In this document: piece by piece, positions 1 through 63,486 of the stretch
Numbering within the stretch: position 1 is the stretch's first letter
Layout: every line of letters starts with the position of its first letter
Origin: Clostridia bacterium
GTDB taxonomy: Bacteria > Bacillota > Clostridia > Oscillospirales > QAKW01
Length of the DNA: 63,486 bases
NCBI GenBank assembly: GCA_017436525.1
Contig: JAFSCX010000006.1
Span: forward strand, 1 to 63,486
Direction of reading: 5' to 3'
The notes under the pieces: generated by a model
Seen by the model: only the letters and a program-made list of their open reading frames with translations
Database searches by the model: none
What the model was told of the DNA's origin: nothing
Position numbers and translations under genes: made by a program

Positions 1-217
1 CGATCTGTTCTCGTCGGCGTACACAGGTACGGCAGAGAGCAGATCGGCGGAAAGCAGAAAATTTTAATCAAAAATCCGCATGATGATGCGGATTTTTTCC
101 TTATAATAAGAAAGCAAGGAAAAAAGAGTAGGTTTTTTCCCCTTGCTGATTTATAGAATCGGCAGAATTCTTTTATTCTCTTATTTTCTGCGGTCTGTGC
201 CTTTTTTGACAGTCTGA
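1..217 (-). mobile_element. MITE-like repeat, family A, copy 1 (truncated by window start)
   Basis: Reverse complement aligns nearly base-for-base with 21466-21683; end TTTTTTGACAGTCTGA at 202-217. Confidence 0.85.
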
Positions 218-219
218 AT

Positions 220-242
220 AAAAGACCGCTTTGCGGTCTTTT
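220..242. terminator. Intrinsic terminator after trmD
   Basis: AAAAGACCGC-TTT-GCGGTCTTTT hairpin at the trmD stop. Confidence 0.65.
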
Positions 243-1374
243 ATTCTTTAATCATTTGCTGATAATCCAGCATCTTGAAGCCTAATTTATGATAGATTTT
301 TTTGGCAACTTTATTATCGGCTGTTACTTCAAGACGGTAGCGGGCAGCTTTGTCTTGATATAAATCAAAAAGCTCCCGCAAGGTTTTTTCAGCTAATTTA
401 TGCCCGCGAAATTCCGGCCGGACATATAGTTCCTCAATCCAGACAGTGAGCCCGCCGCCTTCATTGGAATTGGTAAAACTCAATAGGCAATAGCCTGCAT
501 CTTTTTGCTCAAAACGAATCATATAGCCGCCAACATAGGGATCACGATCCAGAAGCTTTTGGAATGTATCTTCAATGTGTTTGCGGGGGATTTGATGAAG
601 AACCCCCGGGGTGTTATAAAATGCTTCGGCCATTTGGCAGAATAAAGCACGATCCGTTTCCTCAAAATAGCGGATTCGTTTGCCGCTTGGTACTGCGTGG
701 ATGGAAAGATCCGGACGCATTCTTTCGGTAATGGCAATGGATTCTTCCAGTTTCCATTTTTCGATCAAGCGATGGTTTCCTTCGGTTAGTACCGCCGGCA
801 CCTCTCGCTCTTTCCAGATGCGTGGCTGCGTATATTGAGGATGCTCCAGTAATCCGCGATAATGGCTTTCTTCTGTGAAAGAGCTTTCTTCTGCAAGGAC
901 ACCGGGAATCATACGGGAGATACAATCAATCAGCACGCATGCAGGCAATTCTCCGCCGGTCAATACATAATCGCCGATAGAAATTTCTTCGTCTACAATT
1001 TCATCCAAAATCCGCTGATCCACCCCTTCATAATGCCCGCAAAGAATGGTTAAATGGGGGAGCTTACTCAATTCTTTCGCTTTCTTTTGGGTGAGCACCT
1101 TCCCGCGGGGCGATACATAGACCGTATGCGGGCGTTGGTCATTTCTTTTTAAGACCTCTTGATAGCAATCGTATATGGGTTGGCATTGCATCACCATTCC
1201 GCTGCCGCCGCCAAAGGGATAATCATCTACTCTGCGATGCCGATCTTCGGTATAATTGCGAATATGAAGGCAATCGATTTCGATGAGGCCTTTTTGGCGG
1301 GCTCGGCCAATAATGCTTTCTTTCAATATATTGTCGACCATTTCGGGAAACAGAGTCATGATGGAAAATTTCAT
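241..1374 (-). CDS. trmD: tRNA (guanine37-N1)-methyltransferase with C-terminal GNAT acetyltransferase domain
   Basis: VDDYPFGGGSGMVM, CGHYEGVDQR, SIGDYVLTGGE motifs; last ~145 aa have GNAT motif A (IEELYVRPEFRGHKLA) and NKVAKKIYHKLGF; follows rimM. Confidence 0.93.
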   Translation of the reverse strand: MKFSIMTLFPEMVDNILKESIIGRARQKGLIEIDCLHIRNYTEDRHRRVDDYPFGGGSGMVMQCQPIYDCYQEVLKRNDQRPHTVYVSPRGKVLTQKKAKELSKLPHLTILCGHYEGVDQRILDEIVDEEISIGDYVLTGGELPACVLIDCISRMIPGVLAEESSFTEESHYRGLLEHPQYTQPRIWKEREVPAVLTEGNHRLIEKWKLEESIAITERMRPDLSIHAVPSGKRIRYFEETDRALFCQMAEAFYNTPGVLHQIPRKHIEDTFQKLLDRDPYVGGYMIRFEQKDAGYCLLSFTNSNEGGGLTVWIEELYVRPEFRGHKLAEKTLRELFDLYQDKAARYRLEVTADNKVAKKIYHKLGFKMLDYQQMIKE

Positions 1375-1865
1375 TCAAATAGGCCCTCCAAAGGACGGAT
1401 CAGGATTTTTTTATTGATGAGATCAATCTGCTTTACTACATCATTGATTTTGGGTACATAATAGGTTTTATCACCCTTGACCTCAAAGACATCGTTGGCA
1501 CCGGTGGGGAAGACGCTTACAACTTTGCCATAGATCGTGCCGGTATCAATATCAATGACATCAAGGCCAATAATATCGTCAATATAATATTGCCCTTCTT
1601 CTAAGGGCACCTCATGCTTTTTGAAATAGACCAATTTACCAATCAAGGGTTCCGCTTTATTGATATGGTCGATTCCTTTGAAGCGAATCAAAGCTTGCCC
1701 CTTATGCACGCGGGCGGAAGCGACGGTATATGCTTCATTATCAATATACATTTTTTTGACTTCGCAAAGAAATTCGGCACTATCGCAATAAGGATAGATC
1801 CGAACCTCTCCCTTCAGAGAATGGGTATTTACAATTTTACCTGCTTGAAGCAATTCTTTGCTCAT
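1371..1865 (-). CDS. rimM: 16S rRNA processing protein RimM
   Basis: GKIVNTHSLKGEV, YYIDDIIG, TGANDV; start moved to MSKELL after an AGGAG RBS; rpsP-khpA-rimM-trmD synteny. Confidence 0.93.
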   Translation of the reverse strand: MSKELLQAGKIVNTHSLKGEVRIYPYCDSAEFLCEVKKMYIDNEAYTVASARVHKGQALIRFKGIDHINKAEPLIGKLVYFKKHEVPLEEGQYYIDDIIGLDVIDIDTGTIYGKVVSVFPTGANDVFEVKGDKTYYVPKINDVVKQIDLINKKILIRPLEGLFE

Positions 1866-1961
1866 GGTGATCTCCTGTAAATGTTTTTGATTATTATAGC
1901 ACATAAAATATAAAAAAACAACAGCACCGCAAAATTTGCGATGCTGCCGGTAAAACGCCGA

Positions 1962-2189
1962 TTATTTGATCTCAACGATCACCTTTTTAGGCATTTTGAA
2001 GGATGCGGATTTAACGATAGAACGGATGGCCTTAGCAATTTTACCGTGCTTGCCGATCACACGCCCCATATCATCCGCTGCGACCTGAAGCTCATAAACG
2101 ATCGCATCTTCAGTCTCGGATTCGGTTACAGTTACTGCGTCCGGATCTTCAACCAGCGATTGAGCCAGGTAAATAATGAGTTCTTTCAT
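1962..2189 (-). CDS. khpA: KH-domain RNA-binding protein KhpA
   Basis: DMGRVIGKHGKIAKAIR KH GxxG motif; position after rpsP. Confidence 0.9.
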   Translation of the reverse strand: MKELIIYLAQSLVEDPDAVTVTESETEDAIVYELQVAADDMGRVIGKHGKIAKAIRSIVKSASFKMPKKVIVEIK

Positions 2190-2206
2190 GGTATATCCTC
2201 TTAAAC

Positions 2207-2449
2207 TCAGATGATTTCCTGCTTCTTCAGCAGAGCCTTAACGGTATCGGTGGGCTGAGCACCGTTTTTGATCCATGCTTTTGCCTTCTCGCCATCGATG
2301 GTTACGGTAGCGGGATCAGTGCAGGGATTGTAGGTTCCGATCTCCTCGATGAATCTGCCGTCGCGGGGATAGCGGGAATCTGCAACAACAATGCGATAGG
2401 TGGGAGCTTTCTTAGCGCCCAGTCTTCTCAGTCTGATTTTAACTGCCAT
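2207..2449 (-). CDS. rpsP: 30S ribosomal protein S16
   Basis: [35 protein letters not shown]. Confidence 0.98.
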
Positions 2450-2477
2450 TTTCTTTTTCTCCTTTCAAAATTTCTTA

Positions 2478-3800
2478 TTAAAAACCGAATCCGCGGCGTC
2501 TGCCTTTTTTGGAGTTCAGTTGTTTAACCATTTTTTGCATCTGCTCAAATTGCTTGAGCAAGCGGTTGACCATTTCAACCGAGGTGCCGCTTCCTGCGGC
2601 AATTCTTCTGCGGCGGGTGGCGTTCATCAAGGATGGATTTTCCCGCTCTTCAGGGGTCATGGATAGAATGATGGCTTCTGTACGGGCAAGCTGGCGCTCG
2701 TCGATATGCACATCCTTCATTTGCGCGGCGTTCATACCGGGCATCATGCCAAGCAGATTCTCCAGCGGCCCCATTTTTTTGATTTGCTTCATCTGATCCA
2801 GAAAATCCTGGAGGGTAAAGCGGTTTTTACGCAGCTTTTCTTCCAATGCCAAGGCTTCCTTTTCATCAAAGGCTTCCTGCGCTTTATCAATCAAAGAGAG
2901 CACATCTCCCATTCCCAAAATACGGGATGCCATACGATCGGGGTGGAAGGGCTCGATATCGGTGAGCTTTTCGCCGATACCTGCAAATTTGATGGGTTTG
3001 CCGGTAATATATTTGACAGATAGTGCAGCACCGCCACGGGTATCGCCGTCCAGCTTTGTGAGCACAACACCATCAATATCCAAAAGATTATTGAAGCTTT
3101 CCGCTACATTGACCGCATCCTGACCGGTCATGGCATCTACCACTAAGAGAATCTCTTGGGGAGATACAGCCTTTTTAATATTGGAAAGCTCTTCCATCAG
3201 AGCGTCGTCGATATGCAATCGACCGGCTGTATCCAAAAGGACCAGATCATTGCCATAACGCTTGGCATGGGCAATGGCCTCTTTTGCGATCTTTACAGGG
3301 TTCATTTCGCCATCGATCTTAAAGACGGGGACATCAACACCGCTGCCGACGACTTCAAGCTGGGTGATGGCGGCAGGCCGATATACATCGCAGGCTACCA
3401 GCAAAGGCCGGCGCCCTTTCTTTTTGAAATAACCGGCAATCTTACCGCTTTGCGTTGTTTTACCGGTACCTTGCAGGCCAACCATCATGACAATGGTGGG
3501 AGGGCTGGATGCCATCTTTATAGTAGAGGTTTCGGAACCCATCAGGGCAGTAAGCTCTTCATTGACAATCTTTACAACCTGCTGGGCGGGAGTGAGGCTC
3601 TCAAGCACATCACTGCCCACACACCGCTCTGAAACCTTTCCGATGAATTCTTTAACCACCTTAAAGTTTACATCAGCTTCCAAAAGAGCAAGCTTGATTT
3701 CTCGCATAGCGGTCTTAACATCCGCTTCGGTAAGGTGGCCATGCTGCTTCAGATTCTTAAATGCTTTTGCAAGCTTTTCACTTAATCCTTCAAAGGCCAT
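2478..3800 (-). CDS. ffh: Signal recognition particle protein
   Basis: ALLEADV, GLQGTGKTT, DTAGR, TKLDGDTRGGAALS, Met-rich M domain with RRRIAAGSG. Confidence 0.98.
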   Translation of the reverse strand: MAFEGLSEKLAKAFKNLKQHGHLTEADVKTAMREIKLALLEADVNFKVVKEFIGKVSERCVGSDVLESLTPAQQVVKIVNEELTALMGSETSTIKMASSPPTIVMMVGLQGTGKTTQSGKIAGYFKKKGRRPLLVACDVYRPAAITQLEVVGSGVDVPVFKIDGEMNPVKIAKEAIAHAKRYGNDLVLLDTAGRLHIDDALMEELSNIKKAVSPQEILLVVDAMTGQDAVNVAESFNNLLDIDGVVLTKLDGDTRGGAALSVKYITGKPIKFAGIGEKLTDIEPFHPDRMASRILGMGDVLSLIDKAQEAFDEKEALALEEKLRKNRFTLQDFLDQMKQIKKMGPLENLLGMMPGMNAAQMKDVHIDERQLARTEAIILSMTPEERENPSLMNATRRRRIAAGSGTSVEMVNRLLKQFEQMQKMVKQLNSKKGRRRGFGF

Positions 3801-3803
3801 TGA

Positions 3804-4169
3804 TTACTCCTGTTTCAAAAAATCGGCGGAAATGGCGGCAATTTCTTTAGCAAATTGATCGACCTCTACCGATTTATGGTGCCGCTGATTGAATTCGCGG
3901 ATATTCAAAGCGAGATTGCGGATTTGCTCCATCTGATCTTCTAAGCCTGAATAGCGGCGGAAGAATCCGAGCCGCGCTTCAGTCTCTGTAAGAAACTGCT
4001 CGCCGCGCTTGATATTATCGCGCACACCTTGGCGGGTGATATGCATATGCTGCGCAATTTCGGAAAGAGAAAGATCCTCATTATAATATAATTCCAAGGC
4101 ATCTCTCATCTTGGGCGCTAAGATATCTCCATAGAAATCGATCAGCAAAGAAAACTGCAGATCCTTCAT
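3804..4169 (-). CDS. ylxM: YlxM (UPF0122) HTH protein
   Basis: LLIDFYGDIL, YYNEDLSLSEIA, ITRQGVRDNIKR; directly upstream of ffh; ATG after GAGGTG. Confidence 0.9.
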   Translation of the reverse strand: MKDLQFSLLIDFYGDILAPKMRDALELYYNEDLSLSEIAQHMHITRQGVRDNIKRGEQFLTETEARLGFFRRYSGLEDQMEQIRNLALNIREFNQRHHKSVEVDQFAKEIAAISADFLKQE

Positions 4170-4186
4170 CCGATTCACCTCATTTC

Positions 4187-4241
4187 AATGTGTAAAGCGT
4201 TTAACTTTACACATTATAATGGATCTCTTTCATTTTGTCAA
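4187..4241 (-). promoter_or_regulatory. sigmaA promoter of ylxM-ffh with overlapping 11-bp inverted repeat
   Basis: TTGACA (4241-4236)-17-TATAAT (4218-4213); AATGTGTAAAG-N7-CTTTACACATT at 4187-4215. Confidence 0.8.
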
Positions 4242-4351
4242 TAGATATATTGAATTTTTATTAAAAATCAGGCTTGTTTATTAAGAAGAGATGGTGTATA
4301 ATCAAAAAAACGAAAAAAATATGAAAAAACCTTGAAAACAAAAAATATTTG

Positions 4352-4380
4352 TTGACAAGCCGTGCTTTTATCATTATAAT
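4352..4380 (+). promoter_or_regulatory. sigmaA promoter of yceD-rpmF
   Basis: Perfect TTGACA-17-TATAAT. Confidence 0.8.
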
Positions 4381-4421
4381 ATTTAGTGCTATTGGTTTTT
4401 TGCCGATCATAAGGGAGAATT

Positions 4422-4877
4422 ATGAAGATCAATTTAAGAGATGCCTTTTTATTGGATCGCTATGAAAAAGCTTTAGAATTTCAGCTTTCTCTTGAGGAAG
4501 ATGATCCTATTCTGAGCGAAGCGGAATTTAAGGAAAATCCAAAGGTTCGCTTTTTCATCAGCGCGAAATACGGTCTGGTTCATTGCGAGACCACCATCGA
4601 TCTTTCATTCATCGGTTGTTGCAGCCGTTGCTTGGAGCCGGTGGAAGGGGATTTGCATATAGAGAACCGCCGCCGTATCATCACCGATCCTGATAAAGAG
4701 GATGAGGATACTATTCTGATCGATCCGAATTTTATGTTTTTTCCCGATGAGGAAGCGAGAAATCAGATTATATTGGAGTTTCCGGAGCGTTTTCTTTGCA
4801 AGGAAGATTGTAAAGGGCTGTGCCCTGTATGTGGATGCAATCGCAATTTGCAGGAATGCGGCTGCGAAGATTCATAA
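4422..4877 (+). CDS. DUF177/YceD-family protein
   Basis: CSRCLEP and LCKEDCKGLCPVCGCNRN Cys motifs; upstream of rpmF. Confidence 0.88.
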   Translation: MKINLRDAFLLDRYEKALEFQLSLEEDDPILSEAEFKENPKVRFFISAKYGLVHCETTIDLSFIGCCSRCLEPVEGDLHIENRRRIITDPDKEDEDTILIDPNFMFFPDEEARNQIILEFPERFLCKEDCKGLCPVCGCNRNLQECGCEDS

Positions 4878-4943
4878 GCCGGTTTTTTGGATCGGTGATT
4901 ACATTTGTTATAATTGATGTATTATAAAGGGAGGTAAGTAGAA

Positions 4944-5186
4944 ATGGCAGTACCTAAGAGAAAGGTTTCTAAAGCAAGAAGAGATAAGAGAAGAAGCAAT
5001 GTATGGAAGTTGGATGCTCCCGCTATGGTTGAGTGCCCCAAGTGCCATGCAATGAAGGCTCCTCATAAGGCTTGCCCTGAGTGCGGATACGTGAATGATA
5101 AGCTGTCTGTAAAAGACGGTAAGATCGTTGCCAAGACCGCTGCTAAGACTGAAGAAGCCAAGACTGAAGCAGCTTCTGAAGAATAA
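4944..5186 (+). CDS. rpmF: 50S ribosomal protein L32 (Zn-ribbon type, C-terminal extension)
   Basis: MAVPKRKVSKARRDKRR, CPKC...PHKACPECGY. Confidence 0.96.
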   Translation: MAVPKRKVSKARRDKRRSNVWKLDAPAMVECPKCHAMKAPHKACPECGYVNDKLSVKDGKIVAKTAAKTEEAKTEAASEE

Positions 5187-5259
5187 AAGTTGTTTTGACG
5201 ATAGAGAAGGCGGCTTGCTGCCTTCTCTTTTCTTCTTTTAATGAAAGGTGGTGCATATA

Positions 5260-6561
5260 ATGGCGGCAAAGATTATCCAAGTGGATCCCGATAGCCTCGG
5301 AGCAGAATTGGGCCTTAAAGCAGGGGATCAGCTGATTTCGATCAACGGTCATCCCATTAAAGATGTCATTGATTATATGTACTATGAAGCGGCCACGGAG
5401 CTCGAATTATTGCTGGAGATTGATGGGGAAGAAGTATTGATCGAGCTGGAGAAGGATAGCGAAGAGCCTTTGGGGCTGGATTTTGAAAGCTATTTGATGG
5501 ATCGGCAGCGTAGCTGCAAAAATAAATGTATCTTTTGTTTTATTGATCAGCTGCCCAAGGGCCTGCGTGAGACCCTCTATTTCAAGGATGATGATGCGAG
5601 GCTCTCCTTTTTGATGGGAAATTATATAACACTCACCAATCTGAGCGAAGAAGATATTGAGCGGATTATTGCCATGCGCATCTCACCCATCAATATCTCT
5701 GTTCATACTACTGATCCAACCCTTCGGGTAAAAATGATGGCCAATCCGCAAGCGGCAAGAATCAATGAAATTCTGCATCGTTTTTATGATGCGGGAATCC
5801 AAATGAATTGCCAGATTGTGCTTTGTAAAGGGGTCAACGATGGGAAGCATTTGGAAAAGAGCCTCACGGATCTTGCGGCTTTAGCCCCTTATGTGCAGAG
5901 CACCAGCGTGGTGCCTGTTGGGCTTTCGCGCCATCGGGATGGTTTATATCCGTTGGAATCCTTTACGAAAGAGGATGCTTTGGAAGTAATCCAATGCATT
6001 GATCGGATCGGGGAGAAGCAAAAGAGCCGCCATGGGGTGCGCGGTTGCTATGCTTCGGATGAATTTTATATTCTGGCAAATCTGCCGATTCCTTCCGAAG
6101 AGCATTATGATGGGTATCCTCAGATTGAAAATGGTGTGGGCCTGATGCGAAGCCTTGAGGATGAATTGAGGGATGCTTTATTCTTGGAAAGCGGCGATTC
6201 CAAAGAGCGAGAGATCGGGATTGTAACCGGCGTGCTTGCCGCTGAATATATGGATCGCCTTTTGGGGATGGTTCAAGAAAAATTCATCGGGCTTCGATAT
6301 AAAATTTATCCCATTGTCAATCATTTTTTCGGCGAGAAAATCACAGTGTCCGGTTTGGTAACGGCTACTGATATTTTGGATCAATTAAAAGAAGAACCTC
6401 TGCCCCCTGTGCTTCTGATACCAAGCAGTATGCTGCGGGCAGAGCAGGATTTATTTTTAGACAGTATTTCCTTGGAGGAGGTATCCTCCAAGCTGGATCG
6501 GGAGATTCGGGTTTCTATGAATGATGGAGCGGATCTTCTGGATAAAATATTAGGGAGGTGA
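5260..6561 (+). CDS. PDZ + radical SAM DUF512-family Fe-S protein
   Basis: N-terminal PDZ-like (GLKAGDQLISING), CKNKCIFC, LYFKDDDARLSF, YPQIENGVG; usual position upstream of der. Confidence 0.88.
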   Translation: MAAKIIQVDPDSLGAELGLKAGDQLISINGHPIKDVIDYMYYEAATELELLLEIDGEEVLIELEKDSEEPLGLDFESYLMDRQRSCKNKCIFCFIDQLPKGLRETLYFKDDDARLSFLMGNYITLTNLSEEDIERIIAMRISPINISVHTTDPTLRVKMMANPQAARINEILHRFYDAGIQMNCQIVLCKGVNDGKHLEKSLTDLAALAPYVQSTSVVPVGLSRHRDGLYPLESFTKEDALEVIQCIDRIGEKQKSRHGVRGCYASDEFYILANLPIPSEEHYDGYPQIENGVGLMRSLEDELRDALFLESGDSKEREIGIVTGVLAAEYMDRLLGMVQEKFIGLRYKIYPIVNHFFGEKITVSGLVTATDILDQLKEEPLPPVLLIPSSMLRAEQDLFLDSISLEEVSSKLDREIRVSMNDGADLLDKILGR

Positions 6562-6566
6562 TCTCT

Positions 6567-7889
6567 ATGGGAATGCCGGTTGTGGCTGTAGTTGGGCGTC
6601 CTAATGTAGGAAAAAGCTCATTATTTAATAAATTGGCAGGAGCCCGGCTCTCAATCGTTGAGGATACGCCGGGAGTTACGCGAGATCGGATTTATGCCAC
6701 CGTTGAATGGCGCGCCAAAAATTTCATGCTGATCGATACCGGCGGTATTGAGCCTGCGAAAGAGGATATTATTCTCACTCAAATGCGGCGTCAGGCAGAG
6801 ATGGCGATCGATACAGCGGATTGCATTATCTTTCTGACCGATGTGCAGACCGGAGTTACGGCAGACGATCAAGAAATCGCCACCATGCTTTATCGCTCCG
6901 GAAAGCCGATTGTTCTTTGCGTCAATAAAGTGGATCAATTGGGCGAGCCCCCTATGGAATTTTATGAATTTTATAATTTGGGGTTGGGCGATCCTATCGC
7001 TGTCTCCTCGGTTCACGGAAGCGGCACAGGAGATCTTTTGGACGAGGTTTATAAGTATCTGCATTTTGAAGAGGAGAATGAGGGGGAAGAGGAGCCGATC
7101 AAGGTTGCTCTTTTAGGAAAGCCTAATGTAGGAAAATCCTCTTTAATCAATAAATTGCTCGGCGAGGAGCGGTGTATTGTATCCAATATTCCCGGCACTA
7201 CGCGGGATGCGGTTGATGCATTATATACTTCGAAAGTGGGCAATTTTTCTTTGATTGATACTGCGGGAATCCGCAAGAAGAAAAAAGTGGAAGAGGCTGT
7301 AGAAAAATATAGCGTTATTCGATCTTATATGGCTGTGGAGCGTGCAGATGTATGCGTAATCATGCTGGATGCCAATGATGGCGTTACCGAGCAGGATACT
7401 AAAATTGCCGGCTATGCCAATGAGCAGGGAAAAGCGTTGGTAATTGCTGTCAATAAATGGGATTCCATTGAAAAAGAAACCAATACCATGGAGCAGCTGC
7501 GCAAGTCTATCAAGAATGATCTTGCTTTTATGTCTTTTGCTCCCATTGTATTTATTTCTGCATTGGAAGGTCAGCGGTTGGAGCAATTGATGATCGCTGT
7601 CAAAGAGGCGGCTTGCGAAAATCGGCGGAGAATTTCCACCGGTATGCTCAACGATGTCCTGAATGAGGCGACCGCGCGCGTGCAGCCTCCCTCTGATAAA
7701 GGAAAGCGATTAAAGATCTATTATATGACGCAGGCATCGGCAGAGCCCCCCACATTTGTATTCTTTGTAAACAAAAAAGATTTGTTCCATTTTTCCTATC
7801 AGCGCTATCTTGAAAACCGCCTGCGGGATACTTTTGGCTTTATCGGCACCCCTTTGCGGTTTATCATCCGAGAGAGAGGAGAAAAGTAA
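6567..7889 (+). CDS. der: Ribosome biogenesis GTPase Der
   Basis: Two tandem G domains (GRPNVGKS/DTGG; GKPNVGKS/DTAG) and a KH-like C-terminus. Confidence 0.97.
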   Translation: MGMPVVAVVGRPNVGKSSLFNKLAGARLSIVEDTPGVTRDRIYATVEWRAKNFMLIDTGGIEPAKEDIILTQMRRQAEMAIDTADCIIFLTDVQTGVTADDQEIATMLYRSGKPIVLCVNKVDQLGEPPMEFYEFYNLGLGDPIAVSSVHGSGTGDLLDEVYKYLHFEEENEGEEEPIKVALLGKPNVGKSSLINKLLGEERCIVSNIPGTTRDAVDALYTSKVGNFSLIDTAGIRKKKKVEEAVEKYSVIRSYMAVERADVCVIMLDANDGVTEQDTKIAGYANEQGKALVIAVNKWDSIEKETNTMEQLRKSIKNDLAFMSFAPIVFISALEGQRLEQLMIAVKEAACENRRRISTGMLNDVLNEATARVQPPSDKGKRLKIYYMTQASAEPPTFVFFVNKKDLFHFSYQRYLENRLRDTFGFIGTPLRFIIRERGEK

Positions 7890-8521
7890 TGGAAAAGTTG
7901 ATTCTTTTGATTATCGGAGTGGGCGTACTGTCCTACTTGGTCGGTAGTATCAATTGTTCGATTCTGATCTCCAGAATGCGGATGAATAAAGATGTGCGGG
8001 AATCCGGTTCCGGCAACGCCGGTGCTACCAATATGCTGCGTACCTTCGGGCCTAAGGCAGGGCTTATTACCATGCTGGGTGATTTTCTGAAAACGCTGAT
8101 TCCCTTGATTATTACCAAGCTGATTTTTGCAGATGAGCCATATTGGCAGGCGATGGTGGCTTTCAGCGGCTTTTGCTGCTCCATGGGCCATGCTTTTCCG
8201 ATCTATTTCGGATTCCGCGGCGGGAAGGCGGTTACAGTTGTCGCAATGGTGTTGTTTGTAGTGGATTGGCGATGCTTCGCTGTGGGGCTTTCGGTCTTTA
8301 TTCTCACTGTCGCGCTTACGCGCTATGTATCCCTTGCCTCCATCCTTGCAGGGCTTTCCGGGCCCATCACAATGTTCTTTATCTCTAAGAGATATCTGGC
8401 AAATCGATGGGTGGTTGTAGGATGTCTTTTTGCTCTCGCTATCATGATAATGATCCTTCATCGGGAAAATATCAAGCGATTGTTGAAGGGGGAAGAGCAT
8501 CGATTTTCGTTCAAAAAATAA
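7889..8521 (+). CDS. plsY: Glycerol-3-phosphate acyltransferase
   Basis: DVRESGSGNAGATNMLR, GHAFPIYFGFRGGKAV, HRENIKRL. Confidence 0.95.
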   Translation: MEKLILLIIGVGVLSYLVGSINCSILISRMRMNKDVRESGSGNAGATNMLRTFGPKAGLITMLGDFLKTLIPLIITKLIFADEPYWQAMVAFSGFCCSMGHAFPIYFGFRGGKAVTVVAMVLFVVDWRCFAVGLSVFILTVALTRYVSLASILAGLSGPITMFFISKRYLANRWVVVGCLFALAIMIMILHRENIKRLLKGEEHRFSFKK

Positions 8522-8526
8522 TGAAT

Positions 8527-8565
8527 AACGCTGCGAAACTTTTTTGGTTTCGCAGCGTTTTTTTG
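8527..8565 (+). terminator. Intrinsic terminator after plsY
   Basis: AACGCTGCGAAAC...GTTTCGCAGCGTT followed by a T tract. Confidence 0.75.
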
Positions 8566-8636
8566 AGAAATATATTGCGGAATAAGTCAATAAATGATAT
8601 AATATATTATATTTTTCTATATAAAGGAGAAATAGG

Positions 8637-10514
8637 ATGAAAAAGATTTTTGGTTATTTCAAAAATCATCTTTTTTATGTGCAGTTATTTGCGTTGGCAA
8701 CGCTGATCTCTGCCTTTATTCCCGCTTTGAATCCTTTGATTGATTATGAAAGCGGTAAAAATCAAATGCTCTTTACCATTTTTGCGGATTTGGGGAACCT
8801 GGAGCGATATTTTGAGAGTATTTTAAGCTCCTTCAGCTTTTTTGGTGATATCTTATATGTTACCATGCTCTTTTTCTATGTTGGCTGGATTTGCTATCTT
8901 TGCGGTTTGATTTTGATTTGGTCGAAATCGGTAGGCGGTAAACGCTCTATCTTTATCGGTTCTTTGATTTTTATGGTAGTCTATCTTGCCGAGTTTTCGG
9001 TCTACTATAGTATCAATATTGAACTTTTGCATAATAGCGATGAATTAATCAATAGTGCTTCTGCTGTATGGACTCATATTCCTTTAGGGGTTTATTATCA
9101 TTTTGCGCTGGCTTTAGGCGTCTTTATCTTTTCTCTTTTGGCAAGTGAGATTGATTTCAGAGCAGTATGGTATGGCCTGCGATTGAATTGGATCCATCGG
9201 TTTGATGGCGGTGTCCATCCCACTTCCCATAAGAATACGCGCTCCATTCCTATTGAAAAGCTTCCTCCTCAAAAGGAAATGATCTATCCGCTGCTGCAGC
9301 ATATCGGTGCGATTTGTACTCCGCTTGTGAAGGTGGGGGACTATGTAAGGATGGGGCAGAAGATCGCAGATTCTGAATCTGCAGTATCGGTGCCGGTTCA
9401 TTCCACCGTATCGGGAACGGTAGTGAAAATCTGCGATTGGGATCATCCTACCGGCAATCGTATTCCGGCAATTATTGTGGAAAATGATTTTGAGGATAAT
9501 CGTGCTGAATGCTTCCAAGAGGGATCGGCCGATTATGAGGCGAAAACGCCTGATGAACTGATTGAAATTATCCGCGAAGCAGGAATCGTCGGGATGGGCG
9601 GTGCCGCCTTTCCTACCCATATTAAGCTTGCTTCGGCCGTTGGTAAAGTTGATACTGTCATTATCAATGCGGCGGAATGTGAGCCTTATCTTTCCAGCGA
9701 TCATCGCGAAATCTTGGAAAATATTGATGATTTGATGAACGGCTTGCGGCTTGTCCGATATATTATTGGCGCCCAAAGAATGTTTGTGGGAATCGAGAAT
9801 AATAAATCGGATGCCATTGCCTTGCTGCATAAGCGGCTGGCGAAAAGCCGCATTCGGCTTGTGATTTTGAAGACTAAATATCCTCAGGGCGGGGAAAAGC
9901 AGCTGATTCGCGCAGTAACAGGCCGCGTGGTACCTTCCGGTAAGCTGCCTGCCGATGTGGGCTGCTTAGTGCTGAATGTGGATACGGTTGTGGCAATTTA
10001 TCGCGCAGTAGTTGCCGGTGAGCCCTTGATGCGCCGAATTATCACGGTGGCCGGCCACGGCGTAGAAAGAGTAGGAAATGTAAGCGCTCGTATCGGCACC
10101 CCGTTTTCTGCAGTTTTAGATCATTTTGGCTATCTGCCTACTACGAAAAAACTGATTATGGGCGGTCCTATGATGGGAATTGCGCAATATTCCTTGGATG
10201 CGCCTGTCATTAAGAGCACTTCCGGTTTGCTTTGCTTTACCAAAGAGCAGCTTACGATGGATCGTGATGTGAGCTGTATTCGTTGCGGAAGCTGCGTTTC
10301 TGCCTGCCCCATGCGGCTGGTTCCCAGCTATATAGCGCAGTATGTGAAATCTGAGAATTTTGAAAAGGTAAATGAGCTCCATGCCGGAGATTGCATTGAG
10401 TGCGGATGCTGCTCCTTTACCTGCCCTGCTAAGATTCCGCTGATTCAGTACATTCGGATCGGTAAACAAAAGGTTCAAGAGATGAACCGTCAAACGGGAG
10501 GAAAACGCTCATGA
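8637..10514 (+). CDS. rnfC: Rnf complex subunit C with extra N-terminal multi-pass membrane domain
   Basis: FDGGVHP, AGIVGMGGAAFPTHIK, NAAECEPY, KYPQGGEKQL, GGPMMG, two CxxCxxCxxxCP motifs; first ~185 aa hydrophobic. Confidence 0.92.
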   Translation: MKKIFGYFKNHLFYVQLFALATLISAFIPALNPLIDYESGKNQMLFTIFADLGNLERYFESILSSFSFFGDILYVTMLFFYVGWICYLCGLILIWSKSVGGKRSIFIGSLIFMVVYLAEFSVYYSINIELLHNSDELINSASAVWTHIPLGVYYHFALALGVFIFSLLASEIDFRAVWYGLRLNWIHRFDGGVHPTSHKNTRSIPIEKLPPQKEMIYPLLQHIGAICTPLVKVGDYVRMGQKIADSESAVSVPVHSTVSGTVVKICDWDHPTGNRIPAIIVENDFEDNRAECFQEGSADYEAKTPDELIEIIREAGIVGMGGAAFPTHIKLASAVGKVDTVIINAAECEPYLSSDHREILENIDDLMNGLRLVRYIIGAQRMFVGIENNKSDAIALLHKRLAKSRIRLVILKTKYPQGGEKQLIRAVTGRVVPSGKLPADVGCLVLNVDTVVAIYRAVVAGEPLMRRIITVAGHGVERVGNVSARIGTPFSAVLDHFGYLPTTKKLIMGGPMMGIAQYSLDAPVIKSTSGLLCFTKEQLTMDRDVSCIRCGSCVSACPMRLVPSYIAQYVKSENFEKVNELHAGDCIECGCCSFTCPAKIPLIQYIRIGKQKVQEMNRQTGGKRS

Positions 10515-11500
10515 GTGAATTGATTGTATCCTCATCGCCCCATTCAAAGGATCATCGCAATATCAGCACGGTAATGGGCTGCGTAATTATTGCGTTGATC
10601 CCTGCGATGGTGGGGGCGGTTGTCTATTTTAAGTGGCGCGCATTGCTGATGATTTTGATCAGCGTGGTATCTTGCGTATTGATCGAATTCTTTCATAACC
10701 TGCTTTTTAAGCGGCCTCAATCCATCCACGATTGCTCTGCAATCGTTACAGGGATTCTCTTGGCCTTCAATCTGCCGGTTACCGCGCCCTTGTGGTTGCC
10801 GCCGATTGGCGCGCTCTTTGCCATTGCGGTCATTAAAATGCTTTATGGCGGGTTGGGCAAAAATATGTTTAATCCTGCTATTGCAGGGCGTATTTTCTTG
10901 TTTTTGTCCTTTTCAAATTATATGAGCGGCAATTGGATTTCGCCTTTTGATGCGGTCTCTACTGCTACACCCTTGCAATATCTTAAAAATATGAATGGTG
11001 AGCTGATTAATATTACCGATAAGTTTACCGTCGGTGATTGTTTCTTGGGAAATATCGGCGGTTGCTTGGGGGAAACCAGCGGGGCATTATTGCTTCTCGG
11101 CGGGATCTATCTCCTTTATAAGCGAATCATTACTTGGCATATTCCGGTCTCTTTTATCGGCACAGTGGCACTGATTACATTGATTTTCCCTCGTTATCAG
11201 GATATTTCCGCTTGGCAATATATGCTTTATCAGATCTGCAGCGGCGGGCTTTTCTTGGGTGCTTTCTTTATGGCCACCGATTATACAACCAGCCCGATTA
11301 CCCCGATGGGCCGCATTATTTACGGTATTGGCTGCGGGTTGCTAACGGTATTTATCCGTTATTTCGGCGGCTATCCGGAAGGGGTTTCTTTTGCTATTTT
11401 AATTATGAACTTCTTTGTGGGATTCATTGACCATAAGACAATTCCTAAGCAATTTGGAGGTGAGCGACATGGCCTTTGGCACAAAGCAACAAAAAAATGA
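10511..11500 (+). CDS. rnfD: Rnf complex subunit D
   Basis: SSSPH, GGLGKNMFNPA, FMN site STATPL, GCLGETS, FMATDYTTSP. Confidence 0.95.
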   Translation: MSELIVSSSPHSKDHRNISTVMGCVIIALIPAMVGAVVYFKWRALLMILISVVSCVLIEFFHNLLFKRPQSIHDCSAIVTGILLAFNLPVTAPLWLPPIGALFAIAVIKMLYGGLGKNMFNPAIAGRIFLFLSFSNYMSGNWISPFDAVSTATPLQYLKNMNGELINITDKFTVGDCFLGNIGGCLGETSGALLLLGGIYLLYKRIITWHIPVSFIGTVALITLIFPRYQDISAWQYMLYQICSGGLFLGAFFMATDYTTSPITPMGRIIYGIGCGLLTVFIRYFGGYPEGVSFAILIMNFFVGFIDHKTIPKQFGGERHGLWHKATKK

Positions 11501-12083
11501 TTTCTTCCGTTTGTCGCTCACTCTTTTCGCTATTACAGCTCTTGTAGCTGCAGTTTTGGCTTTGGCAAATTATTTTACAGCCCCAATTATCGAACGCGCC
11601 GCAAAGGAGCGGCTGAATACATCTCTTTCAAAGCTGATCAGTGAAGCAGATTCTTTTGAAGAAATGCCTGCATTTCCAAAGGAGATTACGGCCGGTGGGG
11701 TATCGGTTCCTGTAGATGCAGTCTATGAGGCAAAGGACAGTGCAGGTACTTTTCTCGGCTTTTGCGTTCATGTGGCGCCTTCCGGTTATTCGGATGTGAT
11801 CGATATGATTGTGGCCATCGATCAGGCGGGAGCGGTTAGGGATGTGGAGATTCTTTCCATTTCCGATACGCCGGGAATTGGATTAAAGGTAAAGAACGAT
11901 CAGGAATTTCAAAAAAGTGTGTTGGGGCTTAGTGAGGTGGCTGCGATTGTAAAAAATCCTCCGGCCTCAAAGACGCAGGTTCAGGTGATTGCCGGTGCTA
12001 CAATATCTTCTTCCGCTTATATCAGCGGGGTGAACGCGGCGATTGATGTTGCTTCTCAATTGATGGGGGAGGTGGTTTCGTGA
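11469..12083 (+). CDS. rnfG: Rnf complex subunit G
   Basis: N-terminal TM helix, DTPGIG, FMN-binding AGATISS; start after GGAGG. Confidence 0.88.
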   Translation: MAFGTKQQKNDFFRLSLTLFAITALVAAVLALANYFTAPIIERAAKERLNTSLSKLISEADSFEEMPAFPKEITAGGVSVPVDAVYEAKDSAGTFLGFCVHVAPSGYSDVIDMIVAIDQAGAVRDVEILSISDTPGIGLKVKNDQEFQKSVLGLSEVAAIVKNPPASKTQVQVIAGATISSSAYISGVNAAIDVASQLMGEVVS

Positions 12084-12706
12084 GTGATAAGATGAGAATC
12101 AGAGACTTTTTCAAATCAGGGGTAATCACTGATAATCCGGTATTGATTCAGCTTTTAGGCATGTGCCCCACGCTTGCGACTACAACGACCTTGATCAATG
12201 GAATCGGCATGGGCCTTTCTGCAACATTTGTTTTGATATGCTCCAATCTTTTGATCTCTCTTTTGAGAAAAATCATTCCGCAAAAGATTCGAATTGCGGC
12301 TTATATCGTGATTATTGCAGGGTTTGTTACCTTGGTGGATATGTTGCTGGAAGCATATTTCAATAGCATTTATAACGCCCTTGGAGTTTTTATTCCTTTG
12401 ATTGTAGTAAATTGCATTATTTTGGCGAGAGCTGAAAGCTTTGCTTCCAAGAATAAGGTATTGCCGAGCTTTTTTGATGGCCTTTCCATGGGGCTTGGGT
12501 TCACCTTTGCCCTTTGCATTTTAGGTGCGATTCGAGAAATTTTGGGAAGCGGGACCATTTTAGGGTTTGCTCTTTTCGGCGGGGTGGCGCCTCTTTCCAT
12601 TATGGCGCAGCCTGCAGGCGGATTTCTTACCCTTGGCTTTTTGATTGCGGCGGCTCAATTTATGGTTGAGCGCAAGAGGGGAGGGGCAGAAGATGCAGAC
12701 AATTAA
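12080..12706 (+). CDS. rnfE: Rnf complex subunit E
   Basis: NPVLIQLLGMCPTLA, FIPLIVVNCIILARAE, REILGSG. Confidence 0.95.
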   Translation: MSDKMRIRDFFKSGVITDNPVLIQLLGMCPTLATTTTLINGIGMGLSATFVLICSNLLISLLRKIIPQKIRIAAYIVIIAGFVTLVDMLLEAYFNSIYNALGVFIPLIVVNCIILARAESFASKNKVLPSFFDGLSMGLGFTFALCILGAIREILGSGTILGFALFGGVAPLSIMAQPAGGFLTLGFLIAAAQFMVERKRGGAEDADN

Positions 12707-13289
12707 TCTTGGCACAATTATTGCTTTTGCAATCAATGCGATTTTAATTGAAAATATTGTGCTCACCCAATTTATGGGTTGTTGCCCCTTCTTCGGTGTA
12801 TCCAAAAAAAGCGATACCGCTCTTGGAATGGGGATGGCCGTTACCTTCATAATGGCTCTTTCTTCCGTTGTTACCCATTGGATTTATCAATTGATTTTGG
12901 TTCCTTTTGACTTGGAATATTTGCAAACGATTGCATTTATTTTGGTCATTGCCGCTCTTGTGCAATTGGTTGAAATGGCTCTTCGCAAGTTGGTGCCCGC
13001 TCTATATAATGCTTTGGGGATTTATCTGCCTCTCATTACCACCAACTGCGCAGTCCTCGGCATTTGTCTGACTAATGTTCAGGATGGATATAATTTCCTT
13101 GTTTCCTTCTTGAATTCTGTCTTTACAGCCATTGGGTTTACCCTTGCAATTTGGATCTTCTCATTAGTCCGTATGCGGATGGATGAGGTGTGCGAAGTGC
13201 CGAAACCTTTTCAAGGATTTCCCATTGCTCTGATTACTGCAGCAGTGCTTTCCTTTGGATTTTTAGGCTTCAACGGCTTGTCTTTATAA
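12693..13289 (+). CDS. rnfA: Rnf complex subunit A
   Basis: QFMGCCPFFGVSKK, LGIYLPLITTNCAVLG. Confidence 0.95.
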   Translation: MQTINLGTIIAFAINAILIENIVLTQFMGCCPFFGVSKKSDTALGMGMAVTFIMALSSVVTHWIYQLILVPFDLEYLQTIAFILVIAALVQLVEMALRKLVPALYNALGIYLPLITTNCAVLGICLTNVQDGYNFLVSFLNSVFTAIGFTLAIWIFSLVRMRMDEVCEVPKPFQGFPIALITAAVLSFGFLGFNGLSL

Positions 13290-13305
13290 GGAAAGGAGGC
13301 TTATT

Positions 13306-14106
13306 ATGTGGATCGACATCTTAAAAGCATTTCTTGCCTTAGGGATTTTGGGGCTGATTTTTGGCGGCGCTTTGAGCATTGCGGGTAATATCTTTTTTGT
13401 GAAAGAAGATTCTCGAAAAGAAGAGATTATGAAAATTCTACCCGGTGCAAACTGCGGTGGTTGCGGCTATGCCGGATGTGCCGGGTATGCGGATGCAATT
13501 ATTGCAGGGCAGGCAGCTTCCAATCTTTGCGCGGCAGCGAAAAAAGATGGCGCAGATGCCATTGCCGAGATCATGGGAGCAGATCGTGTAGAATTTATTC
13601 CTATGGTTGCTCATATCCGTTGCCACGGCACCAATGATTTTGCCAATAAGAAATATATCTATTACGGCATGAATGATTGTGTGGCGGCCAATCGATTGTT
13701 GGGCGGCTATATGACTTGCCAATATGGATGCTTAGGCTTTGGTAATTGCTTAAAAAAATGCCCGTTGGGCGCGATATCTATTGAAAACGGCGTCGCTGTG
13801 GTGGATCGTAATCTTTGCATCGGCTGCGGTGCTTGCTTGGAGGCTTGCCCTAAAGGGGTAATCGAGCTTTTGCCTAAAGATAGTAAAATCATGGTAAATT
13901 GCTCCAGCAAAGATAAAGGCCCGCGAACGCGCGAAGCCTGCAATACCGGATGTATCGGATGCAAGATCTGCCAAAAGAATTGTCCGGAGGGTGCAATTCG
14001 GGTGGAAGGAAATGTTTCTATTATTGATTATGAAAAATGCATTGGATGCGGAATCTGCGCTGAAAAGTGCCCCCGCAAAATTATTGATATTACAATATCT
14101 GAATAA
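13306..14106 (+). CDS. rnfB: Rnf complex subunit B (polyferredoxin)
   Basis: LPGANCGGCGYAGC plus several CxxCxxCxxxCP motifs. Confidence 0.95.
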   Translation: MWIDILKAFLALGILGLIFGGALSIAGNIFFVKEDSRKEEIMKILPGANCGGCGYAGCAGYADAIIAGQAASNLCAAAKKDGADAIAEIMGADRVEFIPMVAHIRCHGTNDFANKKYIYYGMNDCVAANRLLGGYMTCQYGCLGFGNCLKKCPLGAISIENGVAVVDRNLCIGCGACLEACPKGVIELLPKDSKIMVNCSSKDKGPRTREACNTGCIGCKICQKNCPEGAIRVEGNVSIIDYEKCIGCGICAEKCPRKIIDITISE

Positions 14107-14140
14107 AAGAAGTCTCTGCAATTTGCAGAGACTTCTTTTA
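14105..14140. terminator. Bidirectional terminator between rnfB and ldh
   Basis: AAAAGAAGTCTCTGCA-ATT-TGCAGAGACTTCTTTT between convergent stops. Confidence 0.8.
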
Positions 14141-15067
14141 TTATAGCATGGATTTTAGATGGTCGGCGGCATTGACCAAATGACGCTGTTCCTCCTCGTT
14201 GAGATTAAAATCCAAAATTTGTTCTACGCCGTTTTTCCCGAGTATGGCGGGAAGGCTCATATAGATTCCATGAAGATCATAATGACCATCTACCAATACA
14301 GAAAGGGGCAGGACAGAATGCTGATCCTTTACAATACATTCCACAATTCGCCCTACCGCTTTTGCAATGCCATAATAAGTGGCGCCCTTTCCCTCGATAA
14401 TTCGATAAGCACTGTTTACCACCTGCTCGGTAATATCTGATTTCATGGCATCAAAATGCAGATTCTCTCGCAGTTTGCAAAAATCATCCAAATCAATTCC
14501 CGAAATATTTGCGCTGCTCCATACCGCAAATTCTTCATCCCCATGTTCACCGATAATAAAGGCATGGACATTGCGGATATCCACAGAGAGATGCTCGCCT
14601 AATAAATATTTTAAGCGCGCCGTATCCAATACGGTCCCGCTGCCGATAACCCGCTCTGCAGGAAAGCCTGAAGCAGTATAGACCATCTGGGTTAATACAT
14701 CTACAGGATTAGAAACCACAATCAAGATGCAATCTTTATTATAAGGGAGCAGCTGCTCAACGATGCTATTGATAATGACGCGATTGCGATCTAAGAGTTG
14801 CGGACGGGTCTCTCCCGGTTGTTGATTGGCACCTGCAGCGATGATAATGATTCCGCAATCGGAAAGGTCCTTATAATCGCCTGCATAAATTTGCATCGGT
14901 TCCGAATAGGCAAGGCCATGGTTTAGGTCCATCGCCTCACCTATCGCCTTATCTTGATTGATATCAATCAAGACCATATCTGAGAAAAGCTGCCTTCCTA
15001 AAAGATCAAAGGCAATGGAAGAGCCTACATATCCGCAGCCGATAATGCCGATTTTTTTAAGATTCAT
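14141..15067 (-). CDS. ldh: L-lactate dehydrogenase
   Basis: GCGYVG Rossmann motif, AGANQQPGETR loop, VSNPVD, GSGTVLDTAR, GEHGD, KGATYYG. Confidence 0.9.
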   Translation of the reverse strand: MNLKKIGIIGCGYVGSSIAFDLLGRQLFSDMVLIDINQDKAIGEAMDLNHGLAYSEPMQIYAGDYKDLSDCGIIIIAAGANQQPGETRPQLLDRNRVIINSIVEQLLPYNKDCILIVVSNPVDVLTQMVYTASGFPAERVIGSGTVLDTARLKYLLGEHLSVDIRNVHAFIIGEHGDEEFAVWSSANISGIDLDDFCKLRENLHFDAMKSDITEQVVNSAYRIIEGKGATYYGIAKAVGRIVECIVKDQHSVLPLSVLVDGHYDLHGIYMSLPAILGKNGVEQILDFNLNEEEQRHLVNAADHLKSML

Positions 15068-15079
15068 GAGTCTCTCCCA

Positions 15080-16351
15080 TCATAGAAAGGCGGCGAGGCC
15101 CGGATAATAGCTGTGGATCCCCACAATGGATTCAATTCCGAGCAGTCGGTTATACTTTGTAATACGCTCGCTTCTTGAAAGAGCACCGGTTTTGATCTGC
15201 CCTGCATTGACAGCAACTGCAAGATCTGCGATAAAGGGATCTGCTGTTTCTCCGCTGCGATGAGAGATAATGGTTTTATAACCATTATTTTTAGCCATTC
15301 TGATGGTTTGAAGGGTTTCACTTAAGGTCCCGATTTGATTGAGCTTGATCAGGATGGCGTTGCCGCTTTTTTTAGCGATTCCCTTTTGAAGGCGATCACT
15401 GTTGGTGGCGAAAAGATCATCGCCAACAATTTGTATGCCTGTGCGTTTGGAAATTTCGGAAAAGCCCTCAAAATCATCATCGCTTAAGGGATCTTCCAAA
15501 GAGATGATGGGGTATTTTTGGACCATATCTTCAAAATAGCGGATCAATTCATCTTGCGAAAAGGTCTTTCCCGATTTTGGCTGGCGATATCCTTCGGCGG
15601 TTTTCCATTCCGAAGCGGCGGCATCCAAAGCGATTGCAATATCATGCTCCGGCTCCAAGCCCGCTCTTTCTATTGCCCGCAGAAGGAGATGAAGCGCCTG
15701 CTCATCACTCTCGAGGTTTGGCGAAAATCCACCCTCATCTCCAACGGCGGTATTGAGCCCTGATTCCTGAAGAATATGCTTGAGGCTATGGTAGACATTG
15801 GCGCTCATTTCCATCGCCTTGCTGAAAGAAGGTGCCCCGATGGGCACAATCATAAATTCCTGAATCTCAAGATTATTGTTGGCATGAGCACCGCCATTCA
15901 AGATATTCAGCATCGGCACCGGCATTGTCATGGCAGCAGCTCCGCCCAGATACCGATATAAGGGAAGGCCGCAGGCTGCTGCGGCAGTTCTTGCAACGGC
16001 TAAAGAGACTGAAAGAATGGCGTTGGCGCCTAAATGTTCTTTATTGGGCGTGTTGTCTAATTGAATCATGGTATGGTCGATGGCGGTTTGATCAAAGACA
16101 TCAAAGCCTTCCAACCCATCGTTAATAATTGTATTTACATTAGCGATTGCCTTGAATACACTCTTTCCGCCGTAGATATTGGCTTCATCTCGCAGCTCTA
16201 CTGCTTCATATTGACCGGTAGAGGCGCCGCTTGGTACGGCCGCCGAGGCGGTTACTCCGTTTTCCAGCAATACTTGGGTTTCGATGGTGGGATTGCCGCG
16301 TGAATCAAAAATCTGGCGTGCAAAAATTTGCTTGATTTTGGTTTGCTTCAT
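15080..16351 (-). CDS. eno: Enolase
   Basis: DSRGNPT, VPSGASTG, VGDEGG, QIVGDDL, LIKLNQIG, SHRSGET, QIKTG all intact; start MKQTK after AAGGAGG. Confidence 0.95.
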   Translation of the reverse strand: MKQTKIKQIFARQIFDSRGNPTIETQVLLENGVTASAAVPSGASTGQYEAVELRDEANIYGGKSVFKAIANVNTIINDGLEGFDVFDQTAIDHTMIQLDNTPNKEHLGANAILSVSLAVARTAAAACGLPLYRYLGGAAAMTMPVPMLNILNGGAHANNNLEIQEFMIVPIGAPSFSKAMEMSANVYHSLKHILQESGLNTAVGDEGGFSPNLESDEQALHLLLRAIERAGLEPEHDIAIALDAAASEWKTAEGYRQPKSGKTFSQDELIRYFEDMVQKYPIISLEDPLSDDDFEGFSEISKRTGIQIVGDDLFATNSDRLQKGIAKKSGNAILIKLNQIGTLSETLQTIRMAKNNGYKTIISHRSGETADPFIADLAVAVNAGQIKTGALSRSERITKYNRLLGIESIVGIHSYYPGLAAFL

Positions 16352-16377
16352 GGATATTCCTCCTTTTTGATTGATGA

Positions 16378-16407
16378 TAGTATGCACCAAACGGAAATAA
16401 ATCATTC
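16378..16407 (-). promoter_or_regulatory. Putative sigmaG (late forespore) promoter of eno-ldh
   Basis: GAATG (16407-16403)-18 nt-CATACTA (16384-16378) matches the Bacillus sigmaG consensus GHATR-N17/18-CATAHTA. Confidence 0.6.
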
Positions 16408-16412
16408 CTTTT

Positions 16413-16442
16413 GTTCTATTCGAGAAGGATTGCAAATAAAAT
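16413..16442 (+). promoter_or_regulatory. Putative sigmaE promoter of spoIIIA
   Basis: GTTCTATT-14 nt-AATAAAAT, a partial match to the sigmaE consensus; spoIIIA is sigmaE-dependent in studied sporeformers. Confidence 0.4.
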
Positions 16443-16467
16443 AGAAGCAAAGGGAGGGACAACTATC

Positions 16468-17409
16468 ATGAAAAAGAAGGGTAGTAAAAAAGGCTTGGAG
16501 GCGATCTTTCCTTATTTGAAAGAGGAGTGGAAAGTGATTTTGAAAAATCAGCCGCAAGAATTGCTCAAGAACGCCACTGAATTGCGTTTTCGATTGGGAA
16601 AAGGATGCTCCATCAGTTGCGGAGAAGGAAATTATATAGTGGAAGGGATCAAAATCTCATTTCAAGATATGGAATACCTCCTTGAAAAGGTCTGCCAAGG
16701 TGCAGCCTTTCAATTTGAAAAGCAAATGGAAAATGGATATATTCCGCTGCCGGAAGGGCATCGAGTGGGAATTTGCGGCAGCTTTGTAGAGAATGAGCAG
16801 GGAAAGATTAGAATATCCGATCTTTCTTCCGTGAACTTTCGCATCTGCCGCGATGTGAAAGGAATCGCAGAGCAGCTATTGCCAAAGCTTTTGTGCGAAG
16901 GAAGATTTTGCTCTACCTTGATTGTATCTGAGCCTTGCGGCGGTAAAACAACCTTGCTTACCGATTTGGTCAGAGTTCTTTCACTGAAAGGAATTCGCTC
17001 TGCAGTAGTTGATGAGCGAGGGGAGATCGCGGCGGTTTATAAAGGAATGGCGCAGAAGGATATTGGAGAACTTTCCGATGTATTGGATGGTTATCCGAAA
17101 CCCTATGGAATGATGGTTGCCCTTCGAACACTCTCTCCGCAGGTATTGGTATGCGATGAGATCGGCTCGGCCGAAGAGACCGAAAGAATGCTGGAGGCAA
17201 TGAATGCCGGTGTTCCTATTTTGGCAAGTGCTCATGCAAGGGATGAGGAGGAGCTCTTTAATCGCCCTCAGATCAAGCGTCTAATCGATGCGGGCGCGAT
17301 CTCAAAGGTCGTGCTGCTCAAGGGTGCAAAAGCACCCGGCAAGGTAAAGAAGGTACTGACGGTGAATCAATATGATGATGAAGATTATTGGTGCAGCGCT
17401 GATTGTTAG
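16468..17409 (+). CDS. spoIIIAA: Stage III sporulation protein AA (ATPase)
   Basis: GYIPLPEGHRVGICG, PCGGKTTLL, VVDERGEIA, LRTLSPQVLVCDEIG. Confidence 0.93.
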   Translation: MKKKGSKKGLEAIFPYLKEEWKVILKNQPQELLKNATELRFRLGKGCSISCGEGNYIVEGIKISFQDMEYLLEKVCQGAAFQFEKQMENGYIPLPEGHRVGICGSFVENEQGKIRISDLSSVNFRICRDVKGIAEQLLPKLLCEGRFCSTLIVSEPCGGKTTLLTDLVRVLSLKGIRSAVVDERGEIAAVYKGMAQKDIGELSDVLDGYPKPYGMMVALRTLSPQVLVCDEIGSAEETERMLEAMNAGVPILASAHARDEEELFNRPQIKRLIDAGAISKVVLLKGAKAPGKVKKVLTVNQYDDEDYWCSADC

Positions 17410-17809
17410 CGGCGGTTATTTATTGGGCCGGATCAGAATTCATCAATGGAATATTCGATTAAAAAACCTCAAAAGAGTTTGCGAATTATTTGAATGTTAC
17501 TTGGGCGAACTATCGGAATACAGAACTTCCGTGGAAGAATTCTTTTCAAATCAAGGGAACTTTGGGAAGGAACTTTTGGGCGATGATTCCATCATGGGGC
17601 TTACTGCCGAAGATCTTCAACGAGCAAGAGGGTGCATGGAGCGGTTGAAGCGGGAAAATTATCAAGAATCTCTTCGTATTGTGCGAAAATATATTGATCA
17701 GCTAAAAGCATTAATTAAAGCATTGGAGGAAGAAGCAGGCTCATCCGGAAAAGCGTTGCCGTTGGTAACAGGCGTGATCGGATTTTTGATTGCCGTGTTT
17801 TTATTCTGA
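17372..17809 (+). CDS. spoIIIAB: Stage III sporulation protein AB (short, divergent)
   Basis: MKIIGAALIVSGGYLLG N-terminal TM and C-terminal TM; operon position. Confidence 0.7.
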   Translation: MMMKIIGAALIVSGGYLLGRIRIHQWNIRLKNLKRVCELFECYLGELSEYRTSVEEFFSNQGNFGKELLGDDSIMGLTAEDLQRARGCMERLKRENYQESLRIVRKYIDQLKALIKALEEEAGSSGKALPLVTGVIGFLIAVFLF

Positions 17810-17810
17810 T

Positions 17811-18005
17811 ATGGAAGTGGAATTGATTTTCAAAATTGCTGCTGTTGGAATCGTGGTGGCGGTGGTGAATATGGTCTTATCAAAGCTTGGGCGGGATGAA
17901 TATTCCACCCTCACAACTTTGGCGGGGATTATTATTGTATTATTGGTATTGCTGGGAGAACTTGGCACCCTCTTTTCCACCATACGCACGGTGTTTTCAT
18001 TATGA
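17811..18005 (+). CDS. spoIIIAC: Stage III sporulation protein AC
   Basis: LIFKIAAVGIVVAVVNMVLSKLGRDE...TTLAG. Confidence 0.92.
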   Translation: MEVELIFKIAAVGIVVAVVNMVLSKLGRDEYSTLTTLAGIIIVLLVLLGELGTLFSTIRTVFSL

Positions 18006-18388
18006 ATATCTATCAGTTGCTGATTGCAATTCTTGCTTGCTTGATGGTTTATCTTTTATTGAGGAGCGTAAACGAGCGGTTTGCGGTCTTTGCCTCTTTG
18101 GCAGGCGCGTTATTCGTTTTGTTTTACGTCTGCACACGATTGAGCTCAATTTTTACATTTATCACTCATCTCAGCGAAAGTGCAGGAGTCAATAATGAGT
18201 ATTTTGAGGTTGTACTGAAAGGGCTTGCAATTTGCTATTTGGGTGAATTTACGGTGGGTGCTTGCAAGGATTGTGGGCAGAGTGGATGGGGCGATAAGGT
18301 AGAGATTGCTTGCAGATGCTCTCTTTTGATATTGGCAATTCCGCTGTTTGAAGATTTTTTGGCGGTGATTACAGGATTGTTGGAATGA
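18002..18388 (+). CDS. spoIIIAD: Stage III sporulation protein AD
   Basis: VLKGLAICYLGEF...CKDCGQ...KVE...LAIP. Confidence 0.88.
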   Translation: MNIYQLLIAILACLMVYLLLRSVNERFAVFASLAGALFVLFYVCTRLSSIFTFITHLSESAGVNNEYFEVVLKGLAICYLGEFTVGACKDCGQSGWGDKVEIACRCSLLILAIPLFEDFLAVITGLLE

Positions 18389-19470
18389 AAAGACTGTTGA
18401 TCTTAATATGTATATTATTATTGCTCGCCCCAAGAGCATTTGGAGAAGAGGATGGCTATAATGATGATTTTCGATATTCGGTTACGCCGGAGGATTCCCT
18501 TTTATCAGAGAGCACCGACATAGAAGACCCCAATTCTATTAAAGAAGATCTTGAATTTCAAAAAATATTTGCCTATTTTATGCGGCTTATAAAAAGCGGG
18601 TTAAAGGCTTCATTGAAAAGCTTGATCACAGGAATTGCAATGGTATTGCTCTCGGTGCTTGTAAATCGCTGCAGCGGCAATATTCAAAATCAAAATCTTC
18701 AGATGATGTTCTCCTTTATTGTATCGATTTCGATTGCCTTGATGTGTGAAGGAACATTGCGCGGCTGTGCTGTGGCATTGCAGGAGACGATCGAGAATAT
18801 GGGTGTCTTTACTGCCGCTTGTATTCCGTCCTTTTCCGTGGTAATGATAGCGGCAGGGGAGGGCGCAAGTGCTGCAGTTTTTTCGGCGGTAATGGTTTTG
18901 GTGGGAGAATTGGGTACTTTGGTTTCCGGCGGACTTTTGATGCCGCTTACCGATGTATATCTTGCGATCGGTATTTGCTCGGCAGTCAGTGATGAATATA
19001 ATTTTTCCACCATTGCCAAGAATATTCGCAGGTTCATCATATGGTCTATTTCGCTTTTGACTATCGTTTTTCGCTTGATTTTGAAATTACAAGCAAGTGC
19101 GGCCTCAGCAGGAGATCAGCTCACGAAAAAATACATTAAATCAGCGATTGGAACTTTGATTCCATTGGTGGGCGGTACCCTTCAGCAAGGGATTGATGGG
19201 CTCTTTACCATGGCGGCTGGAGTTAAAACCTCTTTTGCCATTGCGGGCGTTTTAATGGTATTATCTCTGATGCTTCCGTCGTTAATTTCAATTGGGATTC
19301 ATGGAATTGTATGGAGTCTTTGCAGGTGGGTGGCAGAATTTTTGAACGACAGCACCATCCGATCTATTGCAGATGTCCTTGCAAATAGTTTTTATTTGAT
19401 GCTTGCTTTGGGCGGAAGTGTGGCTCTGATGGGATTGTTTTCGTTCTTCGGAATTATGGTTGCGGTGTAG
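18385..19470 (+). CDS. spoIIIAE: Stage III sporulation protein AE
   Basis: Multi-TM, IPLVGG motif, operon position. Confidence 0.82.
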   Translation: MKRLLILICILLLLAPRAFGEEDGYNDDFRYSVTPEDSLLSESTDIEDPNSIKEDLEFQKIFAYFMRLIKSGLKASLKSLITGIAMVLLSVLVNRCSGNIQNQNLQMMFSFIVSISIALMCEGTLRGCAVALQETIENMGVFTAACIPSFSVVMIAAGEGASAAVFSAVMVLVGELGTLVSGGLLMPLTDVYLAIGICSAVSDEYNFSTIAKNIRRFIIWSISLLTIVFRLILKLQASAASAGDQLTKKYIKSAIGTLIPLVGGTLQQGIDGLFTMAAGVKTSFAIAGVLMVLSLMLPSLISIGIHGIVWSLCRWVAEFLNDSTIRSIADVLANSFYLMLALGGSVALMGLFSFFGIMVAV

Positions 19471-19474
19471 AAAA

Positions 19475-19921
19475 ATGGAAGGAATCAGAAGTGCGGGCCT
19501 TATCATCTGCATTTTGATGGTTTTAATGGCCTATCTAAAGCAGGCAATTCCAAAAGGTAAAAGCCTTTATCTCATGAAAGCAATTATATCGATCTTTATT
19601 CTTCTGAGTATTATCAGCAGCGTGAGAGGAATTAGTTGGAAAGGGCTTGAGGGCCTGATAAACGGCTCTTATTCCCAAAGCAATGAGGTATGGGAGAATG
19701 CGGCCGATTTAATGGAAAAGGGCCTTCTGGATGAATTTCAGCGGTATTTAGATGATGAAAACATTGATGGGCAGGTATTGGAGGTGCAGGTAAAGGGCAG
19801 CTTGGATGATTTTAGGATTGATTTTGTAAAAGTAGCAGGTAAGGAATCCTCGACCGCTAAAAAGCTTTTGGCAGGTCGTTACCAGATCGGTTTGAATTTA
19901 ATAGAGGCAGTAGATGAATGA
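19475..19921 (+). CDS. spoIIIAF: Stage III sporulation protein AF (divergent)
   Basis: Two N-terminal TMs flanking IPKGK; position between AE and AG. Confidence 0.65.
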   Translation: MEGIRSAGLIICILMVLMAYLKQAIPKGKSLYLMKAIISIFILLSIISSVRGISWKGLEGLINGSYSQSNEVWENAADLMEKGLLDEFQRYLDDENIDGQVLEVQVKGSLDDFRIDFVKVAGKESSTAKKLLAGRYQIGLNLIEAVDE

Positions 19922-20375
19922 ATGGATAGAAAAATATAAAAGTGAACTCAAAAAATATTGGTTGATCCCCGTAATGATCTTTGCCGGAATTTTGCTGATG
20001 ATGCGTCCGTCGGCAGATCAAAATCAAAAGGTGGATTATAATGCAGAGCAGCAGGATTATATCCGCCGCATGGAGGCTCAAATTCAGGAGATGCTTCTTG
20101 GTATCGAAGGCGCCGGAGAGTGCAAGGTATCGGTATCTCTTGCTTCTGGCGGCAGAAAAGAATATGTGCGGGAAGCGGGGAGTGTATTGGTGATCACCGA
20201 TAAGAACGGAAATGAAACTCCTGTGTTGGCGCGGGAAGGATTGCCTGAAATTGCAGGCATTACCATCGCAAGCGCAGGCGCCGGAAGTGTGTCGATACGA
20301 AATCGAATTATTGAGGCGGTAAGTACGCTTACGGATGTCGGCACGAATAAAATTTGCGTTGTGATGGTAAGTTAG
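19914..20375 (+). CDS. spoIIIAG: Stage III sporulation protein AG
   Basis: EMLLGIEGAGECKV, PEIAGITIASAGA, IIEAVSTL...NKICV. Confidence 0.85.
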   Translation: MNEWIEKYKSELKKYWLIPVMIFAGILLMMRPSADQNQKVDYNAEQQDYIRRMEAQIQEMLLGIEGAGECKVSVSLASGGRKEYVREAGSVLVITDKNGNETPVLAREGLPEIAGITIASAGAGSVSIRNRIIEAVSTLTDVGTNKICVVMVS

Positions 20376-20387
20376 GGTAAATGAATT

Positions 20388-20948
20388 ATGAAAATCAATA
20401 AAAAACAAATTGTATTTTTGACATTGGCGTTGGTCGTATGCATCGCTGTATATCTTAATTGGCGATTCTTGGATCATGTTGATATCAGCGACGGAAGCAG
20501 TGTGGTAGAGACCGGTCAGCAGAATCAGGAGGAAGAGGAAAAGAAGCTGGGTGAGGCTGAATTGGTGGAGACGGTAGCAAAAGACGTGCAGGAATATTTT
20601 GAGGAGTGCAGGCTGAATAAGCAGCAGACCCGAGATGAGGCATTGGAGCTTTTGAAGGTTGTTGCTACCAGCGGTGAATCAGCAGCCGATACAAAGGAAA
20701 AAGCAAATGCCGATATGGTGAATTTGGCTAATATTACGGAAGTAGAGGGAACCATTGAGGGCTTGATTAAGGCGAAGGGCTTTAAGGATTGTATGGTTTA
20801 CATAACTGATGAATCGGTTAATGTTGTGGTTGCCACCGAAGGACTCAGCACCGAGCAGGCGGCTCAGATCAATGAAATTGTAATCAGCGAATCCGGCAAG
20901 GTCGCTTCTGCAGTTAAAATTGTGGAGATCAAGACAGAAAAGGGCTGA
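20388..20948 (+). CDS. spoIIIAH: Stage III sporulation protein AH
   Basis: N-terminal TM (AVYLNW), YFEECRL, EGLIKAKGFKDCMV. Confidence 0.9.
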   Translation: MKINKKQIVFLTLALVVCIAVYLNWRFLDHVDISDGSSVVETGQQNQEEEEKKLGEAELVETVAKDVQEYFEECRLNKQQTRDEALELLKVVATSGESAADTKEKANADMVNLANITEVEGTIEGLIKAKGFKDCMVYITDESVNVVVATEGLSTEQAAQINEIVISESGKVASAVKIVEIKTEKG

Positions 20949-21035
20949 TTCTCGGCCTTTTCATAAAAAAACTTGCAATTATGGCAGGCGGTGTGATATA
21001 ATAATTTCAAATGATATTGCAAAGGAGATTCAATT

Positions 21036-21389
21036 ATGGATATATCAAATGAATTAGGCACTGTTGCGATTTCTGATGAAGTGTTATGTACCATCGCCGG
21101 TGTTGCCGCAAAGGAAGTAGATGGTGTTGCAGAGCTGGCCGCTTCTTTGGGCGGGAATATCAAGGATTTGATCACTAAGAAATATGCCGGTAAGGGCGTA
21201 TCTGTTGAAAATAATGAAGGCGAATTGGTTGTTACTGTTAATATTGTAGTAAAATATAAAGCCAATGTGCAGGATGTTGCCTTGAAGGTGCAGGATGCTG
21301 TCCTTTGCGCGGTGAATGATATGACCAACTATGAAGTTGCGGCGGTCAATGTCAATGTGGTTAATGTCCAAATTGCAGATGAAAAGTAA
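21036..21389 (+). CDS. Asp23/Gls24-family (YqhY-like) protein
   Basis: GTVAISDEVL..IAGVAAKEVDGV, KGVSV, VQDAV...MT...VNVNV; usual position after spoIIIAH. Confidence 0.88.
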   Translation: MDISNELGTVAISDEVLCTIAGVAAKEVDGVAELAASLGGNIKDLITKKYAGKGVSVENNEGELVVTVNIVVKYKANVQDVALKVQDAVLCAVNDMTNYEVAAVNVNVVNVQIADEK

Positions 21390-21465
21390 ATAAAGAAAGG
21401 TGCGATCAATTTGATCGCACCTTTATGCATAGCAGAGAAAGAGCGGATCTATGAAGATCCGCTCC

Positions 21466-21756
21466 TCAGACTGTCAAAAAAGGCACAGATCGCAGAAAAG
21501 AAGAGAACTAAAGAATTCTGCCGATTCTATAAATTAGCAAGAGAAAAGAAAGCCCACTCTTTTTCCTTGCTTTCTTATTATAAGGAAAAACTCCGCATCA
21601 TCATGCGGAGTTTTGATTAAAATTTTCTGCTTTCCGCCGATCTGCTCTCTGCCGTACCTGTGTACGCCGACGAGAACAGATCGACGAAATCTGCACTCTT
21701 TTTTGAGAGTCTCCCAGCGTGTCAAAAACCTCCGCGGGAGTTTTTTGACACGCTGA
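21466..21756 (+). mobile_element. MITE-like family A, full copy, plus abutting 41-bp mini-palindrome
   Basis: TCAGACTGTCAAAAAA ... TTTTTTGAGAGTCTC (to 21713), then CAGCGTGTCAAAAA..TTTTTGACACGCTG (21715-21755); homologous to 1-217 and 22756-22901. Confidence 0.85.
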
Positions 21757-21843
21757 AAAAAGAGGCGTTCGCCTCTTTTTTATTTACATTTTATACAGGG
21801 TATGATAGTATAATAAAGTAAAACGAAGGAAAGGGAAAAAATA

Positions 21844-22755
21844 GTGGAAGTATTATATTTTTTGGAATCTATTCGAAATCCTGTTTTGGATTTTTTAATG
21901 TCGGCGCTGACTCATTTCGGAGAGGAAACCCTCTTCTTGGTGGCAGTGATGATCTTTTTATGGTGCGTCAATAAAAAGGACGGTTATTTTCTGCTTCTGG
22001 CAGGGATTTTCGGCACCCAGATCAATCAGCTGCTGAAGATCACCTTTCGGATTGAGCGGCCTTGGGTGCGGGATCCGGAGTTTACGGTGGTAGGCGATGC
22101 CAAAGCAAGCGCAGGGGGCTATTCCTTCCCCAGCGGCCATACCCAAAGCGCAGTAACCACCTTCGGCGGAATCGCCCGCATTACCAAGCGGGCTTGGCTG
22201 CGGGTGGCAGGGATTGCCATCTGCCTGATTGTGCCGATCACTCGGATGTATTTGGGGGTTCATACTCCTGCAGATGTCCTGACCTCGCTGGTATTGGCAA
22301 CCGCCATGGTTTTGCTCTTTTATCCTCTTATGAATAAAATTTGGGAGACCAAAAACGGCGTGCGCTATCTCCTTTGGGCCTTGCTCGGCTGGTCGATCCT
22401 CCATAGCCTTTTTATGAAATTCTTCCCCTTCCCTGCCGATACGGCAGCAGCAGAGATTGCAGGCGCGCTGAAGAATTCCTATAAGCTGCTGGGCGCCACC
22501 GCGGGCTTCTATTGCGCTTATGAGATGGATCGTAAATGGCTGCATTTTGAAGTGCAGGCGGTATGGTGGGCGCAGATTCTGAAGGTGGCAGGAGGCCTGA
22601 TCCTTACAGTGGCGGTGCAGGAACTTGGCTATCTGATCGTCGGTCTTTTTACCGATGCCCTTTTCGGCCGCGCCATCATCTATTTTGCCATGGCCCTTGC
22701 GGCGGCAGGGTTATGGCCGATCACCTTTAAGTGGTTTGCAAAACTTGGAAAATAA
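21844..22755 (+). CDS. PAP2-family membrane phosphatase
   Basis: KITFRIERP, YSFPSGHT, RMYLGVHTPADV motifs; multi-TM. Confidence 0.9.
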   Translation: MEVLYFLESIRNPVLDFLMSALTHFGEETLFLVAVMIFLWCVNKKDGYFLLLAGIFGTQINQLLKITFRIERPWVRDPEFTVVGDAKASAGGYSFPSGHTQSAVTTFGGIARITKRAWLRVAGIAICLIVPITRMYLGVHTPADVLTSLVLATAMVLLFYPLMNKIWETKNGVRYLLWALLGWSILHSLFMKFFPFPADTAAAEIAGALKNSYKLLGATAGFYCAYEMDRKWLHFEVQAVWWAQILKVAGGLILTVAVQELGYLIVGLFTDALFGRAIIYFAMALAAAGLWPITFKWFAKLGK

Positions 22756-22901
22756 AGACTGTCAAAAAAGGCACAGACCGCAGAAAATAAGAGAATAAAA
22801 GAATTCTGCTAATTCTGTGAATTCACAAGGAAAAAGAAATCCCACTCTTTTTTGAGAGTCTCCCAGCGTGTCAAAAACCTCCGCAGGAGTTTTTGACACG
22901 C
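22756..22901 (+). mobile_element. MITE-like family A, internally deleted copy
   Basis: Same left end and same right composite end as 21466-21756; lacks the segment between two CACTCTTTTT repeats. Confidence 0.85.
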
Positions 22902-22927
22902 AAAAAAAAGAGGCGAAGCCTCTTTTT

Positions 22928-24325
22928 TTATTGCTTCATTAAGATTTTTACGCCGTCTTTTCCATCCTCCAGCAGCACGCCCTTGGCGGCAAGCTCATCG
23001 CGGATGGCATCGGCTCTTGCAAAATCCTTGGCGGCCCGAGCGGCGGTCCGCTCCTCGACCAAGGCCTTGATCTCTTCGGGAATCTCCTGCTCCATCTCAC
23101 CGGTTACAATGTTGAGCACATGGGTCATCTCGGTAAAGAGCTCCTTCATGGCGGTGAGGAAGGGGGCGGAGTGGGTCTCGGCCAGGCGGGTATTGATCCA
23201 GCGGGCCAGATCAAAGATGGCGGAGAGGGCGTCGGCGGTGTTGAGGTCGTCGTCCATCTTCTCCAAGAATTTTTCCTTAAAGGCGGGCAGCTCGCCAAGG
23301 AGCGCTTCCTCCTCGGAAGAAAGCTTGCCGCCGGCGCTCTTTAAGGCATAGTCCAGATTATTTTTGGTGGTATAAAGGCGGGCAAGGCTTGCCTTGGCAG
23401 CTTCCAATACATCCTTGCTATAGTTGATGGGGCTTCTATAGTGAGAAGAGAGCATAAAGAGGCGGATTGCCTCATAGCCATAGGCGGCCGCCGCATCACG
23501 GACGGTAAAGAAATTGCCTGCGGATTTGCTCATTTTATGGTTATCCACATTGATATGGCCGTTATGAAGCCAATAATGGGCAAATTCACAGCCGTTGGCC
23601 GCCTCGCTTTGGGCGATCTCATTTTCATGGTGGGGGAAGATCAGATCCACACCGCCGCAATGAATATCAATGGTTTTGCCTAAGAATTTGCAGGCCATGG
23701 CAGAGCATTCAATATGCCAGCCGGGGCGGCCCATGCCCCAAGGGCTTTCCCATGCGGGCTCTCCTTCTTTGGCCGCTTTCCAGACAGCAAAGTCCATCGG
23801 ATCCTTTTTCAGATCATTTACATCGATTCTTGCGCCGCTTTCCAGCTGATCCATGGGCAGATGAGAAAGCTTGCCGTAGCCCTTGAATTCTTTGGTGGAA
23901 TAAAAGACATCGCCGCCCGATTCATAGGCATAGCCCTTTTCAATGAGGGCTTCGATGATCTTGATGATATCGCCGATGCAATGAGTGGCGCGGGGGTGGA
24001 TGGTTGCTTTGCCTACGCCGAGACCTTGGGCGTCGGTATAATATTCTGCAATATAGCGATCGCCGAGTTCTGCAAGGGTAACCCCTTCTTCGTTGGATTT
24101 TTTGATCATTTTATCATCCACGTCGGTAAAATTCTGCACAAACTTTACCTTATAGCCCCGATATTCAAAATAACGGCGCAATACATCGAAGGTAATAAAG
24201 GGGCGGGCGTTGCCGATATGAAAGAAATTATAGACGGTAGGGCCGCAGGCGTACATCAGCACTTTGCCTGGGGTGATGGGGACAAATTCTTCTTTCTGAC
24301 GGGTCAGGGTGTTATAAAGCTTCAT
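22928..24325 (-). CDS. cysS: Cysteine--tRNA ligase
   Basis: MYACGPTVY, HIGNAR, GRPGWHIECS, FPHHENE, KMSKS. Confidence 0.98.
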   Translation of the reverse strand: MKLYNTLTRQKEEFVPITPGKVLMYACGPTVYNFFHIGNARPFITFDVLRRYFEYRGYKVKFVQNFTDVDDKMIKKSNEEGVTLAELGDRYIAEYYTDAQGLGVGKATIHPRATHCIGDIIKIIEALIEKGYAYESGGDVFYSTKEFKGYGKLSHLPMDQLESGARIDVNDLKKDPMDFAVWKAAKEGEPAWESPWGMGRPGWHIECSAMACKFLGKTIDIHCGGVDLIFPHHENEIAQSEAANGCEFAHYWLHNGHINVDNHKMSKSAGNFFTVRDAAAAYGYEAIRLFMLSSHYRSPINYSKDVLEAAKASLARLYTTKNNLDYALKSAGGKLSSEEEALLGELPAFKEKFLEKMDDDLNTADALSAIFDLARWINTRLAETHSAPFLTAMKELFTEMTHVLNIVTGEMEQEIPEEIKALVEERTAARAAKDFARADAIRDELAAKGVLLEDGKDGVKILMKQ

Positions 24326-24328
24326 GAT

Positions 24329-24955
24329 TTATTTCTCCTCTAATTTTTTCTCAAGCTCTGCAATACGGGCCTGCAGGCGGCAAAGCTCCTGCGCCACAGG
24401 GTCGGAAATATGGATCTGATCCAAGGGATCTACCTTCTGCCCATTCTGGCGGATGACCCTTGCCGGCACACCGACAGCGGTGGAATGGGGCGGCACCGGA
24501 TCCAGCACCACCGCATTGGCGGCGATCTTGCTATGGCTGCCGATGGTGAAGGGCCCTAAGATTTTGGCGCCGCTGCCGACCATGACATGATCCTCTAAGG
24601 TGGGATGGCGCTTGCCGGTATCCTTGCCGGTACCGCCTAAGGTAACCCCCTGATAGAGCAGGCAATAATCGCCCACCTCGGCCGTCTCGCCGATTACAAT
24701 GCCGGTGCCATGGTCGATGCAGAGGCCTCTGCCGATCTTGGCGGCAGGATGGATCTCCACGCCGGTGCGAAATTTGGCATATTGGGAAACCCAGCGGGCC
24801 AAAAAATAGCGCCGATGGATATAAAGCCAATGGGAAAGGCGGTAAAATAAGACCGCATGAAATCCATTATAAAGAAGGAAGATTTCCGCCTTGCTGCGGG
24901 CGGCAGGATCCCGCTCCTTAAAGGCGTTCAGATCCTCCCGAACTTTCTTAAACAT
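24329..24955 (-). CDS. cysE: Serine O-acetyltransferase
   Basis: [35 protein letters not shown]; start MFKK after GGAGG. Confidence 0.96.
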
Positions 24956-24967
24956 AAAATAACCTCC

Positions 24968-25215
24968 AAAAAATAAAAGCCCCTGCTGCATTATGCAACA
25001 GAGGCGTCCATCCATTCAAAACGCGGTTCCACTCCGAATTTGATCACTCTTTTCCTTGATAACGGGGAAGGCACCCCGCCCTTCACTCATGCAAAGGGGA
25101 TACGCTGCGAAGCGCACATTCGTATGATCTTTGCTTGCAAGGGCTTTCAGCCGCCGGCCCTCACTCTCTTTGAAGAAAGAAAATACTACTATTTTCGCAG
25201 GAAATACTGTTAATT
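24968..25215 (-). ncRNA. T-box leader (Cys) of cysE-cysS
   Basis: Minus strand: AGAGAG and GGCTGAAAG stem I motifs, GAATGTGC (Cys specifier UGU/UGC), CCCGTTATC, T-box AATTCGGAGTGGAACCGCG, then a GC hairpin with U tract; promoter TTGCTT-17-TATAAT at 25250-25222. Confidence 0.88.
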
Positions 25216-25278
25216 TAGTTTATTATATGCTATAATCACTTAAAAAGCAAGTCTTTTATTTTGATTCTTTTTCCAAAA

Positions 25279-25312
25279 TTTTCATAGTTTTTTCATATTG
25301 ATGGGTTATACT
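25279..25312 (+). promoter_or_regulatory. htrA promoter with tandem TTTTCATA boxes (CssR/OmpR-type site)
   Basis: TTTTCATA at 25279 and 25290 (11-bp period) in place of a -35, TATACT at 25307-25312; resembles Bacillus CssR boxes. Confidence 0.55.
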
Positions 25313-25348
25313 TATGATAGAATCAAAGAAATAAGGAGGGAAACCGCC

Positions 25349-26917
25349 GTGAATGAATATAATTTTGATCCCATGACGGGAGAGCCGATCGAAAAGCCCC
25401 AAGAGACACAGTCTCGAGAGGCACAGCCCCAAGAGCCGCAAGTTCAAGAAATTGAAATGCAAGAGTCTGAGATGCAAGAGCCTGAAATCCAAGAGCCTGA
25501 GATTCAAGAAGTGCAGCCCCAAGAGGCACAGCCCCAAGAGCCGGAAATGCAAGAGGCAGAAAAAGAGATGCCCCAAGCGCAGGCTTATCCGACTGAAGAA
25601 AATCCCGTTTATCATTATGCCCGCCCGAAAGCGGAAGCATCTTTTCAAAGAGAATATTCTTCTGCGGGAGGTGTAGGTTATGATCGGCCGTATACACCGC
25701 CTGTAAAAAAAGAGCCGAAGTTTGTTACCCAAAGAGCCTTGGCGATAGCAGTGGCAATCACGCTGATCGCGTCGCTTATTTTAGGCCTCGGCGGGGGGAT
25801 TCTGGCTGCCAAGCTGCTTCCCGGCGGCGCTACCCCTACCGGCACGGCGGTGATCTATAAAACCGCCAAGCTGCAGGATGCAGATGGGGATAAGCAAAGG
25901 AATGAACTGACCATTCCGGAGGTGGCAGAGCTTGTAAAGAATAGCGTAGTAGAGATCACCACCGAGCAGATTGTAACCGGCTCCTTTATGCAGCAGTATG
26001 TAAGCGAGGGCGCGGGAAGCGGCGTGATCTTTACCAAGGACGGTTATATTGTTACCAACCATCATGTCATCGATGGGGCAACCAATATCAAGGTGCGCCT
26101 TGCCGACGGCACGGAATATACCGCCAAGCTTTTAGGCAGTGATGCCAAGAGCGATCTTGCGGTCATCAAGGTGGAGGCGGCAGATCTGACCCCTGCTGCC
26201 TTCGGAAAATCCGCCGAGCTCAAGGTGGGAGATACCGTCGTCGCTGTGGGCAATCCTTTGGGGGAACTGGGCGGTACGGTAACCCGCGGCATCATCAGTG
26301 CGCTGGATCGGGCCATTACCATCGATAAGGTAACCATGAATCTGCTCCAGACGGATACGGCCATCAACCCGGGAAATTCCGGCGGCGGAATGTTTAATAC
26401 CAGCGGTCAGCTGGTGGGCGTGGTCAACGCAAAATCCGCAGGGGAAGAGATCGAGGGGCTTGGCTTTGCCATTCCCATCGATACCGCAGCAAAGGTGATC
26501 GAGGATCTTTTGGAGCTGGGCTATGTTTCCGGCCGAGTAAGCACCGGCTTTACTTTTGTTGAAATTCGGGATTCTATGACGGCGATGATGTATCGTGTCA
26601 ATGAGATGGGCCTTTATATTTCTGCCGTAAAGAAGGGAAGCGATGGAGAAAAGGCCGGCTTCAAGAGCGGGGACTATGTGGTATCGGTAGAGGGGACCAT
26701 TGTAACCACCGAGGCCGAGGCCAATGCCATCATTGATACCAAATCCCCCGGCGATACGGTGAAGATCGAGATCAAGCGAAATGGGGAGAAGCAAACCATT
26801 CCTCTTACTTTGAGCGAATATGTGCCCGCAAAAGAAGAGCAAAAGACCAATGGGAGCAATCAGCAGGGCAATCAGCAGAGCAATCCTCTCGGAGGGATGT
26901 TCCCCTTTATGAACTGA
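25349..26917 (+). CDS. htrA: HtrA/DegP-family membrane serine protease
   Basis: GSGVI, VTNHHV, DLAVIK, QTDTAINPGNSGG, one PDZ, TM helix; GTG start after AAGGAGG. Confidence 0.93.
   Translation: MNEYNFDPMTGEPIEKPQETQSREAQPQEPQVQEIEMQESEMQEPEIQEPEIQEVQPQEAQPQEPEMQEAEKEMPQAQAYPTEENPVYHYARPKAEASFQREYSSAGGVGYDRPYTPPVKKEPKFVTQRALAIAVAITLIASLILGLGGGILAAKLLPGGATPTGTAVIYKTAKLQDADGDKQRNELTIPEVAELVKNSVVEITTEQIVTGSFMQQYVSEGAGSGVIFTKDGYIVTNHHVIDGATNIKVRLADGTEYTAKLLGSDAKSDLAVIKVEAADLTPAAFGKSAELKVGDTVVAVGNPLGELGGTVTRGIISALDRAITIDKVTMNLLQTDTAINPGNSGGGMFNTSGQLVGVVNAKSAGEEIEGLGFAIPIDTAAKVIEDLLELGYVSGRVSTGFTFVEIRDSMTAMMYRVNEMGLYISAVKKGSDGEKAGFKSGDYVVSVEGTIVTTEAEANAIIDTKSPGDTVKIEIKRNGEKQTIPLTLSEYVPAKEEQKTNGSNQQGNQQSNPLGGMFPFMN
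25400..25565 (+). repeat. Degenerate 15-bp coding tandem repeat (QEPEI-like pentapeptides)
   Basis: CAAGAGCCTGAAATC-like units encoding QETQS-REAQP-QEPQV-QEIEM-QESEM-QEPEI-QEPEI-QEVQP-QEAQP-QEPEM-QEAEK. Confidence 0.85.
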
Positions 26918-26997
26918 ATCAACAGGAGTTGCGAAAAATCTCGCAACTCCTGTTTTTCTTTTGTTGATTGGTGCATAGAATCTACCGAGGTGAAACT

Positions 26998-28482
26998 ATG
27001 AACCATCGGAAATTCATGCAAAATGCCGCCATCCTGACGGGGACCGGCCTTGCCCTGCGGGCGGCAGGGCTGCTGCTGCGGGTGCTTCTGGCCAATGTAT
27101 TGGGAGAGGGCGGCATGGGGCTTTATTCCCTGACTTTTACGGTATATAATCTTTTTATCACCCTTGCCCAATCGGGGATTGGGGTGGCGGTAACCCGCTT
27201 GGTGGCCCAATATCTTGCCCTGAAGGAGCATGATAAAGCGGAAGGGGCGCTTCGGGCCTGCCTGCTTCGCGCAGGTTTATTGGGCTCCTTGGCGGGAGCG
27301 GTTTTATGGATCGGTGCGCCCTTTTTGGCGGGGAGATGGATCGGAGAGCCCTCTTGCACCTTCGCCCTTCGGGTATTGGCTTTTTCTTTGCCTTTTATGG
27401 CGGTGGCAGGCTGCTTCAATGGCTATTTTCTGGGGCGGCGGGAGGTTCGGCCGGGCTGTTTTGCCCAGACGCTGGAGCAGGCGGTTCGCCTTGGGATGGT
27501 GGCCCTTGCGGTGGCGCTTTTTCGCCATCGGCCACGCGCTTTCCTTTTGGGGATGGTGGTCCTTGCCAATACGGTATCGGAAGGGATCTCCTGCCTGTTT
27601 TTAGGGATACAAGCGGGCAAAAAAAGAGAAAAAGGGAATTATAGCCCCATCGAAAAGGGAGCGGTGAGAAGGATCGCCCTGCCGGTAGCGGCCTCTAAAT
27701 ATCTCTCCACCGCCCTTCATTCCACCGAAAATATTTTGATTCCCACCGCCATTGCGCGGCATACGGGGGATTATTCCTTAGGGCTTGCCCAATTTGGTGC
27801 GCTGAAAGGGATGGCGATCCCGCTTCTTTTCTTTCCCGCCTCTTTTTTGAATGCGTTATCCTCCCTGCTGGTGCCGGAGGTAACCGAGACCTACGCCCGC
27901 GCTGATGGGAGAGCCACCGGCCGGATCGTGGGGCGGGCCTTGGAGATCACCACCGCCCTTTCGGTGATGATCGGCGGGGTCTTTTTTCTCTATGGCAAGG
28001 AGCTGGGGCGGCTGCTTTACCATAGCGATACAGTGGGAATGATGCTTCGGGTGCTGGCACCCATTACCCCCTTTATGTATTTGGATACCATTGCCGATGG
28101 GCTTTTGAAAGGGATGGATCAGCAGCGATATGCTCTTCGCAATAATACGGTAGATTCTATTTTGCGGATTCTTCTCACTGCGGCGGCGGTGCCTGCTTTT
28201 GGCATCTATGGATTTTTAGGGGTGATGGTATTCAGCAATATCTTGGTGGCAACTTTGAATATCCGCACCCTTCTGCGGGCTTGCTGCTTGCAGGTGGATT
28301 GGAGGGGCTGGCTGCTGCGCCCCTTGGCGGCGGTGGGGCTTGCTACCGCCTTTTGGAGCATTTTCCCCTTAAAAAGCGGGCTGATGGCCTGCATTTTAGG
28401 GGCAGCGCTATGGTGCGGCTTCTATCTTTTGCTCTATTGGTTGACACTGCCCCAAAAAGAATTTATAATAAAGACAGGGTGA
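26998..28482 (+). CDS. SpoVB/MurJ-like oligosaccharide flippase
   Basis: FMQNAAILT, LGEGGMGLY, FNGYFLG, QTLEQAVR, many TMs; upstream CATAGAAT resembles a sigmaE -10. Confidence 0.82.
   Translation: MNHRKFMQNAAILTGTGLALRAAGLLLRVLLANVLGEGGMGLYSLTFTVYNLFITLAQSGIGVAVTRLVAQYLALKEHDKAEGALRACLLRAGLLGSLAGAVLWIGAPFLAGRWIGEPSCTFALRVLAFSLPFMAVAGCFNGYFLGRREVRPGCFAQTLEQAVRLGMVALAVALFRHRPRAFLLGMVVLANTVSEGISCLFLGIQAGKKREKGNYSPIEKGAVRRIALPVAASKYLSTALHSTENILIPTAIARHTGDYSLGLAQFGALKGMAIPLLFFPASFLNALSSLLVPEVTETYARADGRATGRIVGRALEITTALSVMIGGVFFLYGKELGRLLYHSDTVGMMLRVLAPITPFMYLDTIADGLLKGMDQQRYALRNNTVDSILRILLTAAAVPAFGIYGFLGVMVFSNILVATLNIRTLLRACCLQVDWRGWLLRPLAAVGLATAFWSIFPLKSGLMACILGAALWCGFYLLLYWLTLPQKEFIIKTG
28441..28469 (+). 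promoter_or_regulatory. sigmaA promoter inside the 3' end of the flippase gene, driving the glpP operon
   Basis: Perfect TTGACA-17-TATAAT. Confidence 0.75.
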
Positions 28483-28526
28483 GCAGTTAAACCCGAACCC
28501 TAAAGTAAAAGAAAGGAAGCAGCAGG

Positions 28527-29090
28527 ATGAGAGAGCGATTGTTGGAATATTTTGCCGATGTGCCGATTGTGGCGGCGGCCAAAAGCGAGAAGGAGCTGGA
28601 GCGGTGCTTAGAGAGCGCCTGCCCTGTGGTCTTTATGCTTTTCGGCGATATCTGCAATGTGGCGGAACTGGTCAAAAAGATTAAGGCGGCAGGAAAGATT
28701 GCAGTGGTCCATCTGGATTTGGTAGATGGGCTGGCGCCGAAGGATGTCAGCGTGGATTTCATTGTCTCTCATACCGAGGCGGATGGCATCATCTCCACCA
28801 AAAGCAATCTGATCCGCTATGCCAAGCAAAAGGGGCTTCTGACCATCCAGCGGTATTTTTTGCTGGATTCCAGAGTCTTGGAAAATATTGAAAAGAGCAG
28901 CTCCTCTGCTGATTTTCTGGAGGTATTGCCGGGGGTGATGCCCAAGATCATTCGTCAACTGGCCGCAACAACCGGCAAGCCGATTATAGCAGGGGGCATG
29001 ATTCGGGATAAAGAGGATGTGCTCTCCGCTCTGTCGGCAGGTGCGGTGGCGATTTCTTCTACCAACAATAAAGTCTGGTTTATGGAGTGA
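28527..29090 (+). CDS. GlpP-family glycerol-3-phosphate-responsive antiterminator
   Basis: VHLDLVDGL, ADGIISTK, TIQRYFLLDS, EVLPG, PIIAGGMI, AGAVAISS. Confidence 0.9.
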   Translation: MRERLLEYFADVPIVAAAKSEKELERCLESACPVVFMLFGDICNVAELVKKIKAAGKIAVVHLDLVDGLAPKDVSVDFIVSHTEADGIISTKSNLIRYAKQKGLLTIQRYFLLDSRVLENIEKSSSSADFLEVLPGVMPKIIRQLAATTGKPIIAGGMIRDKEDVLSALSAGAVAISSTNNKVWFME

Positions 29091-29095
29091 AAAAA

Positions 29096-30700
29096 ATGAA
29101 ACTTGAATTTTTAGGCGCTGCCCATGAGGTAACGGGCTCCTGCACCCTTTTGGAAGCGGCAGGAAAAAAGATATTGATTGATTGCGGAATGGAGCAAGGC
29201 GCGGATATCTATGAGAATTGCGCGCTTCCGATTCTGCCCTCCGATGTAGATGCAGTATTGCTGACCCATGCCCATATTGACCATTCAGGTAAGCTGCCTC
29301 TTTTGAGCGCCCAGGGCTTTCGGGGGAACATTTACGCCACAGAAGCAACCGGCCGTCTCTGCTCCATAATGCTGCGGGATTCTGCGCATATTCAAGAGCA
29401 GGAGGCGCTATGGCGCAATAAAAAGGCCCAGCGAAGCGGGGAGGCGGGATATCAGCCGCTGTATACCGTTGAGGATGCTGTGCAGACTATGGAGCTTTTT
29501 GTGCAATGTAAATATCATGAGGTCTATCCTATTGCCGATGGAATCTCTGTTCGTTTTTTGGATGCAGGGCATTTATTGGGCTCTTCCAGCATCGAAATCA
29601 CCGTCAAAGAAGGCGAAAAGCAGGAAATATTGCTGTTTTCGGGAGACCTCGGGAATCGCAATCGTCCGCTGATCCGCGATCCGGAACTGCCGAAGCGGGC
29701 TGATTCGGTCATTATTGAATCGACCTACGGAAATCGGCTCCACGGCCCCCGCAAGGATTACATCGGCCAGCTTGCCGAGATATTGCAGGAAACCTTTGAT
29801 CGGGGCGGAAATGTGGTGATTCCCTCTTTTGCAGTGGGAAGAACGCAGGAATTTCTCTATCTTCTCAGAGAAATTAAGGAAAAGGGGCTTTTGACGGGGC
29901 ACGATGGCTTCCCTGTATTTGTAGACAGCCCCTTGGCGGCGGAAGCGACCAAGATCTATTTCGATGATCTCACCGATTATTATGATGAGGAGATGCTGGC
30001 CCTGCTGCGGCAAGGCATCAATATATTGGAATTTGATGGGCTGGAGATTTCCCAAACGACCGCAGAATCCATGGCAATCAATGAAGACAAGCGCCCGAAG
30101 GTGATTCTTTCTGCCAGCGGCATGTGTGAGGCGGGGAGAATCCGCCATCATTTGAAATACAATCTTTGGCGTGCGGATAGCACCATTTTATTTGTCGGTT
30201 ACCAAGCGGAGGGGACAATGGGCCGCATTTTGCAGGACGGCGCAACGACGGTTCGCTTATTCGGAGAGCCGGTGCAGGTGCGGGCAAGGATTGCCACGAT
30301 GGACGGCATCAGCGGCCATGCGGATCAGAAGATCATGCTGGAATGGCTTGAAAATCTTGAAAAGCCGCCCAAGATGGTCTATGTAAACCATGGGCAGGAT
30401 ACCGTCTGCGATGAATTTGCGGCCGTGATCTCCGCCAAACTTTCCTATCCCGCTTGCGCGCCGTATAACGGCGGAATTTATGATGTGGAAAGCGGGGAGT
30501 GCCTGAGAGAAGGCAATCGGCAGCGCTTGGTGAAGAAATCGCTGGTTAAGACGCGCAGGAGCGCCTCCTACGAGCGGCTTGTGCGGGCAGGCGAGCGGCT
30601 TAATGCGTTGATCGAGGAAAGCAAAGGAATCAGCAATAAAGAATTGGCAAAGCTTGCAGACGGGCTGGAGCGATTGATGGCGGATTGGATGGAGTATTAA
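29096..30700 (+). CDS. Metallo-beta-lactamase/beta-CASP ribonuclease-family protein
   Basis: LGAAHEVTGS, LTHAHIDHSG, AGHLLGS, FSGDLG, ESTYG, PSFAVGRTQE, SGHAD. Confidence 0.9.
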   Translation: MKLEFLGAAHEVTGSCTLLEAAGKKILIDCGMEQGADIYENCALPILPSDVDAVLLTHAHIDHSGKLPLLSAQGFRGNIYATEATGRLCSIMLRDSAHIQEQEALWRNKKAQRSGEAGYQPLYTVEDAVQTMELFVQCKYHEVYPIADGISVRFLDAGHLLGSSSIEITVKEGEKQEILLFSGDLGNRNRPLIRDPELPKRADSVIIESTYGNRLHGPRKDYIGQLAEILQETFDRGGNVVIPSFAVGRTQEFLYLLREIKEKGLLTGHDGFPVFVDSPLAAEATKIYFDDLTDYYDEEMLALLRQGINILEFDGLEISQTTAESMAINEDKRPKVILSASGMCEAGRIRHHLKYNLWRADSTILFVGYQAEGTMGRILQDGATTVRLFGEPVQVRARIATMDGISGHADQKIMLEWLENLEKPPKMVYVNHGQDTVCDEFAAVISAKLSYPACAPYNGGIYDVESGECLREGNRQRLVKKSLVKTRRSASYERLVRAGERLNALIEESKGISNKELAKLADGLERLMADWMEY

Positions 30701-31387
30701 ATGGTAAAAAATATTTTTTTAGATCTGGATGATACGCTCTTTGATTTTCTCGGTGCCGAAAAAGAGGCCCTTAGCCGCACCCTGCGCCATTTCGGGATTA
30801 CGCCCGATGAGCAGGTCCTTGCGCGCTATAGCGCCATCAATGATGCCCAGTGGAAGCTGCTGGAAAAGAAAGAGATCACCCGCGAGCAGGTGAAATGGCG
30901 GCGCTATGCGTTGCTTTTTGAAGAATTCGGAATCGATTGCGATCCCATGAAGGTCAACGATCATTATATGGAAGAGCTATCGAAGGGGCATCTCTTCATC
31001 GACGGTGCTGAGGAGCTCTTGGAGAATCTATATGGAAAATATCGCCTCTATCTCGCCTCCAACGGCACCGGCTGGGTGCAGGAGCGGCGGCTGAAAAGCG
31101 CGGATATCGGCCGCTATTTTGACGGCATCTTTATCTCTCAGCAGATCGGCTTCGATAAGCCCGATCCTCGCTTTTATGAAGGATGTATCCGCCAAATTCC
31201 CGATTATGATCCTGAGGAGACGGTGATGGTAGGGGATAGCCTGACCTCCGATATCAAAGGGGGGCAGGCCATCGGCGTCCGCACCATCTGGTTTAATCCC
31301 AAGGGCAAGGAAAATACTTCGGATATCCGGCCCGATTATTGCTTTTCCCATCTTTCGCAGCTACCTGCTCTTTTGGGGAAATTATAG
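30701..31387 (+). CDS. YjjG-family HAD nucleotidase
   Basis: DLDDTLFDF, ASNG, KPDPRFY, MVGDSLTSDIKG. Confidence 0.88.
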   Translation: MVKNIFLDLDDTLFDFLGAEKEALSRTLRHFGITPDEQVLARYSAINDAQWKLLEKKEITREQVKWRRYALLFEEFGIDCDPMKVNDHYMEELSKGHLFIDGAEELLENLYGKYRLYLASNGTGWVQERRLKSADIGRYFDGIFISQQIGFDKPDPRFYEGCIRQIPDYDPEETVMVGDSLTSDIKGGQAIGVRTIWFNPKGKENTSDIRPDYCFSHLSQLPALLGKL

Positions 31388-31415
31388 AATAAAGCGATCT
31401 GCATCTGCAGATCGC

Positions 31416-31476
31416 TCAGACTGCCAAAAAACCACTGTTCTCACTTACTGAAAACAGTGGTTTTTTGACAGTCTGA
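31416..31476. mobile_element. 61-bp minimal family-A element
   Basis: TCAGACTGCCAAAAAA-CCACTGTT...AACAGTGG-TTTTTTGACAGTCTGA, flanked by hairpins, between convergent genes. Confidence 0.75.
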
Positions 31477-31502
31477 GGGCAGTTTTAATTGCCCTTTTCT
31501 AA

Positions 31503-32075
31503 TTATTCAGGTTTGGTCTCCAGCTTTAAGGGGAAATCACCCAATTTATTTACCTTGAATCCATTCTTTTTATACTCTTCATAATCGAAGGCTTCCAGCT
31601 CATCAATGGCAAGCTTATGGAATTCATAGAAATTATGCCACCATTCGTAGCCGCTTCCCAGCTCGGCGTTGAGATAAGCATCAGCGATATCGCAGCCCAT
31701 CTGAGGAGCCACATAGAAAGCACCCATGGCCAGAACGTTTACACCATTACCGGTAATGGCTCTCAAAGCAGCAGGAACGCTCTCGACAACCCCTGCATGG
31801 ACATGGGGGCATTTGCTTGCGGCGATATGGATTCCCATACCGGTGCCGCAGAAGAGCAGGGCGCGCTCAAATTCGCCTTCGGAGACCATTGCGCCGGCTC
31901 TGAGGCCCACGCGATGGAACATGAGATCGGTATCATCGGGATCGGAATCGACCCGTACCCCCACATCGGTAACTTCCCAGCCCTTCGCCTTTAAGTGGGC
32001 CACAACAGCCTCTTTTAAGGGGAAGCCGGCAAAATCTGCGCCTACTAAGATCTTTTTGTCTTTTACGGTTTTCAT
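31503..32075 (-). CDS. RpiB/LacAB-family sugar isomerase, divergent
   Basis: GADFAGFPLK, FCGTGMG, NVLAMGA. Confidence 0.82.
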   Translation of the reverse strand: MKTVKDKKILVGADFAGFPLKEAVVAHLKAKGWEVTDVGVRVDSDPDDTDLMFHRVGLRAGAMVSEGEFERALLFCGTGMGIHIAASKCPHVHAGVVESVPAALRAITGNGVNVLAMGAFYVAPQMGCDIADAYLNAELGSGYEWWHNFYEFHKLAIDELEAFDYEEYKKNGFKVNKLGDFPLKLETKPE

Positions 32076-34222
32076 TGGTTTTTCTCCTTTATTATAAATT
32101 TATGGGTTCCTTTTGCAAGGGGTTTGCCTTGATAGATGGCGGGGATCCCTTCGCCGATGGTGATGGAAAGGGTAATTTCTCCGCCCTTACGCTCCCAGCG
32201 AAGGGCCACATGATCCAGATGCCCTTCCGCAAAGCTCAGCTCGCGGATAAAGAAGGGATCGATGGTGATCTGCTCAAAGGTATCGGTAAGGCCCAAGATG
32301 GTCTTGATCATCCAGCTCATGAAATCGGAATACATATGATGGTTTTTAGAATGTTTATAATCCCAATATTCATAGAGGGTGGTAGCTCCATCCTGCAGCC
32401 AGCCGATATAGGAGGGCTTGCCTTTGGCGGTAAGAATCCGGTAAGCGCTCTCTTGCATGCCGCAAAGATTCAATGCCCGATAAAGGAAGGGCAGGCCCAC
32501 CATTCCGCAATCGTGATGGTATCCGTTTTCCTCCACCACCTCTGCCAACTGCTCTTTAAGAGGATTCATCTCCTCGTAAAGAGCCAGATCCAGCATCATG
32601 GCCACAGAGGTCTGGCGGTGGATTTTGCAGCGCCCATGCTCATCCAGATATTTGCTCTTAAAGCGCGCAACCAAAAAGGCGAGTTTTTCTTCGGCTTCTT
32701 TGGTCTTATCTCCTGCCAGCTGCAAGGCTTTCAGATAGATGCGCCAGAATTTGATCTGCAACGCTCCGTTGATAAAAGGAGCATTGACCTTGGGGGTGAA
32801 AAGGGCAGCCCAATCATCAAGGCCGTAGCGGATCTCTCCGTCCTCTTCCTTGGAATCCAAAAAGGCAAGATGCCGCTTAAAATAGGGGATGCTTCGGATT
32901 AAGGGCTCTTCTTTGCCGGTGTGAAGCCAAATCCGATAAGGAATTTCATAAAGGATTCCTTCCGAGACGGGGCCGTTGCCCCACTCATAGCCCCAGCCGG
33001 AGGTGGGGACAATGCCGGGCAACATTCCATCTTCCCTCATGGCATCATAAATATCCTGCAGCCATTTTTCCAGCAGCGGAGCGGCATCAAAATCTGCCAG
33101 AAACTGCTCGCAGGAGGATTGCGCATCGTTGCACCAGCCCAGCTTTTCGCGGGTGGGGCAATCGGTAGGCATATAGAAAAGATTGGAATAGGTGGCATTG
33201 ACGCCGCATTGGAAAAGGCGGTTGAGGGAATCTTCCGAGCAATGGAAGGAGGTGCGCTGCTTGATATCCTGATGGACAAAGACAGCCGTTGCCTCGCAGG
33301 GCGCTCTCAAGCCCTCAATTTCCACATAGCGGAAGCCATGATAGGTGAATTTGGGCTGCCAGATGAATTCTTTGCCGCAGCAGATGAATTCATCTTTTTG
33401 GACACGATGCTGCCGAGAGGGGTACATACTATCGAATTCTTTTCTATAGACAAAGACATTCCCCTCTTTATCGCAATTTTCAGTATAGTGGAGAATGATT
33501 TTATCTCCTGCGGGTTGATTGATCTTAATGCGCAAATAACCCGACATATTTTGGCTAAAATCATATGTATAGCGGTACTCTCCTGTTTTTTTGATAGAAA
33601 TTGGCTCAAATTCCTCACATTTACGAATGGGCTGGCAGAGGCAGGGGCGAAGAACGCCTGCAGGGGGCGCCTCATCAAGGATCGCGCTTTGCCAGCTGCT
33701 ATCATCGAAACCGAGATCATTCCAGCCCTCTTGATAAAGGCGGGAATCATAATGCTCGCCCAACCGAAGCTGATTATAGGTAACGGGTGAATTAAGGGAA
33801 TATTTGAATTGAGCATCACTTTCTAAAATGACATCCCCATCCGCCTCTAAGGAGAGGATCAGCTTGGGATTATCCCGCCAAGGGGCAGTATCATAGTCCC
33901 ACGCGCTTTTGATATATTCATTATACCAGCCGTTGCCAAGCTCTGCGGCCAAGATATTCTCCCCCTCTTGAAGAAGAGGAGAGACATCATGGGAGGTATA
34001 CCATATCGTCTTGGTATAATCAGAGACCGGCGCTAAAAAGAGATCTTCTGTTACCTTTTTGCCGTTGATATAAAAATACCCATAGCCTAAAGCCGCCATA
34101 TGCAAGATGGCTTTTTGAGGCTTGCTCTTCAGGGTAAAGGTTCTTCTGAATAAGGGAGAAAGGCCGTTGCGATCCTTTAAGTAGGGGGTATCAGCCTTTA
34201 TATAATGGGCGGATTGAAGCAT
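32072..34222 (-). CDS. GH78-like alpha-L-rhamnosidase (no signal peptide)
   Basis: ELGNGWY, DFSQNMSG, PKFTYHGFRYVE, PTDCPTREKLGW, GATTLYEYW, SKNHHM. Confidence 0.85.
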   Translation of the reverse strand: MLQSAHYIKADTPYLKDRNGLSPLFRRTFTLKSKPQKAILHMAALGYGYFYINGKKVTEDLFLAPVSDYTKTIWYTSHDVSPLLQEGENILAAELGNGWYNEYIKSAWDYDTAPWRDNPKLILSLEADGDVILESDAQFKYSLNSPVTYNQLRLGEHYDSRLYQEGWNDLGFDDSSWQSAILDEAPPAGVLRPCLCQPIRKCEEFEPISIKKTGEYRYTYDFSQNMSGYLRIKINQPAGDKIILHYTENCDKEGNVFVYRKEFDSMYPSRQHRVQKDEFICCGKEFIWQPKFTYHGFRYVEIEGLRAPCEATAVFVHQDIKQRTSFHCSEDSLNRLFQCGVNATYSNLFYMPTDCPTREKLGWCNDAQSSCEQFLADFDAAPLLEKWLQDIYDAMREDGMLPGIVPTSGWGYEWGNGPVSEGILYEIPYRIWLHTGKEEPLIRSIPYFKRHLAFLDSKEEDGEIRYGLDDWAALFTPKVNAPFINGALQIKFWRIYLKALQLAGDKTKEAEEKLAFLVARFKSKYLDEHGRCKIHRQTSVAMMLDLALYEEMNPLKEQLAEVVEENGYHHDCGMVGLPFLYRALNLCGMQESAYRILTAKGKPSYIGWLQDGATTLYEYWDYKHSKNHHMYSDFMSWMIKTILGLTDTFEQITIDPFFIRELSFAEGHLDHVALRWERKGGEITLSITIGEGIPAIYQGKPLAKGTHKFIIKEKNQ

Positions 34223-34391
34223 ACTGCAAACTCCTCTTTAATTTATACTTATAATTATAATCTAAATGAATTATATACGAATTACAATGATGAAATCCGC
34301 TCAACATTTGAGAAAAAACGATAATTTCTTGACTTGTATTTTATTTATGATACACTTTATATATAGTTTGGATTTTTTGGAGGATGGGCCG

Positions 34392-35225
34392 ATGGAGCGG
34401 ATTTTTCCCCCTTCGTTTTCTAATTTGGATTTGCAGATCCATATGGCCTCTTTTATCGGCGGAGACCGCTGGTGGGAGGATGCTTTGGGCAATGATTGGT
34501 GGAGCAGGGATTGGAAGCCGAGCTTTAATGTGCTCTATTTCATTAAAAACGGCGGTTTCTCCTTTACGATTGACGGGCATCAATATCGGGCTCAGGCGGG
34601 CGATATGGTGCTGATTCCCGCCTTTTCTCAATTGCATTTCTCCATGGAGGGGGAAGAGGTGCTGGATAAATATTATCTTCATTTCCGCCTTCTTCTCGGC
34701 AAGGGAATGCTTGCCGATCAATATGATTTTGAGCGAGTGGTTCATCTGGAGCAAAAGGAGCTTGCAGAGGCTATTTTTCAGCGATTGATTGATAGCAAGG
34801 ATCTTTTGGGCTTTTCTGAAAAAGGTGCCCTTTTGGAGCTTCTGGGCCTCTTTTTTGAAAAAAGTGCGCCCACGCCCAAAAATCCCGATGGGCTGGGGAA
34901 GGCCATCGACCATATCCATGGCCATCTCGGCGAGAATCTCTCAATCGGGAAATTGGCCGGCCTTTGCGGCTATAGCAAGGATCATTTTACCCGCAAATTC
35001 AAAGAGGCTTATGGGCGCACGCCCTGCCAATATATCACCGATCTGAAGCTGACCCGTGCCAAAGAGCTGCTGCGCGCAACCGATAAGACGGTTGCGGCTG
35101 TTGCAGAGGAACTTGGCTTTGGGGATGCGGGATATTTTACCAACTTTTTTTGCCAGAAAACGGGGCTTGCCCCCAGCTATTATCGCAAGGAGGAGCGAAA
35201 AAATGAAAATTATGGAAAAAATTAA
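34392..35225 (+). CDS. AraC-family regulator
   Basis: Cupin N-terminus; HFTRKFK..YG..P, AKELL, VAEELGFGDAGYF; start after GGAGG. Confidence 0.9.
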   Translation: MERIFPPSFSNLDLQIHMASFIGGDRWWEDALGNDWWSRDWKPSFNVLYFIKNGGFSFTIDGHQYRAQAGDMVLIPAFSQLHFSMEGEEVLDKYYLHFRLLLGKGMLADQYDFERVVHLEQKELAEAIFQRLIDSKDLLGFSEKGALLELLGLFFEKSAPTPKNPDGLGKAIDHIHGHLGENLSIGKLAGLCGYSKDHFTRKFKEAYGRTPCQYITDLKLTRAKELLRATDKTVAAVAEELGFGDAGYFTNFFCQKTGLAPSYYRKEERKNENYGKN

Positions 35226-35928
35226 GGCGAAGGCCTTGGACAATGCAGGCTGTGAGGGGATCACCTTAGGCTTTATCGGCGATAGTGTAACCCAGGGCTG
35301 TTTTGAAATTTATAATAAAGCCGATGGCAATGTGGAGACCATCTTTGATAAGACCAACGCTTATCATAAGCATCTGGCAGATTTGCTGGCCGTCATTTTC
35401 CCTACTGTCCCCGTAAATATTATCAATGCAGGGATCAGCGGGGTGTGTGCACCCCACGGCCTTGCCAGATTAGAGCGGGATATTATTCGCCATCAGCCGG
35501 ATCTTTGCGTGGTCTGCTTTGGTCTGAACGATTGCAGCAAAGGCATGAGCGGCATCGGGGAATATACCGATGCGCTGGGCAAGATTTTTGATCAGCTGAA
35601 AGAGGCGGGAATTGAGATTATTTTCATGACGCCTAATATGATGTGTACGCAGGTGAGCTGCCATATCAAAGAAGAAAGCCATATTGAGATCGCGAAAGCA
35701 ACGGCGAAAAGGCAAAATGAAGGTGTTTTGGATGCCTATATGGATGCTGCCAAGGCCGTTGCCGGGGAAAAGGGTGTTGCAATCTGCGATTGCTATGCCA
35801 AGTGGAAGCGTCTTTATGAATGCGGCGCTGATATTACCGAGCTGCTTTCCAATAAAATCAACCATCCTACCAGAGAGATGAATAAGCTTTTTGCGGTCTC
35901 CCTTCTGGAAACCATGATGGGAGAATAA
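35203..35928 (+). CDS. SGNH/GDSL hydrolase (probable carbohydrate esterase)
   Basis: GDSVTQG, NAGISG, FGLND, INHP. Confidence 0.85.
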   Translation: MKIMEKIKAKALDNAGCEGITLGFIGDSVTQGCFEIYNKADGNVETIFDKTNAYHKHLADLLAVIFPTVPVNIINAGISGVCAPHGLARLERDIIRHQPDLCVVCFGLNDCSKGMSGIGEYTDALGKIFDQLKEAGIEIIFMTPNMMCTQVSCHIKEESHIEIAKATAKRQNEGVLDAYMDAAKAVAGEKGVAICDCYAKWKRLYECGADITELLSNKINHPTREMNKLFAVSLLETMMGE

Positions 35929-35931
35929 AGA

Positions 35932-36573
35932 ATGCCGACGAAATTGATCATTGTGCGCCATGGCCAGAGCCAGGCCAATGTGGAAAAGATTTATGCCGCT
36001 CATCTGAATACGCCTCTCTCTTCTTTGGGGCGGGAGCAGGCAGCGCGGTTGGGAGAATATCTGAAGGATACGCCCATTGATGCCATCTATTCCAGCGATC
36101 TGCAACGGGCTCACGACACCGCTGCACCTACAGCGAAAAATCACAACCTGCCCATTATCGACAGTAAGGCCCTTCGAGAGATCGACGGCGGAGAATGGGA
36201 GGGCAAGAATTTTGAGGATCTGCTCCGAGAATATCCCGAAGAATACGGCCTATGGCTTTCGGATATCGGCAAAAGCCGCACCGTAGGCGGAGAGAGTGTG
36301 GCGCAAGTTTCGGAGCGGATGATGAGTGAGCTTTCAAGAATCGCCGCCCTTCATCCGGAGCAGACGGTTTTGATCGCCACCCATGCCCTTGCGCTTCGCA
36401 CAGTCTGCACCATCGCTTCGGGGCTGCCGATAGAGCGAATGAAAGAAATTCCCTTTGTAAGCAACGCTTCAATCAGTACCTTCCTTTATGAAGACGGAAA
36501 ACTCAAAGTTCTCACCATGGATGAAACGGCCCATCTGGAGGGCATCGAGAGCAGTTTGCCAAAGAATGTATAG
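35932..36573 (+). CDS. Histidine phosphatase family protein
   Basis: VRHGQS, SSDLQRA, LREIDGGEWEG, GGES, ATH. Confidence 0.88.
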   Translation: MPTKLIIVRHGQSQANVEKIYAAHLNTPLSSLGREQAARLGEYLKDTPIDAIYSSDLQRAHDTAAPTAKNHNLPIIDSKALREIDGGEWEGKNFEDLLREYPEEYGLWLSDIGKSRTVGGESVAQVSERMMSELSRIAALHPEQTVLIATHALALRTVCTIASGLPIERMKEIPFVSNASISTFLYEDGKLKVLTMDETAHLEGIESSLPKNV

Positions 36574-36626
36574 GATACCGTTTATTAAAAAAATGCAGGA
36601 TCACGAAGATCCTGCATTTTTTATCT

Positions 36627-37655
36627 TTATCTTTGAATTCGGCCGGAGCCGTCGCCGCCGGCGAGTTTTTCCACTTCGGCAACCGAAACCATGTTATAGT
36701 CGCCTTCAATGGAATGCTTAAGTGCAGAAGCCGCTACTGCGAATTCAACAGCGCTTTGGGTATCCTTGCCGGAGAGCAGGCTATAGATCAGCCCGCCGCC
36801 GAAGGAATCGCCGCCGCCTACCCGATCGATGATATGCAACTCATATTTTTTGGAGAAGCAATACTCATTGGTCTTTACATTATAGAGCATGGCGCTCCAG
36901 CCGTTATCGAAAGCAGAGTGGGATTCTCTCAAGGTGATGGCTACCATCTCGAAGCCGAATTGATCGGCCAGCTGCTTGGCAACGGATTTATAGCCCTCAT
37001 GATTCAAGGAGCCTGCATAAATATCAGTGGCCTCGGCCTCAATGCCGAAGACATCCTTGGCATCCTCTTCATTGGAGATGCAGACATCTACATATTGGCA
37101 AAGCTCGGTCATGGCGGCTCTTGCCTGCTCACGAGTCCAGAGCTTGCCGCGATAGTTCAGATCGCAGGAGATTTTGATCCCCCGCTTTTTCGCCTCTTTG
37201 CAGGCCTCTTTGCAGGTTTCTACCAGATTCTCGCCCAGAGCGGGGGTGATGCCGGTGAAATGGAACCAATCGGCGCCTTCAAAGATTTTTTCCCAATCGA
37301 AATCGGAAGGGCTCGATTCCTGAATGGCAGAATGGGCGCGGTCGTAGATGCAGACAGAGCCTCTTTGAGAAGCACCCTTCTCATTGAAATAGATTCCTAC
37401 ACGATTCCCCCCGCGGACAATCTTTGAGGTATCTACCCCGTAACGGCGCAGGCTGTTGACAGCAGATTGGCCGATGGCATGAGCGGGGAGCTTGGTAACA
37501 AATGCGGCCTCCATGCCGTAATTAGCAAGGGAGACTGCCACATTGGCCTCGCCGCCGCCGAAGGTGAATTCCACATGGTCGCATTGCACGAATCTTTCAT
37601 AATTATAGGGTTGCAGGCGAAGCATCAGCTCGCCGAAGGTTACGATTTTAGCCAT
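36627..37655 (-). CDS. kdgK: 2-keto-3-deoxygluconate kinase (PfkB)
   Basis: FGELMLRL, GGGEANVA, DLNYRGKLW, DRVGGGDSF; hexuronate operon context. Confidence 0.88.
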   Translation of the reverse strand: MAKIVTFGELMLRLQPYNYERFVQCDHVEFTFGGGEANVAVSLANYGMEAAFVTKLPAHAIGQSAVNSLRRYGVDTSKIVRGGNRVGIYFNEKGASQRGSVCIYDRAHSAIQESSPSDFDWEKIFEGADWFHFTGITPALGENLVETCKEACKEAKKRGIKISCDLNYRGKLWTREQARAAMTELCQYVDVCISNEEDAKDVFGIEAEATDIYAGSLNHEGYKSVAKQLADQFGFEMVAITLRESHSAFDNGWSAMLYNVKTNEYCFSKKYELHIIDRVGGGDSFGGGLIYSLLSGKDTQSAVEFAVAASALKHSIEGDYNMVSVAEVEKLAGGDGSGRIQR

Positions 37656-37673
37656 CTTTTTTCTCCTTATTAT

Positions 37674-38303
37674 TTATTCGGCAAAGGCTGCCGCGCGGGC
37701 TTCTTTGCAAAGAGCGGTGATCTTCTCGAAATTGCCTGCGGCAATATCAGCCTTGGGGCAGACCCAGCTGCCGCCGACCGCGTGGATAAAGGGAGCATCG
37801 ATATACTCCTTGATATTGGCGGTGTTGACACCGCCGGTGGGCAGGAATTTTACTCCGCCGAAGGGGGCGGAAAGATTCTTCATGGCATTTAAGCCGCCAT
37901 ATACATTGGCGGGGAAGAATTTAATGACCTTCAGGCCCATATTGACGGCTGCGGTGATCTCGGTGGGCGTAACGCAACCGGGGGTTACGGCGATCTCATT
38001 CTCGATGCAATAACCAACCACTCCTGCATCAAAGCCGGGGGAGACAATGAATTTTGCGCCCATCTCTAATGCCAGCTTGCATTGCTCCAGATTCAAGACC
38101 GTACCTGCGCCCACCAGCATCTCGGGGCATTGATCGGCTACCGCCTTAATGGCATCGGCCGCGCAAGCGGTGCGGAAGGTGATCTCCATCACGTCGATTC
38201 CGCCTGCAAGCAGGGCCTTAGCGGTAGGAACCGCATCTTTCGCATCATCTAATACAACGACAGGGACAACCCCTGCATTTTTCATTCTTTCAAGTACGTT
38301 CAT
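37674..38303 (-). CDS. eda: KDPG/KHG aldolase
   Basis: MEITFRT, GAGTV, FIVSPG, TPTE, KFFPA, PTGGV. Confidence 0.93.
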   Translation of the reverse strand: MNVLERMKNAGVVPVVVLDDAKDAVPTAKALLAGGIDVMEITFRTACAADAIKAVADQCPEMLVGAGTVLNLEQCKLALEMGAKFIVSPGFDAGVVGYCIENEIAVTPGCVTPTEITAAVNMGLKVIKFFPANVYGGLNAMKNLSAPFGGVKFLPTGGVNTANIKEYIDAPFIHAVGGSWVCPKADIAAGNFEKITALCKEARAAAFAE

Positions 38304-38307
38304 TTTC

Positions 38308-39150
38308 TTATACCCCCGAATAGGCGGCGAAGCCGCAATCTACAGGTAATACCACGCCGGTAATGGCAGAGGCAGCCCGATCATCACAAAGGAACAAAGT
38401 GGCGCCCAAAAGCTCCTCGGCATCCACAAACCGATGGGTAGGGGTGCCGCCCAAGATCTTGGCGGAGCGGGGCGTAGGGGTGCCGTCCTCATTGAAGAGG
38501 AGGCTTTTGTTTTGCGCGGAGACCAAAAAGCCGGGCGCAATCGCATTGCAGCGGATGCCGGTCTCAGCAAAGTGGGTGGCAAGCCATTGGGTGAAATTGG
38601 AGATGCCTGCCTTGGCCGCAGAGTAGGCGGGAATCTTGGTCAGCGGAATATAGGAATTCATGGAAGAAATATTCAGGATGCAGCCCTTCTTTTTCTCTGC
38701 CATATCCTTGGCAAAGGCTTGGGTGGGAAGCAAGGTGCCCTGAAAATTCAGCTTAAAGACAAAATCCACCCCATCTGCATCCAGATCAAAGAAGGATTTG
38801 CCTCCCTCTTTTGCTTCATGGTGATATTCATTATCGGTGGTGGCGCGGGGGTTATTGCCGCCTGCGCCGTTGACCAAGATATCGCAGGGGCCAAGATCCT
38901 TGCGCACCTGCTCATGGACCGCTTCCAACGCGGCACGATCCAAGACATTGGCTTTATAGCCTTCGCAGATAAAGCCCTCGGCCTTCAGCTCATCGGCCAG
39001 CTTTTTTACAGCCTCTTCATTGAGATCAAGAGCGGCCACCTTGGCGCCGCTTTCGGCAAAGGCTCTTGCCATAGCGCCGCAGATCAGGCCGCCTGCACCG
39101 GTTACGACAACCACCTTGCCGCTGTAGTCAATATTTAAGGGTAAATTCAT
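38308..39150 (-). CDS. SDR-type D-mannonate oxidoreductase (UxuB-like)
   Basis: LVNGAGGN, NISSM, PLTKIPAYSAAKA; between uxuA and eda. Confidence 0.82.
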   Translation of the reverse strand: MNLPLNIDYSGKVVVVTGAGGLICGAMARAFAESGAKVAALDLNEEAVKKLADELKAEGFICEGYKANVLDRAALEAVHEQVRKDLGPCDILVNGAGGNNPRATTDNEYHHEAKEGGKSFFDLDADGVDFVFKLNFQGTLLPTQAFAKDMAEKKKGCILNISSMNSYIPLTKIPAYSAAKAGISNFTQWLATHFAETGIRCNAIAPGFLVSAQNKSLLFNEDGTPTPRSAKILGGTPTHRFVDAEELLGATLFLCDDRAASAITGVVLPVDCGFAAYSGV

Positions 39151-40238
39151 TTCTTACTCTTCTCCTTTTCCAAAGTATCCCAGACACCCAGCATATACAT
39201 AATGCCCAGCGCCCGATCATAAAGGCCGTAGCCGGGGCGGACCGTGCCGGGGCCTTCGCCCCAAAGGTGCCGGCCGTGATCGGGGCGGATATAGCCTTCA
39301 TAGCCGCAATCGTGGTAGGCACGCAGAATGTCGAGAATTCCGGTATCTCCGTCGCAATCCCGATGGCTTGCCTCGGAGAAATCCCCATTATCAAAATGCT
39401 TTACGTTTCTCACATGAGCAAAGGCGATCCGATCGCAATATTTTCTCACAATCTCAGCCACATTATTCTCCGGATTGGCATTGAGGCTGCCGGAGCAGAG
39501 GGTGAGGCAGTTGCAGGGGTGATCGACCATCTTGAGGAATCTGCCGATGCTCTGCTCATCTACCAGCAGGCGGGGCAGGCCGAAGATATCCCAAGGGGGA
39601 TCATCCATATGGATGGCCATTTTGATATCGCATTCCTCGCAGGTGGGCATGATGGCTTCTAAGAAATATTTCAAATTTGCCCAAAGCTTTTCATGGTCCA
39701 CATCGGCATAGAGCTTAAAAAGCTCATCCAATTTTGCCATCCGCTCCGGCTCCCAGCCGGGGAAGCTCATATTATATTTTTTGGTAAAATCCAGAATATA
39801 TTTTGCCATGGCATTATAATCTTCCTGGATCATTCCTTTTTCATAGAAAAGGGCGGTGGAGCCGTCCCCCACCTCGTGAAAGAGATTGGAGCGGGTCCAA
39901 TCGAAGATGGGCATGAAATTATAGCAGATAACCTTGACACCGAAGGGGGCAAGGTTGCGAATGGTCTGCTTATAATTTTCGATATATTGATCCCGCGTGG
40001 GGAGCCCGATCTTAATATCATCGTGAACATTGACCGATTCCACCACATCCATGTTGAAGCCGTATTCGTCCAGCTGCTTTTTTACCTCGGCGATCTCTTC
40101 GGGTTCCCAAATTTCACCGGGCATTTTGTGGTGCAGGGCCCATACAATGCCGCTCACACCGGGAATCTGCTTGATATCGGAAAGGCGGATTTTATCATTG
40201 CCCTCTCCGTACCAACGAAATGTCATTTGCATCGGCAT
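39147..40238 (-). CDS. uxuA: Mannonate dehydratase
   Basis: MTFRWYG, ICYNFMPIFDWTR, HMDDPPW, RPDHG, PGYGLYDRALG. Confidence 0.95.
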   Translation of the reverse strand: MPMQMTFRWYGEGNDKIRLSDIKQIPGVSGIVWALHHKMPGEIWEPEEIAEVKKQLDEYGFNMDVVESVNVHDDIKIGLPTRDQYIENYKQTIRNLAPFGVKVICYNFMPIFDWTRSNLFHEVGDGSTALFYEKGMIQEDYNAMAKYILDFTKKYNMSFPGWEPERMAKLDELFKLYADVDHEKLWANLKYFLEAIMPTCEECDIKMAIHMDDPPWDIFGLPRLLVDEQSIGRFLKMVDHPCNCLTLCSGSLNANPENNVAEIVRKYCDRIAFAHVRNVKHFDNGDFSEASHRDCDGDTGILDILRAYHDCGYEGYIRPDHGRHLWGEGPGTVRPGYGLYDRALGIMYMLGVWDTLEKEKSKK

Positions 40239-40256
40239 GGTTCATCCTCCGTATTA

Positions 40257-41648
40257 TTATAAATTGAAATAACGCTCTGCATTATAATAGCAAATATCCT
40301 GCGTCAGCCTGCCGAGGGTCTTCTCATCATTGGGATATTCGCCGTTTTCCACCCATTGGCCCAAAAGGTCGCAAAGAATGCGGCGGAAATATTCATGGCG
40401 GGCATAGCTTAAGAAGGAACGGCTGTCGGTCAGCATTCCGATGAAGTTGCCCAAGATGCCAAGATTTGCAAGGGAGATCATCTGCTCCTGCATGCCTGCT
40501 TTATGATCATTAAACCACCAAGCGGAGCCATGCTGAATTTTGCCCGCCACAAGGGAGCTTTGGAAAGCGCCCAGCAGGGTGCCCAGCCATGCATTATCAG
40601 CAGGATTGAGGCTATAGAGCACGGTCTTGGGAAGGGCCTCCTCCTGCTCCCATGCGTTCATCAACCGATGGAGGCTCTCGCAGGAATCGGTAACATTGAT
40701 GCAATCGAAGCCGCTATCTGCGCCAAGGCGCCGGAATTGCTTGGCGTTGGGATTGCGAATACAGCTGAAATGCAGCTGCATTACCCAGCCGAGGCGGCTG
40801 TATTCTCTGCCGCAATGGAGCAGCAGCGCGGTCTGAAAAGCTTCGGCTTCTACGCCGCTTACCGCCTGCCCGCAAAGGCCTTTTGCAAGGGTGGCATCCA
40901 AAACCCGCTCGTCGGCGGTGCGGAAGAGGATCCGATCGAGGCCATGGTCGGCTGCCCTGCAGCCATGGGCATCAAAAAATTCGATTCGCTCGCTGAGCGC
41001 CTTTTTCAAATCGGCAAAGGTTTTGATCTCTCTGCCGCAGGTTGCGGAAAGCTTTTCAATATAAGAAGCAAATCCCTCTTTATGAATATTCAGCGCAGGA
41101 TCGGGGCGGAAGCTGGGCAAAACCTTCACGGGGAAATCGCTTGCTGCCAATTTTTCATGCCAGCAAAGATCGCTGCAGGGATCATCGGTGGTGCCGATCA
41201 TCGCCACATTGCTTTGCAGGATCAGCTTTCTCGCGCTTAAGTCGGCCAACTTTTCATTGCAGAGGTTCCATACTTCTTCGGCGGTCTCGCCGGTTAAGAA
41301 TCCTTCGTAGCCGAAATAATTTTTCAGCTCCAGATGGCACCAATGGACCATGGGGTTTCCGATGGCACGGGGAAGGCTCTCGGCAAATTTTTGAAATTTT
41401 TCACGATCGGGGGCGTCGCCCGTAATGAAGCGTTCCTCCACTCCGTTGGAGCGCATCAGCCGCCATTTATAATGATCGCCGCCCAGCCAGAGCTGAGTGA
41501 TATTTTCAAATTTACGATCCTCCCAAATCTCCTTTGGATCGATATGGCAATGATAGTCGATAATCGGCATCTCCTTGGCATAGTGATGGAAGAGATTGCG
41601 GGCTGTTTCGGTGCTCAGCAGAAAATTTTCATTCAAAAATGATTCCAT
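40257..41648 (-). CDS. uxaC: Uronate isomerase
   Basis: PIIDYHCH, GGDHYKWR, TTDDP, AWWFND, GMLTDSRSFLSYARHEYFRR. Confidence 0.95.
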   Translation of the reverse strand: MESFLNENFLLSTETARNLFHHYAKEMPIIDYHCHIDPKEIWEDRKFENITQLWLGGDHYKWRLMRSNGVEERFITGDAPDREKFQKFAESLPRAIGNPMVHWCHLELKNYFGYEGFLTGETAEEVWNLCNEKLADLSARKLILQSNVAMIGTTDDPCSDLCWHEKLAASDFPVKVLPSFRPDPALNIHKEGFASYIEKLSATCGREIKTFADLKKALSERIEFFDAHGCRAADHGLDRILFRTADERVLDATLAKGLCGQAVSGVEAEAFQTALLLHCGREYSRLGWVMQLHFSCIRNPNAKQFRRLGADSGFDCINVTDSCESLHRLMNAWEQEEALPKTVLYSLNPADNAWLGTLLGAFQSSLVAGKIQHGSAWWFNDHKAGMQEQMISLANLGILGNFIGMLTDSRSFLSYARHEYFRRILCDLLGQWVENGEYPNDEKTLGRLTQDICYYNAERYFNL

Positions 41649-41792
41649 TTTTCCACTCCTTTTCTGAATTACGATCATTATTATAATACAGAATTTTCTT
41701 CAAATCTATTGTATATTATACCCTGTTTGCTTGCAAATTTAAGCATAATAAGAAAGCCCGAGGCAGTCTTTGCCAATCAACTGCTGCGGGCT

Positions 41793-42299
41793 TTATGTTT
41801 CGTCCTCAGGCGGGACTTCTCTCGCCAAGGCATAGTTACTGTATTGGGGCTCGGAGGTTACCTCCCGCAATACGCGGAGAAAGGGAGGCAATGAAAATTC
41901 TTCCTTCTCCGAATGGAGCTCTACCTCCATGATCGCTTGCTTCCGCCAGAAGGAATAAATATCAATCTCATATGTATGCCCATCGTAGGGCAGGCAATAG
42001 CGGGTCTTCTGAATGGTCTGCCTGCGAGGGTCTCGGCTGGAAAGGCGGCGGTTATATTCCTCTTCGGAAAGCTCCCGCTCGATTTCGATGCGGCGGATGG
42101 GGGAAAGGGAACGCTTAGTTGTCTCGGTATAAACCACCTTGCCTCGCTCGATGGTCTTGCGGATGCGCACTGCGCCCTCCGCTACGGCCAGATAGGTCTG
42201 ATGAATTTCCTGCACACGGCAGAGGGCAGAAAGATTCAAAAGATCGGGGCGAAGGATTAAAAATTTTCTTTCGATTTCATATGGGGGCATCTGATTCAC
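41793..42299 (-). CDS. CYTH-domain protein
   Basis: EIERKFL, VRIRK, KTRY, EIDIY, EVEL, EVT...YSNY. Confidence 0.88.
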   Translation of the reverse strand: MNQMPPYEIERKFLILRPDLLNLSALCRVQEIHQTYLAVAEGAVRIRKTIERGKVVYTETTKRSLSPIRRIEIERELSEEEYNRRLSSRDPRRQTIQKTRYCLPYDGHTYEIDIYSFWRKQAIMEVELHSEKEEFSLPPFLRVLREVTSEPQYSNYALAREVPPEDET

Positions 42300-42399
42300 C
42301 TCTATATTATTATAAGTTAATTCTTAGAAAAAATCAAGAAAAATTGACAATACTTACCCTTATTGGTAAAATAGGGGAAAACGAAAGGGGTGCGATCCA

Positions 42400-43587
42400 A
42401 TGAAGATGCCTTGCGGCGTAAAAAGAATCTTGAGCCGTCTGGAAGAGGCGGGCTATCAGGCCTATCTTGTGGGCGGTTGTGTGCGGGATCATTTCATGGG
42501 CAATGGGCCCCATGATTTCGATATCACCACCGATGCGCTCCCTTCCGAGATCATCGCTCTTTTTTCGGATTTTCGGGTGGAGGAGACGGGGCTGCAGCAC
42601 GGCACTGTTACGGTAGTAGCAGATCATCTTTCGCTGGAGATCACCACCTTCCGCACCGAAGGGGCCTATTCCGATCATCGGCACCCCGATCAGGTGGAAT
42701 TTACCCGCTCGGTGGAGGAGGATCTTGCCCGCAGAGATTTTACCATGAATGCAATCGCCTGCTCCATGGAAGGCGGAGTGGTGGATCCTTTCGGCGGCCG
42801 CGCCGATATCGAAAAAGGGCTGATTCGCTGCGTAGGGGAGCCCGCCCTTCGCTTTGAGGAGGATGCTCTTCGGATTTTGAGAGCGCTTCGCTTTGCTGCG
42901 CGGCTGGGCTTTGAAATCGAAGGGAAAACCAAAGCCGCTCTGTTTTGCTGCGCTCATCTTTTGAGAAAAATCGCGGCGGAGCGGATTTTAGCAGAGCTTA
43001 AGGGAATTCTGATCGCTCAGCGGGCGGGGGAAATCCTCTTGGAATATGAGCCGATCTTAAAAGAAATCCTGCCCGATCTATCGGCCGATTGCAATATTTT
43101 GGGGAAATTGCTCCCAAAAGAATCCCTGCGGTTTGCAGGCTGGCTTTGGCCGATGGGTGAGACGGGGGCTAAAGAAATTCTGCAAAAGCTGAAGGGAAGC
43201 AATCGGCTGCAAAGAGAGACGCGCCTTCTGATCCAAGGGCAAAAAATTGCCTATTCATCCGCTCCTCAAAGGGTAGAGGTGCGGAAGGCGATCTCAAGGT
43301 TTGGCGAAGCCCTTTATTTTGATCATCTGCTGCTGCAGCGAGCGGCAAACCGTATGGATGAGGAATCTTATGGGGCGGCCCGATCCATGGCGGAGAAGAT
43401 GCTGGAAGAGGGAATCTGCCTGAATCTGCGCGCTCTTGCCGTCGGCGGAGAGGAGCTGATGGCCCTTGGTTTTTCGGGTGCCAAGATCGGGGCGGCGCTG
43501 AATCGGCTGTTTGATTTGGTGATGGAAGAGAAACTCCCCAATGAAAAAGAGGCGTTGCTGGATTTTGCGAAAAACCTTGAAAAATAA
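42400..43587 (+). CDS. cca: CCA tRNA nucleotidyltransferase
   Basis: VGGCVRD, DFDITT, EITTFR, DLARRDFTMNA, RFEEDALRILRALRF. Confidence 0.9.
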   Translation: MKMPCGVKRILSRLEEAGYQAYLVGGCVRDHFMGNGPHDFDITTDALPSEIIALFSDFRVEETGLQHGTVTVVADHLSLEITTFRTEGAYSDHRHPDQVEFTRSVEEDLARRDFTMNAIACSMEGGVVDPFGGRADIEKGLIRCVGEPALRFEEDALRILRALRFAARLGFEIEGKTKAALFCCAHLLRKIAAERILAELKGILIAQRAGEILLEYEPILKEILPDLSADCNILGKLLPKESLRFAGWLWPMGETGAKEILQKLKGSNRLQRETRLLIQGQKIAYSSAPQRVEVRKAISRFGEALYFDHLLLQRAANRMDEESYGAARSMAEKMLEEGICLNLRALAVGGEELMALGFSGAKIGAALNRLFDLVMEEKLPNEKEALLDFAKNLEK

Positions 43588-43678
43588 GGAAAACCTCTTG
43601 CAAGTTTTGGGAAAATGGATTATAATGAATCTGTCTGTAATATGAAATAACAGAATTTTTTTGGAAGGAGAATCAATC

Positions 43679-44371
43679 ATGAACTACTCACATGAAGTTG
43701 AAAGTATGTGCGTGGTAGCAAAAGGGCCCAAGCATGGTCCCGCCCCCATCCCCGAAGAGGGCAGATGGGTCAAGGCTACCCAGATCAGCGATATCAGCGG
43801 TCTTTCCCATGGTATTGGCTGGTGTGCACCTCAGCAGGGCTGCTGCAAGCTGACCCTGAATGTTAAGAACGGTATCATCGAAGAGGCTCTGGTAGAGACT
43901 CTCGGTTGCTCCGGTATGACCCACTCTGCCGCTATGGCAGCAGAGATTCTGCAGGGCAAGACTCTGCTGGAGGGCCTCAATACCGACTTGGTCTGCGATG
44001 CCATCAACGTTGCAATGAGAGAGATCTTTAAGCAATTGGTCTATGGCCGCACCCAGACCGCTTTCTCCGAAGATGGTCTGCCCATCGGCGCATCTCTGGA
44101 GGATCTTGGTAAGGGCCTGCGCTCTCAGGTTGGTACCATGTTTGCTACCAACGCTAAGGGCGTGCGCTATATGGAGATGGCCGAGGGCTATATCCTGAAG
44201 GTTGCTCTGGATGCCAATAACGAGTGCATCGGTTATCAGTTTGTAAATCTGGGCAAGATGATGGATATGATCCGCAAGGGCGCTGATCCTAAGGATGCTT
44301 TTGAAAAGAATGTGGGTACTTATGGCCGCTTTGATGAGGCTGCTAAGTATATCGATCCCAGAGAAGAATAA
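43679..44371 (+). CDS. NifU/IscU-like protein (GGGtGRT partner)
   Basis: GWCAPQQGCCKLTL, GCSGMTHSAAMA, LVCDAIN Cys spacing. Confidence 0.78.
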   Translation: MNYSHEVESMCVVAKGPKHGPAPIPEEGRWVKATQISDISGLSHGIGWCAPQQGCCKLTLNVKNGIIEEALVETLGCSGMTHSAAMAAEILQGKTLLEGLNTDLVCDAINVAMREIFKQLVYGRTQTAFSEDGLPIGASLEDLGKGLRSQVGTMFATNAKGVRYMEMAEGYILKVALDANNECIGYQFVNLGKMMDMIRKGADPKDAFEKNVGTYGRFDEAAKYIDPREE

Positions 44372-44388
44372 GGAAGGAGGAATATTCA

Positions 44389-45387
44389 ATGGCTACTTTT
44401 GAAGGTTATGAGAGAAGAATCGGAAAGATCCAGCCCGTATTGGAGCAGTATGGCTTCAAGACTCTGGACGAAGCAAATGAATATTGCCTCTCCAAGGGCA
44501 TTGATGTTGCTTCTATCGTAAAGGGTGTTCAGCCTATCGCTTTTGAGAATGCTTGCTGGGCATATACCTTGGGTTGCGCTATCGCACTGAAGAATGATAG
44601 CAAGAGAGCTGCCGATGCAGCAAAGGATATCGGCGTGGGCCTGCAGGCATTCTGCATCCCCGGCTCTGTAGCAGAGACCAGAAGCGTTGGCCTTGGCCAC
44701 GGTAATCTGGCTTCCATGCTGCTGGAGGAAGAGACAAAGTGCTTCTGCTTCTTAGCAGGCCATGAGTCCTTCGCGGCTGCTGAGGGCGCGATCGGTATCG
44801 CTAAGACTGCCAATAAGGTTCGTAAAGAGCCCTTGCAGGTTATCCTCAATGGTCTTGGCAAGGATGCCGCTCAGATCATCTCCAGAATCAATGGCTTCAC
44901 CTTTGTGGAGACCGAGTATGATTTCTATACCAGCGAGCTGAAGATCGTCAGCGAGACTGCTTATTCCGATGGCGAGAAGGCAAAGGTTCGCTGCTATGGT
45001 GCCAACGATGTATTGGAAGGCGTTGCCATCATGAAGCATGAGCATGTAGATGTTTCCATCACCGGTAACTCTACCAACCCCACCCGCTTCCAGCATCCCG
45101 TTGCAGGTACCTATAAGAAATGGGCAATCGAGAACGATAAGAAGTATTTCTCCGTTGCTTCCGGCGGCGGTACCGGCAGAACCCTGCATCCCGATAACAT
45201 GGCTGCAGGCCCTGCTTCCTATGGTCTCACCGATACCATGGGCCGTATGCATGGCGACGCTCAGTTTGCAGGCTCTTCTTCTGTCCCTGCTCACGTTGAG
45301 ATGATGGGCTTGATCGGCGCAGGTAACAACCCCATGGTTGGCATGACCGTAGCCGTGGCAGTAGCTGTATCCGAAGCTTTGAAGTAA
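44389..45387 (+). CDS. GGGtGRT-family protein, function unknown
   Basis: Contains ASGGGTGRTLHPDN. Confidence 0.9.
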   Translation: MATFEGYERRIGKIQPVLEQYGFKTLDEANEYCLSKGIDVASIVKGVQPIAFENACWAYTLGCAIALKNDSKRAADAAKDIGVGLQAFCIPGSVAETRSVGLGHGNLASMLLEEETKCFCFLAGHESFAAAEGAIGIAKTANKVRKEPLQVILNGLGKDAAQIISRINGFTFVETEYDFYTSELKIVSETAYSDGEKAKVRCYGANDVLEGVAIMKHEHVDVSITGNSTNPTRFQHPVAGTYKKWAIENDKKYFSVASGGGTGRTLHPDNMAAGPASYGLTDTMGRMHGDAQFAGSSSVPAHVEMMGLIGAGNNPMVGMTVAVAVAVSEALK

Positions 45388-45486
45388 ACCTTTGAAATGG
45401 GCGATCTTTCCGTTTTTCCTCCCTCGGCGTATCGACATACGCCTTCACTCGGAGAAAACGAAAATCTCATCCCATTTGAAAGGTTT
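45386..45486. repeat. ~100-bp palindromic intergenic element
   Basis: AAACCTTTGAAATGGG ... CCCATTTGAAAGGTTT with central GGCGTAT-CGAC-ATACGCC. Confidence 0.65.
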
Positions 45487-45500
45487 CAGAATCAAGAACA

Positions 45501-45537
45501 TTAAAAAAGGAACTCCCTCGGGAGTTCCTTTTTTAAT
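45501..45537. terminator. Bidirectional intrinsic terminator
   Basis: AAAAAAGGAACTCCC-TC-GGGAGTTCCTTTTTT. Confidence 0.8.
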
Positions 45538-45599
45538 GGTTTTTGATAAAACGATTTACAAAAAGGAATATATGATAAAAATATTACAAAGTGTATGAC

Positions 45600-45858
45600 C
45601 CCTGAAAATGAAATAACCCTTGATCTTGGCACTTTCTCGTCATGCCTTCGATCAAGGGTTATTTCATTGAATTTGCAGGTTCCAAAACGATTCCCTCTCT
45701 TTCTTTCGTATTTCTTTTCAGGCTTATTTCCGTCTTTTCGGCTGCGGCTGTGAACTGAACCTTCCTAAAAATCTATATAAATTTCGAGGGTCTTCCGCAC
45801 TACGGTGCGGCTGTAAAGCGAGCAACCTTTTTAAGCCTTTTAGATCTCTTCTCTTTCT
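45600..45858 (-). ncRNA. Candidate structured RNA with two tandem motif units (unassigned)
   Basis: Promoter TGGACT-17-(TG)TATTCT at 45893-45865; two AAGGTT..TTYACAGCCGCA..CGGAA..RCC units 63 nt apart; 19-bp perfect stem at the 3' end; no credible ORF. Confidence 0.45.
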
Positions 45859-46040
45859 GATTAAAGAATACCATAGAAAATAAAAAAAGTCCATTCGCAG
45901 ATTTTCTAAAATATTTTGCCGAAATTTAGGCAAAGGGGAGAAATTCCAATTGGGGGATTGACGAGAGGAATATTGGTTTGCTATAATAAATATGTTGGGC
46001 GCATGAAGCGCCCCTTATTGTTTTAAGGAGATGATAGCGG

Positions 46041-46319
46041 GTGAATACCTTTCAGAAATTAGATCGGCTGACGGCCCTTGCAAAGGCAGATCCCGAATTG
46101 CGGGAAAAGCTTTTGGCAACCAAAGCGCAGCAAGAGCCGCTGATATCCTTTTGCGCCATCGCCCAAAGCGCGGGAGTGGATCTCTTGGTAGGCGAGCTTT
46201 TTGCAATCGGCATGGAATATTCCGATAATCAATGCAAAAGCACCAACGGCGGTAATCCTTCTCCCTATGAAGCCTTTGATGATGCCTATGAAAATTTTAT
46301 ATCTTCGCTGATGTATTAA
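46041..46319 (+). CDS. Small hypothetical protein with Nif11-like N-terminus
   Basis: AAGGAG RBS, own TTGACG/TG-TATAAT promoter and terminator; AKADPELREKL...AQSAG pattern. Confidence 0.7.
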   Translation: MNTFQKLDRLTALAKADPELREKLLATKAQQEPLISFCAIAQSAGVDLLVGELFAIGMEYSDNQCKSTNGGNPSPYEAFDDAYENFISSLMY

Positions 46320-46397
46320 TAAAGCCGCATTTATCAAATAAATGCGGCTTTTGTTATATAAAAATGCAAAAATTAAACAATAATATATGAAAATAGA

Positions 46398-47168
46398 TCA
46401 CAAAAGATAGCTTGGCATCTCTCTCGGCTTTGGGCTTTGGGACGCTTTTTTCTCGGTCTTTTGGGGAAGATTTTTCTTTTCCAAGTGTTCCTTAGGGGAA
46501 TGGCCGGTGGCTTTCTTAAAGGCGGCAGAAAAATAGGCTTGATTGGAAAATCCGCAAAGGGCGGCCGTCTCGGTTACAGATTTTCCTGCTCTCAAAAATT
46601 GCTTGGCAAGGTCGATTCTTCGATCAATCAAATACTCATGAACGCCGATCCCGATGAGATTGGCAAAGAGCCGCTTCAGAGAAGAGAGGCTGATGTTCAA
46701 ATGATCGGCCAAAGCTTCCAAAGTAGGGCCGTTGGCTATATCTTTTTCTAAATGCCCCATTGCTCTGAAGAAAAGTGAAAGATCACGATGGTTGCTTATT
46801 GGTGAGAGGGGCGCTTCCTTTGCCATTCTCATAATGACCAATTCCGCTAAAGGCTTACATTCTTCCTCGTCAAACCATTCGCAAAAGCGCATAGCCAAAA
46901 GAGGATCAATTTTTGCCGCATATGGAGTGGTGCCGATCTTACCATTGAATTGTAATGCAAGGCAGATGCCATTCTCTTCAAATTGAAAAAGAGAAGAAAA
47001 GGCATGGGGAGGAATCAGCAATCCTTCTCCCGGTTGAAGCTCATAAGCCTCCTCTCCTGCAATGGCGCAAAACCTGCCTTCTTGGCAGATCAGAAATAGA
47101 GAATGATCAAGGAATCTGCCTTCTCTGAAGGAAGAGTATTTTTCTTTTACTATGATTTCGATTTGCAT
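46398..47168 (-). CDS. AraC-family regulator
   Basis: LADHLNISLSSLKRLF, SVTETAALCGFSNQAYFSAAFKKATG. Confidence 0.88.
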   Translation of the reverse strand: MQIEIIVKEKYSSFREGRFLDHSLFLICQEGRFCAIAGEEAYELQPGEGLLIPPHAFSSLFQFEENGICLALQFNGKIGTTPYAAKIDPLLAMRFCEWFDEEECKPLAELVIMRMAKEAPLSPISNHRDLSLFFRAMGHLEKDIANGPTLEALADHLNISLSSLKRLFANLIGIGVHEYLIDRRIDLAKQFLRAGKSVTETAALCGFSNQAYFSAAFKKATGHSPKEHLEKKNLPQKTEKKASQSPKPREMPSYLL

Positions 47169-47261
47169 ATAAATGCACCTTCTTCTTATGAAATATTCGA
47201 AATAAACAGAAGAAATATAAAAAAGGTTCAAATTTATTGTAGCATACTATTTTTGAAATGT

Positions 47262-47307
47262 AAATAGAAAGAGCGTTAAAACTTTCGTTTTAACGCTCTT
47301 TCTATTT
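47262..47307 (-). terminator. Terminator of the microcompartment operon
   Basis: 21-bp stem AAATAGAAAGAGCGTTAAAAC-TTTC-GTTTTAACGCTCTTTCTATTT. Confidence 0.75.
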
Positions 47308-47316
47308 TGTTGATGA

Positions 47317-47964
47317 TTATTTAATAATCTTTACCTTTGCTCCGTTGCCGATTCCTGCAGCATTGGCATCATCGGTATCAATATGCATTTCCAATCGGAA
47401 GGCTTTATGGACCCGCACCTGCACATCATAGAAGGTAGTGCGCCGCTCGCCGTTGGCTTCCACATTCACATAGTCGCCATCCTTCAGGCCGAAGGCTTTT
47501 CCTTCCTCTTCGCTCATATGGATATGGCGGTTGGCAATAATGCATCCTTCCTTTAAGGAGACAACGCCCTTCGGCCCGATAATGGTGATGGGCGCGCTTC
47601 CTGCGATATCACCCGATTCACGAACGGGAGGCTTTACCTTCAGCGTGAAAGAATCGGTACGGGAGATCTCCACTTGAGATGAAGAGCGTACCGGCCCCAA
47701 TACACGGACCCCTTCAATGGGCCGCATGGCAGGGCCCACAATGGTCAATACCTCTTTGCAGGCGTATTGGCCGGGCTGAGAAAGATCTTTGCAAGGGGTC
47801 AGCTGATAGCCTTTGCCGAAAAGGGTTTCCACATCCTGCTGGGAAAGATGAATATGACGGTTGGATACACCGACGGGAACAGTTCCGTTTTGATTAGTAT
47901 CAGCTCCGCACTGAGCCATTACGCGATTTACAATTTCTGCGACTAAACTTGCGTCGTATGCCAT
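47317..47964 (-). CDS. pduL: PduL phosphotransacylase with N-terminal encapsulation peptide
   Basis: VGVSNRHIHL, LSQPGQYA, RVLGPVR, QVEISRTD, RESGD, RHIHM, MHIDTDDANA. Confidence 0.92.
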   Translation of the reverse strand: MAYDASLVAEIVNRVMAQCGADTNQNGTVPVGVSNRHIHLSQQDVETLFGKGYQLTPCKDLSQPGQYACKEVLTIVGPAMRPIEGVRVLGPVRSSSQVEISRTDSFTLKVKPPVRESGDIAGSAPITIIGPKGVVSLKEGCIIANRHIHMSEEEGKAFGLKDGDYVNVEANGERRTTFYDVQVRVHKAFRLEMHIDTDDANAAGIGNGAKVKIIK

Positions 47965-47990
47965 GATGATCCTCCTTTTAAGAGATGATA

Positions 47991-48257
47991 TTAATAAATG
48001 CCGGTACCGCTATCGACAATTCCTACGATTGCGGCATCAATGGGAGCGGTTTCTTTGGCGCATCCGATGCGGGCGGCGCTTCCTTGCGCAACTAAGACAA
48101 TCTCGCCGATTCCTGCGCCCACATTGTCGACAGCGATCAGCCGCTCCTTCGCCCCTGCCATTCCTTCCATAGGCTCAACGATCATCAGCTTGCAGCCGAT
48201 CAGCTTTTCATTTTTTTTGGTGGATACAACGCTTCCGACTACTGATCCGACAATCAT
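47991..48257 (-). CDS. BMC vertex pentamer (EutN/CcmL family)
   Basis: GSVVSTKKNEKL.G.KL, AVDNVGAGIGE, GSAAR, PIDAAIVGIVD. Confidence 0.93.
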   Translation of the reverse strand: MIVGSVVGSVVSTKKNEKLIGCKLMIVEPMEGMAGAKERLIAVDNVGAGIGEIVLVAQGSAARIGCAKETAPIDAAIVGIVDSGTGIY

Positions 48258-48303
48258 TGGCAAAGGCGCTCCTTTCAAAATATTGAACCGATTTCGATAT
48301 AAA

Positions 48304-48372
48304 CGGCTTATTTAAGCTGAAAATATATATTTTCAGCTTAAATAAGCCGAGGGAGCATCACTGCTCCCTCGG
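48304..48372. repeat. Perfect 46-bp palindrome plus adjacent GC-rich hairpin
   Basis: CGGCTTATTTAAGCTGAAAATAT|ATATTTTCAGCTTAAATAAGCCG (48304-48349); CCGAGGGAGCA-TCAC-TGCTCCCTCGG (48347-48372). Confidence 0.9.
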
Positions 48373-48381
48373 TAAGTACTC

Positions 48382-48660
48382 TTATTTCAAAGAGGGCAGG
48401 ATCTTTTCCACATCCTCGTGGGGACGGGGGATCACATGAGTAGCAATCAGCTCGCCCAGACGGGAAGCAGACTGAGAGCCGGCTTCAACAGCAGACTTAA
48501 CAGCGCCTACATCGCCGCGAACCATTACAGATACCAAACCGGAGCCGATCTTCTCGGTGCCGATGAGCTGCACATTGGCTGCTTTTACCATTGCATCTGC
48601 TGCCTCGATAGCGGCAACCAGACCGCGGGTCTCAACCATACCTAATGCTTCAAGTGCCAT
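48382..48660 (-). CDS. BMC shell hexamer (PduA/EutM-like)
   Basis: [26 protein letters not shown] pore motif, RGDVGAV, HVIPRPH. Confidence 0.96.
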
Positions 48661-48725
48661 TTTTCTTTCCTCCTGTATTATTTTCTATTGCCAAGTGATT
48701 AATTTTCACTTCATAGCCTTAAAAA

Positions 48726-49196
48726 TTATTGCTCAAAAACCTTCTTGCCGAAGGCTGCCAGAGCAGTATCCTGCTCTTCGCTGCCGCCGCTGACCCCAAG
48801 GCCGCCGATGATATTTCCAAAGGCATCGCACAGGGGCTCGCCACCGCCGAAGATGACAATTTTGCCCTGATTGGTAAATTGGATTCCGTAGAGAGGCTGG
48901 TTGGGCTGCGCCAAGGGCTTCAGCGCTGCGGTGGACATCTTCAACGCCACGACAGTAAAGGCCTTCTGCACCGCCACATCATAGCTTGCGATATAGGCAT
49001 CGTCCATACATTCCACCAAGATGGGGTGGCCTGCTTGATCAGCAATGGCAACCACTGCCTTGACACCTACTCTTGCTGCCTCTTTTCGGATTTCCTCGCT
49101 TAAAGCCCGCGCCCGCTCTAAGGTGAGAGGGGCAGTGGCTTTTTTAATCTCCTTTGCGACCAGATCGGTCAAAAGGGTTAAGCGTTCGTTATCCAT
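48726..49196 (-). CDS. GlcG/HbpS-family heme-binding protein (PduO C-terminal-like)
   Basis: MDDAYIASYDVAVQKAFT, FGGGEPL, IGGLGVSGGSEEQD. Confidence 0.88.
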   Translation of the reverse strand: MDNERLTLLTDLVAKEIKKATAPLTLERARALSEEIRKEAARVGVKAVVAIADQAGHPILVECMDDAYIASYDVAVQKAFTVVALKMSTAALKPLAQPNQPLYGIQFTNQGKIVIFGGGEPLCDAFGNIIGGLGVSGGSEEQDTALAAFGKKVFEQ

Positions 49197-49200
49197 GGGT

Positions 49201-49992
49201 TTATTTCCCGAGCTGCTCCACTACGCGGCGGGTGATTTCAGCGACCAGATCCTGATCTGCACCATGATTGCAATTACCGCCGCAACCATGGCAGGAGGGT
49301 TTGCCGCTCTGAACATTGGGGCAAAGATCAGCGGGATGTTTGCCCTTCATGCCAAACTGACGGCGAATCTCATAAAGGCGCTGAACCTGAGCCTCGTTGA
49401 GCTCCTGAGGACCGCCCAGCTGCTTGGAGATGTAGAGCAGATTTGCATAGAATTCAACAGACTCCATTTTGTGATAAGCTGCCAGCAGATTGTCGGCATA
49501 AGAGAGAGCGCCGTGATTCTCCAGCAATACTGCATCAAAGGACTGCAGATACTTGGATACTGCGTTGGGGATCTCCTCGGTAGAGGGAGTGCCGTATTCA
49601 GCGATGGGTACACAGCCTAAGGTGATAACAGCCTCGGGCATGATGGGCTGGGTCAGAGGAATGCCTGCGATGGCAAAGCCGGTAGCATACATGGGATGAG
49701 CATGTACGACAGCGTTTACATCGGGGCGCTCCTTATAAACCCGCATATGCATTTTGATCTCGGAAGAGGGCTTGAAATTGCCGTTGGCTTGAATGACATT
49801 GCCGTCCCGATCTACTTTGCAGATATACTCGGGGGTCATGAAGCCTTTGCTCACGCCGGTGGGGGTGCAGAGGAATTCATTGTCGCTGATCTTTACAGAG
49901 ATGTTACCGTCGTTGGCAGCAACCATACCCCGGTTGTAGATCCGCTTACCGATTTCGCAGATTTCTTTTTTGATGGCATATTCGTTTACCAT
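49201..49992 (-). CDS. Class II aldolase (fuculose-1-phosphate aldolase-like) with C-terminal encapsulation peptide
   Basis: AANDGNIS, TPTGVSKG, PSSE..MH, VVHAHP, LENHG; tail DLVAEITRRVVEQL. Confidence 0.88.
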   Translation of the reverse strand: MVNEYAIKKEICEIGKRIYNRGMVAANDGNISVKISDNEFLCTPTGVSKGFMTPEYICKVDRDGNVIQANGNFKPSSEIKMHMRVYKERPDVNAVVHAHPMYATGFAIAGIPLTQPIMPEAVITLGCVPIAEYGTPSTEEIPNAVSKYLQSFDAVLLENHGALSYADNLLAAYHKMESVEFYANLLYISKQLGGPQELNEAQVQRLYEIRRQFGMKGKHPADLCPNVQSGKPSCHGCGGNCNHGADQDLVAEITRRVVEQLGK

Positions 49993-50017
49993 TTTTATTG
50001 TCTCCTTCGCTTAAAAA

Positions 50018-50084
50018 TAGTTTGTTTTTGTTTGTTTTGATTTGATTATGCTTTGATTTTACCATAGAATCGCGGGAAAGTCAA
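50018..50084 (-). promoter_or_regulatory. sigmaA promoter of the BMC operon with downstream CAAA direct-repeat tract
   Basis: TTGACT (50084-50079)-17-(TG)TAAAAT (50061-50056), followed by ATCAAATCAAAACAAACAAAAACAAAC. Confidence 0.65.
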
Positions 50085-50131
50085 CATTAAAATCTGTTTT
50101 TATCTTTATTTTTGCGAATTTTTTTGGTTTT

Positions 50132-51007
50132 TTATTTTTTTGAAGGGTTGATTTCATTCCAAAGAGTGAAGCCGAGGATCAAAAGACCGCCAATGATTTG
50201 AGGGAGGCTCAGCGGCTCTCCCAGCAAGGTTACCGAAAGGAGGACCGCTACCAGCGGATCAATATAGCTGAGAATGGCGGCTTTTTGGCCGCTCAGATCC
50301 TTGAGAGAAGTGAAATAGAGGCAATAGGTAACGCCGGTGTGCAGAAGACCTACAATCAAAAGGCAGACCCAACCTGCGCGGTTCAAGGCACCCAGAGGAA
50401 CTCCGCCCGAGAAGCCCACATAAGGGAGCAGGACAAGAATGGCGGCAAGGAATTGCAAAAAGGTACGCTGAAGGCCGCCGACCGTCTTAATAAATTTATT
50501 GAGCAGAATGACGGTGGCATAGAGGCAGGCGGCGCCGAGCCCAAAGAGGATGCCGAGGAAATGGTTGCTGCCGGCAGAAAGGGGGCCGATGCCGGTGATC
50601 AGTAGAATCCCCAGCGTCGACATCCCAAAGCAGATCCATTGCTTGGCCCCCATTTTCTCCTTGAATAATAAAGGGCAGGCAAGGGTTACCAGGACGGGGG
50701 CGAAATAATAAGTAAGGGTTGCCACCGATACGGTGGTATATTTATAAGCCTCAAAAAGCAAAATCCAATTAAACCCCATGGCCGCGCCGGATAAAAGCAA
50801 GAGGGGCAGCTCTTTTTTTATGGTAGAGAGGGAAAGCTTTTCTTTTTTCAAAAAAAGAAAAAGACCGATCATGGCAGCTGCCAGCAACGCGCGGCAGAGG
50901 GCAAGGGCACCGGAGGGGAGCGCAATCAGGCGGACAAAGGGCCCCAGTGTGCCAAACATGATCATGGAAAAGATCAGCATCCAGCGGGAATCAAAATGAC
51001 GTTTCAT
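50132..51007 (-). CDS. EamA/DMT-family transporter
   Basis: ~10 TMs; FEAYKYTTVSVAT, AILSYIDPLVA. Confidence 0.9.
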   Translation of the reverse strand: MKRHFDSRWMLIFSMIMFGTLGPFVRLIALPSGALALCRALLAAAMIGLFLFLKKEKLSLSTIKKELPLLLLSGAAMGFNWILLFEAYKYTTVSVATLTYYFAPVLVTLACPLLFKEKMGAKQWICFGMSTLGILLITGIGPLSAGSNHFLGILFGLGAACLYATVILLNKFIKTVGGLQRTFLQFLAAILVLLPYVGFSGGVPLGALNRAGWVCLLIVGLLHTGVTYCLYFTSLKDLSGQKAAILSYIDPLVAVLLSVTLLGEPLSLPQIIGGLLILGFTLWNEINPSKK

Positions 51008-51146
51008 AAAAATAAAACCTTTCTCAATGTTGGTTTTATTATAAATGAATAAATGGAGCTGCGTCAAGAAAAAAGAAATTTAAGATGACAAAGCGGTGCA
51101 AGCGCGGTATAATAAAATAAACTATAATATTAAAGGAAGAAAAGAA

Positions 51147-51677
51147 ATGAATTTTTCTCAAATTGCAACGGGGCGGCAATCCTGCCGCAATTTTGAAAAA
51201 GATCGGCCCATTGAGAAGGAAAAGCTTTCTGCAATTTTGGAAGCGGGGCGGCTCGCGCCTTCTGCTTGCAACGGCCAACCCTATCATTTCACTATGTGTA
51301 TCGGGGAGTCGGCAAAAGCGGTCGCGAAAGCAACGCAGGGGATGGGGATGAATCATTTTACAGACGATGCGGCAGCGATGCTGGTCCTCTCCGAGAAGCC
51401 CTATTGCCGCTCTGCGGGGGTAGGGGCAAAATTGAAAAAGAATGACTATCGCTCCATTGATATCGGGATTGCAGCTGCCTATCTCACCGCTGAAGCGCAG
51501 GCGCAGGGCGTGGCCTCTTGCATCTTGGGTTGGCTGGATGATAGCAAGCTGCGAAAGATTTGCGGGCTGGATGGTGCGGCGCGGCTGGTCATCGCTTTGG
51601 GCTATGCCAAGGAGGGAGATCCCTTGCGCAAAAAGAAGCGGAAAAGCGCAGATGAATTGATTACTTGGAAGGAATGA
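51147..51677 (+). CDS. Nitroreductase-family protein
   Basis: RQSCRNF, GRLAPSACNGQP, DIGIAA, GVASCILG, IALGY. Confidence 0.9.
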   Translation: MNFSQIATGRQSCRNFEKDRPIEKEKLSAILEAGRLAPSACNGQPYHFTMCIGESAKAVAKATQGMGMNHFTDDAAAMLVLSEKPYCRSAGVGAKLKKNDYRSIDIGIAAAYLTAEAQAQGVASCILGWLDDSKLRKICGLDGAARLVIALGYAKEGDPLRKKKRKSADELITWKE

Positions 51678-51682
51678 TCGGG

Positions 51683-52159
51683 ATGTTTCGTGAATTGCAA
51701 AGAAAAAAGAATAAGCTGCCCCAAGAGAGCTGCATCGCCCTCTTGAGAAAAGAGACCCGCGGCGTTCTTTCGGTGCTGGGGGATGACGGATATCCTTATG
51801 GCATGCCCATGAATCATTATTATAATGAAGCGGATGGAAAGCTTTATTTTCATTGCGGAAGATCGGGCCATCGGCTGGATGCGCTGAGAAAGCAGAATAA
51901 GGCTTCTTTCTGCGTCTATGATAAAGGGGTGCGCAAAGAGGGGGAATGGGCGCTGAATGTCTGCAGTGTGATCGCCTTTGGGAAGGTGGAGATTATCGAG
52001 GATCTTGAGCAGATCGCAACGATCACCCGAGAGCTTAGTTATAAATTTACGCAGGATGAAGCCTATATCCAAAGAGAGATCGAGCAATTTGCAGATAAAA
52101 CCTATCTTTTGGCCATGACGATTGAGCATCTTTGCGGAAAAGAGGTCAATGAATCGTAA
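51683..52159 (+). CDS. Nim-like / pyridoxamine 5'-phosphate oxidase-family protein
   Basis: MFRE..RK, GDDGYPYG.P, LYFHC...GH..DA, SFCV, SVIAFG. Confidence 0.8.
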   Translation: MFRELQRKKNKLPQESCIALLRKETRGVLSVLGDDGYPYGMPMNHYYNEADGKLYFHCGRSGHRLDALRKQNKASFCVYDKGVRKEGEWALNVCSVIAFGKVEIIEDLEQIATITRELSYKFTQDEAYIQREIEQFADKTYLLAMTIEHLCGKEVNES

Positions 52160-52526
52160 TATGACAGAAGTAATATTAAAATATATAGAAGAAACCTATG
52201 GCGCTTCTCCGGAATTTTTATGGAAGGATCTTCCCGATGCGGCAGCGCTGCGCCACCCTTGCGGGAAATGGTTTGGGGTGTGGATGCGGATCTCTCGCCG
52301 TAAATTGGGCCTTGCGGAAGAGGCACCGGTGGAGGTGCTGAATCTGAAGCGGGATCCCATGCTGGGCCTTGCGGATGGCAGGCGGATTTTTCCCGCCTAT
52401 CATATGAATAAGGAGCATTGGATTACGGTATTGCTGGATGGTTCGGTTCCCTTTGAAGAGTTAAAGGGCCTGATCGCCATGAGTTACGATATGATTGAGA
52501 ATAAAAGGGGCTGTAAAAAATCGTAA
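52149..52526 (+). CDS. MmcQ/YjbR-family protein
   Basis: PEFLW, KWF, LNLK, PAYHMNKEHWITV, SY. Confidence 0.88.
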   Translation: MNRNMTEVILKYIEETYGASPEFLWKDLPDAAALRHPCGKWFGVWMRISRRKLGLAEEAPVEVLNLKRDPMLGLADGRRIFPAYHMNKEHWITVLLDGSVPFEELKGLIAMSYDMIENKRGCKKS

Positions 52527-52566
52527 TGATTTTTTACAGCCCCTTTTGCGGTTCAAATTTTTTACA

Positions 52567-53247
52567 TTATTTTATAGGAAGATAGGAAAGATATTCGTTA
52601 ACGGCATCGAAAAGCTCTGTAGGTTTACCTGCAGATGCATCTTCCAACTGATCGATCAGATGATTGAATTCTTTTTCACCGATGGCATCGGAAAGATCCT
52701 GATATTTGCCGCCTTTGAAATCCTTTAGCAATGTGGCATAGTCCCTTTTTACTACCTTTGCATACATTTCGTTGTATTTCTCTTTGGAAAGCTCCTTCAA
52801 AAGGGGTGCGTATTCCTCGCCCAGTCTCGCAATCAATTGGGGGTAAAGGCTCTCGATAATGGCGGAATAATCTCCGCTTATGAGGCTTTTGGTGAGACCG
52901 AAGAGTTCGTCGGCGCTTTGGAATTGGGTCTGCAGTTGATCGTTGATGGCGGGCAAAAGCAAATTTGCGGCAAAATTCAAAGCCAGCGAAACCGCCAAGA
53001 TGGCAGAAGCAATTCTGACGACCATCCATGCAAAGACCGCCCGCGCAAAATTTTTCATGCTTTTCTTTTTGGGGGCAAACATGAATACAATGCAGGCAAT
53101 CAAACCAACCACCGGAATGGCAAACAAAGCAATCAGGCCGAAAAATACCCAAAAGCCCACATTCTCTTTTTGAATCTCCGTAGTTTGCGGGGCGACCGTT
53201 TCTTCGGATTGAAGAGCGGGTTCCTGCTGAATTAAAGGATTCTCCAT
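52567..53247 (-). CDS. Hypothetical membrane protein
   Basis: AAAGGA RBS; IPVVGLI..MKNFARA hydrophobic hairpin; downstream of secA. Confidence 0.7.
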   Translation of the reverse strand: MENPLIQQEPALQSEETVAPQTTEIQKENVGFWVFFGLIALFAIPVVGLIACIVFMFAPKKKSMKNFARAVFAWMVVRIASAILAVSLALNFAANLLLPAINDQLQTQFQSADELFGLTKSLISGDYSAIIESLYPQLIARLGEEYAPLLKELSKEKYNEMYAKVVKRDYATLLKDFKGGKYQDLSDAIGEKEFNHLIDQLEDASAGKPTELFDAVNEYLSYLPIK

Positions 53248-53269
53248 TTCTAAAAATTCCTTTCTGATT

Positions 53270-56089
53270 TTAAGAATTTTCTTTACCGGGGGCGCCGCAG
53301 CATTTTTTATATTTTTTGCCGCTGCCGCAGGGGCAGGGATCATTGGGGCCTACCTTCTTGCCTACCTTGGCGGGGGCTTTTTTCTTGGCATCGGAGCCAT
53401 CGCCGCCGGAGGTGCCGGTCTCTTTGGCTACCGCCTCCCGCTTGACCTCTTCTTCCTTGCGAAGGCGCAGGGAGAGCAAGCCGCGGACCGTCTCTTCCTT
53501 GATATTTTCGGTCATGGCATCAAAGATATCATAGCTTTGGAATTTGAATTCCACCACGGGGCTTCGCTGGCCGTAGGCCTCAAGGCCGATCCCTTGGCGC
53601 AGATCGTCCATATTATCAATATGCTCCATCCAATTGCGGTCTACGCTCCGAAGGAGCACCACCCGCTCGGCTTCCCGCATGATCTCGGCGCCCAGCTCTT
53701 GCTCTTTTTTCTCATAGGCTTCAAGGCCTTTTTGCTCCAGAATCTCGGCCACGTCCTCCGTGGTAAGCTCCATCAGCTGCTCTTTGGTATATTGAAGATC
53801 CTCGGGAGAGAGGACCAAGCCATCCAGCTCACGGTGCAAGCCTTCGAAATCCCAAAGGGTGGTATCTTCCCCGCCGATATGGCGGGCAGCCTCGCTTACC
53901 AGATAATCCTTCATCATCTTCAGGATATTCTCTTTCACATCGGCATTATCCAATACCTTTGCCCGCTGCTCATAGATCAGCTCACGCTGCTTGTTCATAA
54001 CATCATCGTATTCCAATACATGCTTACGACGGCCAAAGTTGACTCCTTCAACCCGCTCTTGGCTCCGCTCAATAACGCCGGTGAGGATCTTGGCCTCGAT
54101 GGGCAGATCTTCGGGCATTTTCAAGGTGCTCATCATCGCATTGACCCGTTCGCCGCCGAAGAGGCGCATCAGATCGTCTTGCAAAGAGAGGTAGAAGCGG
54201 GTAGAGCCGGGGTCCCCCTGACGGGCGGCGCGGCCCCGCAGCTGATTGTCAATCCGGCGGCTCTCATGGCGCTCAGTGCCCAATATAAAGAGACCGCCTG
54301 CTGCCCGTACCTTTTCCGCCTCCGCTTGAATGGCTTCTTTGAATTCATGGAGGGATTGCTGATAGAAGGCGCGTGCCTCTAAGATCATGGGATCATCGGT
54401 CTCGGCAAAGCCGGTGGCTTCGATGATGATCTCATCCTCATACCCCTTCTTTACAAGGGCTTCGTTGGCTAAAAATTCTGCATTACCGCCCAGCATAATA
54501 TCGGTGCCGCGGCCGGCCATGTTGGTGGCAATGGTAACCGCGCCGAATTTACCTGCCTGCGCGATGATAGCCGCCTCTTTTTCATGGTGCTTGGCATTGA
54601 GGACATGATGGGGGATGCCGCGGCGCTTCAGAAGGGCGCTGAGCAGCTCGCTCTTTTCGATGGAGATGGTGCCCACCAGAACCGGCTGGCCCTTTTCATG
54701 GCACTCCTCGATCTGCTTGATGACATTTAAGAATTTTCCCTGCTCGGTCTTGAAGACCATATCGGGATAATCGATACGGATGTTGGGGCGGTTGGTGGGG
54801 ATCTCGACCACGTCCAAGGCATAAATATGGCGGAATTCATCCTCCTCGGTCAGCGCGGTGCCGGTCATGCCGGAAAGCTTGCCGTAGAGGCGGAAATAAT
54901 TCTGCAAGGTGATGGAGGCAAGGGTCTTGCTCTCCTTTTCCACCTTAACCCCTTCTTTGGCTTCCAAGGCCTGATGGAGGCCTTGGTTATACCGCCGCCC
55001 ATACATAATACGGCCGGTGAATTCATCGACAATCAGCACCTGCCCGTCTTTGACCACATAGTCGATATCCCGCTTCATGGTGCCGCGGGCTTTGAGGGCT
55101 TGGTTGATATGGTGGGAGACCTCCATATTGGAGGGATCGGCCAGATTTTCAAGATTGAAGAATTTTTCCGCCTTGGCAATTCCTTTGGCGGTGAGGGTGG
55201 CAGAGCGGCTTTTTTCCTCGATGAGATAATCGGCTTGGCAAAGCTCCTTATGCTGCTCTTCGGTGAGGAAGCGGCTCATCAGCACCGGCTCATATTCCAT
55301 TTTGGCATAGGCATCGTAATCGGCCTTATCATCCGTCCGCACTGCTTTGAAGGAGCGTAAGGATTTTACAAAGTTATCCGCCAGCTGATACATCTCGGTG
55401 GATTTTGCACCCTGACCGCTGATGATCAAGGGGGTGCGGGCTTCATCGATCAGAATGGAATCCACCTCATCCACAATGGCGAAAGCGTGGCCGCGCTGCA
55501 CCTGATCGGCCTTATAGAGGGCCATGTTATCCCGAAGATAATCAAAGCCGAATTCATTGTTGGTTCCGTAGGTAATATCGGCATCATAGGCTATCTTCTT
55601 CTCCTCCGGCTTCATGCCGTTGACCACCAAGCCGACCTTGAGCCCCAGATAGCGATAAACCTTCCCCATCCATTCACTATCGCGGCGGGCAAGATAATCG
55701 TTGACGGTTACAACATGGACCCCATTGCCCGCAAGGGCATTGAGATAGGCAGGGAGGGTGGCCACTAAGGTCTTCCCTTCACCGGTCTTCATCTCGGCAA
55801 TTCTGCCCTGATGGAGGACAATGCCGCCGATGATCTGCACCGGATAGTGCTTCATTCCCAGCACCCGCCATGCAGCCTCCCGCATGGTGGCAAAGGCCTC
55901 GGGCAGGATTTCATCGGTGGTGGCCCCTTTCGCAAGCCGCTCCTTGAGCGCGGCGGTCTTTCCTTTAAGCGCTTCTTCCGAGAGGGCGGCGAATTCTTCT
56001 TCCAATGCCAAGACAGCCTCTACAGTAGGCTGAATTCTTTTTAACTCCCGATCGGAATGAGAGCCGAAAAGTTTATTAAAAAATCCCAT
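53270..56089 (-). CDS. secA: Preprotein translocase subunit SecA
   Basis: [53 protein letters not shown]-terminal [13 protein letters not shown]. Confidence 0.98.
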
Positions 56090-56255
56090 GATTTTCGCTC
56101 CTTTTGGTTTCGTTCTTTCTATTTTACCATATCTTTCCCGATTACACAATGAATTTTCAGTAAAATTTATGTAAATAAAGGGATTGAAAATCGTTAAAAA
56201 TAATGGTAAAATATTGTTTGGTAAAAAATAAATTCATATAAAGGAGATCAATGTT

Positions 56256-57464
56256 ATGGCTTACAACAAAAAGACGGTTGACGATATCAACGTCAAAGGT
56301 AAAAAAGTGCTGGTCCGTTGCGACTTCAACGTGCCTTTGAAAAACGGTGTCATCACCGATGAGAACCGTATCAATGCGGCCCTCCCCACCATTAAGAAAT
56401 TGATTGCCGATGGCGGCAGAGTAATCCTTTGCTCCCATATGGGCAAGCCCAAGGGCGAGCCTAAGCCTGAGCTGAGCTTGGCTCCCGTAGCTGCCCGCCT
56501 TTCCGAGAAGCTGGGTCAGGAAGTGGTCTTTGCTGCTGATGATAATGTAGTCGGCGAGAATGCAAAGGCTGCTGTTGCTGCCATGAAGGATGGGGATGTT
56601 GTCCTGCTGCAGAACACCCGTTATCGCAAGGAAGAGACCAAGAACGGTGAAGAGCTCTCCGCAGAGCTTGGTTCTTTGGCTGAGATCTTTGTCAATGATG
56701 CTTTCGGTACTGCTCACCGCGCTCATTGCTCCACTGTCGGCGTAGTAAGCCATGTGAAGGAAGCAGTTGCCGGCTATCTGATTGGTAAAGAGCTGCAATA
56801 TCTGGGCAATGCAGTAGATGCGCCCGAGCGTCCTTTCGTAACCATTCTGGGCGGCGCAAAGGTTGCTGATAAGCTGACTGTGATCGAGAACCTTCTCAAG
56901 AAGGCCGATACCCTCATCATCGGCGGCGGTATGGCTTATACCTTCTTGGCCGCTAAGGGCTATTCTGTCGGAAAATCCCTGCTGGATGAGACCAAGATTG
57001 ATTACTGCAAGGATATGATGAAGCAGGCTGAGGAGAAGGGCGTGAAGATTCTTCTGCCCGTAGATTGCACCGTAGTTAAGAATTTCCCCGATCCCATCGA
57101 TGCTGAGATTGAGGTTGCTGTTGTAGATGCAGATAAGATCCCTGCCGATGTGGAAAGCTTGGATATCGGGCCCAAGACTGCCGCTCTCTATGCAGAGGCT
57201 GTAAAGTCTGCCAAGACCGTTGTATGGAATGGTCCTATGGGCGTATTTGAGAATCCCACCCTTGCAAAGGGCACCTTGGCTGTTGCGAAGGCGATGGCTG
57301 AGACCGATGCGGTTACCGTCATCGGCGGCGGCGACAGTGCGGCTGCTGTCAATACCTTGGGCTTCGGTGATCAGATGACCCATATCTCCACCGGCGGCGG
57401 CGCATCCCTCGAGTTTTTGGAAGGTAAAGAACTGCCCGGTATCGCTGCTCTGAACAATAAATAA
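56256..57464 (+). CDS. pgk: Phosphoglycerate kinase
   Basis: [41 protein letters not shown]. Confidence 0.98.
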
Positions 57465-57536
57465 AAAAATAAGAACGGAACGGCGAAATGAATCTCCGTT
57501 CCGCTCTTTCATATCTAAATTAAGGAGAAAAAGAAA

Positions 57537-58289
57537 ATGAGAAAGTATGTAATTGCAGGTAACTGGAAGATGAACAATACCCCCGCCGAGGCTGCTGCTC
57601 TGATCGAGGAGATGAAGCCTTTGGTAGCAGATGCAAAGTGCGATGTTGTCCTTTGCGTTCCTTTTGTGGATATCGCCGCTTCCGTTGAGGCGGCTAAGGG
57701 CTCCAATATTAAGATTGGTGCGGAGAATGTCCATTTCAAAGCCAGCGGTGCTTATACCGGTGAGATCTCTGCCGAGATGCTGACCGCTTGCGGTGTAGAG
57801 TATGTAGTAATCGGCCATAGCGAGCGCCGCCAATATTTCGGTGAGACTGATCAGACAGTCAACCTTCGCACTCTGGCTGCTCTGAACGCAGGCCTCAAAG
57901 CCATCGTATGCGTAGGCGAGACCTTGGAGCAAAGAGAGCTTGGCTATACCGAGACCCTTTTGAAATATCAGACCAAGATGGCGCTGACCAATGTAACCGA
58001 GGAGCAGCTGAAGAATGTGATCATCGCTTATGAGCCTGTATGGGCCATCGGCACCGGCGTTACCGCTACCGACGATCAGGCAGATGAAGGCAACGGCTTT
58101 GTCCGCGCTGCAGTGGCCGAGATGTTTGGCGAGAAGGCTGCTGAGGAGATCACGGTTCAATACGGCGGTTCTATGAACGCCAAGAATGCAGAAGGCCTCT
58201 TGGCCAAGCCCAATGTTGATGGCGGCTTGATCGGCGGCGCTTCTTTGAAGGCCGAGGATTTCTCTGTAGTAGTTCATGGAGTTAAGTAA
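57537..58289 (+). CDS. tpiA: Triosephosphate isomerase
   Basis: AGNWKMN, GHSERR, AYEPVWAIGTG, YGGS, LIGGASL. Confidence 0.98.
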   Translation: MRKYVIAGNWKMNNTPAEAAALIEEMKPLVADAKCDVVLCVPFVDIAASVEAAKGSNIKIGAENVHFKASGAYTGEISAEMLTACGVEYVVIGHSERRQYFGETDQTVNLRTLAALNAGLKAIVCVGETLEQRELGYTETLLKYQTKMALTNVTEEQLKNVIIAYEPVWAIGTGVTATDDQADEGNGFVRAAVAEMFGEKAAEEITVQYGGSMNAKNAEGLLAKPNVDGGLIGGASLKAEDFSVVVHGVK

Positions 58290-58290
58290 G

Positions 58291-59826
58291 ATGAAAAAAC
58301 CTTTAGTTCTTTGTATCTTAGATGGTTTTGGTAATAACCCCTCCACCGAAGGGAATGCGATTTATACCGCCAAGACCCCTAATATCGACGCACTGCGCGA
58401 AAATTGCCCCACCACCGCCATCGGTGCCTCCGGCATGGATGTGGGCCTGCCCGACGGGCAGATGGGCAATAGCGAGGTGGGCCATACCAATATCGGCGCA
58501 GGCCGTGTGGTCTATCAGGAGCTGACCCGTATTACCAAGAGCACCTTGGATGGAGATTTTTTTGAAAATGAAGCGCTGATGAGCGCCATGACCAATGCCA
58601 AGGAAAAGGGCACTGCCCTGCATCTGATGGGCTTGATGAGCGATGGCGGTGTTCATAGCCATAATAGCCATCTTTGGGCCATCTTGGAGATGGCTAAGCG
58701 CAACGGTCTTTCCAAAGTATTTGTCCATTGCTTCTTGGATGGGCGGGATGTTCCTCCCGCAAGCGGCGCGGACTTTGTAGCCGAGTGCGTAGCAAAATGC
58801 AAGGAAATCGGAGTGGGCCAAGTGGCTACCGTCATGGGCCGCTACTATGCCATGGATCGCGATAATCGCTGGGATCGTGTGGAGAAGGCTTATGCCGCCA
58901 TGGTTTATGGGGAGGGCAATCAAAATGCCGATCCTGTGGCCGCCATTCGCGCTTCTTATGAGGTAGTGGATGAAGAGGGCAAGAATCTGACAGATGAGTT
59001 TGTATTGCCCACCGTATGCGCCGAGGGCGCAACCATCGGCGAGCATGATAGCGTGATCTTCTTCAATTTCCGCCCCGATCGGGCAAGAGAGATCACCCGC
59101 ACGCTGGTGGATCCTGATTTTGCAGGCTTTGAGCGCAAAAAGGGCTTCTTCCCCCTCACCTATATCTGCATGACCCAGTATGATGCTTCCATGCCCAATG
59201 TGCAGGTGGCATTTAAGCCCCAGTCTTTGGAGAATACCTTGGGTGAATATCTTGCTAAAAACGGCAAGACTCAGCTGAGAATTGCCGAGACGGAGAAATA
59301 TGCCCATGTAACCTTCTTCTTCAACGGCGGTGTTGAGACCGTATCGGAAGGAGAGGATCGGGAGTTGATTGCCTCCCCCAAGGTGGCAACCTATGATCTC
59401 AAGCCTTCCATGAGCGCAGTTGAGGTCTGCGATAAGGCAGTGGCCCATATCGAGAGCGGCAAATATGATGCCATCATCCTGAATTTTGCCAATTGCGATA
59501 TGGTCGGCCATACCGGCGTATTTGAGGCAGCAGTTGAGGCAGTAGAGACCGTCGATACCTGCGTTGGGCGGGTAGCAGAGGCGGTCAAGAAGATGGGCGG
59601 CGCCATGTTTATGACCGCCGATCACGGTAACGCCGATCGGATGCTGGATACCGATGGTTCTCCCTTCACCGCTCATACCACCAATCCGGTTCCCTTCATC
59701 GTCTATAATCATCCCTGCACCCTCAGAGAGGGCGGTAAGCTTTGCGATATCGCTCCCACCATGCTGGAGTGGCTGGAGCTTCCCATCCCCGCAGAGATGA
59801 CCGGCGAGAGCTTATTTAAGAAATAA
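58291..59826 (+). CDS. gpmI: 2,3-BPG-independent phosphoglycerate mutase
   Basis: GQMGNSEVGH, SDGGVHSH, NFRPDRARE, AETEKYAHVT, DMVGHTG, TADHGN. Confidence 0.97.
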   Translation: MKKPLVLCILDGFGNNPSTEGNAIYTAKTPNIDALRENCPTTAIGASGMDVGLPDGQMGNSEVGHTNIGAGRVVYQELTRITKSTLDGDFFENEALMSAMTNAKEKGTALHLMGLMSDGGVHSHNSHLWAILEMAKRNGLSKVFVHCFLDGRDVPPASGADFVAECVAKCKEIGVGQVATVMGRYYAMDRDNRWDRVEKAYAAMVYGEGNQNADPVAAIRASYEVVDEEGKNLTDEFVLPTVCAEGATIGEHDSVIFFNFRPDRAREITRTLVDPDFAGFERKKGFFPLTYICMTQYDASMPNVQVAFKPQSLENTLGEYLAKNGKTQLRIAETEKYAHVTFFFNGGVETVSEGEDRELIASPKVATYDLKPSMSAVEVCDKAVAHIESGKYDAIILNFANCDMVGHTGVFEAAVEAVETVDTCVGRVAEAVKKMGGAMFMTADHGNADRMLDTDGSPFTAHTTNPVPFIVYNHPCTLREGGKLCDIAPTMLEWLELPIPAEMTGESLFKK

Positions 59827-59980
59827 GAATATCGATAATAAGATCATGGCTCCGATAGATTCGGAGCCATGTTTTTTTATTAACCATGTTTCAATTTTTT
59901 GATTATTGCATTCTTGACATGGAAGAAGAAACTTGCAATAATAAAATTGAAAAGAAATTTTTGATATTTTCAAAAAAATG

Positions 59981-60009
59981 CGTAACAAAACTCTTCTTCG
60001 TTTCGTGTA
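59981..60009 (+). promoter_or_regulatory. Possible ECF-sigma promoter
   Basis: CGTAAC-17-CGTGTA (AAC/CGT ECF pattern); a sigmaA-like TTGACA-17-AATAAT lies upstream at 59914-59942. Confidence 0.4.
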
Positions 60010-60107
60010 TATAAATAGGAAGATATGAAAGGGGGGTGGCCGTTATGAAAAATAGATTGGTTTAGAGAATTGGTTTGAATTCAAATAGAATAAAGGAGGT
60101 TATAAAA

Positions 60108-61178
60108 ATGCATTTAAGAAAAATGAAGGTAACCGCTATGCTCTTATCTGTAATGTTGGTTCTGACAACTCCTTTTCAAACTTCTGCAGTTGCCGGAACT
60201 ATTTATGAGAGTGCCAACAACAATAATTCTTACACAAGGGCAGAATTGACCTATGATGATTACAATAATTATGGAACGATTTCGTCTGTTTCCGATAGAG
60301 ATTGGTGGAAAATCATTCCTGAAAGTAATGGCTTGGGAAATGTATGGCTCGGAAACATTCCTGGCAATTGTGATTACAATATTTATGTATATAACGATGA
60401 GTTGGTTCATGTGGGAAGATCGACCAATTCAGGAAGAACGCAGGAATTAGTACGTGTTCGTTTTTATGCAGGAAAACCGCTATATGTTTGGGTACAATCG
60501 ATAGAGCATTCATATTCTAACGATCAATATTTGTTGCGTTTTAAGAATTATCCAATAGGAAAGGTGGGTGTCTTTTCTTTCGTAACTGAAACAGTAGACA
60601 ATAATGGAAATCCTTCCATTTTGAATACTTATCGAATTCGAGAATCGGCAACAACTTTGGCGAACTACGGATTTATTTCGACCCATTATGCTAATAATTT
60701 GGCGCAGACTGTTCGAAGTGTTCTCCCTGAAAACCAAGTTGTTATCATTAGTGGGCATGGAAACAAGGGACACGTTGTTTGCGATCAAGGAACAAAATTG
60801 TGCGGGACCTATAATGCCAACTATACAGATACAGGAATTGCAATCAGTACACTTGGGTCGAATAGTATGAGCAATATGAATTTAATTGTATTTGATTCCT
60901 GTTTTTCGGGAGTAACAGGATCGATATCAGGAAATTTGGTTGACCAAGCGATTGCAAAGGGTGCAAAGACGGCGATAGGATGGAATTGTGAGATGTGGTC
61001 ACCGTATGCTGAACTATTTGTAAATCAACTCATTTACTATTTGGATGGAAAATCGGTAGAGATGGCGTTGGTTTATGCTCAGGATTGGGCATTAAATATG
61101 GGGCAAAAATATGCCTTGTTTACAAATGATAGCAATATACATGTAGGAGGTCATTCTAAATCGGTTAACCTTGCTTAA
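60108..61178 (+). CDS. Secreted protein: PPC-like beta domain + CHAT/caspase-like (clan CD) peptidase domain
   Basis: Signal peptide; GTISSVSDRDWW..DYNIYVYN PPC-like pattern; IISGHG and IVFDSCFSG dyad motifs; GAKTAIGW, GKSVEMAL. Confidence 0.65.
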   Translation: MHLRKMKVTAMLLSVMLVLTTPFQTSAVAGTIYESANNNNSYTRAELTYDDYNNYGTISSVSDRDWWKIIPESNGLGNVWLGNIPGNCDYNIYVYNDELVHVGRSTNSGRTQELVRVRFYAGKPLYVWVQSIEHSYSNDQYLLRFKNYPIGKVGVFSFVTETVDNNGNPSILNTYRIRESATTLANYGFISTHYANNLAQTVRSVLPENQVVIISGHGNKGHVVCDQGTKLCGTYNANYTDTGIAISTLGSNSMSNMNLIVFDSCFSGVTGSISGNLVDQAIAKGAKTAIGWNCEMWSPYAELFVNQLIYYLDGKSVEMALVYAQDWALNMGQKYALFTNDSNIHVGGHSKSVNLA

Positions 61179-61207
61179 ACATAATTTGTTAAAGGAGGAT
61201 ATTGAAT

Positions 61208-62113
61208 ATGAAGAAAAAGCTTATTGTAATTATTTCGATTACACTGGTAGCTGTTTTAGGAGTCGGCGTAACGGTCGGTGCTATTGCGGGAAGCAACAGA
61301 TCGGCGGTTTTGATTGAAGAAGAGGCTTTTGTTGATCAATATGTAGTTGATGAAAATGCAGAAAAAACCAAAACGCAGATATTTTATCGATCTTCCAAGG
61401 AAAAAAACAATGAGGAACCCCAAAAAGATGAAGAAATAGCTCCGATTGAAAAAGACCTTTCCTATGAAAAAACATGGAATCTAAGCGAAGATAAGACATT
61501 AGATATTTATAAAGATCCTGAAAATGAGGACGTGGAATATCGCTATACGGAATCAAAACTGACCGGCTATAGAGATGATGCCGCAATTCAAAATATGGAA
61601 GAACCTTCGGACGTTGATGTATTTATTACAAAAGATGAAGCCATTGTCATCGCTAAAAAACATTTTTTGGAAATTTATGGAGTGGATGTGGCCGAAGCGG
61701 AAATGGTGGCATCAGGGGATGTTAAAGGGAATTATCTGGTCCGATACGATGAATATTTAGGAGTAGATGGATTCATATCAGGTCCGAGCATCAGCGTTAA
61801 GCTTAGTAACAACGGATCGGTATTATTCAGTTCAAACTCATTGGGAGAGTTTGATGAGATTGGGGATATTATAGAAAAGGTTAATCAAATTAAAAAAGAA
61901 GATACAGATGCCTTTGGGTTAAAGAAAGCCCAGGGGACGCGGATGGAATATTATGATTATTATGGCTATAGACCCGATATTGTTACGTTAGAAAAGGATG
62001 AAGAGGGGAAATATTTTCTAAATGTATTTGGTGTTATTGAAATGCAAGAAAAAACCGAGAGTAAATTGATTCTACTTCTTCCGGTAACTTATCGATACGA
62101 TTTTGAATACTAA
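61208..62113 (+). CDS. Membrane-anchored acidic extracellular protein with PepSY-like motif
   Basis: AAGGAGG RBS; MKKK + TM helix; ITKDEAIVIAKK helix motif. Confidence 0.65.
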   Translation: MKKKLIVIISITLVAVLGVGVTVGAIAGSNRSAVLIEEEAFVDQYVVDENAEKTKTQIFYRSSKEKNNEEPQKDEEIAPIEKDLSYEKTWNLSEDKTLDIYKDPENEDVEYRYTESKLTGYRDDAAIQNMEEPSDVDVFITKDEAIVIAKKHFLEIYGVDVAEAEMVASGDVKGNYLVRYDEYLGVDGFISGPSISVKLSNNGSVLFSSNSLGEFDEIGDIIEKVNQIKKEDTDAFGLKKAQGTRMEYYDYYGYRPDIVTLEKDEEGKYFLNVFGVIEMQEKTESKLILLLPVTYRYDFEY

Positions 62114-62258
62114 AAAATAAAGGGGCTGTGAAATACAGCCTCTTTTACTGTTCTTAGAAACCCTGCTCATTTGCGTGGCGTTTTTTGTATATATAAAGGA
62201 AGGAAATTTCTTGTTTTTATCGCCTGAAAAAATTTCTTAAAAAATTAAGAAAAAAGTG

Positions 62259-62312
62259 TTGACAAATGAAAAAGGCTGTGTTATTATGATATCACTTTAG
62301 CAAGATAAAGTA
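62259..62312 (+). promoter_or_regulatory. sigmaA promoter with downstream inverted repeat
   Basis: TTGACA-17-(TG)TATTAT; ACTTTA-N6-TAAAGT at the predicted +1. Confidence 0.65.
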
Positions 62313-62344
62313 TTAAATTGATAAAATTTCAGGAGGAAAGAACA

Positions 62345-63139
62345 ATGAAAATGATGAAGAGAGTTTTGGCACTGGCCGCAATCCTTGTAATGCTTCTTTG
62401 CATGGCTGCATGCGGCGCAAAGGAAAGCGTAGTAGTAGGCTATACCATCTATGAGCCCATGAACTATATGGATGGCGATAAGCTGGTAGGCTTTGATACC
62501 GAGCTTGCTGAGGCAGTATTTGCTAAGCTGAAGAGCGAAGTCGTCTTCAAAGAGATCGATTGGGATCAGAAGTATACCGAGCTGAATTCCGGCGCAATCC
62601 AGTGCATCTGGAACGGCTTCACTGCCAACACCGCTGATGATGATGGCGTAGCACGTGCCGATAAGGTTGATTTCTCTTACAACTATATGGGAAATAAGCA
62701 GGTGATCGTTGCGAAGGCTGATCTTGCCAAGGCAATCGCTGATGAAAACAGCCTGGCAGGTAAGGTTGGCGCAGTAGAGAATAGCTCCGCCGGCGATACC
62801 TATTTGACCTCCGAGCTGAAGGGCGCTGTGAAGAAGGGCGTTTCCTCTCAGTTGGATGGTATGAAAGAGCTGAGCTTGGGCGCTGTTGATTTCGCAGTAG
62901 TAGATGAGCAGCTGGCAAAGGCTTATGTTGGTAAGGGCGATTATGCAGGCTTTGAGATTGCTGAGAAGGTAAGCAGCGATGCAGAGTACTATGCAATCGG
63001 CTTTAAGAAGGGCTCTGAGCTGACCGAGAAGGTCAACGGCGCTCTGGAGGAGCTGGCTGAAGACGGCACCATCGCAAAGCTTGCTGAGAAGTATGGCGTA
63101 TCCAATACTGCCATCACTGATTTCTCTGATCAGAAATAA
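62345..63139 (+). CDS. Amino-acid ABC transporter substrate-binding lipoprotein (family 3)
   Basis: Lipobox MAAC; GFDTELA, IDWD, IWNGFT, FSYNY, EYYAIGFKKG, DGTI..LAEKY. Confidence 0.9.
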   Translation: MKMMKRVLALAAILVMLLCMAACGAKESVVVGYTIYEPMNYMDGDKLVGFDTELAEAVFAKLKSEVVFKEIDWDQKYTELNSGAIQCIWNGFTANTADDDGVARADKVDFSYNYMGNKQVIVAKADLAKAIADENSLAGKVGAVENSSAGDTYLTSELKGAVKKGVSSQLDGMKELSLGAVDFAVVDEQLAKAYVGKGDYAGFEIAEKVSSDAEYYAIGFKKGSELTEKVNGALEELAEDGTIAKLAEKYGVSNTAITDFSDQK

Positions 63140-63217
63140 GAATGAAATAAAAAAGAAGACTTGCAAGGCAAAAATTTTGCCTTGCAGTTTTCTGCGTTAA
63201 TAGCGTGGCAAATTCCT

Positions 63218-63486
63218 AGGGTGAGCAATTAAACTTGAACCTGCCGCAAAGCGGCATATTTTGGCGCTTTTCACCCAATTTGTTCTCGCAAGGCGGTAGC
63301 CTTGCTTCATCCAAATTGAGCAAAAATCTCAAAAAATCTTCTCCCTTTGCGGTCAAGGATTTTGAAAAGAGTATTTTTTTGTTCAATCGAGGCATAAAAC
63401 GCAGCCAATACTGCCGTATTGGCGAGGATTTTAACAATGAGTGAGCGAAAAAATACCTTTTCAAAACGGTGTTCAAGTTTAATTGC
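63218..63486. mobile_element. MITE-like element, family B (runs to window end)
   Basis: Perfect 16-bp inverted repeat GCAATTAAACTTGAAC (63225-63240) / GTTCAAGTTTAATTGC (63471-63486); internal CCAATAC-TGCC-GTATTGG hairpin; no credible ORF. Confidence 0.75.

Follow-up and report, generated by a model that had tools for sequence, protein, structure and literature searches.

In the solved Rnf complexes of C. tetanomorphum (7ZC6), A. woodii (9ERI) and A. vinelandii (8AHX), RnfC consists of a barrel-sandwich domain, the FMN-binding Complex1_51K domain, an SLBB domain and two [4Fe-4S] clusters, and the genes are arranged in the order rnfCDGEAB. In the accessible portions of the structure papers on the C. 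tetanomorphum and A. woodii complexes, RnfC is described without a membrane anchor. The only extension mentioned in the available text of a 2025 review is a C-terminal helix of A. vinelandii RnfC (PMC12174285), and a preliminary description of the DNA studied here states that known RnfC extensions are mostly C-terminal. Full-text searches outside subscription journals turned up no account of an RnfC with a membrane domain at its N terminus.

Membrane proteins are also encoded next to rnfC as separate genes. In C. ljungdahlii and relatives the small membrane protein RseC is encoded directly 5' of rnfC and, according to the accessible part of the source, is functionally tied to Rnf in such clostridia. 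A preprint on ANME reports accessory membrane proteins that are encoded at rnf loci in particular lineages, and remarks that RnfC would have its N-terminal region close to the membrane.

The rnf locus in our window (the whole stretch of 63,486 nucleotides that was analysed) has the same domain order in RnfC and the same gene order as the solved complexes. Residues 188-618 of the first gene product align end to end with the solved RnfCs (E 9e-121 to 6e-99). These have only 4-7 residues ahead of the aligned region and lack a transmembrane helix, whereas here ~185 extra residues are found. As had been described from the nucleotide sequence, a strong ribosome-binding site, AAAGGAG, opens a long ORF that runs into RnfC, with one 625-aa frame from the ATG at 8637 to 10514. 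A multi-pass extension of ~185 aa, with four hydrophobic segments, precedes the canonical RnfC start motif, which was read in the translation as F189-D-G-G-V-H-P195 (Table 1).

Table 1. Features of the fused rnfC gene and its surroundings, in order along the window
Feature	Position	Strand	Remarks
Intrinsic-terminator-like hairpin	8527..8559	+	14-bp stem and T run; closes the upstream plsY unit
Shine-Dalgarno (SD) site AAAGGAG	8623..8629	+	7 nt 5' of the ATG; anti-SD duplex -8.8 kcal/mol
Fused rnfC ORF	8637..10514	+	625 aa, ATG at 8637; stop codon counted in the coordinates
N-terminal tetraspan membrane domain (predicted)	8637..9152	+	residues 1-172; no known family
Predicted TM1	8670..8729	+	residues 12-31; ends in conserved F-I-P-x-x-N-P, P29 and P33 invariant
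Predicted TM2	8844..8921	+	residues 70-95
Predicted TM3	8946..9011	+	residues 104-125; followed by invariant N127
Predicted TM4	9081..9149	+	residues 149-171; begins at invariant P149
Linker	9153..9200	+	residues 173-188; low model confidence; near-invariant Y179
In-frame TTG	9183..9185	+	only candidate internal start giving canonical length; without SD; not conserved beyond the genus
Canonical RnfC part	9201..10511	+	residues 189-625; barrel-sandwich, FMN/NAD, SLBB, two CxxCxxCxxxCP motifs
rnfD	10511..11500	+	329 aa
rnfG	11469..12083	+	204 aa counted from the ATG at 11469
rnfE	12080..12706	+	start is GTG 12080 or ATG 12092
rnfA	12693..13289	+	198 aa
rnfB	13306..14106	+	266 aa

The part of the protein downstream of the linker matches the rnfC profile TIGR01945 with 533.7 bits against a cut-off of 245.95, residues 187-615 covering model positions 2-433 of 435. 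Pfam domains were found for RnfC_N (PF13375) at residues 188-285, the Nuo51-type FMN domain Complex1_51K (PF01512) at 312-456, SLBB (PF10531) at 468-516 and Fer4 families at 546-600. The translation contains CIRCGSCVSACP and CIECGCCSFTCP, the cysteines of which do not vary in 45 and in 36 sequences. The C. tetanomorphum chain (7zc6_C, 435 residues) aligns over its residues 5-432 with residues 188-614 of our protein, and the A. woodii and A. vinelandii RnfC chains align likewise from their residues 7-8; therefore, ~185 residues precede the point where the characterised RnfCs start. Judged by its sequence, the RnfC part is complete and predicted to be cofactor-competent. The solved RnfCs are peripheral subunits without a transmembrane segment, and here four helices are predicted within residues 12-171. 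As this trait describes the characterised members and not the profile definition, the protein is still an RnfC, with a variant architecture.

The fused rnfC is the first gene of a canonical rnfCDGEAB operon (8637-14106), an order common to 17 of the 19 family loci compared. The arm motif SSSPH of RnfD is kept, and is invariant in 20 family sequences, and the N-terminal hydrophobic anchors of RnfB and RnfG are retained. The fused protein is the only true RnfC encoded in the genome, since the next-best TIGR01945 match there reaches 174 bits and stays under the cut-off. With this, and with its place at the head of the operon, the NAD(H)-side subunit of Rnf would itself be an integral membrane protein in this family.

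The 174-bit match is an RnfC-like gene with a 446-aa frame (G000:C49:23858-25192; L049, L050), which matches model positions 119-416. It adjoins a 630-aa frame with a weak RnfC_N-like match, and the pair may belong to another flavoprotein system of the NuoF/RnfC type. The operon is split in two same-genus genomes (L040, G024:C38; L041, G029:C25): unrelated genes follow the fused rnfC-rnfD, and rnfE- and rnfA-like genes were found on another contig. Directly downstream of rnfB, on the opposite strand (14141-16462), there are lactate/malate-dehydrogenase-like and enolase-like genes, named from their translations alone. Directly 5' of the operon are der (engA) and plsY (6558-8521), and the order der-plsY-rnfC recurs in another of the family's genera (locus L016). 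The hairpin between plsY and rnfC is strong and bidirectional-looking, and the contig of one sequencing run has one loop base fewer (place 8540). A search for RNA data sets that contain 8400-10600 returned none.

The length of this RnfC was compared with others in Bacillota samples, which is the range that the length surveys cover. A sample of 300 genomes from the class gave 358 TIGR01945 matches, of which 150 were listed. Two of the listed matches belong to the family, with frames of 629 and 627 aa, and the other 148 have frames of 436-528 aa. Six longer frames from outside the family were inspected, including four of the five at 505-528 aa, and all begin with M-x(4-9)-GG(I/V)HP, the open frame upstream of the start being meaningless in each. 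In a phylum-level sample of 131 genomes, the 69 matches besides that of the window have frames of 297-517 aa, and RnfCs of five sister families are 436-452 aa long with canonical starts. In these samples, all the non-family RnfC frames listed are of 528 aa or less.

Within the family, the N-terminal domain (N-domain) is nearly universal. A search of 61 related genomes with residues 1-185 found it in 35 of the 36 other genomes of the same family (28/29, 4/4 and 3/3 in its genera), and the single family genome without a match is 64% complete. The same search gave no match in 23 of the 24 other families of the order; the lone match in a sister family (G055, E 0.002) was rejected as spurious, since it sits in an unrelated frame. 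No stop was found inside any N-domain match among 36 family rows (the window's own genome counted), and the open frame is 622-658 aa long in 32 of these rows. In the remaining four it measures 136, 341, 350 and 513 aa, in assemblies of 240-370 contigs.

The domain was also found only on RnfC in database searches. A word-indexed search with residues 1-186 returned 30 proteins, all of 619-627 aa and all with RnfC Pfam domains. When a profile of 18 N-domains was compared with longer proteins, all 44 matches carried RnfC domains and were 602-646 aa long, save one fragment of 368 aa. When 1.84 billion cluster representatives were searched exhaustively with an HMM, 8 matches were returned, a number that is no census because fused proteins may hide behind canonical RnfC representatives in the library. 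One of the 8 is a 625-aa fused RnfC, four short ones that were examined are truncated or frameshifted pieces of fused genes, and three more are 69-76 aa long; no stand-alone N-domain family was seen among the five examined.

As the source is a metagenome-assembled genome, the fusion could in principle be an assembly or sequencing artefact, or a chance open frame. Two public predicted proteins of relatives from the other two genera (P0032 and P0034) do have frame breaks near or inside the N-domain, which most probably are frameshifts introduced by sequencing or assembly. However, the same architecture is present at full length in 32 independent genomes and in 74 database cluster matches, and the same open frame in 35 of the 36 other family genomes is more than chance would give; a fusion unique to this assembly, which the preliminary description had named as a ground for rejecting it, is thereby discounted. 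The junction itself was checked in Logan contigs. Contigs from two runs, which are a possible source of the assembly, cover the stretch without a difference, with no insertion or deletion reported inside the ORF, and a 160-nt contig from a run of another study spans 9066-9225, again without a difference. A stop between the two domains, also considered beforehand, is therefore contradicted by identical junctions in three runs, the last of which belongs to an independent study.

Selection on the N-domain points the same way. In the 14 of 66 same-genus pairs with dS <3, its median dN/dS is 0.105 (range 0.023-0.172), and that of the RnfC part is 0.059 in the same pairs. In the one clearly unsaturated pair (L001/L002), the values are 0.023 for the N-domain and 0.032 for the RnfC part. 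By these sequence comparisons, with dN/dS at ~0.1, the N-domain is under purifying selection, and at the same time it diverges faster, with a median identity to the window of 26% compared with 60% for the RnfC part. Taken together, the recurrence of the fusion, the independent contigs and the purifying selection exclude an artefact for practical purposes.

A real open frame could still be translated in two ways. RnfC might be made from an internal start (the TTG at 9183, or an ATG in relatives) as a normal soluble protein, the upstream 182 codons being a separate product or a dual-use leader. This TTG is in frame, 8 codons before GGVHP, and in 8 of 12 same-genus loci a Met (ATG) is found 10 codons before GGVHP, preceded in 4 of the 8 by an SD-like AAGGCGG that pairs at -7.3 to -7.9 kcal/mol. 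Those 4 loci could give a minor second, soluble isoform in some species. However, the window has Leu (CTG) at the position of that Met, and the 18 nt upstream of its TTG pair with the anti-SD at -2.8 kcal/mol, compared with -8.8 kcal/mol at the ATG at 8637. The preliminary description, which saw no ribosome-binding site with a start just before the motif, was thus correct, and a start near 9183-9200, which would have overturned its reading, is not indicated in the window, as the TTG there has no SD.

The loci of the relatives also speak for the upstream start. AAGGAG is present 6-9 nt 5' of the far-upstream ATG in 12 of 12 same-genus loci, that of the window counted, and the terminator-like hairpin implies that rnf transcription begins between it and position 8636, just 5' of the long ORF. 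In the two other genera, half of the loci examined (3/6) have none of the start codons ATG, GTG and TTG within 25 codons of the motif, and the other three have one start codon each, 23, 14 and 27 codons before it, the first two with an upstream anti-SD pairing of -2.2 and -2.6 kcal/mol. With such patchy and weak candidates outside the genus, a conserved internal start is no feature of the family. In addition, no stop parts the two domains in the 36 family rows, and no stand-alone N-domain was seen among the examined matches from the 1.84 billion representatives. Production of RnfC from the internal start as its normal form is therefore very improbable, and translation of the 625-aa ORF as one chain is the reading we follow below.

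The hydrophobic segments of the N-domain were called by Kyte-Doolittle hydropathy, so that their boundaries in Table 1 are approximate. Counted as K+R against D+E, the charges are 3/0 in both the N-terminal tail and loop 2, whereas loop 1 has 2/5 and loop 3 has 0/3. By the positive-inside rule, both ends are predicted to be cytoplasmic (N-in/C-in), which is the sole topology that would fit a cytoplasmic FMN/Fe-S/NAD(H) module, as it keeps the catalytic part in the cytoplasm. An AF2 model of the N-domain from an 18-sequence alignment (pLDDT 83.9, pTM 0.79) has long helices at residues 11-25, 66-95, 101-132 and 150-169, and a further helix within loop 1 (45-62). The full-length model (pLDDT 77.8) is confident for each of the two parts but has a pLDDT <50 at residues 172-199, and for this reason it gives no relative placement of the membrane and RnfC parts. 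An amphipathic surface helix in the linker was considered and dropped, as the hydrophobic moment is low (0.15). Residue 119 (~8991-8993) falls midway along predicted TM3; it is Glu in the window and in its two closest relatives, whereas a single other residue, Leu in the consensus, is common to more than 90% of 36 homologues.

When relatives of the N-domain were sought, helix prediction and profile searches, which had been suggested as a check, gave four predicted helices and no Pfam or NCBIfam family for residues 1-185; the best matches, DUF7555 (E 0.36) and TraD (E 0.19), were both rejected. Among 18 aligned N-domains, no Pfam family matched more than 3. DUF3159 matched at most 3 of the 18, with a best E of 1.4e-4, and was read as a match of hydrophobic composition. 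A sequence profile search of the PDB returned only cytochrome oxidase subunit 2 (E 0.084, rejected), a Foldseek search of the N-domain model against the PDB gave nothing at E <=0.001 (best 0.32), and ESM Atlas look-alikes of residues 1-182 reached a best score of 0.83, below the level of more than a lead. Origin from RnfD, RnfE or RnfA was rejected, with an hhalign probability of <=1%, and a search for a donor found no shared upstream four-helix membrane gene at 5 sister-family loci.

The best structural matches to the AF2 model were tetraspan bundles of the claudin, TARP and Cav gamma type. In a structure search independent of Foldseek, Cav gamma gave Z 10.6 (rmsd 4.2 A, 122 aligned residues) and claudin-19 gave Z 9.8 (rmsd 3.3 A, 131 aligned), both short of the Z of ~13 from which, according to the tool, a match between helical bundles is meaningful. 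These proteins share 5-12% sequence identity with the N-domain. The likeness is that of a common arrangement and is no evidence of kinship or function; on the model, the N-domain is best regarded as a generic four-helix membrane bundle.

RseC resembles the N-domain in position, since it too places a membrane-protein coding region immediately 5' of the catalytic part of rnfC. It differs in being a separate protein with no fusion. PF04246 (RseC/MucC) has no match in residues 1-185 (E up to 1) or in the 18 aligned N-domains, and a separate PF04246 gene is found on another contig of the genome, as well as in 21 of the 36 other family genomes. The N-domain is therefore neither RseC nor its replacement, and an RseC fusion was likewise rejected.

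We propose that the fusion is a single polypeptide, an integral-membrane RnfC in which the extra domain is, with reasonable probability, a built-in anchor. The 625-aa ORF would be translated whole, giving a four-helix bundle with both ends in the cytoplasm, a linker and a complete RnfC. The first helix would direct nascent RnfC to the membrane, where the bundle would keep it next to RnfD, on top of the usual non-covalent grip by the RnfD arms. As the ANME preprint places the N-terminal region of RnfC near the membrane, a short linker to a membrane domain would be geometrically plausible. We infer the topology, the anchoring role and the docking next to RnfD from the data described above. Two runs of complex prediction, in which the N-domain was combined with RnfD, RnfE and RnfA, each as an alignment, gave an ipSAE of 0.00 and, being without controls, speak neither for nor against docking.

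The core of the preliminary description, a membrane-tethered RnfC that is in effect an extra membrane module of Rnf, fits with the conservation of the fusion, the purifying selection, the strong SD and the predicted N-in/C-in topology. Of the three roles it offered (anchor, sensor or assembly factor), the anchor is the one that data of this kind can suggest. The fast divergence of the N-domain would fit a loosely constrained anchor, which is a matter of consistency and not of proof.

The chief, though somewhat unlikely, alternative is that the N-domain is not a passive anchor and acts as a functional seventh module, covalently attached to RnfC. It could contact RnfG or RnfD on the outer face and tune gating or ion release, dock a partner, or be an assembly or regulatory element. 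A single helix suffices for RnfB and RnfG, so a conserved four-helix bundle, where one helix would anchor, may do more than anchor. P29, P33, G53, F59, N127 and P149 are, together with L93, invariant in 36 diverse fused proteins, and residues 1-188 contain 21 positions conserved at 0.9 or more, 14 of which fall in 27-73 or 123-149, the predicted outer face, where RnfG works. This cluster hints at specific packing or contact there, and the dN/dS of ~0.1 could be read in the same way. On the other hand, the domain has no similarity to a family of known function, its sequence divergence is high, and it does not replace RseC, as PF04246 is present elsewhere in the genome.

In a stronger and clearly unlikely form of this idea, the tetraspan domain would be a true seventh membrane component of Rnf that arose once in the family, and its contact on the outer face would alter the pump. 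The cluster of P29, N32, P33, G53, Y58, F59, N127 and P149 would then touch the mobile flavin domain of RnfG or the outer loops of RnfD. If so, the gating, the ion coupling or the direction bias of the pump would be changed.

What is new here is an RnfC with an N-terminal membrane domain of no known family, confined, as far as sampled, to one family of Clostridia, and the anchored RnfC that we favour would have several consequences. A family with an integral-membrane RnfC would mean that the architecture of Rnf, an ancient pump, is less fixed than the model organisms suggest. The fusion also defines an uncharacterised membrane domain family, seen only on RnfC, and would supply a naturally occurring construct whose NADH module, otherwise loosely held, is attached covalently, a possible help in purification and structural work. 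The hosts are uncultured gut anaerobes with small genomes, in which Rnf is probably central to energy metabolism. The finding would surprise a specialist in Rnf; the lineage is narrow, and by itself it opens no long-standing question.

Among known proteins, a parallel in design is found within the complex itself and its relative. In RnfB and RnfG, as in NqrF and NqrC, a cofactor-bearing globular domain is tethered by N-terminal transmembrane segment(s), and by analogy the same tethering logic could apply to the fused RnfC. The difference is in the anchor: those of RnfB, RnfG, NqrF and NqrC are single helices, whereas that of the fused RnfC is predicted to be a conserved four-helix bundle.

Follow-up and report, generated by a model that had tools for sequence, protein, structure and literature searches.

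A predicted forespore-class promoter upstream of the only enolase gene of a Clostridia bacterium and its relatives

In Bacillus subtilis, the glycolytic operon cggR-gapA-pgk-tpiA-pgm-eno is read by sigma-A, and we know of no forespore promoter for eno in Bacillus. The forespore sigma factors sigma-G and sigma-F recognise a different type of promoter upstream of genes such as ssp, spoVA, sigG, spoIVB, and spoVT in B. subtilis and Clostridioides difficile, with a −35 box GnATR and a −10 box (C)AnA(A/C)TA 17-18 nt apart. Saujet 2013 (PMC3789822) describes the sigma-F/G consensus in matching terms, naming the positions A2, A4, T6, and A7 of the −10 box and an upstream G; its main text mentions neither enolase nor eno or ldh. 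For B. subtilis, the SporeME2 study (Nat Commun 2025, PMC11695771) reports a model predicting forward glycolysis in the forespore, including Eno, with NADH balanced via the lactate dehydrogenase (LDH) LctE when the SpoIIQ-SpoIIIA channel is closed. Bacillus spores draw the first ATP at germination from stored 3-phosphoglycerate (3PGA) via phosphoglycerate mutase and enolase (PMC9864370); with such a depot, supplying the spore with enolase makes sense.

The locus described here lies in a window of 63,486 nucleotides, the whole stretch of DNA that was analysed (contig JAFSCX010000006.1, assembly GCA_017436525.1; Table 1), from a small spore-forming bacterium of the gut. It resembles the B. subtilis glycolytic operon in the enzymes encoded and in the clustering of pgk, tpiA, and gpmI behind a canonical sigma-A promoter; unlike in B. 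subtilis, eno is detached and has poor codon adaptation, a faster rate of change than pgk, and no promoter of the sigma-A type. The eno promoter shares both boxes, their spacing, and a short leader ahead of a strong ribosome-binding site with the sigma-G/sigma-F promoters, and with the sigma-F type also a G upstream of the −10 box. It differs from the known promoters of these regulons in that it would drive the only enolase of the cell, a housekeeping glycolytic enzyme, and in that its −35 box is mostly degenerate within its own genus. The two genes eno and ldh lying together behind a promoter of the forespore type would fit the SporeME2 scheme. However, that scheme (PMC11695771) is a simulation of another organism with vegetatively inherited enzymes, and ldh directly follows eno in only 10 of the 17 genomes of the genus with a completeness of 90% or more.

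Table 1. Features of the window (positions are those of the window; −, reverse strand).
Feature	Position	Strand	Remarks
Inverted repeat AAAAGAAGTCTCTGCA..TGCAGAGACTTCTTTT	14106-14139		read directly from the sequence, between convergent rnfB and ldh
ldh, L-lactate dehydrogenase	14141-15067	−	308 aa; TIGR01771 380.7 bits (cut-off 303.55); second cistron after eno
eno-ldh gap	15068-15079	−	12 nt, TGGGAGAGACTC; contains the ldh ribosome-binding site
eno, enolase	15080-16351	−	423 aa; TIGR01060 615.4 bits (cut-off 300)
eno/spoIIIAA divergent spacer	16352-16467		116 bp
eno ribosome-binding site AAGGAGG	16359-16365	−	read from the sequence
eno −10 element CATACTA	16378-16384	−	ends 26 nt before the eno ATG
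eno −35 element GAATG	16403-16407	−	18 nt upstream of the −10 element
Putative sigma-E-like spoIIIAA promoter	16413-16442	+	GTTCTATT (16413-16420), CAAATAAAAT (16433-16442)
spoIIIA operon	16468-20948	+	NCBIfam (AA, AC, AD, AE, AG) and Pfam (AB, AH)
spoIIIAA	16468-17409	+	ATG at 16468
spoIIIAH	20388-20948	+	Pfam
Comparison locus pgk-tpiA-gpmI	56184-59826 (genes 56256-59826)	+	all highly codon-adapted
pgk sigma-A promoter TTGAAA-N17-TGgTAAAAT	TTGAAA 56184-56189; −10 hexamer 56207-56212	+	canonical

The eno product also matched PF00113 (372.5 bits) and could be aligned over its full length with solved enolases, best with 3uj2 (E 2e-146). It is catalytically complete: the catalytic and metal-binding motifs SGASTG, GDEGGF, DAAASE, LEDP, GDDL, KLNQIGT, SHRSGET, and QIKTG were all found in the translation and also line up with 3uj2. 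The ldh product scored below the cut-offs of malate dehydrogenase models and contains GANQQPGETR, DTAR, and GEHGD; the Gln within the first motif is of the LDH type. The adjacency of both genes across a 12-nt gap, as given by the first-pass annotation, was confirmed. The inverted repeat next to ldh is likely a two-way terminator closing the eno-ldh transcript. It is absent from the output of the consensus scan.

Protein search and PF00113 gave one and the same number of enolase matches in the genome (one each; 99.16% complete), so a second enolase was not found there, and PF00056 likewise revealed a single Ldh_1-type dehydrogenase. Separate vegetative copies of eno and ldh, which an earlier reading of this DNA had proposed to look for, are thus lacking in the genome, and the pair is no spare copy dedicated to the forespore; the designation "forespore-specific operon" is not supported. 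That reading was to fall if eno were the only enolase and highly expressed vegetatively from another promoter: the enolase is the only one, and another promoter of this kind was not seen. A single eno was present in 24 of 27 genomes of the family; in two more, one gene was split over contigs, and one (G041) had an extra, foreign-looking copy. All 10 other promoter-related genomes tested likewise had a single eno, with no second Enolase_C match. The extra gene of G041 was considered as the missing vegetative enolase of the genus and rejected; it is located on a 1.9-kb contig, and a quick tree placed it among Bacteroidota and further rows that are not part of the Clostridia group (codon adaptation index, CAI, 0.465 with the codon weights of the window genome).

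The only recognisable promoter of eno belongs, judged from its sequence, to the forespore sigma-F/sigma-G class. The GAATG-N18-CATACTA motif reported upstream of eno is present on the reverse strand of the divergent spacer, and it fits the definition of this class (−35 GnATR, spacer of 17-18 nt, −10 CATnnTA/nAnAMTA, suitable distance to the ATG). A sigma-70 scan of the 116-bp spacer yielded no sigma-70-type site facing eno, in agreement with the earlier statement that a sigma-A consensus is not visible there. An antisense sigma-70-like site within spoIIIAA (16660-16631, ATGAGA-18-TATAAT) was not adopted; relatives show only scattered, non-identical matches. Reading the eno promoter as a sigma-H, sigma-B (−35), sigma-E/K, Spo0A box, Rex, or CodY site by eye gave no fit across the relatives.

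The strict motif by itself is not beyond chance. GHATR-N17/18-CATNHTA had 32 matches in the genome, both strands taken together, mostly inside ORFs, and by our own arithmetic about 30 matches are expected at uniform base composition, or about one per 63-kb window. The motif rises above chance through its location and because relatives conserve the promoter class. The class assignment was judged against the genome's own forespore promoters, those of sigG (GCATA-N15-GGAAATAATA), spoVAC (GTATA-N18-GATACTA), spoVAD (GCATA-N17-AAAAATA), and a SASP gene (GTATT-N17-AAAAATA; genus consensus TGAAT-N18-CAAAATA/CATACTA), and the proposed forespore-type promoter at eno was sustained as one of the sigma-F/G class. 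SASP and spoVA genes are present, and the set of sporulation sigma factors is complete (SigF with spoIIAA/AB-sized ORFs, SigE, SigG, and SigK). The relaxed pattern G[ACT]ATN-N17/18-NANA[AC]TA occurred in 32 of 1507 upstream regions, compared to 19 matches for the reverse strand and 14-18 for shuffled sequences; the matches include sigG, spoVAC, spoVAD, SASP, SpoIVB, SpoVT, and eno, and further a polysaccharide deacetylase, DUF421/YetF, DUF378, and a PBP. The GG-10 box alone was only modestly enriched upstream of genes (22 matches vs. 11-14 in controls). A position weight matrix (PWM) derived from 10 forespore promoters other than that of eno ranked the eno promoter of the window 33rd of 1507 (10.5 bits), but pgk controls scored as high; with a median of 6.35 bits for eno of the genus relatives and 6.6-15.2 bits for the pgk control regions, this measure is non-discriminating.

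The conservation counts refer to related genomes, which are non-independent samples. Within the genus, a [C/T]ATACTA −10 box was found in 21 of 24 eno loci, GGnnAnAMTA in 17, and the full two-block pattern in six. The −10 box reads TATACTA in 13 of the 21 promoters that have one, which is a 5/6 match to sigma-A, and the −35 box is degenerate in about 18 of the 24 loci (TAATG/TAATA or GnAA types). Only the nearest relative (L006) retains GAATG itself; class-fitting variants are GTATG in three loci and GTATA in one. Five loci have the −10 box but not the GG; four of these have a good GnATR box, three of them with C as the first −10 base. The motif as first described is therefore not conserved exactly, whereas the promoter class is. 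All six eno loci of the sister genus g19 have GTATA-N17-CAAAATA directly past a terminator, and all three of the sister genus g18 have G(C/T/A)ATA-N17-AA(A/C)ACTA, so that a promoter of this class accompanies eno throughout the three genera that make up the family, in both sister genera ahead of a sole eno. Beyond the family, it was detected before eno in nine of 32 Bacillota-labelled (Clostridia-type) loci, among them the cultured Massiliimalia timonensis, which has one enolase, one SASP gene, and GAATA-N17-CATTCTA before eno; it was found in none of 27 loci of other phyla and none of eight unlabelled loci. As a control, the 125 ORFs in the 32 Bacillota-labelled loci were inspected with the two-block pattern and a position limit; seven carried it, and all seven were eno. 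Positions 1 and 3 of the −10 box, which matter for sigma-A, vary at eno, while positions A2, A4, T6, and A7 and the upstream G are invariant.

The location next to spoIIIA had been taken as a functional link. The operon comprises spoIIIAA, AB, AC, AD, and AE, one unassigned ORF (19460-19921), AG, and AH, with several gene scores under the equivalog cut-offs. The weaker sigma-E-like promoter described as facing spoIIIAA is a fair reading; its −10 box is degenerate in this genome, and relatives have GTTCTATTT-N-CCATAAAAT, also as G(T/G)TCTA..N..CCATAAAAT, in most of the 24 loci. All 24 loci of the genus, but none of those in the sister genera, have eno adjacent to spoIIIA. The position of eno is a genus-level accident of gene order outside the mechanism, and the link is not upheld. 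Neither is the inclusion of ldh in a module, given its inconstant presence after eno. The ldh promoters of genus g18 have no two-block motif, and ldh seems to be co-transcribed with the preceding gene there.

Codon bias was calculated as a self-consistent CAI over 1387 genes. The values for eno (0.390, rank 1068) and ldh (0.397, rank 1019) are on par with spoIIIAA (0.37-0.40), whereas all other lower-glycolysis genes are in the top 6%: gap 0.825 (rank 1), tpiA 0.700 (rank 28), pgk 0.676 (rank 44), and gpmI 0.624 (rank 81). The first-pass annotation had noted by eye both this difference to pgk and tpiA and the lack of eno in the pgk-tpiA-gpmI cluster, correctly in each case. PPDK reaches 0.79, and PEPCK is also among the top codon-adapted genes; pyruvate kinase was not found in the genome. 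The poor adaptation of eno and ldh holds throughout the genus; with the codon weights of the window genome, CAI is 0.29-0.49 for eno (16 genomes) and 0.64-0.75 for pgk (12 genomes), and the canonical pgk promoter TTG(A/C)AA-N17-TGnTAAAAT is present in 12 of 12 genus loci. Sequence divergence shows the same asymmetry. Within the genus, identity is 76-84% for Eno and 86-95% for Pgk when the near-identical G005 (99.5-100% for both) is set aside; to genus g18, it is 55-58% and 86-88%, respectively. The rate of change of Eno is approximately that of SpoIIIAA. Since the partner genes of the sole enolase are top-adapted, growing cells should need a large enolase flux, and this fits badly with a forespore promoter and a low CAI. 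A sole enolase that looks weakly expressed and evolves fast genus-wide, as against gap, pgk, tpiA, gpmI, PPDK, and PEPCK that look top-expressed, calls for an explanation.

A possible, though on the whole rather doubtful, explanation is an ordinary housekeeping promoter, in which sigma-A reads TATACT/CATACT as the −10 box and an activator or an A-rich upstream element replaces the −35 box. The likeness to sigma-F/G would then be incidental, because a sigma-A −10 box with a trailing A also fits nAnAMTA. A sole enolase requires expression in growing cells, about 10 of the 24 loci allow a weak sigma-A reading at this site (8-9 of 12 positions), and the prevalence of TATACTA in the genus, the failure of the PWM to separate eno from pgk, and the chance frequency of the strict motif all suit this explanation. 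However, the first T, which is critical for sigma-A, is replaced by C or A in eight of the 21 loci of the genus and in all nine of the sister genera, and the A at position seven is near-invariant. The eno promoters lack a TGn extension and a TTGACA-like box, both of which pgk of the same genomes has (12 of 12). The GnATA box at 17 nt is kept in g18, g19, and other lineages, the pattern is specific for eno among flanking genes, and the low CAI speaks against a strong housekeeping promoter. Control by another factor or condition, such as stationary phase, stress, or a repressor or activator site overlapping GGnYATACTA, without compartment specificity, appears improbable. The 10-mer GGn[C/T]ATACTA is the only well-conserved element within the genus, and short palindromes adjoin it in some relatives (e.g., L011 and L017), but SigF and SigG are the only sigma factors of the SigB/F/G family in the genome, its sigG and spoVAC genes have −10 elements that agree with the box, and the sigma-H, sigma-B (−35), and Rex consensus sequences did not fit by eye.

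Taken strictly, the promoter would make eno-ldh forespore-only, and growing cells would lack canonical enolase and depend on a bypass or on an analogue that has escaped recognition. The sole available 116 bp without a sigma-70-type promoter, the conserved forespore-class promoter, and the resemblance of eno to spoIIIAA in CAI and of Eno to SpoIIIAA in evolutionary rate argue for this, but we regard it as very improbable. A second Enolase_C match is absent from this genome and 10 other promoter-related genomes, neither a bypass nor an analogue was found, and the highly adapted gpmI in the pgk-tpiA operon implies that 2-phosphoglycerate is made in quantity. We know of no major fate of 2-phosphoglycerate other than enolase in established biochemistry. 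A highly codon-adapted GGGtGRT/NifU-like gene pair was dropped as an enolase stand-in; the literature on this pair includes papers on Bacteroides and other gut taxa, which probably have a normal enolase. It would be a long shot, of about the same standing, that canonical enolase is essentially forespore-only in this family and several small-genome gut lineages of Clostridia, here joined with LDH beside the feeding-channel operon as a hard-wired lower-glycolysis-to-lactate module, and that an enzyme unrecognised as enolase converts vegetative 2-phosphoglycerate to phosphoenolpyruvate (PEP).

We favour, with the balance of belief about even, a sole housekeeping enolase with weak expression during growth and a boost from sigma-F/G in the forespore. 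The sigma factor, the timing, and the use of the enzymes are proposed here. In growing cells, eno would be read weakly, perhaps by sigma-A on the same −10 box without a proper −35 box, a use suggested by the TATACT of most relatives; weak reading would suit the poor codon adaptation and the fast sequence change. During sporulation, the sigma-E-type promoter of the divergent spoIIIA operon would be active in the mother cell, and in the forespore RNA polymerase with sigma-F, then sigma-G, would transcribe eno(-ldh). Forespore and spore may thus be provisioned with enolase and, in this species, also with LDH. The stored enzymes could convert 2-/3-phosphoglycerate to PEP, ATP (via PPDK), and lactate in late development or at germination.

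The forespore-class eno promoter recurs in several Clostridia lineages and is conserved more widely than was evident from the window. The energy supply of the forespore and of the germinating spore is an open question, which bears on mother-cell nurturing via SpoIIQ-SpoIIIA, the 3PGA depot, and modelled lactate-forming forespore glycolysis. If the favoured reading is true, the promoter of the sole eno would be, to our knowledge and after a literature search, the first known genetic sign that compartment-specific transcription supplies the spore with a lower-glycolysis step.

The eno and ldh genes lie 12 nt apart, with a ribosome-binding site inside the gap. The first-pass annotation had read this pair as a forespore-specific operon behind a promoter of σG consensus, back-to-back with spoIIIA, and both the pair and the motif in the spacer to spoIIIAA were recovered, the latter as GAATG-N18-CATACTA. 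Between CATACTA and the eno ATG are 26 nt, AAGGAGG among them. A sigma-70 scan of the spacer returned no site directed at eno, in agreement with the earlier remark that no σA consensus precedes the gene. Over its full length, Eno aligned with solved enolases (3uj2 the best, E 2e-146), and it retains the catalytic motifs of enolase. Two proteins encoded elsewhere in the window have unusual architectures: RnfC carries an N-terminal extension of ~185 residues (the RnfC-model match begins at residue 187 of 625), and TrmD (residues 1-223) is apparently joined at its C-terminus to a RimI-like acetyltransferase domain (residues 289-370; TIGR01575, 36 bits, below cut-off).

Coordinates of the eno-ldh locus and of other features mentioned in the text (window positions unless a contig, C, or genome, G, is named)
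Feature	Position	Strand	Remarks
ldh	14141-15067	minus	308 aa; TIGR01771, 380.7 bits (cut-off 303.55)
eno	15080-16351	minus	423 aa; TIGR01060, 615 bits
Long inverted repeat	14106-14139		separates ldh from the convergent rnfCDGEAB operon
eno/spoIIIA divergent spacer	16352-16467		116 bp
-10 CATACTA	16384-16378	minus	18 nt after GAATG
-35 GAATG	16407-16403	minus
spoIIIA operon, AA to AH	16468-20948		divergent from eno
TrmD fusion	241-1374	minus
RnfC	8637-10514	plus
Rhamnosidase and hexuronate genes	32072-41678
NifU-like and GGGtGRT genes	43661-45387	plus
Microcompartment-type cluster	47317-49992	minus
Conserved block upstream of pgk	about 56103-56130	plus
729-aa antisense frame	56157-58346	minus	opposite pgk-tpiA
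715-aa antisense frame	C57:41974-44121	plus	opposite gap
Palindromic unit at SASP gene	C51:about 10370-10400		outside the window
Palindromic unit, second site	C58:19749-19778		outside the window
Extra enolase (L110)	G041:C11:1-1899

The 1.75-Mb genome contains 32 matches to GHATR-N17/18-CATNHTA, mostly within ORFs, a number close to the expectation from uniform base composition; the eno motif alone is no more than chance, and the case depends on context. The genome encodes the full sporulation sigma set (SigF-like, SigG, SigE, and SigK), with SigG at 414.7 bits (NF006071, cut-off 372) and the SigF-like gene preceded by ORFs of spoIIAA and spoIIAB size, as well as one SASP gene and spoVA genes. 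Candidate forespore promoters in the same genome read GCATA-N15-GGAAATAATA (sigG), GTATA-N18-GATACTA (spoVAC), GCATA-N17-AAAAATA (spoVAD), and GTATT-N17-AAAAATA (SASP); across 28 genomes of the genus, the SASP promoter is TGAAT-N18-CAAAATA or CATACTA. The relaxed pattern G[ACT]ATN-N17/18-NANA[AC]TA matched 32 of 1507 upstream regions, compared with 19 on the reverse strand and 14-18 in shuffles, and is therefore a useful yet noisy predictor in this genome, with about half of its matches expected to be noise. The matches include sigG, spoVAC, spoVAD, SASP, SpoIVB, SpoVT, and eno, besides a polysaccharide deacetylase, DUF421/YetF, DUF378, and a PBP. The genes named here, eno aside, are known to be σF/σG dependent in model organisms. 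For sigG and spoVT, this dependence is confirmed by Saujet et al. (2013; PMC3789822), who describe the consensus sequences of the two factors as similar, a G preceding the −10 box for σF and an A following it for σG. A tandem palindromic unit, GATATCATGATATCATGATATC, lies 5′ of the SASP gene, recurs on a second contig, and is also present at the SASP locus of the nearest relative (L057).

The divergent eno/spoIIIAA arrangement was found in all 24 loci of the genus, the window's own included, and was not found in six loci from other families of the order. On the eno side, strong conservation is confined to GGn[C/T]ATACTA: 21 of the 24 loci carry [C/T]ATACTA and 17 carry GGnnAnAMTA, counts that come from related genomes and hence from non-independent samples. 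The first −10 base is T at 13 loci and C at 8. A good −35 box (GAATG, GTATG, or GTATA) was seen in six loci, the others being degenerate (TAATG/TAATA or GnAA types). Five −10-bearing loci lack the GG (L005, L006, L015, L026) or have a different −10 (L023); all of these except L026 carry a good GnATR box, with C first in three of the four. The eno promoters of the genus thus look like two flavours, one G-like and one F-like. The conservation that the first-pass annotation proposed to test held for the −10 box but for few −35 boxes, and its eno-ldh/spoIIIA synteny held for eno and spoIIIAA within the genus, whereas ldh is inconstant and eno lies elsewhere, without ldh, in the two sister genera (g18 and g19) that complete the family.

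In these sister genera, eno is nevertheless preceded by similar sequences. All six g19 loci have a terminator followed by TGTATA(A/T)TT-N-CAAAATA, that is, GTATA-N17-CAAAATA, with a −10 identical to that of the genus SASP, and all three g18 loci have G(C/T/A)ATA-N17-AA(A/C)ACTA. Outside the family, 9 of 32 Bacillota-labelled loci have the two-block pattern of the forespore σF/σG class (GnATR-type −35 and nAnA(A/C)TA-type −10, 17-18 nt apart) no more than 50 nt from eno, among them that of the cultured Massiliimalia timonensis (GAATA-N17-CATTCTA). None of 27 loci of other phyla or 8 unlabelled loci has it. In a matched control covering 125 ORFs of the 32 Bacillota-labelled loci, seven carried the pattern and all seven were eno; in the g18 and g19 loci it preceded 9 of 32 ORFs, eight of them eno. 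A quick IQ-TREE of the enolases restricted the promoter label to the Clostridia half and required at least six changes.

The second, vegetative eno and ldh sought after the first-pass annotation were not found: the 99.16% complete genome holds one enolase (protein search and PF00113) and one Ldh_1_N gene. Among 27 family genomes at least 90% complete, 24 gave a single eno match, two had eno split over contigs, and one (G041) had an extra copy, alone on a 1.9-kb contig and grouping in the quick tree with Bacteroidota and other sequences outside the Clostridia group; it probably reflects contamination or recent transfer. CATACTA is found at this copy too, 37 nt ahead of the start codon. Another ten genomes, selected via eno loci of other lineages (eight with the two-block pattern), hold one enolase each, and SASP was present in all five tested. 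Since the enolase is single in the genome and in nearly all of the relatives, eno is the housekeeping enolase and not a developmental paralogue. An orthologue of its ldh neighbour follows eno in 10 of 17 genus genomes (at least 90% complete), is located elsewhere in g18, and was mostly not found in g19 with the window's ldh as query.

The lack of the strong codon bias of pgk and tpiA in eno and ldh, previously judged by eye, was borne out by the codon adaptation index (CAI), computed self-consistently for the 1387 genes that encode 100 aa or more, with L7/L12, EF-Tu, EF-Ts, PPDK, PFOR, PEPCK, ribosomal proteins, and solute-binding proteins as reference set. Here eno (0.39, rank 1068), ldh (0.40, rank 1019), and spoIIIAA (0.37, rank 1161) fall far below gap (0.825, would be rank 1), PPDK (0.79, rank 2), PFOR (0.78, rank 4), PEPCK (0.77, rank 7), tpiA (0.70, rank 28), pgk (0.68, rank 44), and gpmI (0.62, rank 81). 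With the same weights, values across the genus span 0.29-0.49 for eno (16 genomes) and 0.64-0.75 for pgk (12 genomes). Setting aside the near-identical genome G005 (99.5-100% for both), identity within the genus is 76-84% for Eno and 86-95% for Pgk; against g18 it is 55-58% and 86-88%. Pyruvate kinase was not found in the genome, which makes PEP a hub at which PPDK and PEPCK operate. The steps around enolase thus all look highly expressed and enolase does not, which is the main anomaly.

Other genes of the genome are also strongly codon-adapted. A NifU-like gene (weak Pfam match) and the following GGGtGRT-family gene (PF14057, 645 bits) rank 29 and 8 of 1387; the literature found places this family chiefly in metaproteomes of the gut and rumen. 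A microcompartment-type cluster encodes a PduL-like phosphate propanoyltransferase, an EutM-type shell protein, and a fuculose-phosphate aldolase-like class II aldolase (rank 32), which suggests fucose or rhamnose use; rhamnosidase and hexuronate genes (uxaC, uxuA, uxuB-like, kdgK, eda) are also present. Antisense frames of 729 and 715 aa, without family matches, are taken in place of the real genes by a longest-ORF gene caller and look like by-products of the sense genes' strong codon bias.

A housekeeping promoter, weakly σA-type or activator-dependent, is rather unlikely in our estimation, although several results count against a forespore assignment. TATACT is a fair σA −10 box, and taken by itself the GG-10 box shows weak enrichment (22 matches versus 11-14 in controls). 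Under a weight matrix built from ten non-eno forespore promoters, the promoter of eno in the window came 33rd out of 1507 (10.5 bits), with a median of 6.35 bits in genus relatives and at least 10 bits in 6 of 24; AT-rich pgk control regions scored 6.6-15.2, and the matrix therefore does not discriminate. On the other side stand the empty sigma-70 scan and the concentration of the two-block pattern on eno; in each of 12 genus genomes the pgk promoter is of the canonical form TTG(A/C)AA-N17-TGnTAAAAT. Upstream of the latter, between the divergent secA and pgk, a block (A)ATGAATTTTC(A/G)GT(A/G)AA(A)TT.. is kept in the 12 genus loci (L113-L124); it may be a regulator site, and it raises the matrix scores of the pgk control region. 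That another factor reads the eno promoter, or that it is read under another condition, we regard as improbable. Slightly less probable again is strictly forespore-only expression with some vegetative substitute.

To the reading that the sole eno is carried by a σF/σG-class promoter we give about even credence. Such a promoter would stock the forespore and spore, growing cells would express eno weakly from the same short region, ldh would be co-expressed in part of the genus, this species included, and the adjacency to spoIIIA would be incidental and of genus level. Of the original interpretation, the predicted forespore-class promoter and the low codon adaptation stand, but not the forespore-specific copy. 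Promoter type, enolase, and LDH are each already known; what appears new is the combination of a sole enolase apart from the glycolytic cluster, a predicted forespore-class promoter, and a low-expression signature. The literature search found no report of a σF/σG-dependent enolase, and the main text of Saujet et al. (2013) mentions neither enolase nor eno nor ldh. One possible purpose would be to make ATP at germination from a spore store of phosphoglycerate, a role described for that store in PMC9864370; alternatively, the enzymes may serve a scheme of forespore glycolysis plus lactate, as the SporeME2 model predicts for B. subtilis (PMC11695771). Judged from the upstream regions, the predicted forespore-class eno promoter recurs in several Clostridia lineages.

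What the first reader, a model, noticed from the sequence alone, without database searches (positions are those of the whole stretch)
47262..50084. Self-contained five-gene minimal bacterial microcompartment operon
Seen: own promoter, then aldolase, GlcG/HbpS heme protein, one BMC-H, one BMC-P, PduL and a terminator. All three non-shell proteins have terminal amphipathic helices typical of encapsulation peptides (DLVAEITRRVVEQL; LTLLTDLVAKEIKK; SLVAEIVNRVMAQ). Known: metabolosomes normally encode an aldehyde dehydrogenase and usually an alcohol dehydrogenase, several shell paralogues and, for fucose/rhamnose GRM loci, a glycyl-radical enzyme. None is in this operon or window. Inference: either a streamlined new BMC type in which an encapsulated heme protein handles the aldolase product, or the core of a split or eroding deoxy-sugar BMC. 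A GH78 gene lies ~13 kb away.
Basis: partly seen in the sequence, partly recalled or inferred. Interest (0 to 1): 0.75.

Follow-up and report, generated by a model that had tools for sequence, protein, structure and literature searches.

The report
Stripped-down fucose/rhamnose microcompartment operon
A gut-type Clostridia genome carries an intact five-gene leftover of a much larger sugar-degrading protein-organelle gene cluster, which shows how such organelles shrink but is probably not a new kind of organelle.

Summary
On the minus strand, 50084..47262, lie a promoter-like site, a class II aldolase, a DUF336/GlcG-like protein, one BMC-H, one BMC-P, PduL and a strong terminator hairpin. The 63-kb window has no other shell gene, AldDH, ADH or glycyl-radical enzyme.

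It is not a new organelle type. The 80 closest aldolase loci in species-representative genomes are mostly GRM5 fucose/rhamnose loci. These hold the same five genes in the same order, with Zn-ADH, extra shell genes, PduS, BMC-T, DeoR and AldDH between them and the GRE upstream. None of the 80 has the five-gene layout. L004 and L013 are partly reduced and AraC-linked.

All three encapsulation-peptide-like termini and the aldolase–DUF336 pairing are inherited from GRM5. The DUF336 protein lacks the PduO heme-ligand histidine.

The five genes show no decay.

Best reading: a reduced GRM5-derived locus that still builds a small aldolase compartment and probably relies on an AldDH encoded elsewhere. 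The rest of the genome could not be examined.

The parts
50056..50084 (-). Promoter-like site: TTGACT, 17-nt spacer, TAAAAT, with TG before the -10 hexamer.
   Evidence: 10 of 12 matches; sequence read. This is a consensus match only and its function was not tested.
49201..49992 (-). Class II aldolase, 263 aa. It is the orthologue of the GRM5 fuculose/rhamnulose-1-phosphate aldolase.
   Evidence: PF00596 E=3.6e-51. Best solved relative is L-fuculose-phosphate aldolase 4c24, 4.7e-28. It is 79-88% identical to the aldolases of 80 mostly GRM5 loci. E78, H97, H99 and H160 are invariant in alignment A1; their catalytic role in FucA is recalled, not taken from a call. No NCBIfam equivalog cut-off is reached.
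49204..49347 (-). Aldolase C-terminal extension (residues 216-263): a Cys/His-rich linker followed by an amphipathic encapsulation-peptide-like helix, DLVAEITRRVVEQLGK.
   Evidence: It lies outside the PDB-matched core and is conserved in the related loci. The motif C-x(6-12)-C[HN]xC occurs in 79 of 80 tails. Its hydrophobic moment is in the top 0.8%. A C-terminal EP on BMC aldolases is reported in PMC4594438 (passages).
48726..49196 (-). DUF336/GlcG/HbpS-like protein, 156 aa, with an N-terminal extension of about 20 residues (49196..49137) resembling an encapsulation peptide.
   Evidence: PF03928 E=5.1e-33, residues 24-148. Best solved relatives are OrfY 2a2l (1.4e-27), EfgA 6bws/6c0z (2.6e-22) and PduO-C 5cx7 (8e-21). 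The N-terminal extension is conserved in orthologues of GRM5 loci. K78, S136 and D143 are invariant. Arg30 stands at the position of the PduO-C heme ligand His18.
48382..48660 (-). BMC-H, a PduA/EutM-like hexamer protein of 92 aa. It is the only hexamer gene in the window.
   Evidence: PF00936 E=4.7e-31. PduA 3ngk scores 1.3e-36. It is 98% identical to the single BMC-H of L004 and 96% to the last BMC-H before BMC-P in L001. It deviates at 0 of 69 highly conserved columns.
48304..48372 (-). Two adjacent hairpins between BMC-H and BMC-P, read as an attenuator or RNA stabiliser.
   Evidence: I4; -46.4 kcal/mol, z = -10.4. A stable hairpin at this position is found in relatives: 37 of 39 BMC-H/BMC-P spacers fold at -15 kcal/mol or lower. 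It is therefore inherited and not a deletion scar.
47991..48257 (-). BMC-P, an EutN/PduN/CcmL-type pentamer protein of 88 aa counted from ATG 48257. The ORF list gives a TTG start at 48278.
   Evidence: PF03319 E=2.4e-29. Solved pentamer 4i7a scores 6.7e-17, aligned from residue 1. An RBS, AAAGGAG, lies upstream.
47317..47964 (-). PduL-type phosphotransacylase, 215 aa, with an N-terminal encapsulation-peptide-like extension (residues 1-28, 47964..47881).
   Evidence: PF06130 E=1.2e-79. NF011652 scores 274 bits, above the cut-off of 209. PduL 5cuo scores 1.4e-49, matched from residue 29. The N-terminus MAYDxxLVAEIVNRVMAQ is conserved in relatives. It deviates at 0 of 67 conserved columns.
47262..47307 (-). 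Terminator hairpin after PduL, with perfect 21-bp arms.
   Evidence: I6; -29.4 kcal/mol, z = -11.5. The scan scored it as terminator-like on the + strand. The U-rich 3' side on the - strand was read.
46398..47168 (-). AraC-family regulator, 256 aa from ATG 47168, with its own promoter-like site at 47264..47236. It is the probable regulator of the operon (inferred).
   Evidence: HTH_18 E=2e-21; promoter-like site. An identical 256-aa protein is in the database (P0121). Full-length relatives of 31-36% identity lie downstream of PduL in L004 and L013. The subfamily is small, 12 clusters at E<=1e-20.

Best explanation
The operon is a reduced descendant of the GRM5 locus, the glycyl-radical-enzyme fucose/rhamnose microcompartment of Clostridia. 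In catalogue terms it is a 'GRM5-like/PVM-like' core.

Compared with its relatives it has lost:
- the GRE, its activase, an extra BMC gene and PduV upstream;
- the Zn-ADH (lactaldehyde reductase) and the extra BMC-H paralogues between the DUF336 gene and the last BMC-H;
- PduS, BMC-T, DeoR, acetate kinase where present, and AldDH between BMC-P and PduL.

What remains is intact and under constraint.

Most likely mechanism (inferred):
1. An AraC-type regulator switches on the operon.
2. The PduA-like hexamer and the single pentamer build a small closed shell.
3. The aldolase, the DUF336 protein and PduL enter through their inherited amphipathic terminal peptides.
4. Inside, the aldolase cleaves L-fuculose-1-P or L-rhamnulose-1-P to DHAP and L-lactaldehyde.
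5. PduL's only known role is to recycle CoA behind an acylating AldDH in the lumen. Its retention, with its targeting peptide, suggests that an encapsulated AldDH is supplied from another locus (a split locus). That would give a PVM-like route: lactaldehyde to lactyl-CoA to lactyl-phosphate.
6. The DUF336 protein is an inherited accessory that probably binds a small molecule, possibly the aldehyde. It is not a heme enzyme.

Shown here: the gene content, the descent from GRM5-type loci, the intactness of the genes, and the inherited targeting peptides.
Inferred: shell formation, the substrate, the AldDH encoded elsewhere, and the role of DUF336.
For: Descent from GRM5:
- 593 relatives of the aldolase were confirmed in species-representative genomes, and the best 80 (79-88% identity) were kept.
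- tblastn maps and Pfam scans show the common layout GRE, activase, BMC, PduV, ALD, DUF336, Zn-ADH, several BMC-H, BMC-P, PduS, BMC-T, DeoR, (AckA), AldDH, PduL.
- Of 44 loci held for at least 10 kb downstream of the aldolase start: 42 have AldDH, 42 Zn-ADH, 43 PduS, 43 BMC-T, 42 DeoR and 43 PduL. 42 of the 44 have three to six BMC-H-type genes.
- Of 56 loci held for at least 4.5 kb upstream, 45 have GRE or activase.
- The window's genes keep the ancestral order.
- In the aldolase tree (81 rows) and the four-protein tree (33 rows), the window sits inside the group of Acutalibacteraceae-type, mostly GRM5 loci.

Graded reductions exist in relatives:
- L013: ALD, DUF336, 3 BMC-H, BMC-P, AckA, AldDH, PduL, an unknown gene, AraC.
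- L004: ALD, DUF336, BMC-H, BMC-P, PduS, BMC-T, AckA, PduL, AraC. It has no AldDH, ADH or GRE.
- L034: an EP-bearing aldolase alone among housekeeping genes.
- The DUF336-to-BMC-H adjacency is seen only in L004 and L013 among loci with a DUF336 hit (2 of 71), as well as in the window.

Intactness:
- Deviations at columns conserved in at least 95% of relatives: ALD 1 of 171, DUF336 0 of 42, BMC-H 0 of 69, BMC-P 1 of 34, PduL 0 of 67.
- 13 of the window's 116 substitutions fall in columns conserved at 85% or more. That ratio, 0.112, ranks 14th of 53; the median is 0.084.
- dN is 0.025-0.29 with saturated dS, and dN/dS is at most 0.16 wherever it could be computed.
- No gene fragments of the missing enzymes were found in the window.
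- Promoter, RBSs, the inherited hairpin after BMC-H and the terminator are all in place.

Targeting peptides are inherited: and PMC4594438 (passages).

Precedent for a core enzyme encoded apart from the main locus: the AldDH of ACI loci lies on a satellite locus (PMC8217296, passages).

Function of GRM5: PMC6325248 (passages) and PMC3557285 (search listing and start of abstract only).
Against: - The rest of the genome could not be examined, so no AldDH or other partner encoded elsewhere has been seen.
- None of the 80 related loci has this exact layout, so recurrence is not shown.
- Only one locus (L004) clearly lacks AldDH while keeping PduL.
- Other fragments exist (L034, L039). These fit simple decay as well as they fit a stable reduced form.
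- Synonymous sites are saturated against every available relative, so a recent loss of function would leave no trace in these tests.
- The window's end branch is longer than the median: 0.31 against 0.17 in the four-protein tree.
- Native BMC loci rarely lack a BMC-T: 27 of 30 locus types encode one (PMC4207490, passages).
- All 57 GRM5 loci surveyed in PMC6325248 have PduS and PduT.
- Shell formation, the substrate and encapsulation were not tested.
Confidence: 0.5

Rival explanations
1. Non-functional remnant. Deletions removed most of a GRM5 or PVM-like locus recently, and the five remaining genes are on their way to loss or are expressed to no purpose.
For: The core enzymes AldDH and ADH and the signature GRE are absent from the window. 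None of the 80 related loci shares the layout. Relatives show assorted fragments: L034 is an orphan aldolase and L039 has the aldolase directly followed by BMC-H genes. PduL has no known substrate without an AldDH. dS is saturated against all available relatives, so recent relaxation cannot be detected.
Against: All five ORFs are full length and keep 381 of 383 highly conserved positions. The share of substitutions falling in conserved columns is ordinary, rank 14 of 53. Gene spacing is compact with RBSs, and the promoter-like site, the inherited hairpin and the terminator are kept. No pseudogene debris was found. A protein identical to the neighbouring AraC was seen on 9 contigs, so the organism has been assembled repeatedly. 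The gene order on those contigs was not seen.
Confidence: 0.2
2. Self-sufficient minimal metabolosome. One hexamer, one pentamer, the aldolase, DUF336 and PduL form a complete organelle that needs no AldDH, for example to confine lactaldehyde production. PduL and/or DUF336 would then have a role not yet described.
For: The genes are intact and carry targeting peptides on all three cargo proteins. L004 also lacks AldDH while keeping intact PduL and AckA, with the two genes overlapping. The AU tests do not reject a common origin of the window with L004 (p = 0.161) or with L004 and L013 (p = 0.176). If the origin were shared, the reduced state would be old, given that dS is saturated. That hexamer-plus-pentamer pairs can close small shells in recombinant systems is recalled knowledge and comes from no call.
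Against: No chemistry is known that links a class II aldolase to PduL without an acylating AldDH. The trees do not support a clade of AldDH-less loci either: L004 pairs with L013, which has AldDH (SH-aLRT 87). There is only one other example. Nothing in the locus can recycle NAD+.
Confidence: 0.15
3. True satellite locus. A complete BMC locus (GRM, PDU or PVM-like) elsewhere in the genome is the main locus, and this operon only adds an aldolase module and spare shell proteins.
For: Satellite loci holding shell genes together with enzymes are described in PMC8217296 (passages). About 20% of BMC-bearing genomes have two loci (same passages). The missing enzymes must come from somewhere if PduL is in use.
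Against: The locus encodes both BMC-H and BMC-P. It therefore fails the Axen 2014 satellite criterion (one shell type only) and meets the 'main locus' criterion of Sutter 2021. No genome supplied two of the 80 related loci: all 80 contigs have different assembly prefixes. However, those are species-representative draft assemblies (nearly all titled MAG), and only aldolase-bearing loci would have been seen.
Confidence: 0.1
4. One reading: an encapsulated heme protein (GlcG/HbpS-like) oxidises or otherwise handles the aldolase product in place of AldDH.
For: The protein belongs to PF03928, named 'haem-degrading'. It has a targeting-peptide-like N-terminus. PduO-C binds heme (PMC4923194, passages).
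Against: The PduO-C heme ligand His18 aligns with Arg30, and heme-pocket Arg22 with Glu34. None of 31 orthologues has histidine at that column. HbpS is only a weak match, E=1e-5, against 1e-27 for OrfY. The same gene follows the aldolase in 70 of 80 loci, most of which also have AldDH and Zn-ADH. No catalytic activity on aldehydes is reported for the family in the passages read.
Confidence: 0.03

Closest known systems
GRM5, the glycyl-radical-enzyme fucose/rhamnose microcompartment of Clostridia (for example C. phytofermentans, Roseburia inulinivorans).
   Same: The aldolase (up to 88% identity), DUF336, PduA-like BMC-H (96-98%), BMC-P and PduL are orthologous and in the same order. The targeting peptides are the same, and so is the hairpin after the last BMC-H.
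   Different: The window has no GRE, activase, PduV, Zn-ADH, PduS, BMC-T, DeoR or AldDH. It has two shell genes where relatives have six or more, and an AraC regulator instead of DeoR.
PVM-like loci (Axen 2014; Sutter 2021; Asija 2021): aldolase-signature loci of Firmicutes, suggested to be fragments of GRM5.
   Same: A class II aldolase with a C-terminal EP is the only signature enzyme, there is no GRE, the host is a Firmicute, and the locus is GRM5-like in synteny. L013 fits this type.
   Different: PVM-like loci are described as having an AldDH and mostly a DeoR regulator. The window has neither.
Locus L004 (an Acutalibacteraceae MAG; contig JAZUQH010000038.1).
   Same: ALD, DUF336, a single BMC-H, BMC-P ... 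PduL, AraC. It has no GRE, Zn-ADH, DeoR or AldDH. The ALD-DUF336-BMC-H stretch aligns with the window as one 1701-bp match at 73% identity.
   Different: L004 keeps PduS, BMC-T and acetate kinase. Its genomic flanks differ. The AraC proteins are only 31% identical.
PVM, the Planctomycetes/Verrucomicrobia fucose/rhamnose BMC.
   Same: The signature aldolase is homologous. The proposed route, lactaldehyde to lactyl-CoA to lactyl-phosphate, is the one that would apply here if an AldDH is supplied.
   Different: [quoted passage not shown]
ACI loci of Acidobacteria.
   Same: They have an aldolase with a C-terminal EP, and their AldDH is consistently encoded on a separate satellite locus. This is a precedent for a split core.
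   Different: They are an unrelated lineage with a BMC-P triplet and a hydroxyacid dehydrogenase. The satellite AldDH has been seen there but not here.
DUF336 proteins OrfY (2a2l), EfgA (6bws/6c0z) and PduO-C (5cx7).
   Same: The fold family is the same, with E values of 1e-27 to 1e-21. The EfgA ligand-pocket residues K57, S114 and D121 correspond to K78, S136 and D143, which are invariant in the BMC orthologues. These genes are linked to aldehyde-forming pathways.
   Different: The window's protein has an N-terminal targeting-peptide-like extension and lacks the PduO-C heme ligand. No ligand has been tested.

Membership tests
Bacterial microcompartment 'main locus' (Sutter 2021) | At least one BMC-H (PF00936) and one BMC-P (PF03319) among contiguous genes. 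| tested here: met
   PF00936 E=4.7e-31 and PF03319 E=2.4e-29, with the two genes about 100 bp apart. The definition was read.
Satellite locus (Axen 2014) | Only one kind of shell protein (PF00936 or PF03319, not both). | tested here: not met
   Both kinds are present. The definition was read.
Satellite locus (Axen 2014) | [quoted passage not shown] | not testable with these tools
   Only the 63-kb window is available, and it holds no other shell gene.
GRM5 | A glycyl radical enzyme (PF02901 and PF01228) with its activase (PF04055) in the locus. | tested here: not met
   None in the window by Pfam or by tblastn with the L001 GRE and activase. Present in 45 of 56 related loci held far enough upstream.
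GRM5 | A fuculose-phosphate-type class II aldolase (PF00596) with a C-terminal encapsulation peptide. | tested here: met
   The enzyme's substrate was not tested.
GRM5 | A Zn-ADH lactaldehyde reductase (PF00107/PF08240). | tested here: not met
   Absent from the window. Present in 42 of 44 relatives.
GRM5 | PduS and PduT homologues (57 of 57 GRM5 loci in PMC6325248). | tested here: not met
   tblastn with PduS hits only the RnfC paralogue at 9291-10481, and BMC-T hits only the BMC-H gene.
PVM-like | A class II aldolase as signature enzyme, no GRE, mostly Firmicutes. | tested here: met
   The window has Clostridia housekeeping genes, including the spoIIIA operon and rnf.
PVM-like | An acylating aldehyde dehydrogenase (PF00171) in the locus. 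| tested here: not met
   No PF00171 in the window. tblastn with the L001 AldDH gives only chance-level hits, E>=0.2.
Metabolosome core (Axen 2014) | AldDH, alcohol dehydrogenase and phosphotransacylase. | tested here: not met
   Only the phosphotransacylase PduL is present.
PduL phosphotransacylase | PF06130 over its full length, and the NCBIfam cut-off reached. | tested here: met
   PF06130 positions 1-175 of 176, E=1.2e-79. NF011652 scores 274 bits against a cut-off of 209. 5cuo scores 1.4e-49.
Encapsulation peptides | A short amphipathic helix at a terminus, set off from the catalytic core by a linker and confined to BMC-associated homologues. | tested here: inconclusive
   The extensions lie outside the matched cores and are conserved in BMC-locus orthologues. 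Hydrophobic moments rank in the top 0.8%, 7.5% and 11.6%. Helix prediction and shell binding could not be run. Non-BMC homologues were compared only through solved structures.
Heme-binding DUF336 (PduO-C type) | The heme-coordinating histidine (His18 of PduO-C). | tested here: not met
   His18 aligns with Arg30. No histidine occupies that column in 31 orthologues.

The most novel reading that the evidence does not exclude
The operon, together with L004, may represent a stable, AraC-regulated lineage of natural minimal metabolosomes. One hexamer and one pentamer would package only an aldehyde-forming aldolase, a small-molecule-binding DUF336 protein and PduL, and the lineage would be kept by selection without any locus-encoded AldDH. 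This could work through an AldDH recruited from another locus by its own peptide, or through chemistry not yet described. It would be the smallest native cargo-loaded BMC system known to me (that ranking is recalled, not tested). It would also be a natural experiment on which parts of a metabolosome are dispensable.
Probability: 0.15. Interest if true: 0.65.

Novelty: new variant of a known kind. Interest (0 to 1): 0.35.

Why it matters
If the operon works, it is a ready-made five-gene natural BMC: two shell genes and three cargo proteins with native targeting peptides. That would be useful as a minimal chassis and for asking which metabolosome parts are essential.

With L013, L004, L034 and L039 it also gives a graded series of how GRM5 loci shrink in gut and rumen Clostridia. 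This bears on how locus catalogues should treat 'PVM-like/GRM5-like' and incomplete loci.

The constant pairing of the aldolase with an EP-bearing DUF336 protein that lacks the heme ligand but keeps the EfgA pocket residues points to a testable role for this long-unexplained BMC accessory protein.

If the operon is merely a remnant, it is ordinary.

Tried and rejected
- **Remnants of the missing genes.** tblastn of 13 GRM5, L004 and L013 proteins against the window at E<=10 found none. There were only paralogue hits (PduS to RnfC, BMC-T to the BMC-H gene) and chance-level hits.
- **Mobile-element signs.** No flanking repeats that would suggest an insertion. No Rfam family reached its gathering score in 45300-51300. 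The region's GC content is unremarkable.
- **Common origin with L004 and L013.** The aldolase tree is unresolved around the window. In the four-protein tree the window sits in an unresolved 16-row group. AU tests neither reject nor show a clade with L004+L013 (p = 0.176) or with L004 alone (p = 0.161). One script call gave no answer and was repeated.
- **AraC as a marker of the reduced lineage.**
  - The window's AraC is only 31-33% identical to those of L004 and L013, within a small subfamily.
  - Two AraC clusters share their 'longest contig' length with two close BMC-P clusters: 15354 bp for P0128 and P0135, and 18113 bp for P0126 and P0139.
  - One AraC cluster (P0129, 19884 bp) matches the contig length of the full GRM5 locus L023.
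  - Equal lengths are a hint of linkage, not proof, and do not show gene order.
- **Recurrence of the exact layout.** It could not be shown. 
- **Zarzycki 2015 (PMC4644659).** It is not held, so its treatment of GRM5 DUF336 and its peptides was not seen.
- **Sutter 2021 supplements.**
  - Only the files readable here were searched.
  - They show a 'GRM5like' type and GRM-specific HMMs for PF03928 and the aldolase.
  - The PDFs and the two large archives could not be read. If the locus diagrams (Supplementary Data 2) are among them, an identical layout may already be drawn there.
- **Literature searches.** The searches found no paper describing this five-gene layout.

Full report
**What is there**

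The region 47262-50084 holds five intact minus-strand ORFs:
- a class II aldolase, 49992..49201, 263 aa, PF00596 E=3.6e-51;
- a DUF336/GlcG/HbpS-like protein, 49196..48726, 156 aa, PF03928 E=5.1e-33;
- one BMC-H, 48660..48382, 92 aa;
- one BMC-P, probably starting at ATG 48257, ending at 47991;
- PduL, 47964..47317, 215 aa, which reaches the NCBIfam cut-off (274 bits against 209).

The BMC-H is PduA-like (3ngk, 1.3e-36). The BMC-P aligns with solved pentamers from residue 1.

Signals:
- A promoter-like site, TTGACT-17-TAAAAT, lies at 50084..50056.
- A perfect 21-bp-arm hairpin follows PduL, at -29.4 kcal/mol and z = -11.5.
- Two strong hairpins lie between BMC-H and BMC-P, at -46.4 kcal/mol and z = -10.4.
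- An AraC-family gene with its own promoter-like site follows on the same strand. An EamA transporter gene precedes the operon.

The rest of the window is Clostridia housekeeping (spoIIIA operon, rnf, secA, enolase), a uronate-catabolism cluster and a GH78 gene at 32072-34222. It holds no AldDH, ADH, GRE, activase or further shell gene.

**Where it comes from**

The aldolase belongs to a very large, highly conserved family. All 7986 scored candidates passed E<=0.001, and the best 120 are all at least 80% identical.

A scan of species-representative genomes confirmed 593 relatives, and the best 80 (79-88% identity) were kept. They are mostly Acutalibacteraceae, Oscillospiraceae and unclassified Clostridia MAGs, with some Lachnospiraceae.

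Mapping the window's proteins and the neighbours of L001, L004 and L013 onto all 80 loci shows that most are GRM5 loci. Their layout is GRE, activase, BMC, PduV, aldolase, DUF336, Zn-ADH, several BMC-H, BMC-P, PduS, BMC-T, DeoR, (AckA), AldDH, PduL.

Counts:
- Of the 56 loci held at least 4.5 kb upstream of the aldolase, 45 have GRE or activase.
- Four of the 11 without it share a layout in which the GRE lies beyond DeoR, so it may simply be cut off.
- Of the 44 loci held at least 10 kb downstream: 42 have AldDH, 42 Zn-ADH, 43 PduS, 43 BMC-T, 42 DeoR, 43 PduL, 44 BMC-P and 39 DUF336.
- L069 lacks AldDH and PduL only because the held stretch ends at DeoR.
- 42 of the 44 have three to six BMC-H-type genes.

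The window's five genes are therefore the GRM5 genes in GRM5 order with everything between and upstream removed. None of the 80 loci has exactly this layout.

**Relatives that are partly reduced**

- L013 has aldolase, DUF336, three BMC-H, BMC-P, AckA, AldDH, PduL, an unknown 499-aa gene and AraC. This is a PVM-like make-up.
- L004 has aldolase, DUF336, one BMC-H (98% identical to the window's), BMC-P, PduS, BMC-T, AckA, PduL and AraC. It has no GRE, Zn-ADH, DeoR or AldDH.
- Among the 71 loci with a DUF336 hit, only these two have it directly followed by a BMC-H, as in the window.
- The window aligns with L004 in one 1701-bp match across aldolase, DUF336 and BMC-H.
- L034 has the EP-bearing aldolase alone among housekeeping genes. 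L039 has the aldolase followed directly by BMC-H genes.

The aldolase tree and a four-protein tree place the window inside the group of mostly GRM5 loci but do not resolve its nearest kin. L004 and L013 pair with SH-aLRT 87. AU tests neither reject nor establish a clade of the window with L004+L013 (p = 0.176) or with L004 alone (p = 0.161).

The three AraC proteins align over their full length at 31-36% identity, against 25% for the window's other AraC. They belong to a small subfamily of 12 clusters at E<=1e-20.

[quoted passage not shown] Sutter 2021's supplementary files carry a 'GRM5like' type.

**Is it decaying?**

No sign of decay was found.
- At columns conserved in at least 95% of relatives, the window deviates at 1 of 171 (aldolase), 0 of 42 (DUF336), 0 of 69 (BMC-H), 1 of 34 (BMC-P, R21K) and 0 of 67 (PduL) positions.
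- 13 of its 116 substitutions fall in columns conserved at 85% or more. The ratio, 0.112, ranks 14th of 53; the median is 0.084.
- dN is 0.025-0.29 while dS is saturated, and dN/dS is at most 0.16 where it could be computed.
- The aldolase keeps E78, H97, H99 and H160, which are invariant in alignment A1. Their role as catalytic Glu and Zn-binding His residues in FucA is recalled.
- No fragments of the lost genes remain.
- The hairpin after BMC-H is an inherited feature: 37 of 39 relatives have a stable fold at that spacer.

The limit of these tests is that every available relative is so distant (dS saturated) that a recent loss of function could not be detected.

**The encapsulation peptides**

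The three peptides are real extensions outside the cores matched by Pfam and by solved structures. They are conserved in the orthologues of GRM5 loci.
- The aldolase C-terminal peptide and the N-terminal peptide of phosphotransacylases are described in PMC4594438 (passages).
- The DUF336 N-terminal extension is not covered in the passages read from that paper. It states that no other BMC proteins were known to carry such peptides.
- Hydrophobic moments rank in the top 0.8%, 7.5% and 11.6%.

The peptides are inherited. They are not evidence for a new design.

**The DUF336 protein**

Its best solved relatives are K. pneumoniae OrfY (1.4e-27), the formaldehyde sensor EfgA (2.6e-22) and PduO-C (8e-21). 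HbpS is a weak match at 1e-5.

- The heme ligand His18 of PduO-C aligns with Arg30, and heme-pocket Arg22 with Glu34.
- None of 31 orthologues has histidine at that column.
- The EfgA pocket residues K57, S114 and D121 correspond to K78, S136 and D143, which are invariant in the 31 orthologues.
- That paper reports these residues as widely conserved in the family, so their conservation here is not specific.

The gene follows the aldolase in 70 of 80 loci. I read it as an inherited accessory protein that binds a small molecule, possibly the aldehyde (inference). It is not a heme enzyme replacing AldDH.

**How it most likely works**

1. The AraC regulator induces the operon.
2. The hairpins after BMC-H may raise hexamer output relative to the downstream genes.
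3. The hexamer and pentamer form a small shell. The aldolase, DUF336 and PduL are packaged through their peptides.
4. The aldolase cleaves fuculose-1-P or rhamnulose-1-P to DHAP and lactaldehyde. This function is inferred from GRM5 (and listing and start of abstract only) and from the FucA match.

PduL's known role is CoA recycling behind an acylating AldDH. Its intact state, with its peptide, suggests an AldDH encoded elsewhere, as is the rule in ACI loci.

The rivals are a dead remnant, a truly self-sufficient minimal BMC, and a satellite of a complete locus elsewhere. Only the rest of the genome can separate these.

**Verdict**

This is a new, extreme variant of a known kind: a GRM5-derived, PVM-like or GRM5-like locus. 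It is of moderate interest.

The tools for structure and complex prediction and for cluster membership were unavailable. As a result, the recurrence of the layout and the existence of partners encoded elsewhere stayed unchecked.

Noticed in passing
window 49255-49347 (aldolase residues about 216-246); the same region in L001-L080: The 'linker' between the aldolase core and its encapsulation peptide carries a conserved Cys/His motif, C-x(6-12)-C[HN]xC (here CPNVQSGKPSCHGCGGNC). It is found in 79 of 80 related aldolases. PMC4594438 describes aldolase linkers as lacking sequence conservation. The motif could be a metal or Fe-S site.
   Followed up: partly
window 48304-48372; BMC-H/BMC-P spacers of 39 related loci: A stable G+C-rich hairpin directly after the last (major) BMC-H gene is conserved: 37 of 39 spacers fold at -15 kcal/mol or lower. 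In the window there are two adjacent hairpins. They may act as an attenuator or RNA stabiliser that sets the hexamer-to-pentamer ratio.
   Followed up: partly
window 46398-47168; L004:15808-16695; L013:9311-10129; P0122-P0132: The AraC regulator belongs to a small, divergent subfamily of 12 clusters at E<=1e-20. The nine members printed and the window's own protein all end in a lysine-rich tail followed by (D/E)MP(S/N)YLL. In the loci held, its members lie next to PduL.
   Followed up: partly
L034:9953-10804: An aldolase that keeps its C-terminal encapsulation peptide stands alone among housekeeping genes. A helicase and an exo/endonuclease-phosphatase lie upstream; a PP-loop protein, an Fe-hydrogenase and HrcA lie downstream. 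No shell gene lies within the 15.6 kb held.
   Followed up: partly
L004:13897-15740: In L004 the acetate kinase and PduL ORFs overlap (13897-15087 and 15081-15740) at the place where relatives have AldDH. This is a clean excision with the flanking genes intact.
   Followed up: no
window 43661-45387: A NifU-like protein (weak match) is followed by a GGGtGRT-family protein (PF14057, E=1.5e-194) on the + strand. A small Nif11-like ORF lies at 46041-46319. The function of this pair is unknown.
   Followed up: no
window 31503-41678: This stretch holds GH78 alpha-L-rhamnosidase with an RpiB/LacAB-like gene, a second AraC and a GDSL esterase, followed by a uronate pathway cluster (UxaC, UxuA, an SDR, KDPG aldolase, PfkB kinase). 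No rhamnose isomerase or kinase is in the window.
   Followed up: no
window 56157-58346 and 60075-63166: A 729-aa ORF and three ORFs of 289-367 aa have no Pfam or NCBIfam match. The second group lies where GC falls to 0.37 and may be foreign DNA.
   Followed up: no
window 45607-45668: A perfect 19-nt inverted repeat with a 24-nt spacer lies in a stretch of about 600 bp without convincing ORFs, between the GGGtGRT gene and the Nif11-like ORF (I8). Its only Rfam hit is a sub-threshold microRNA model, taken as chance.
   Followed up: no
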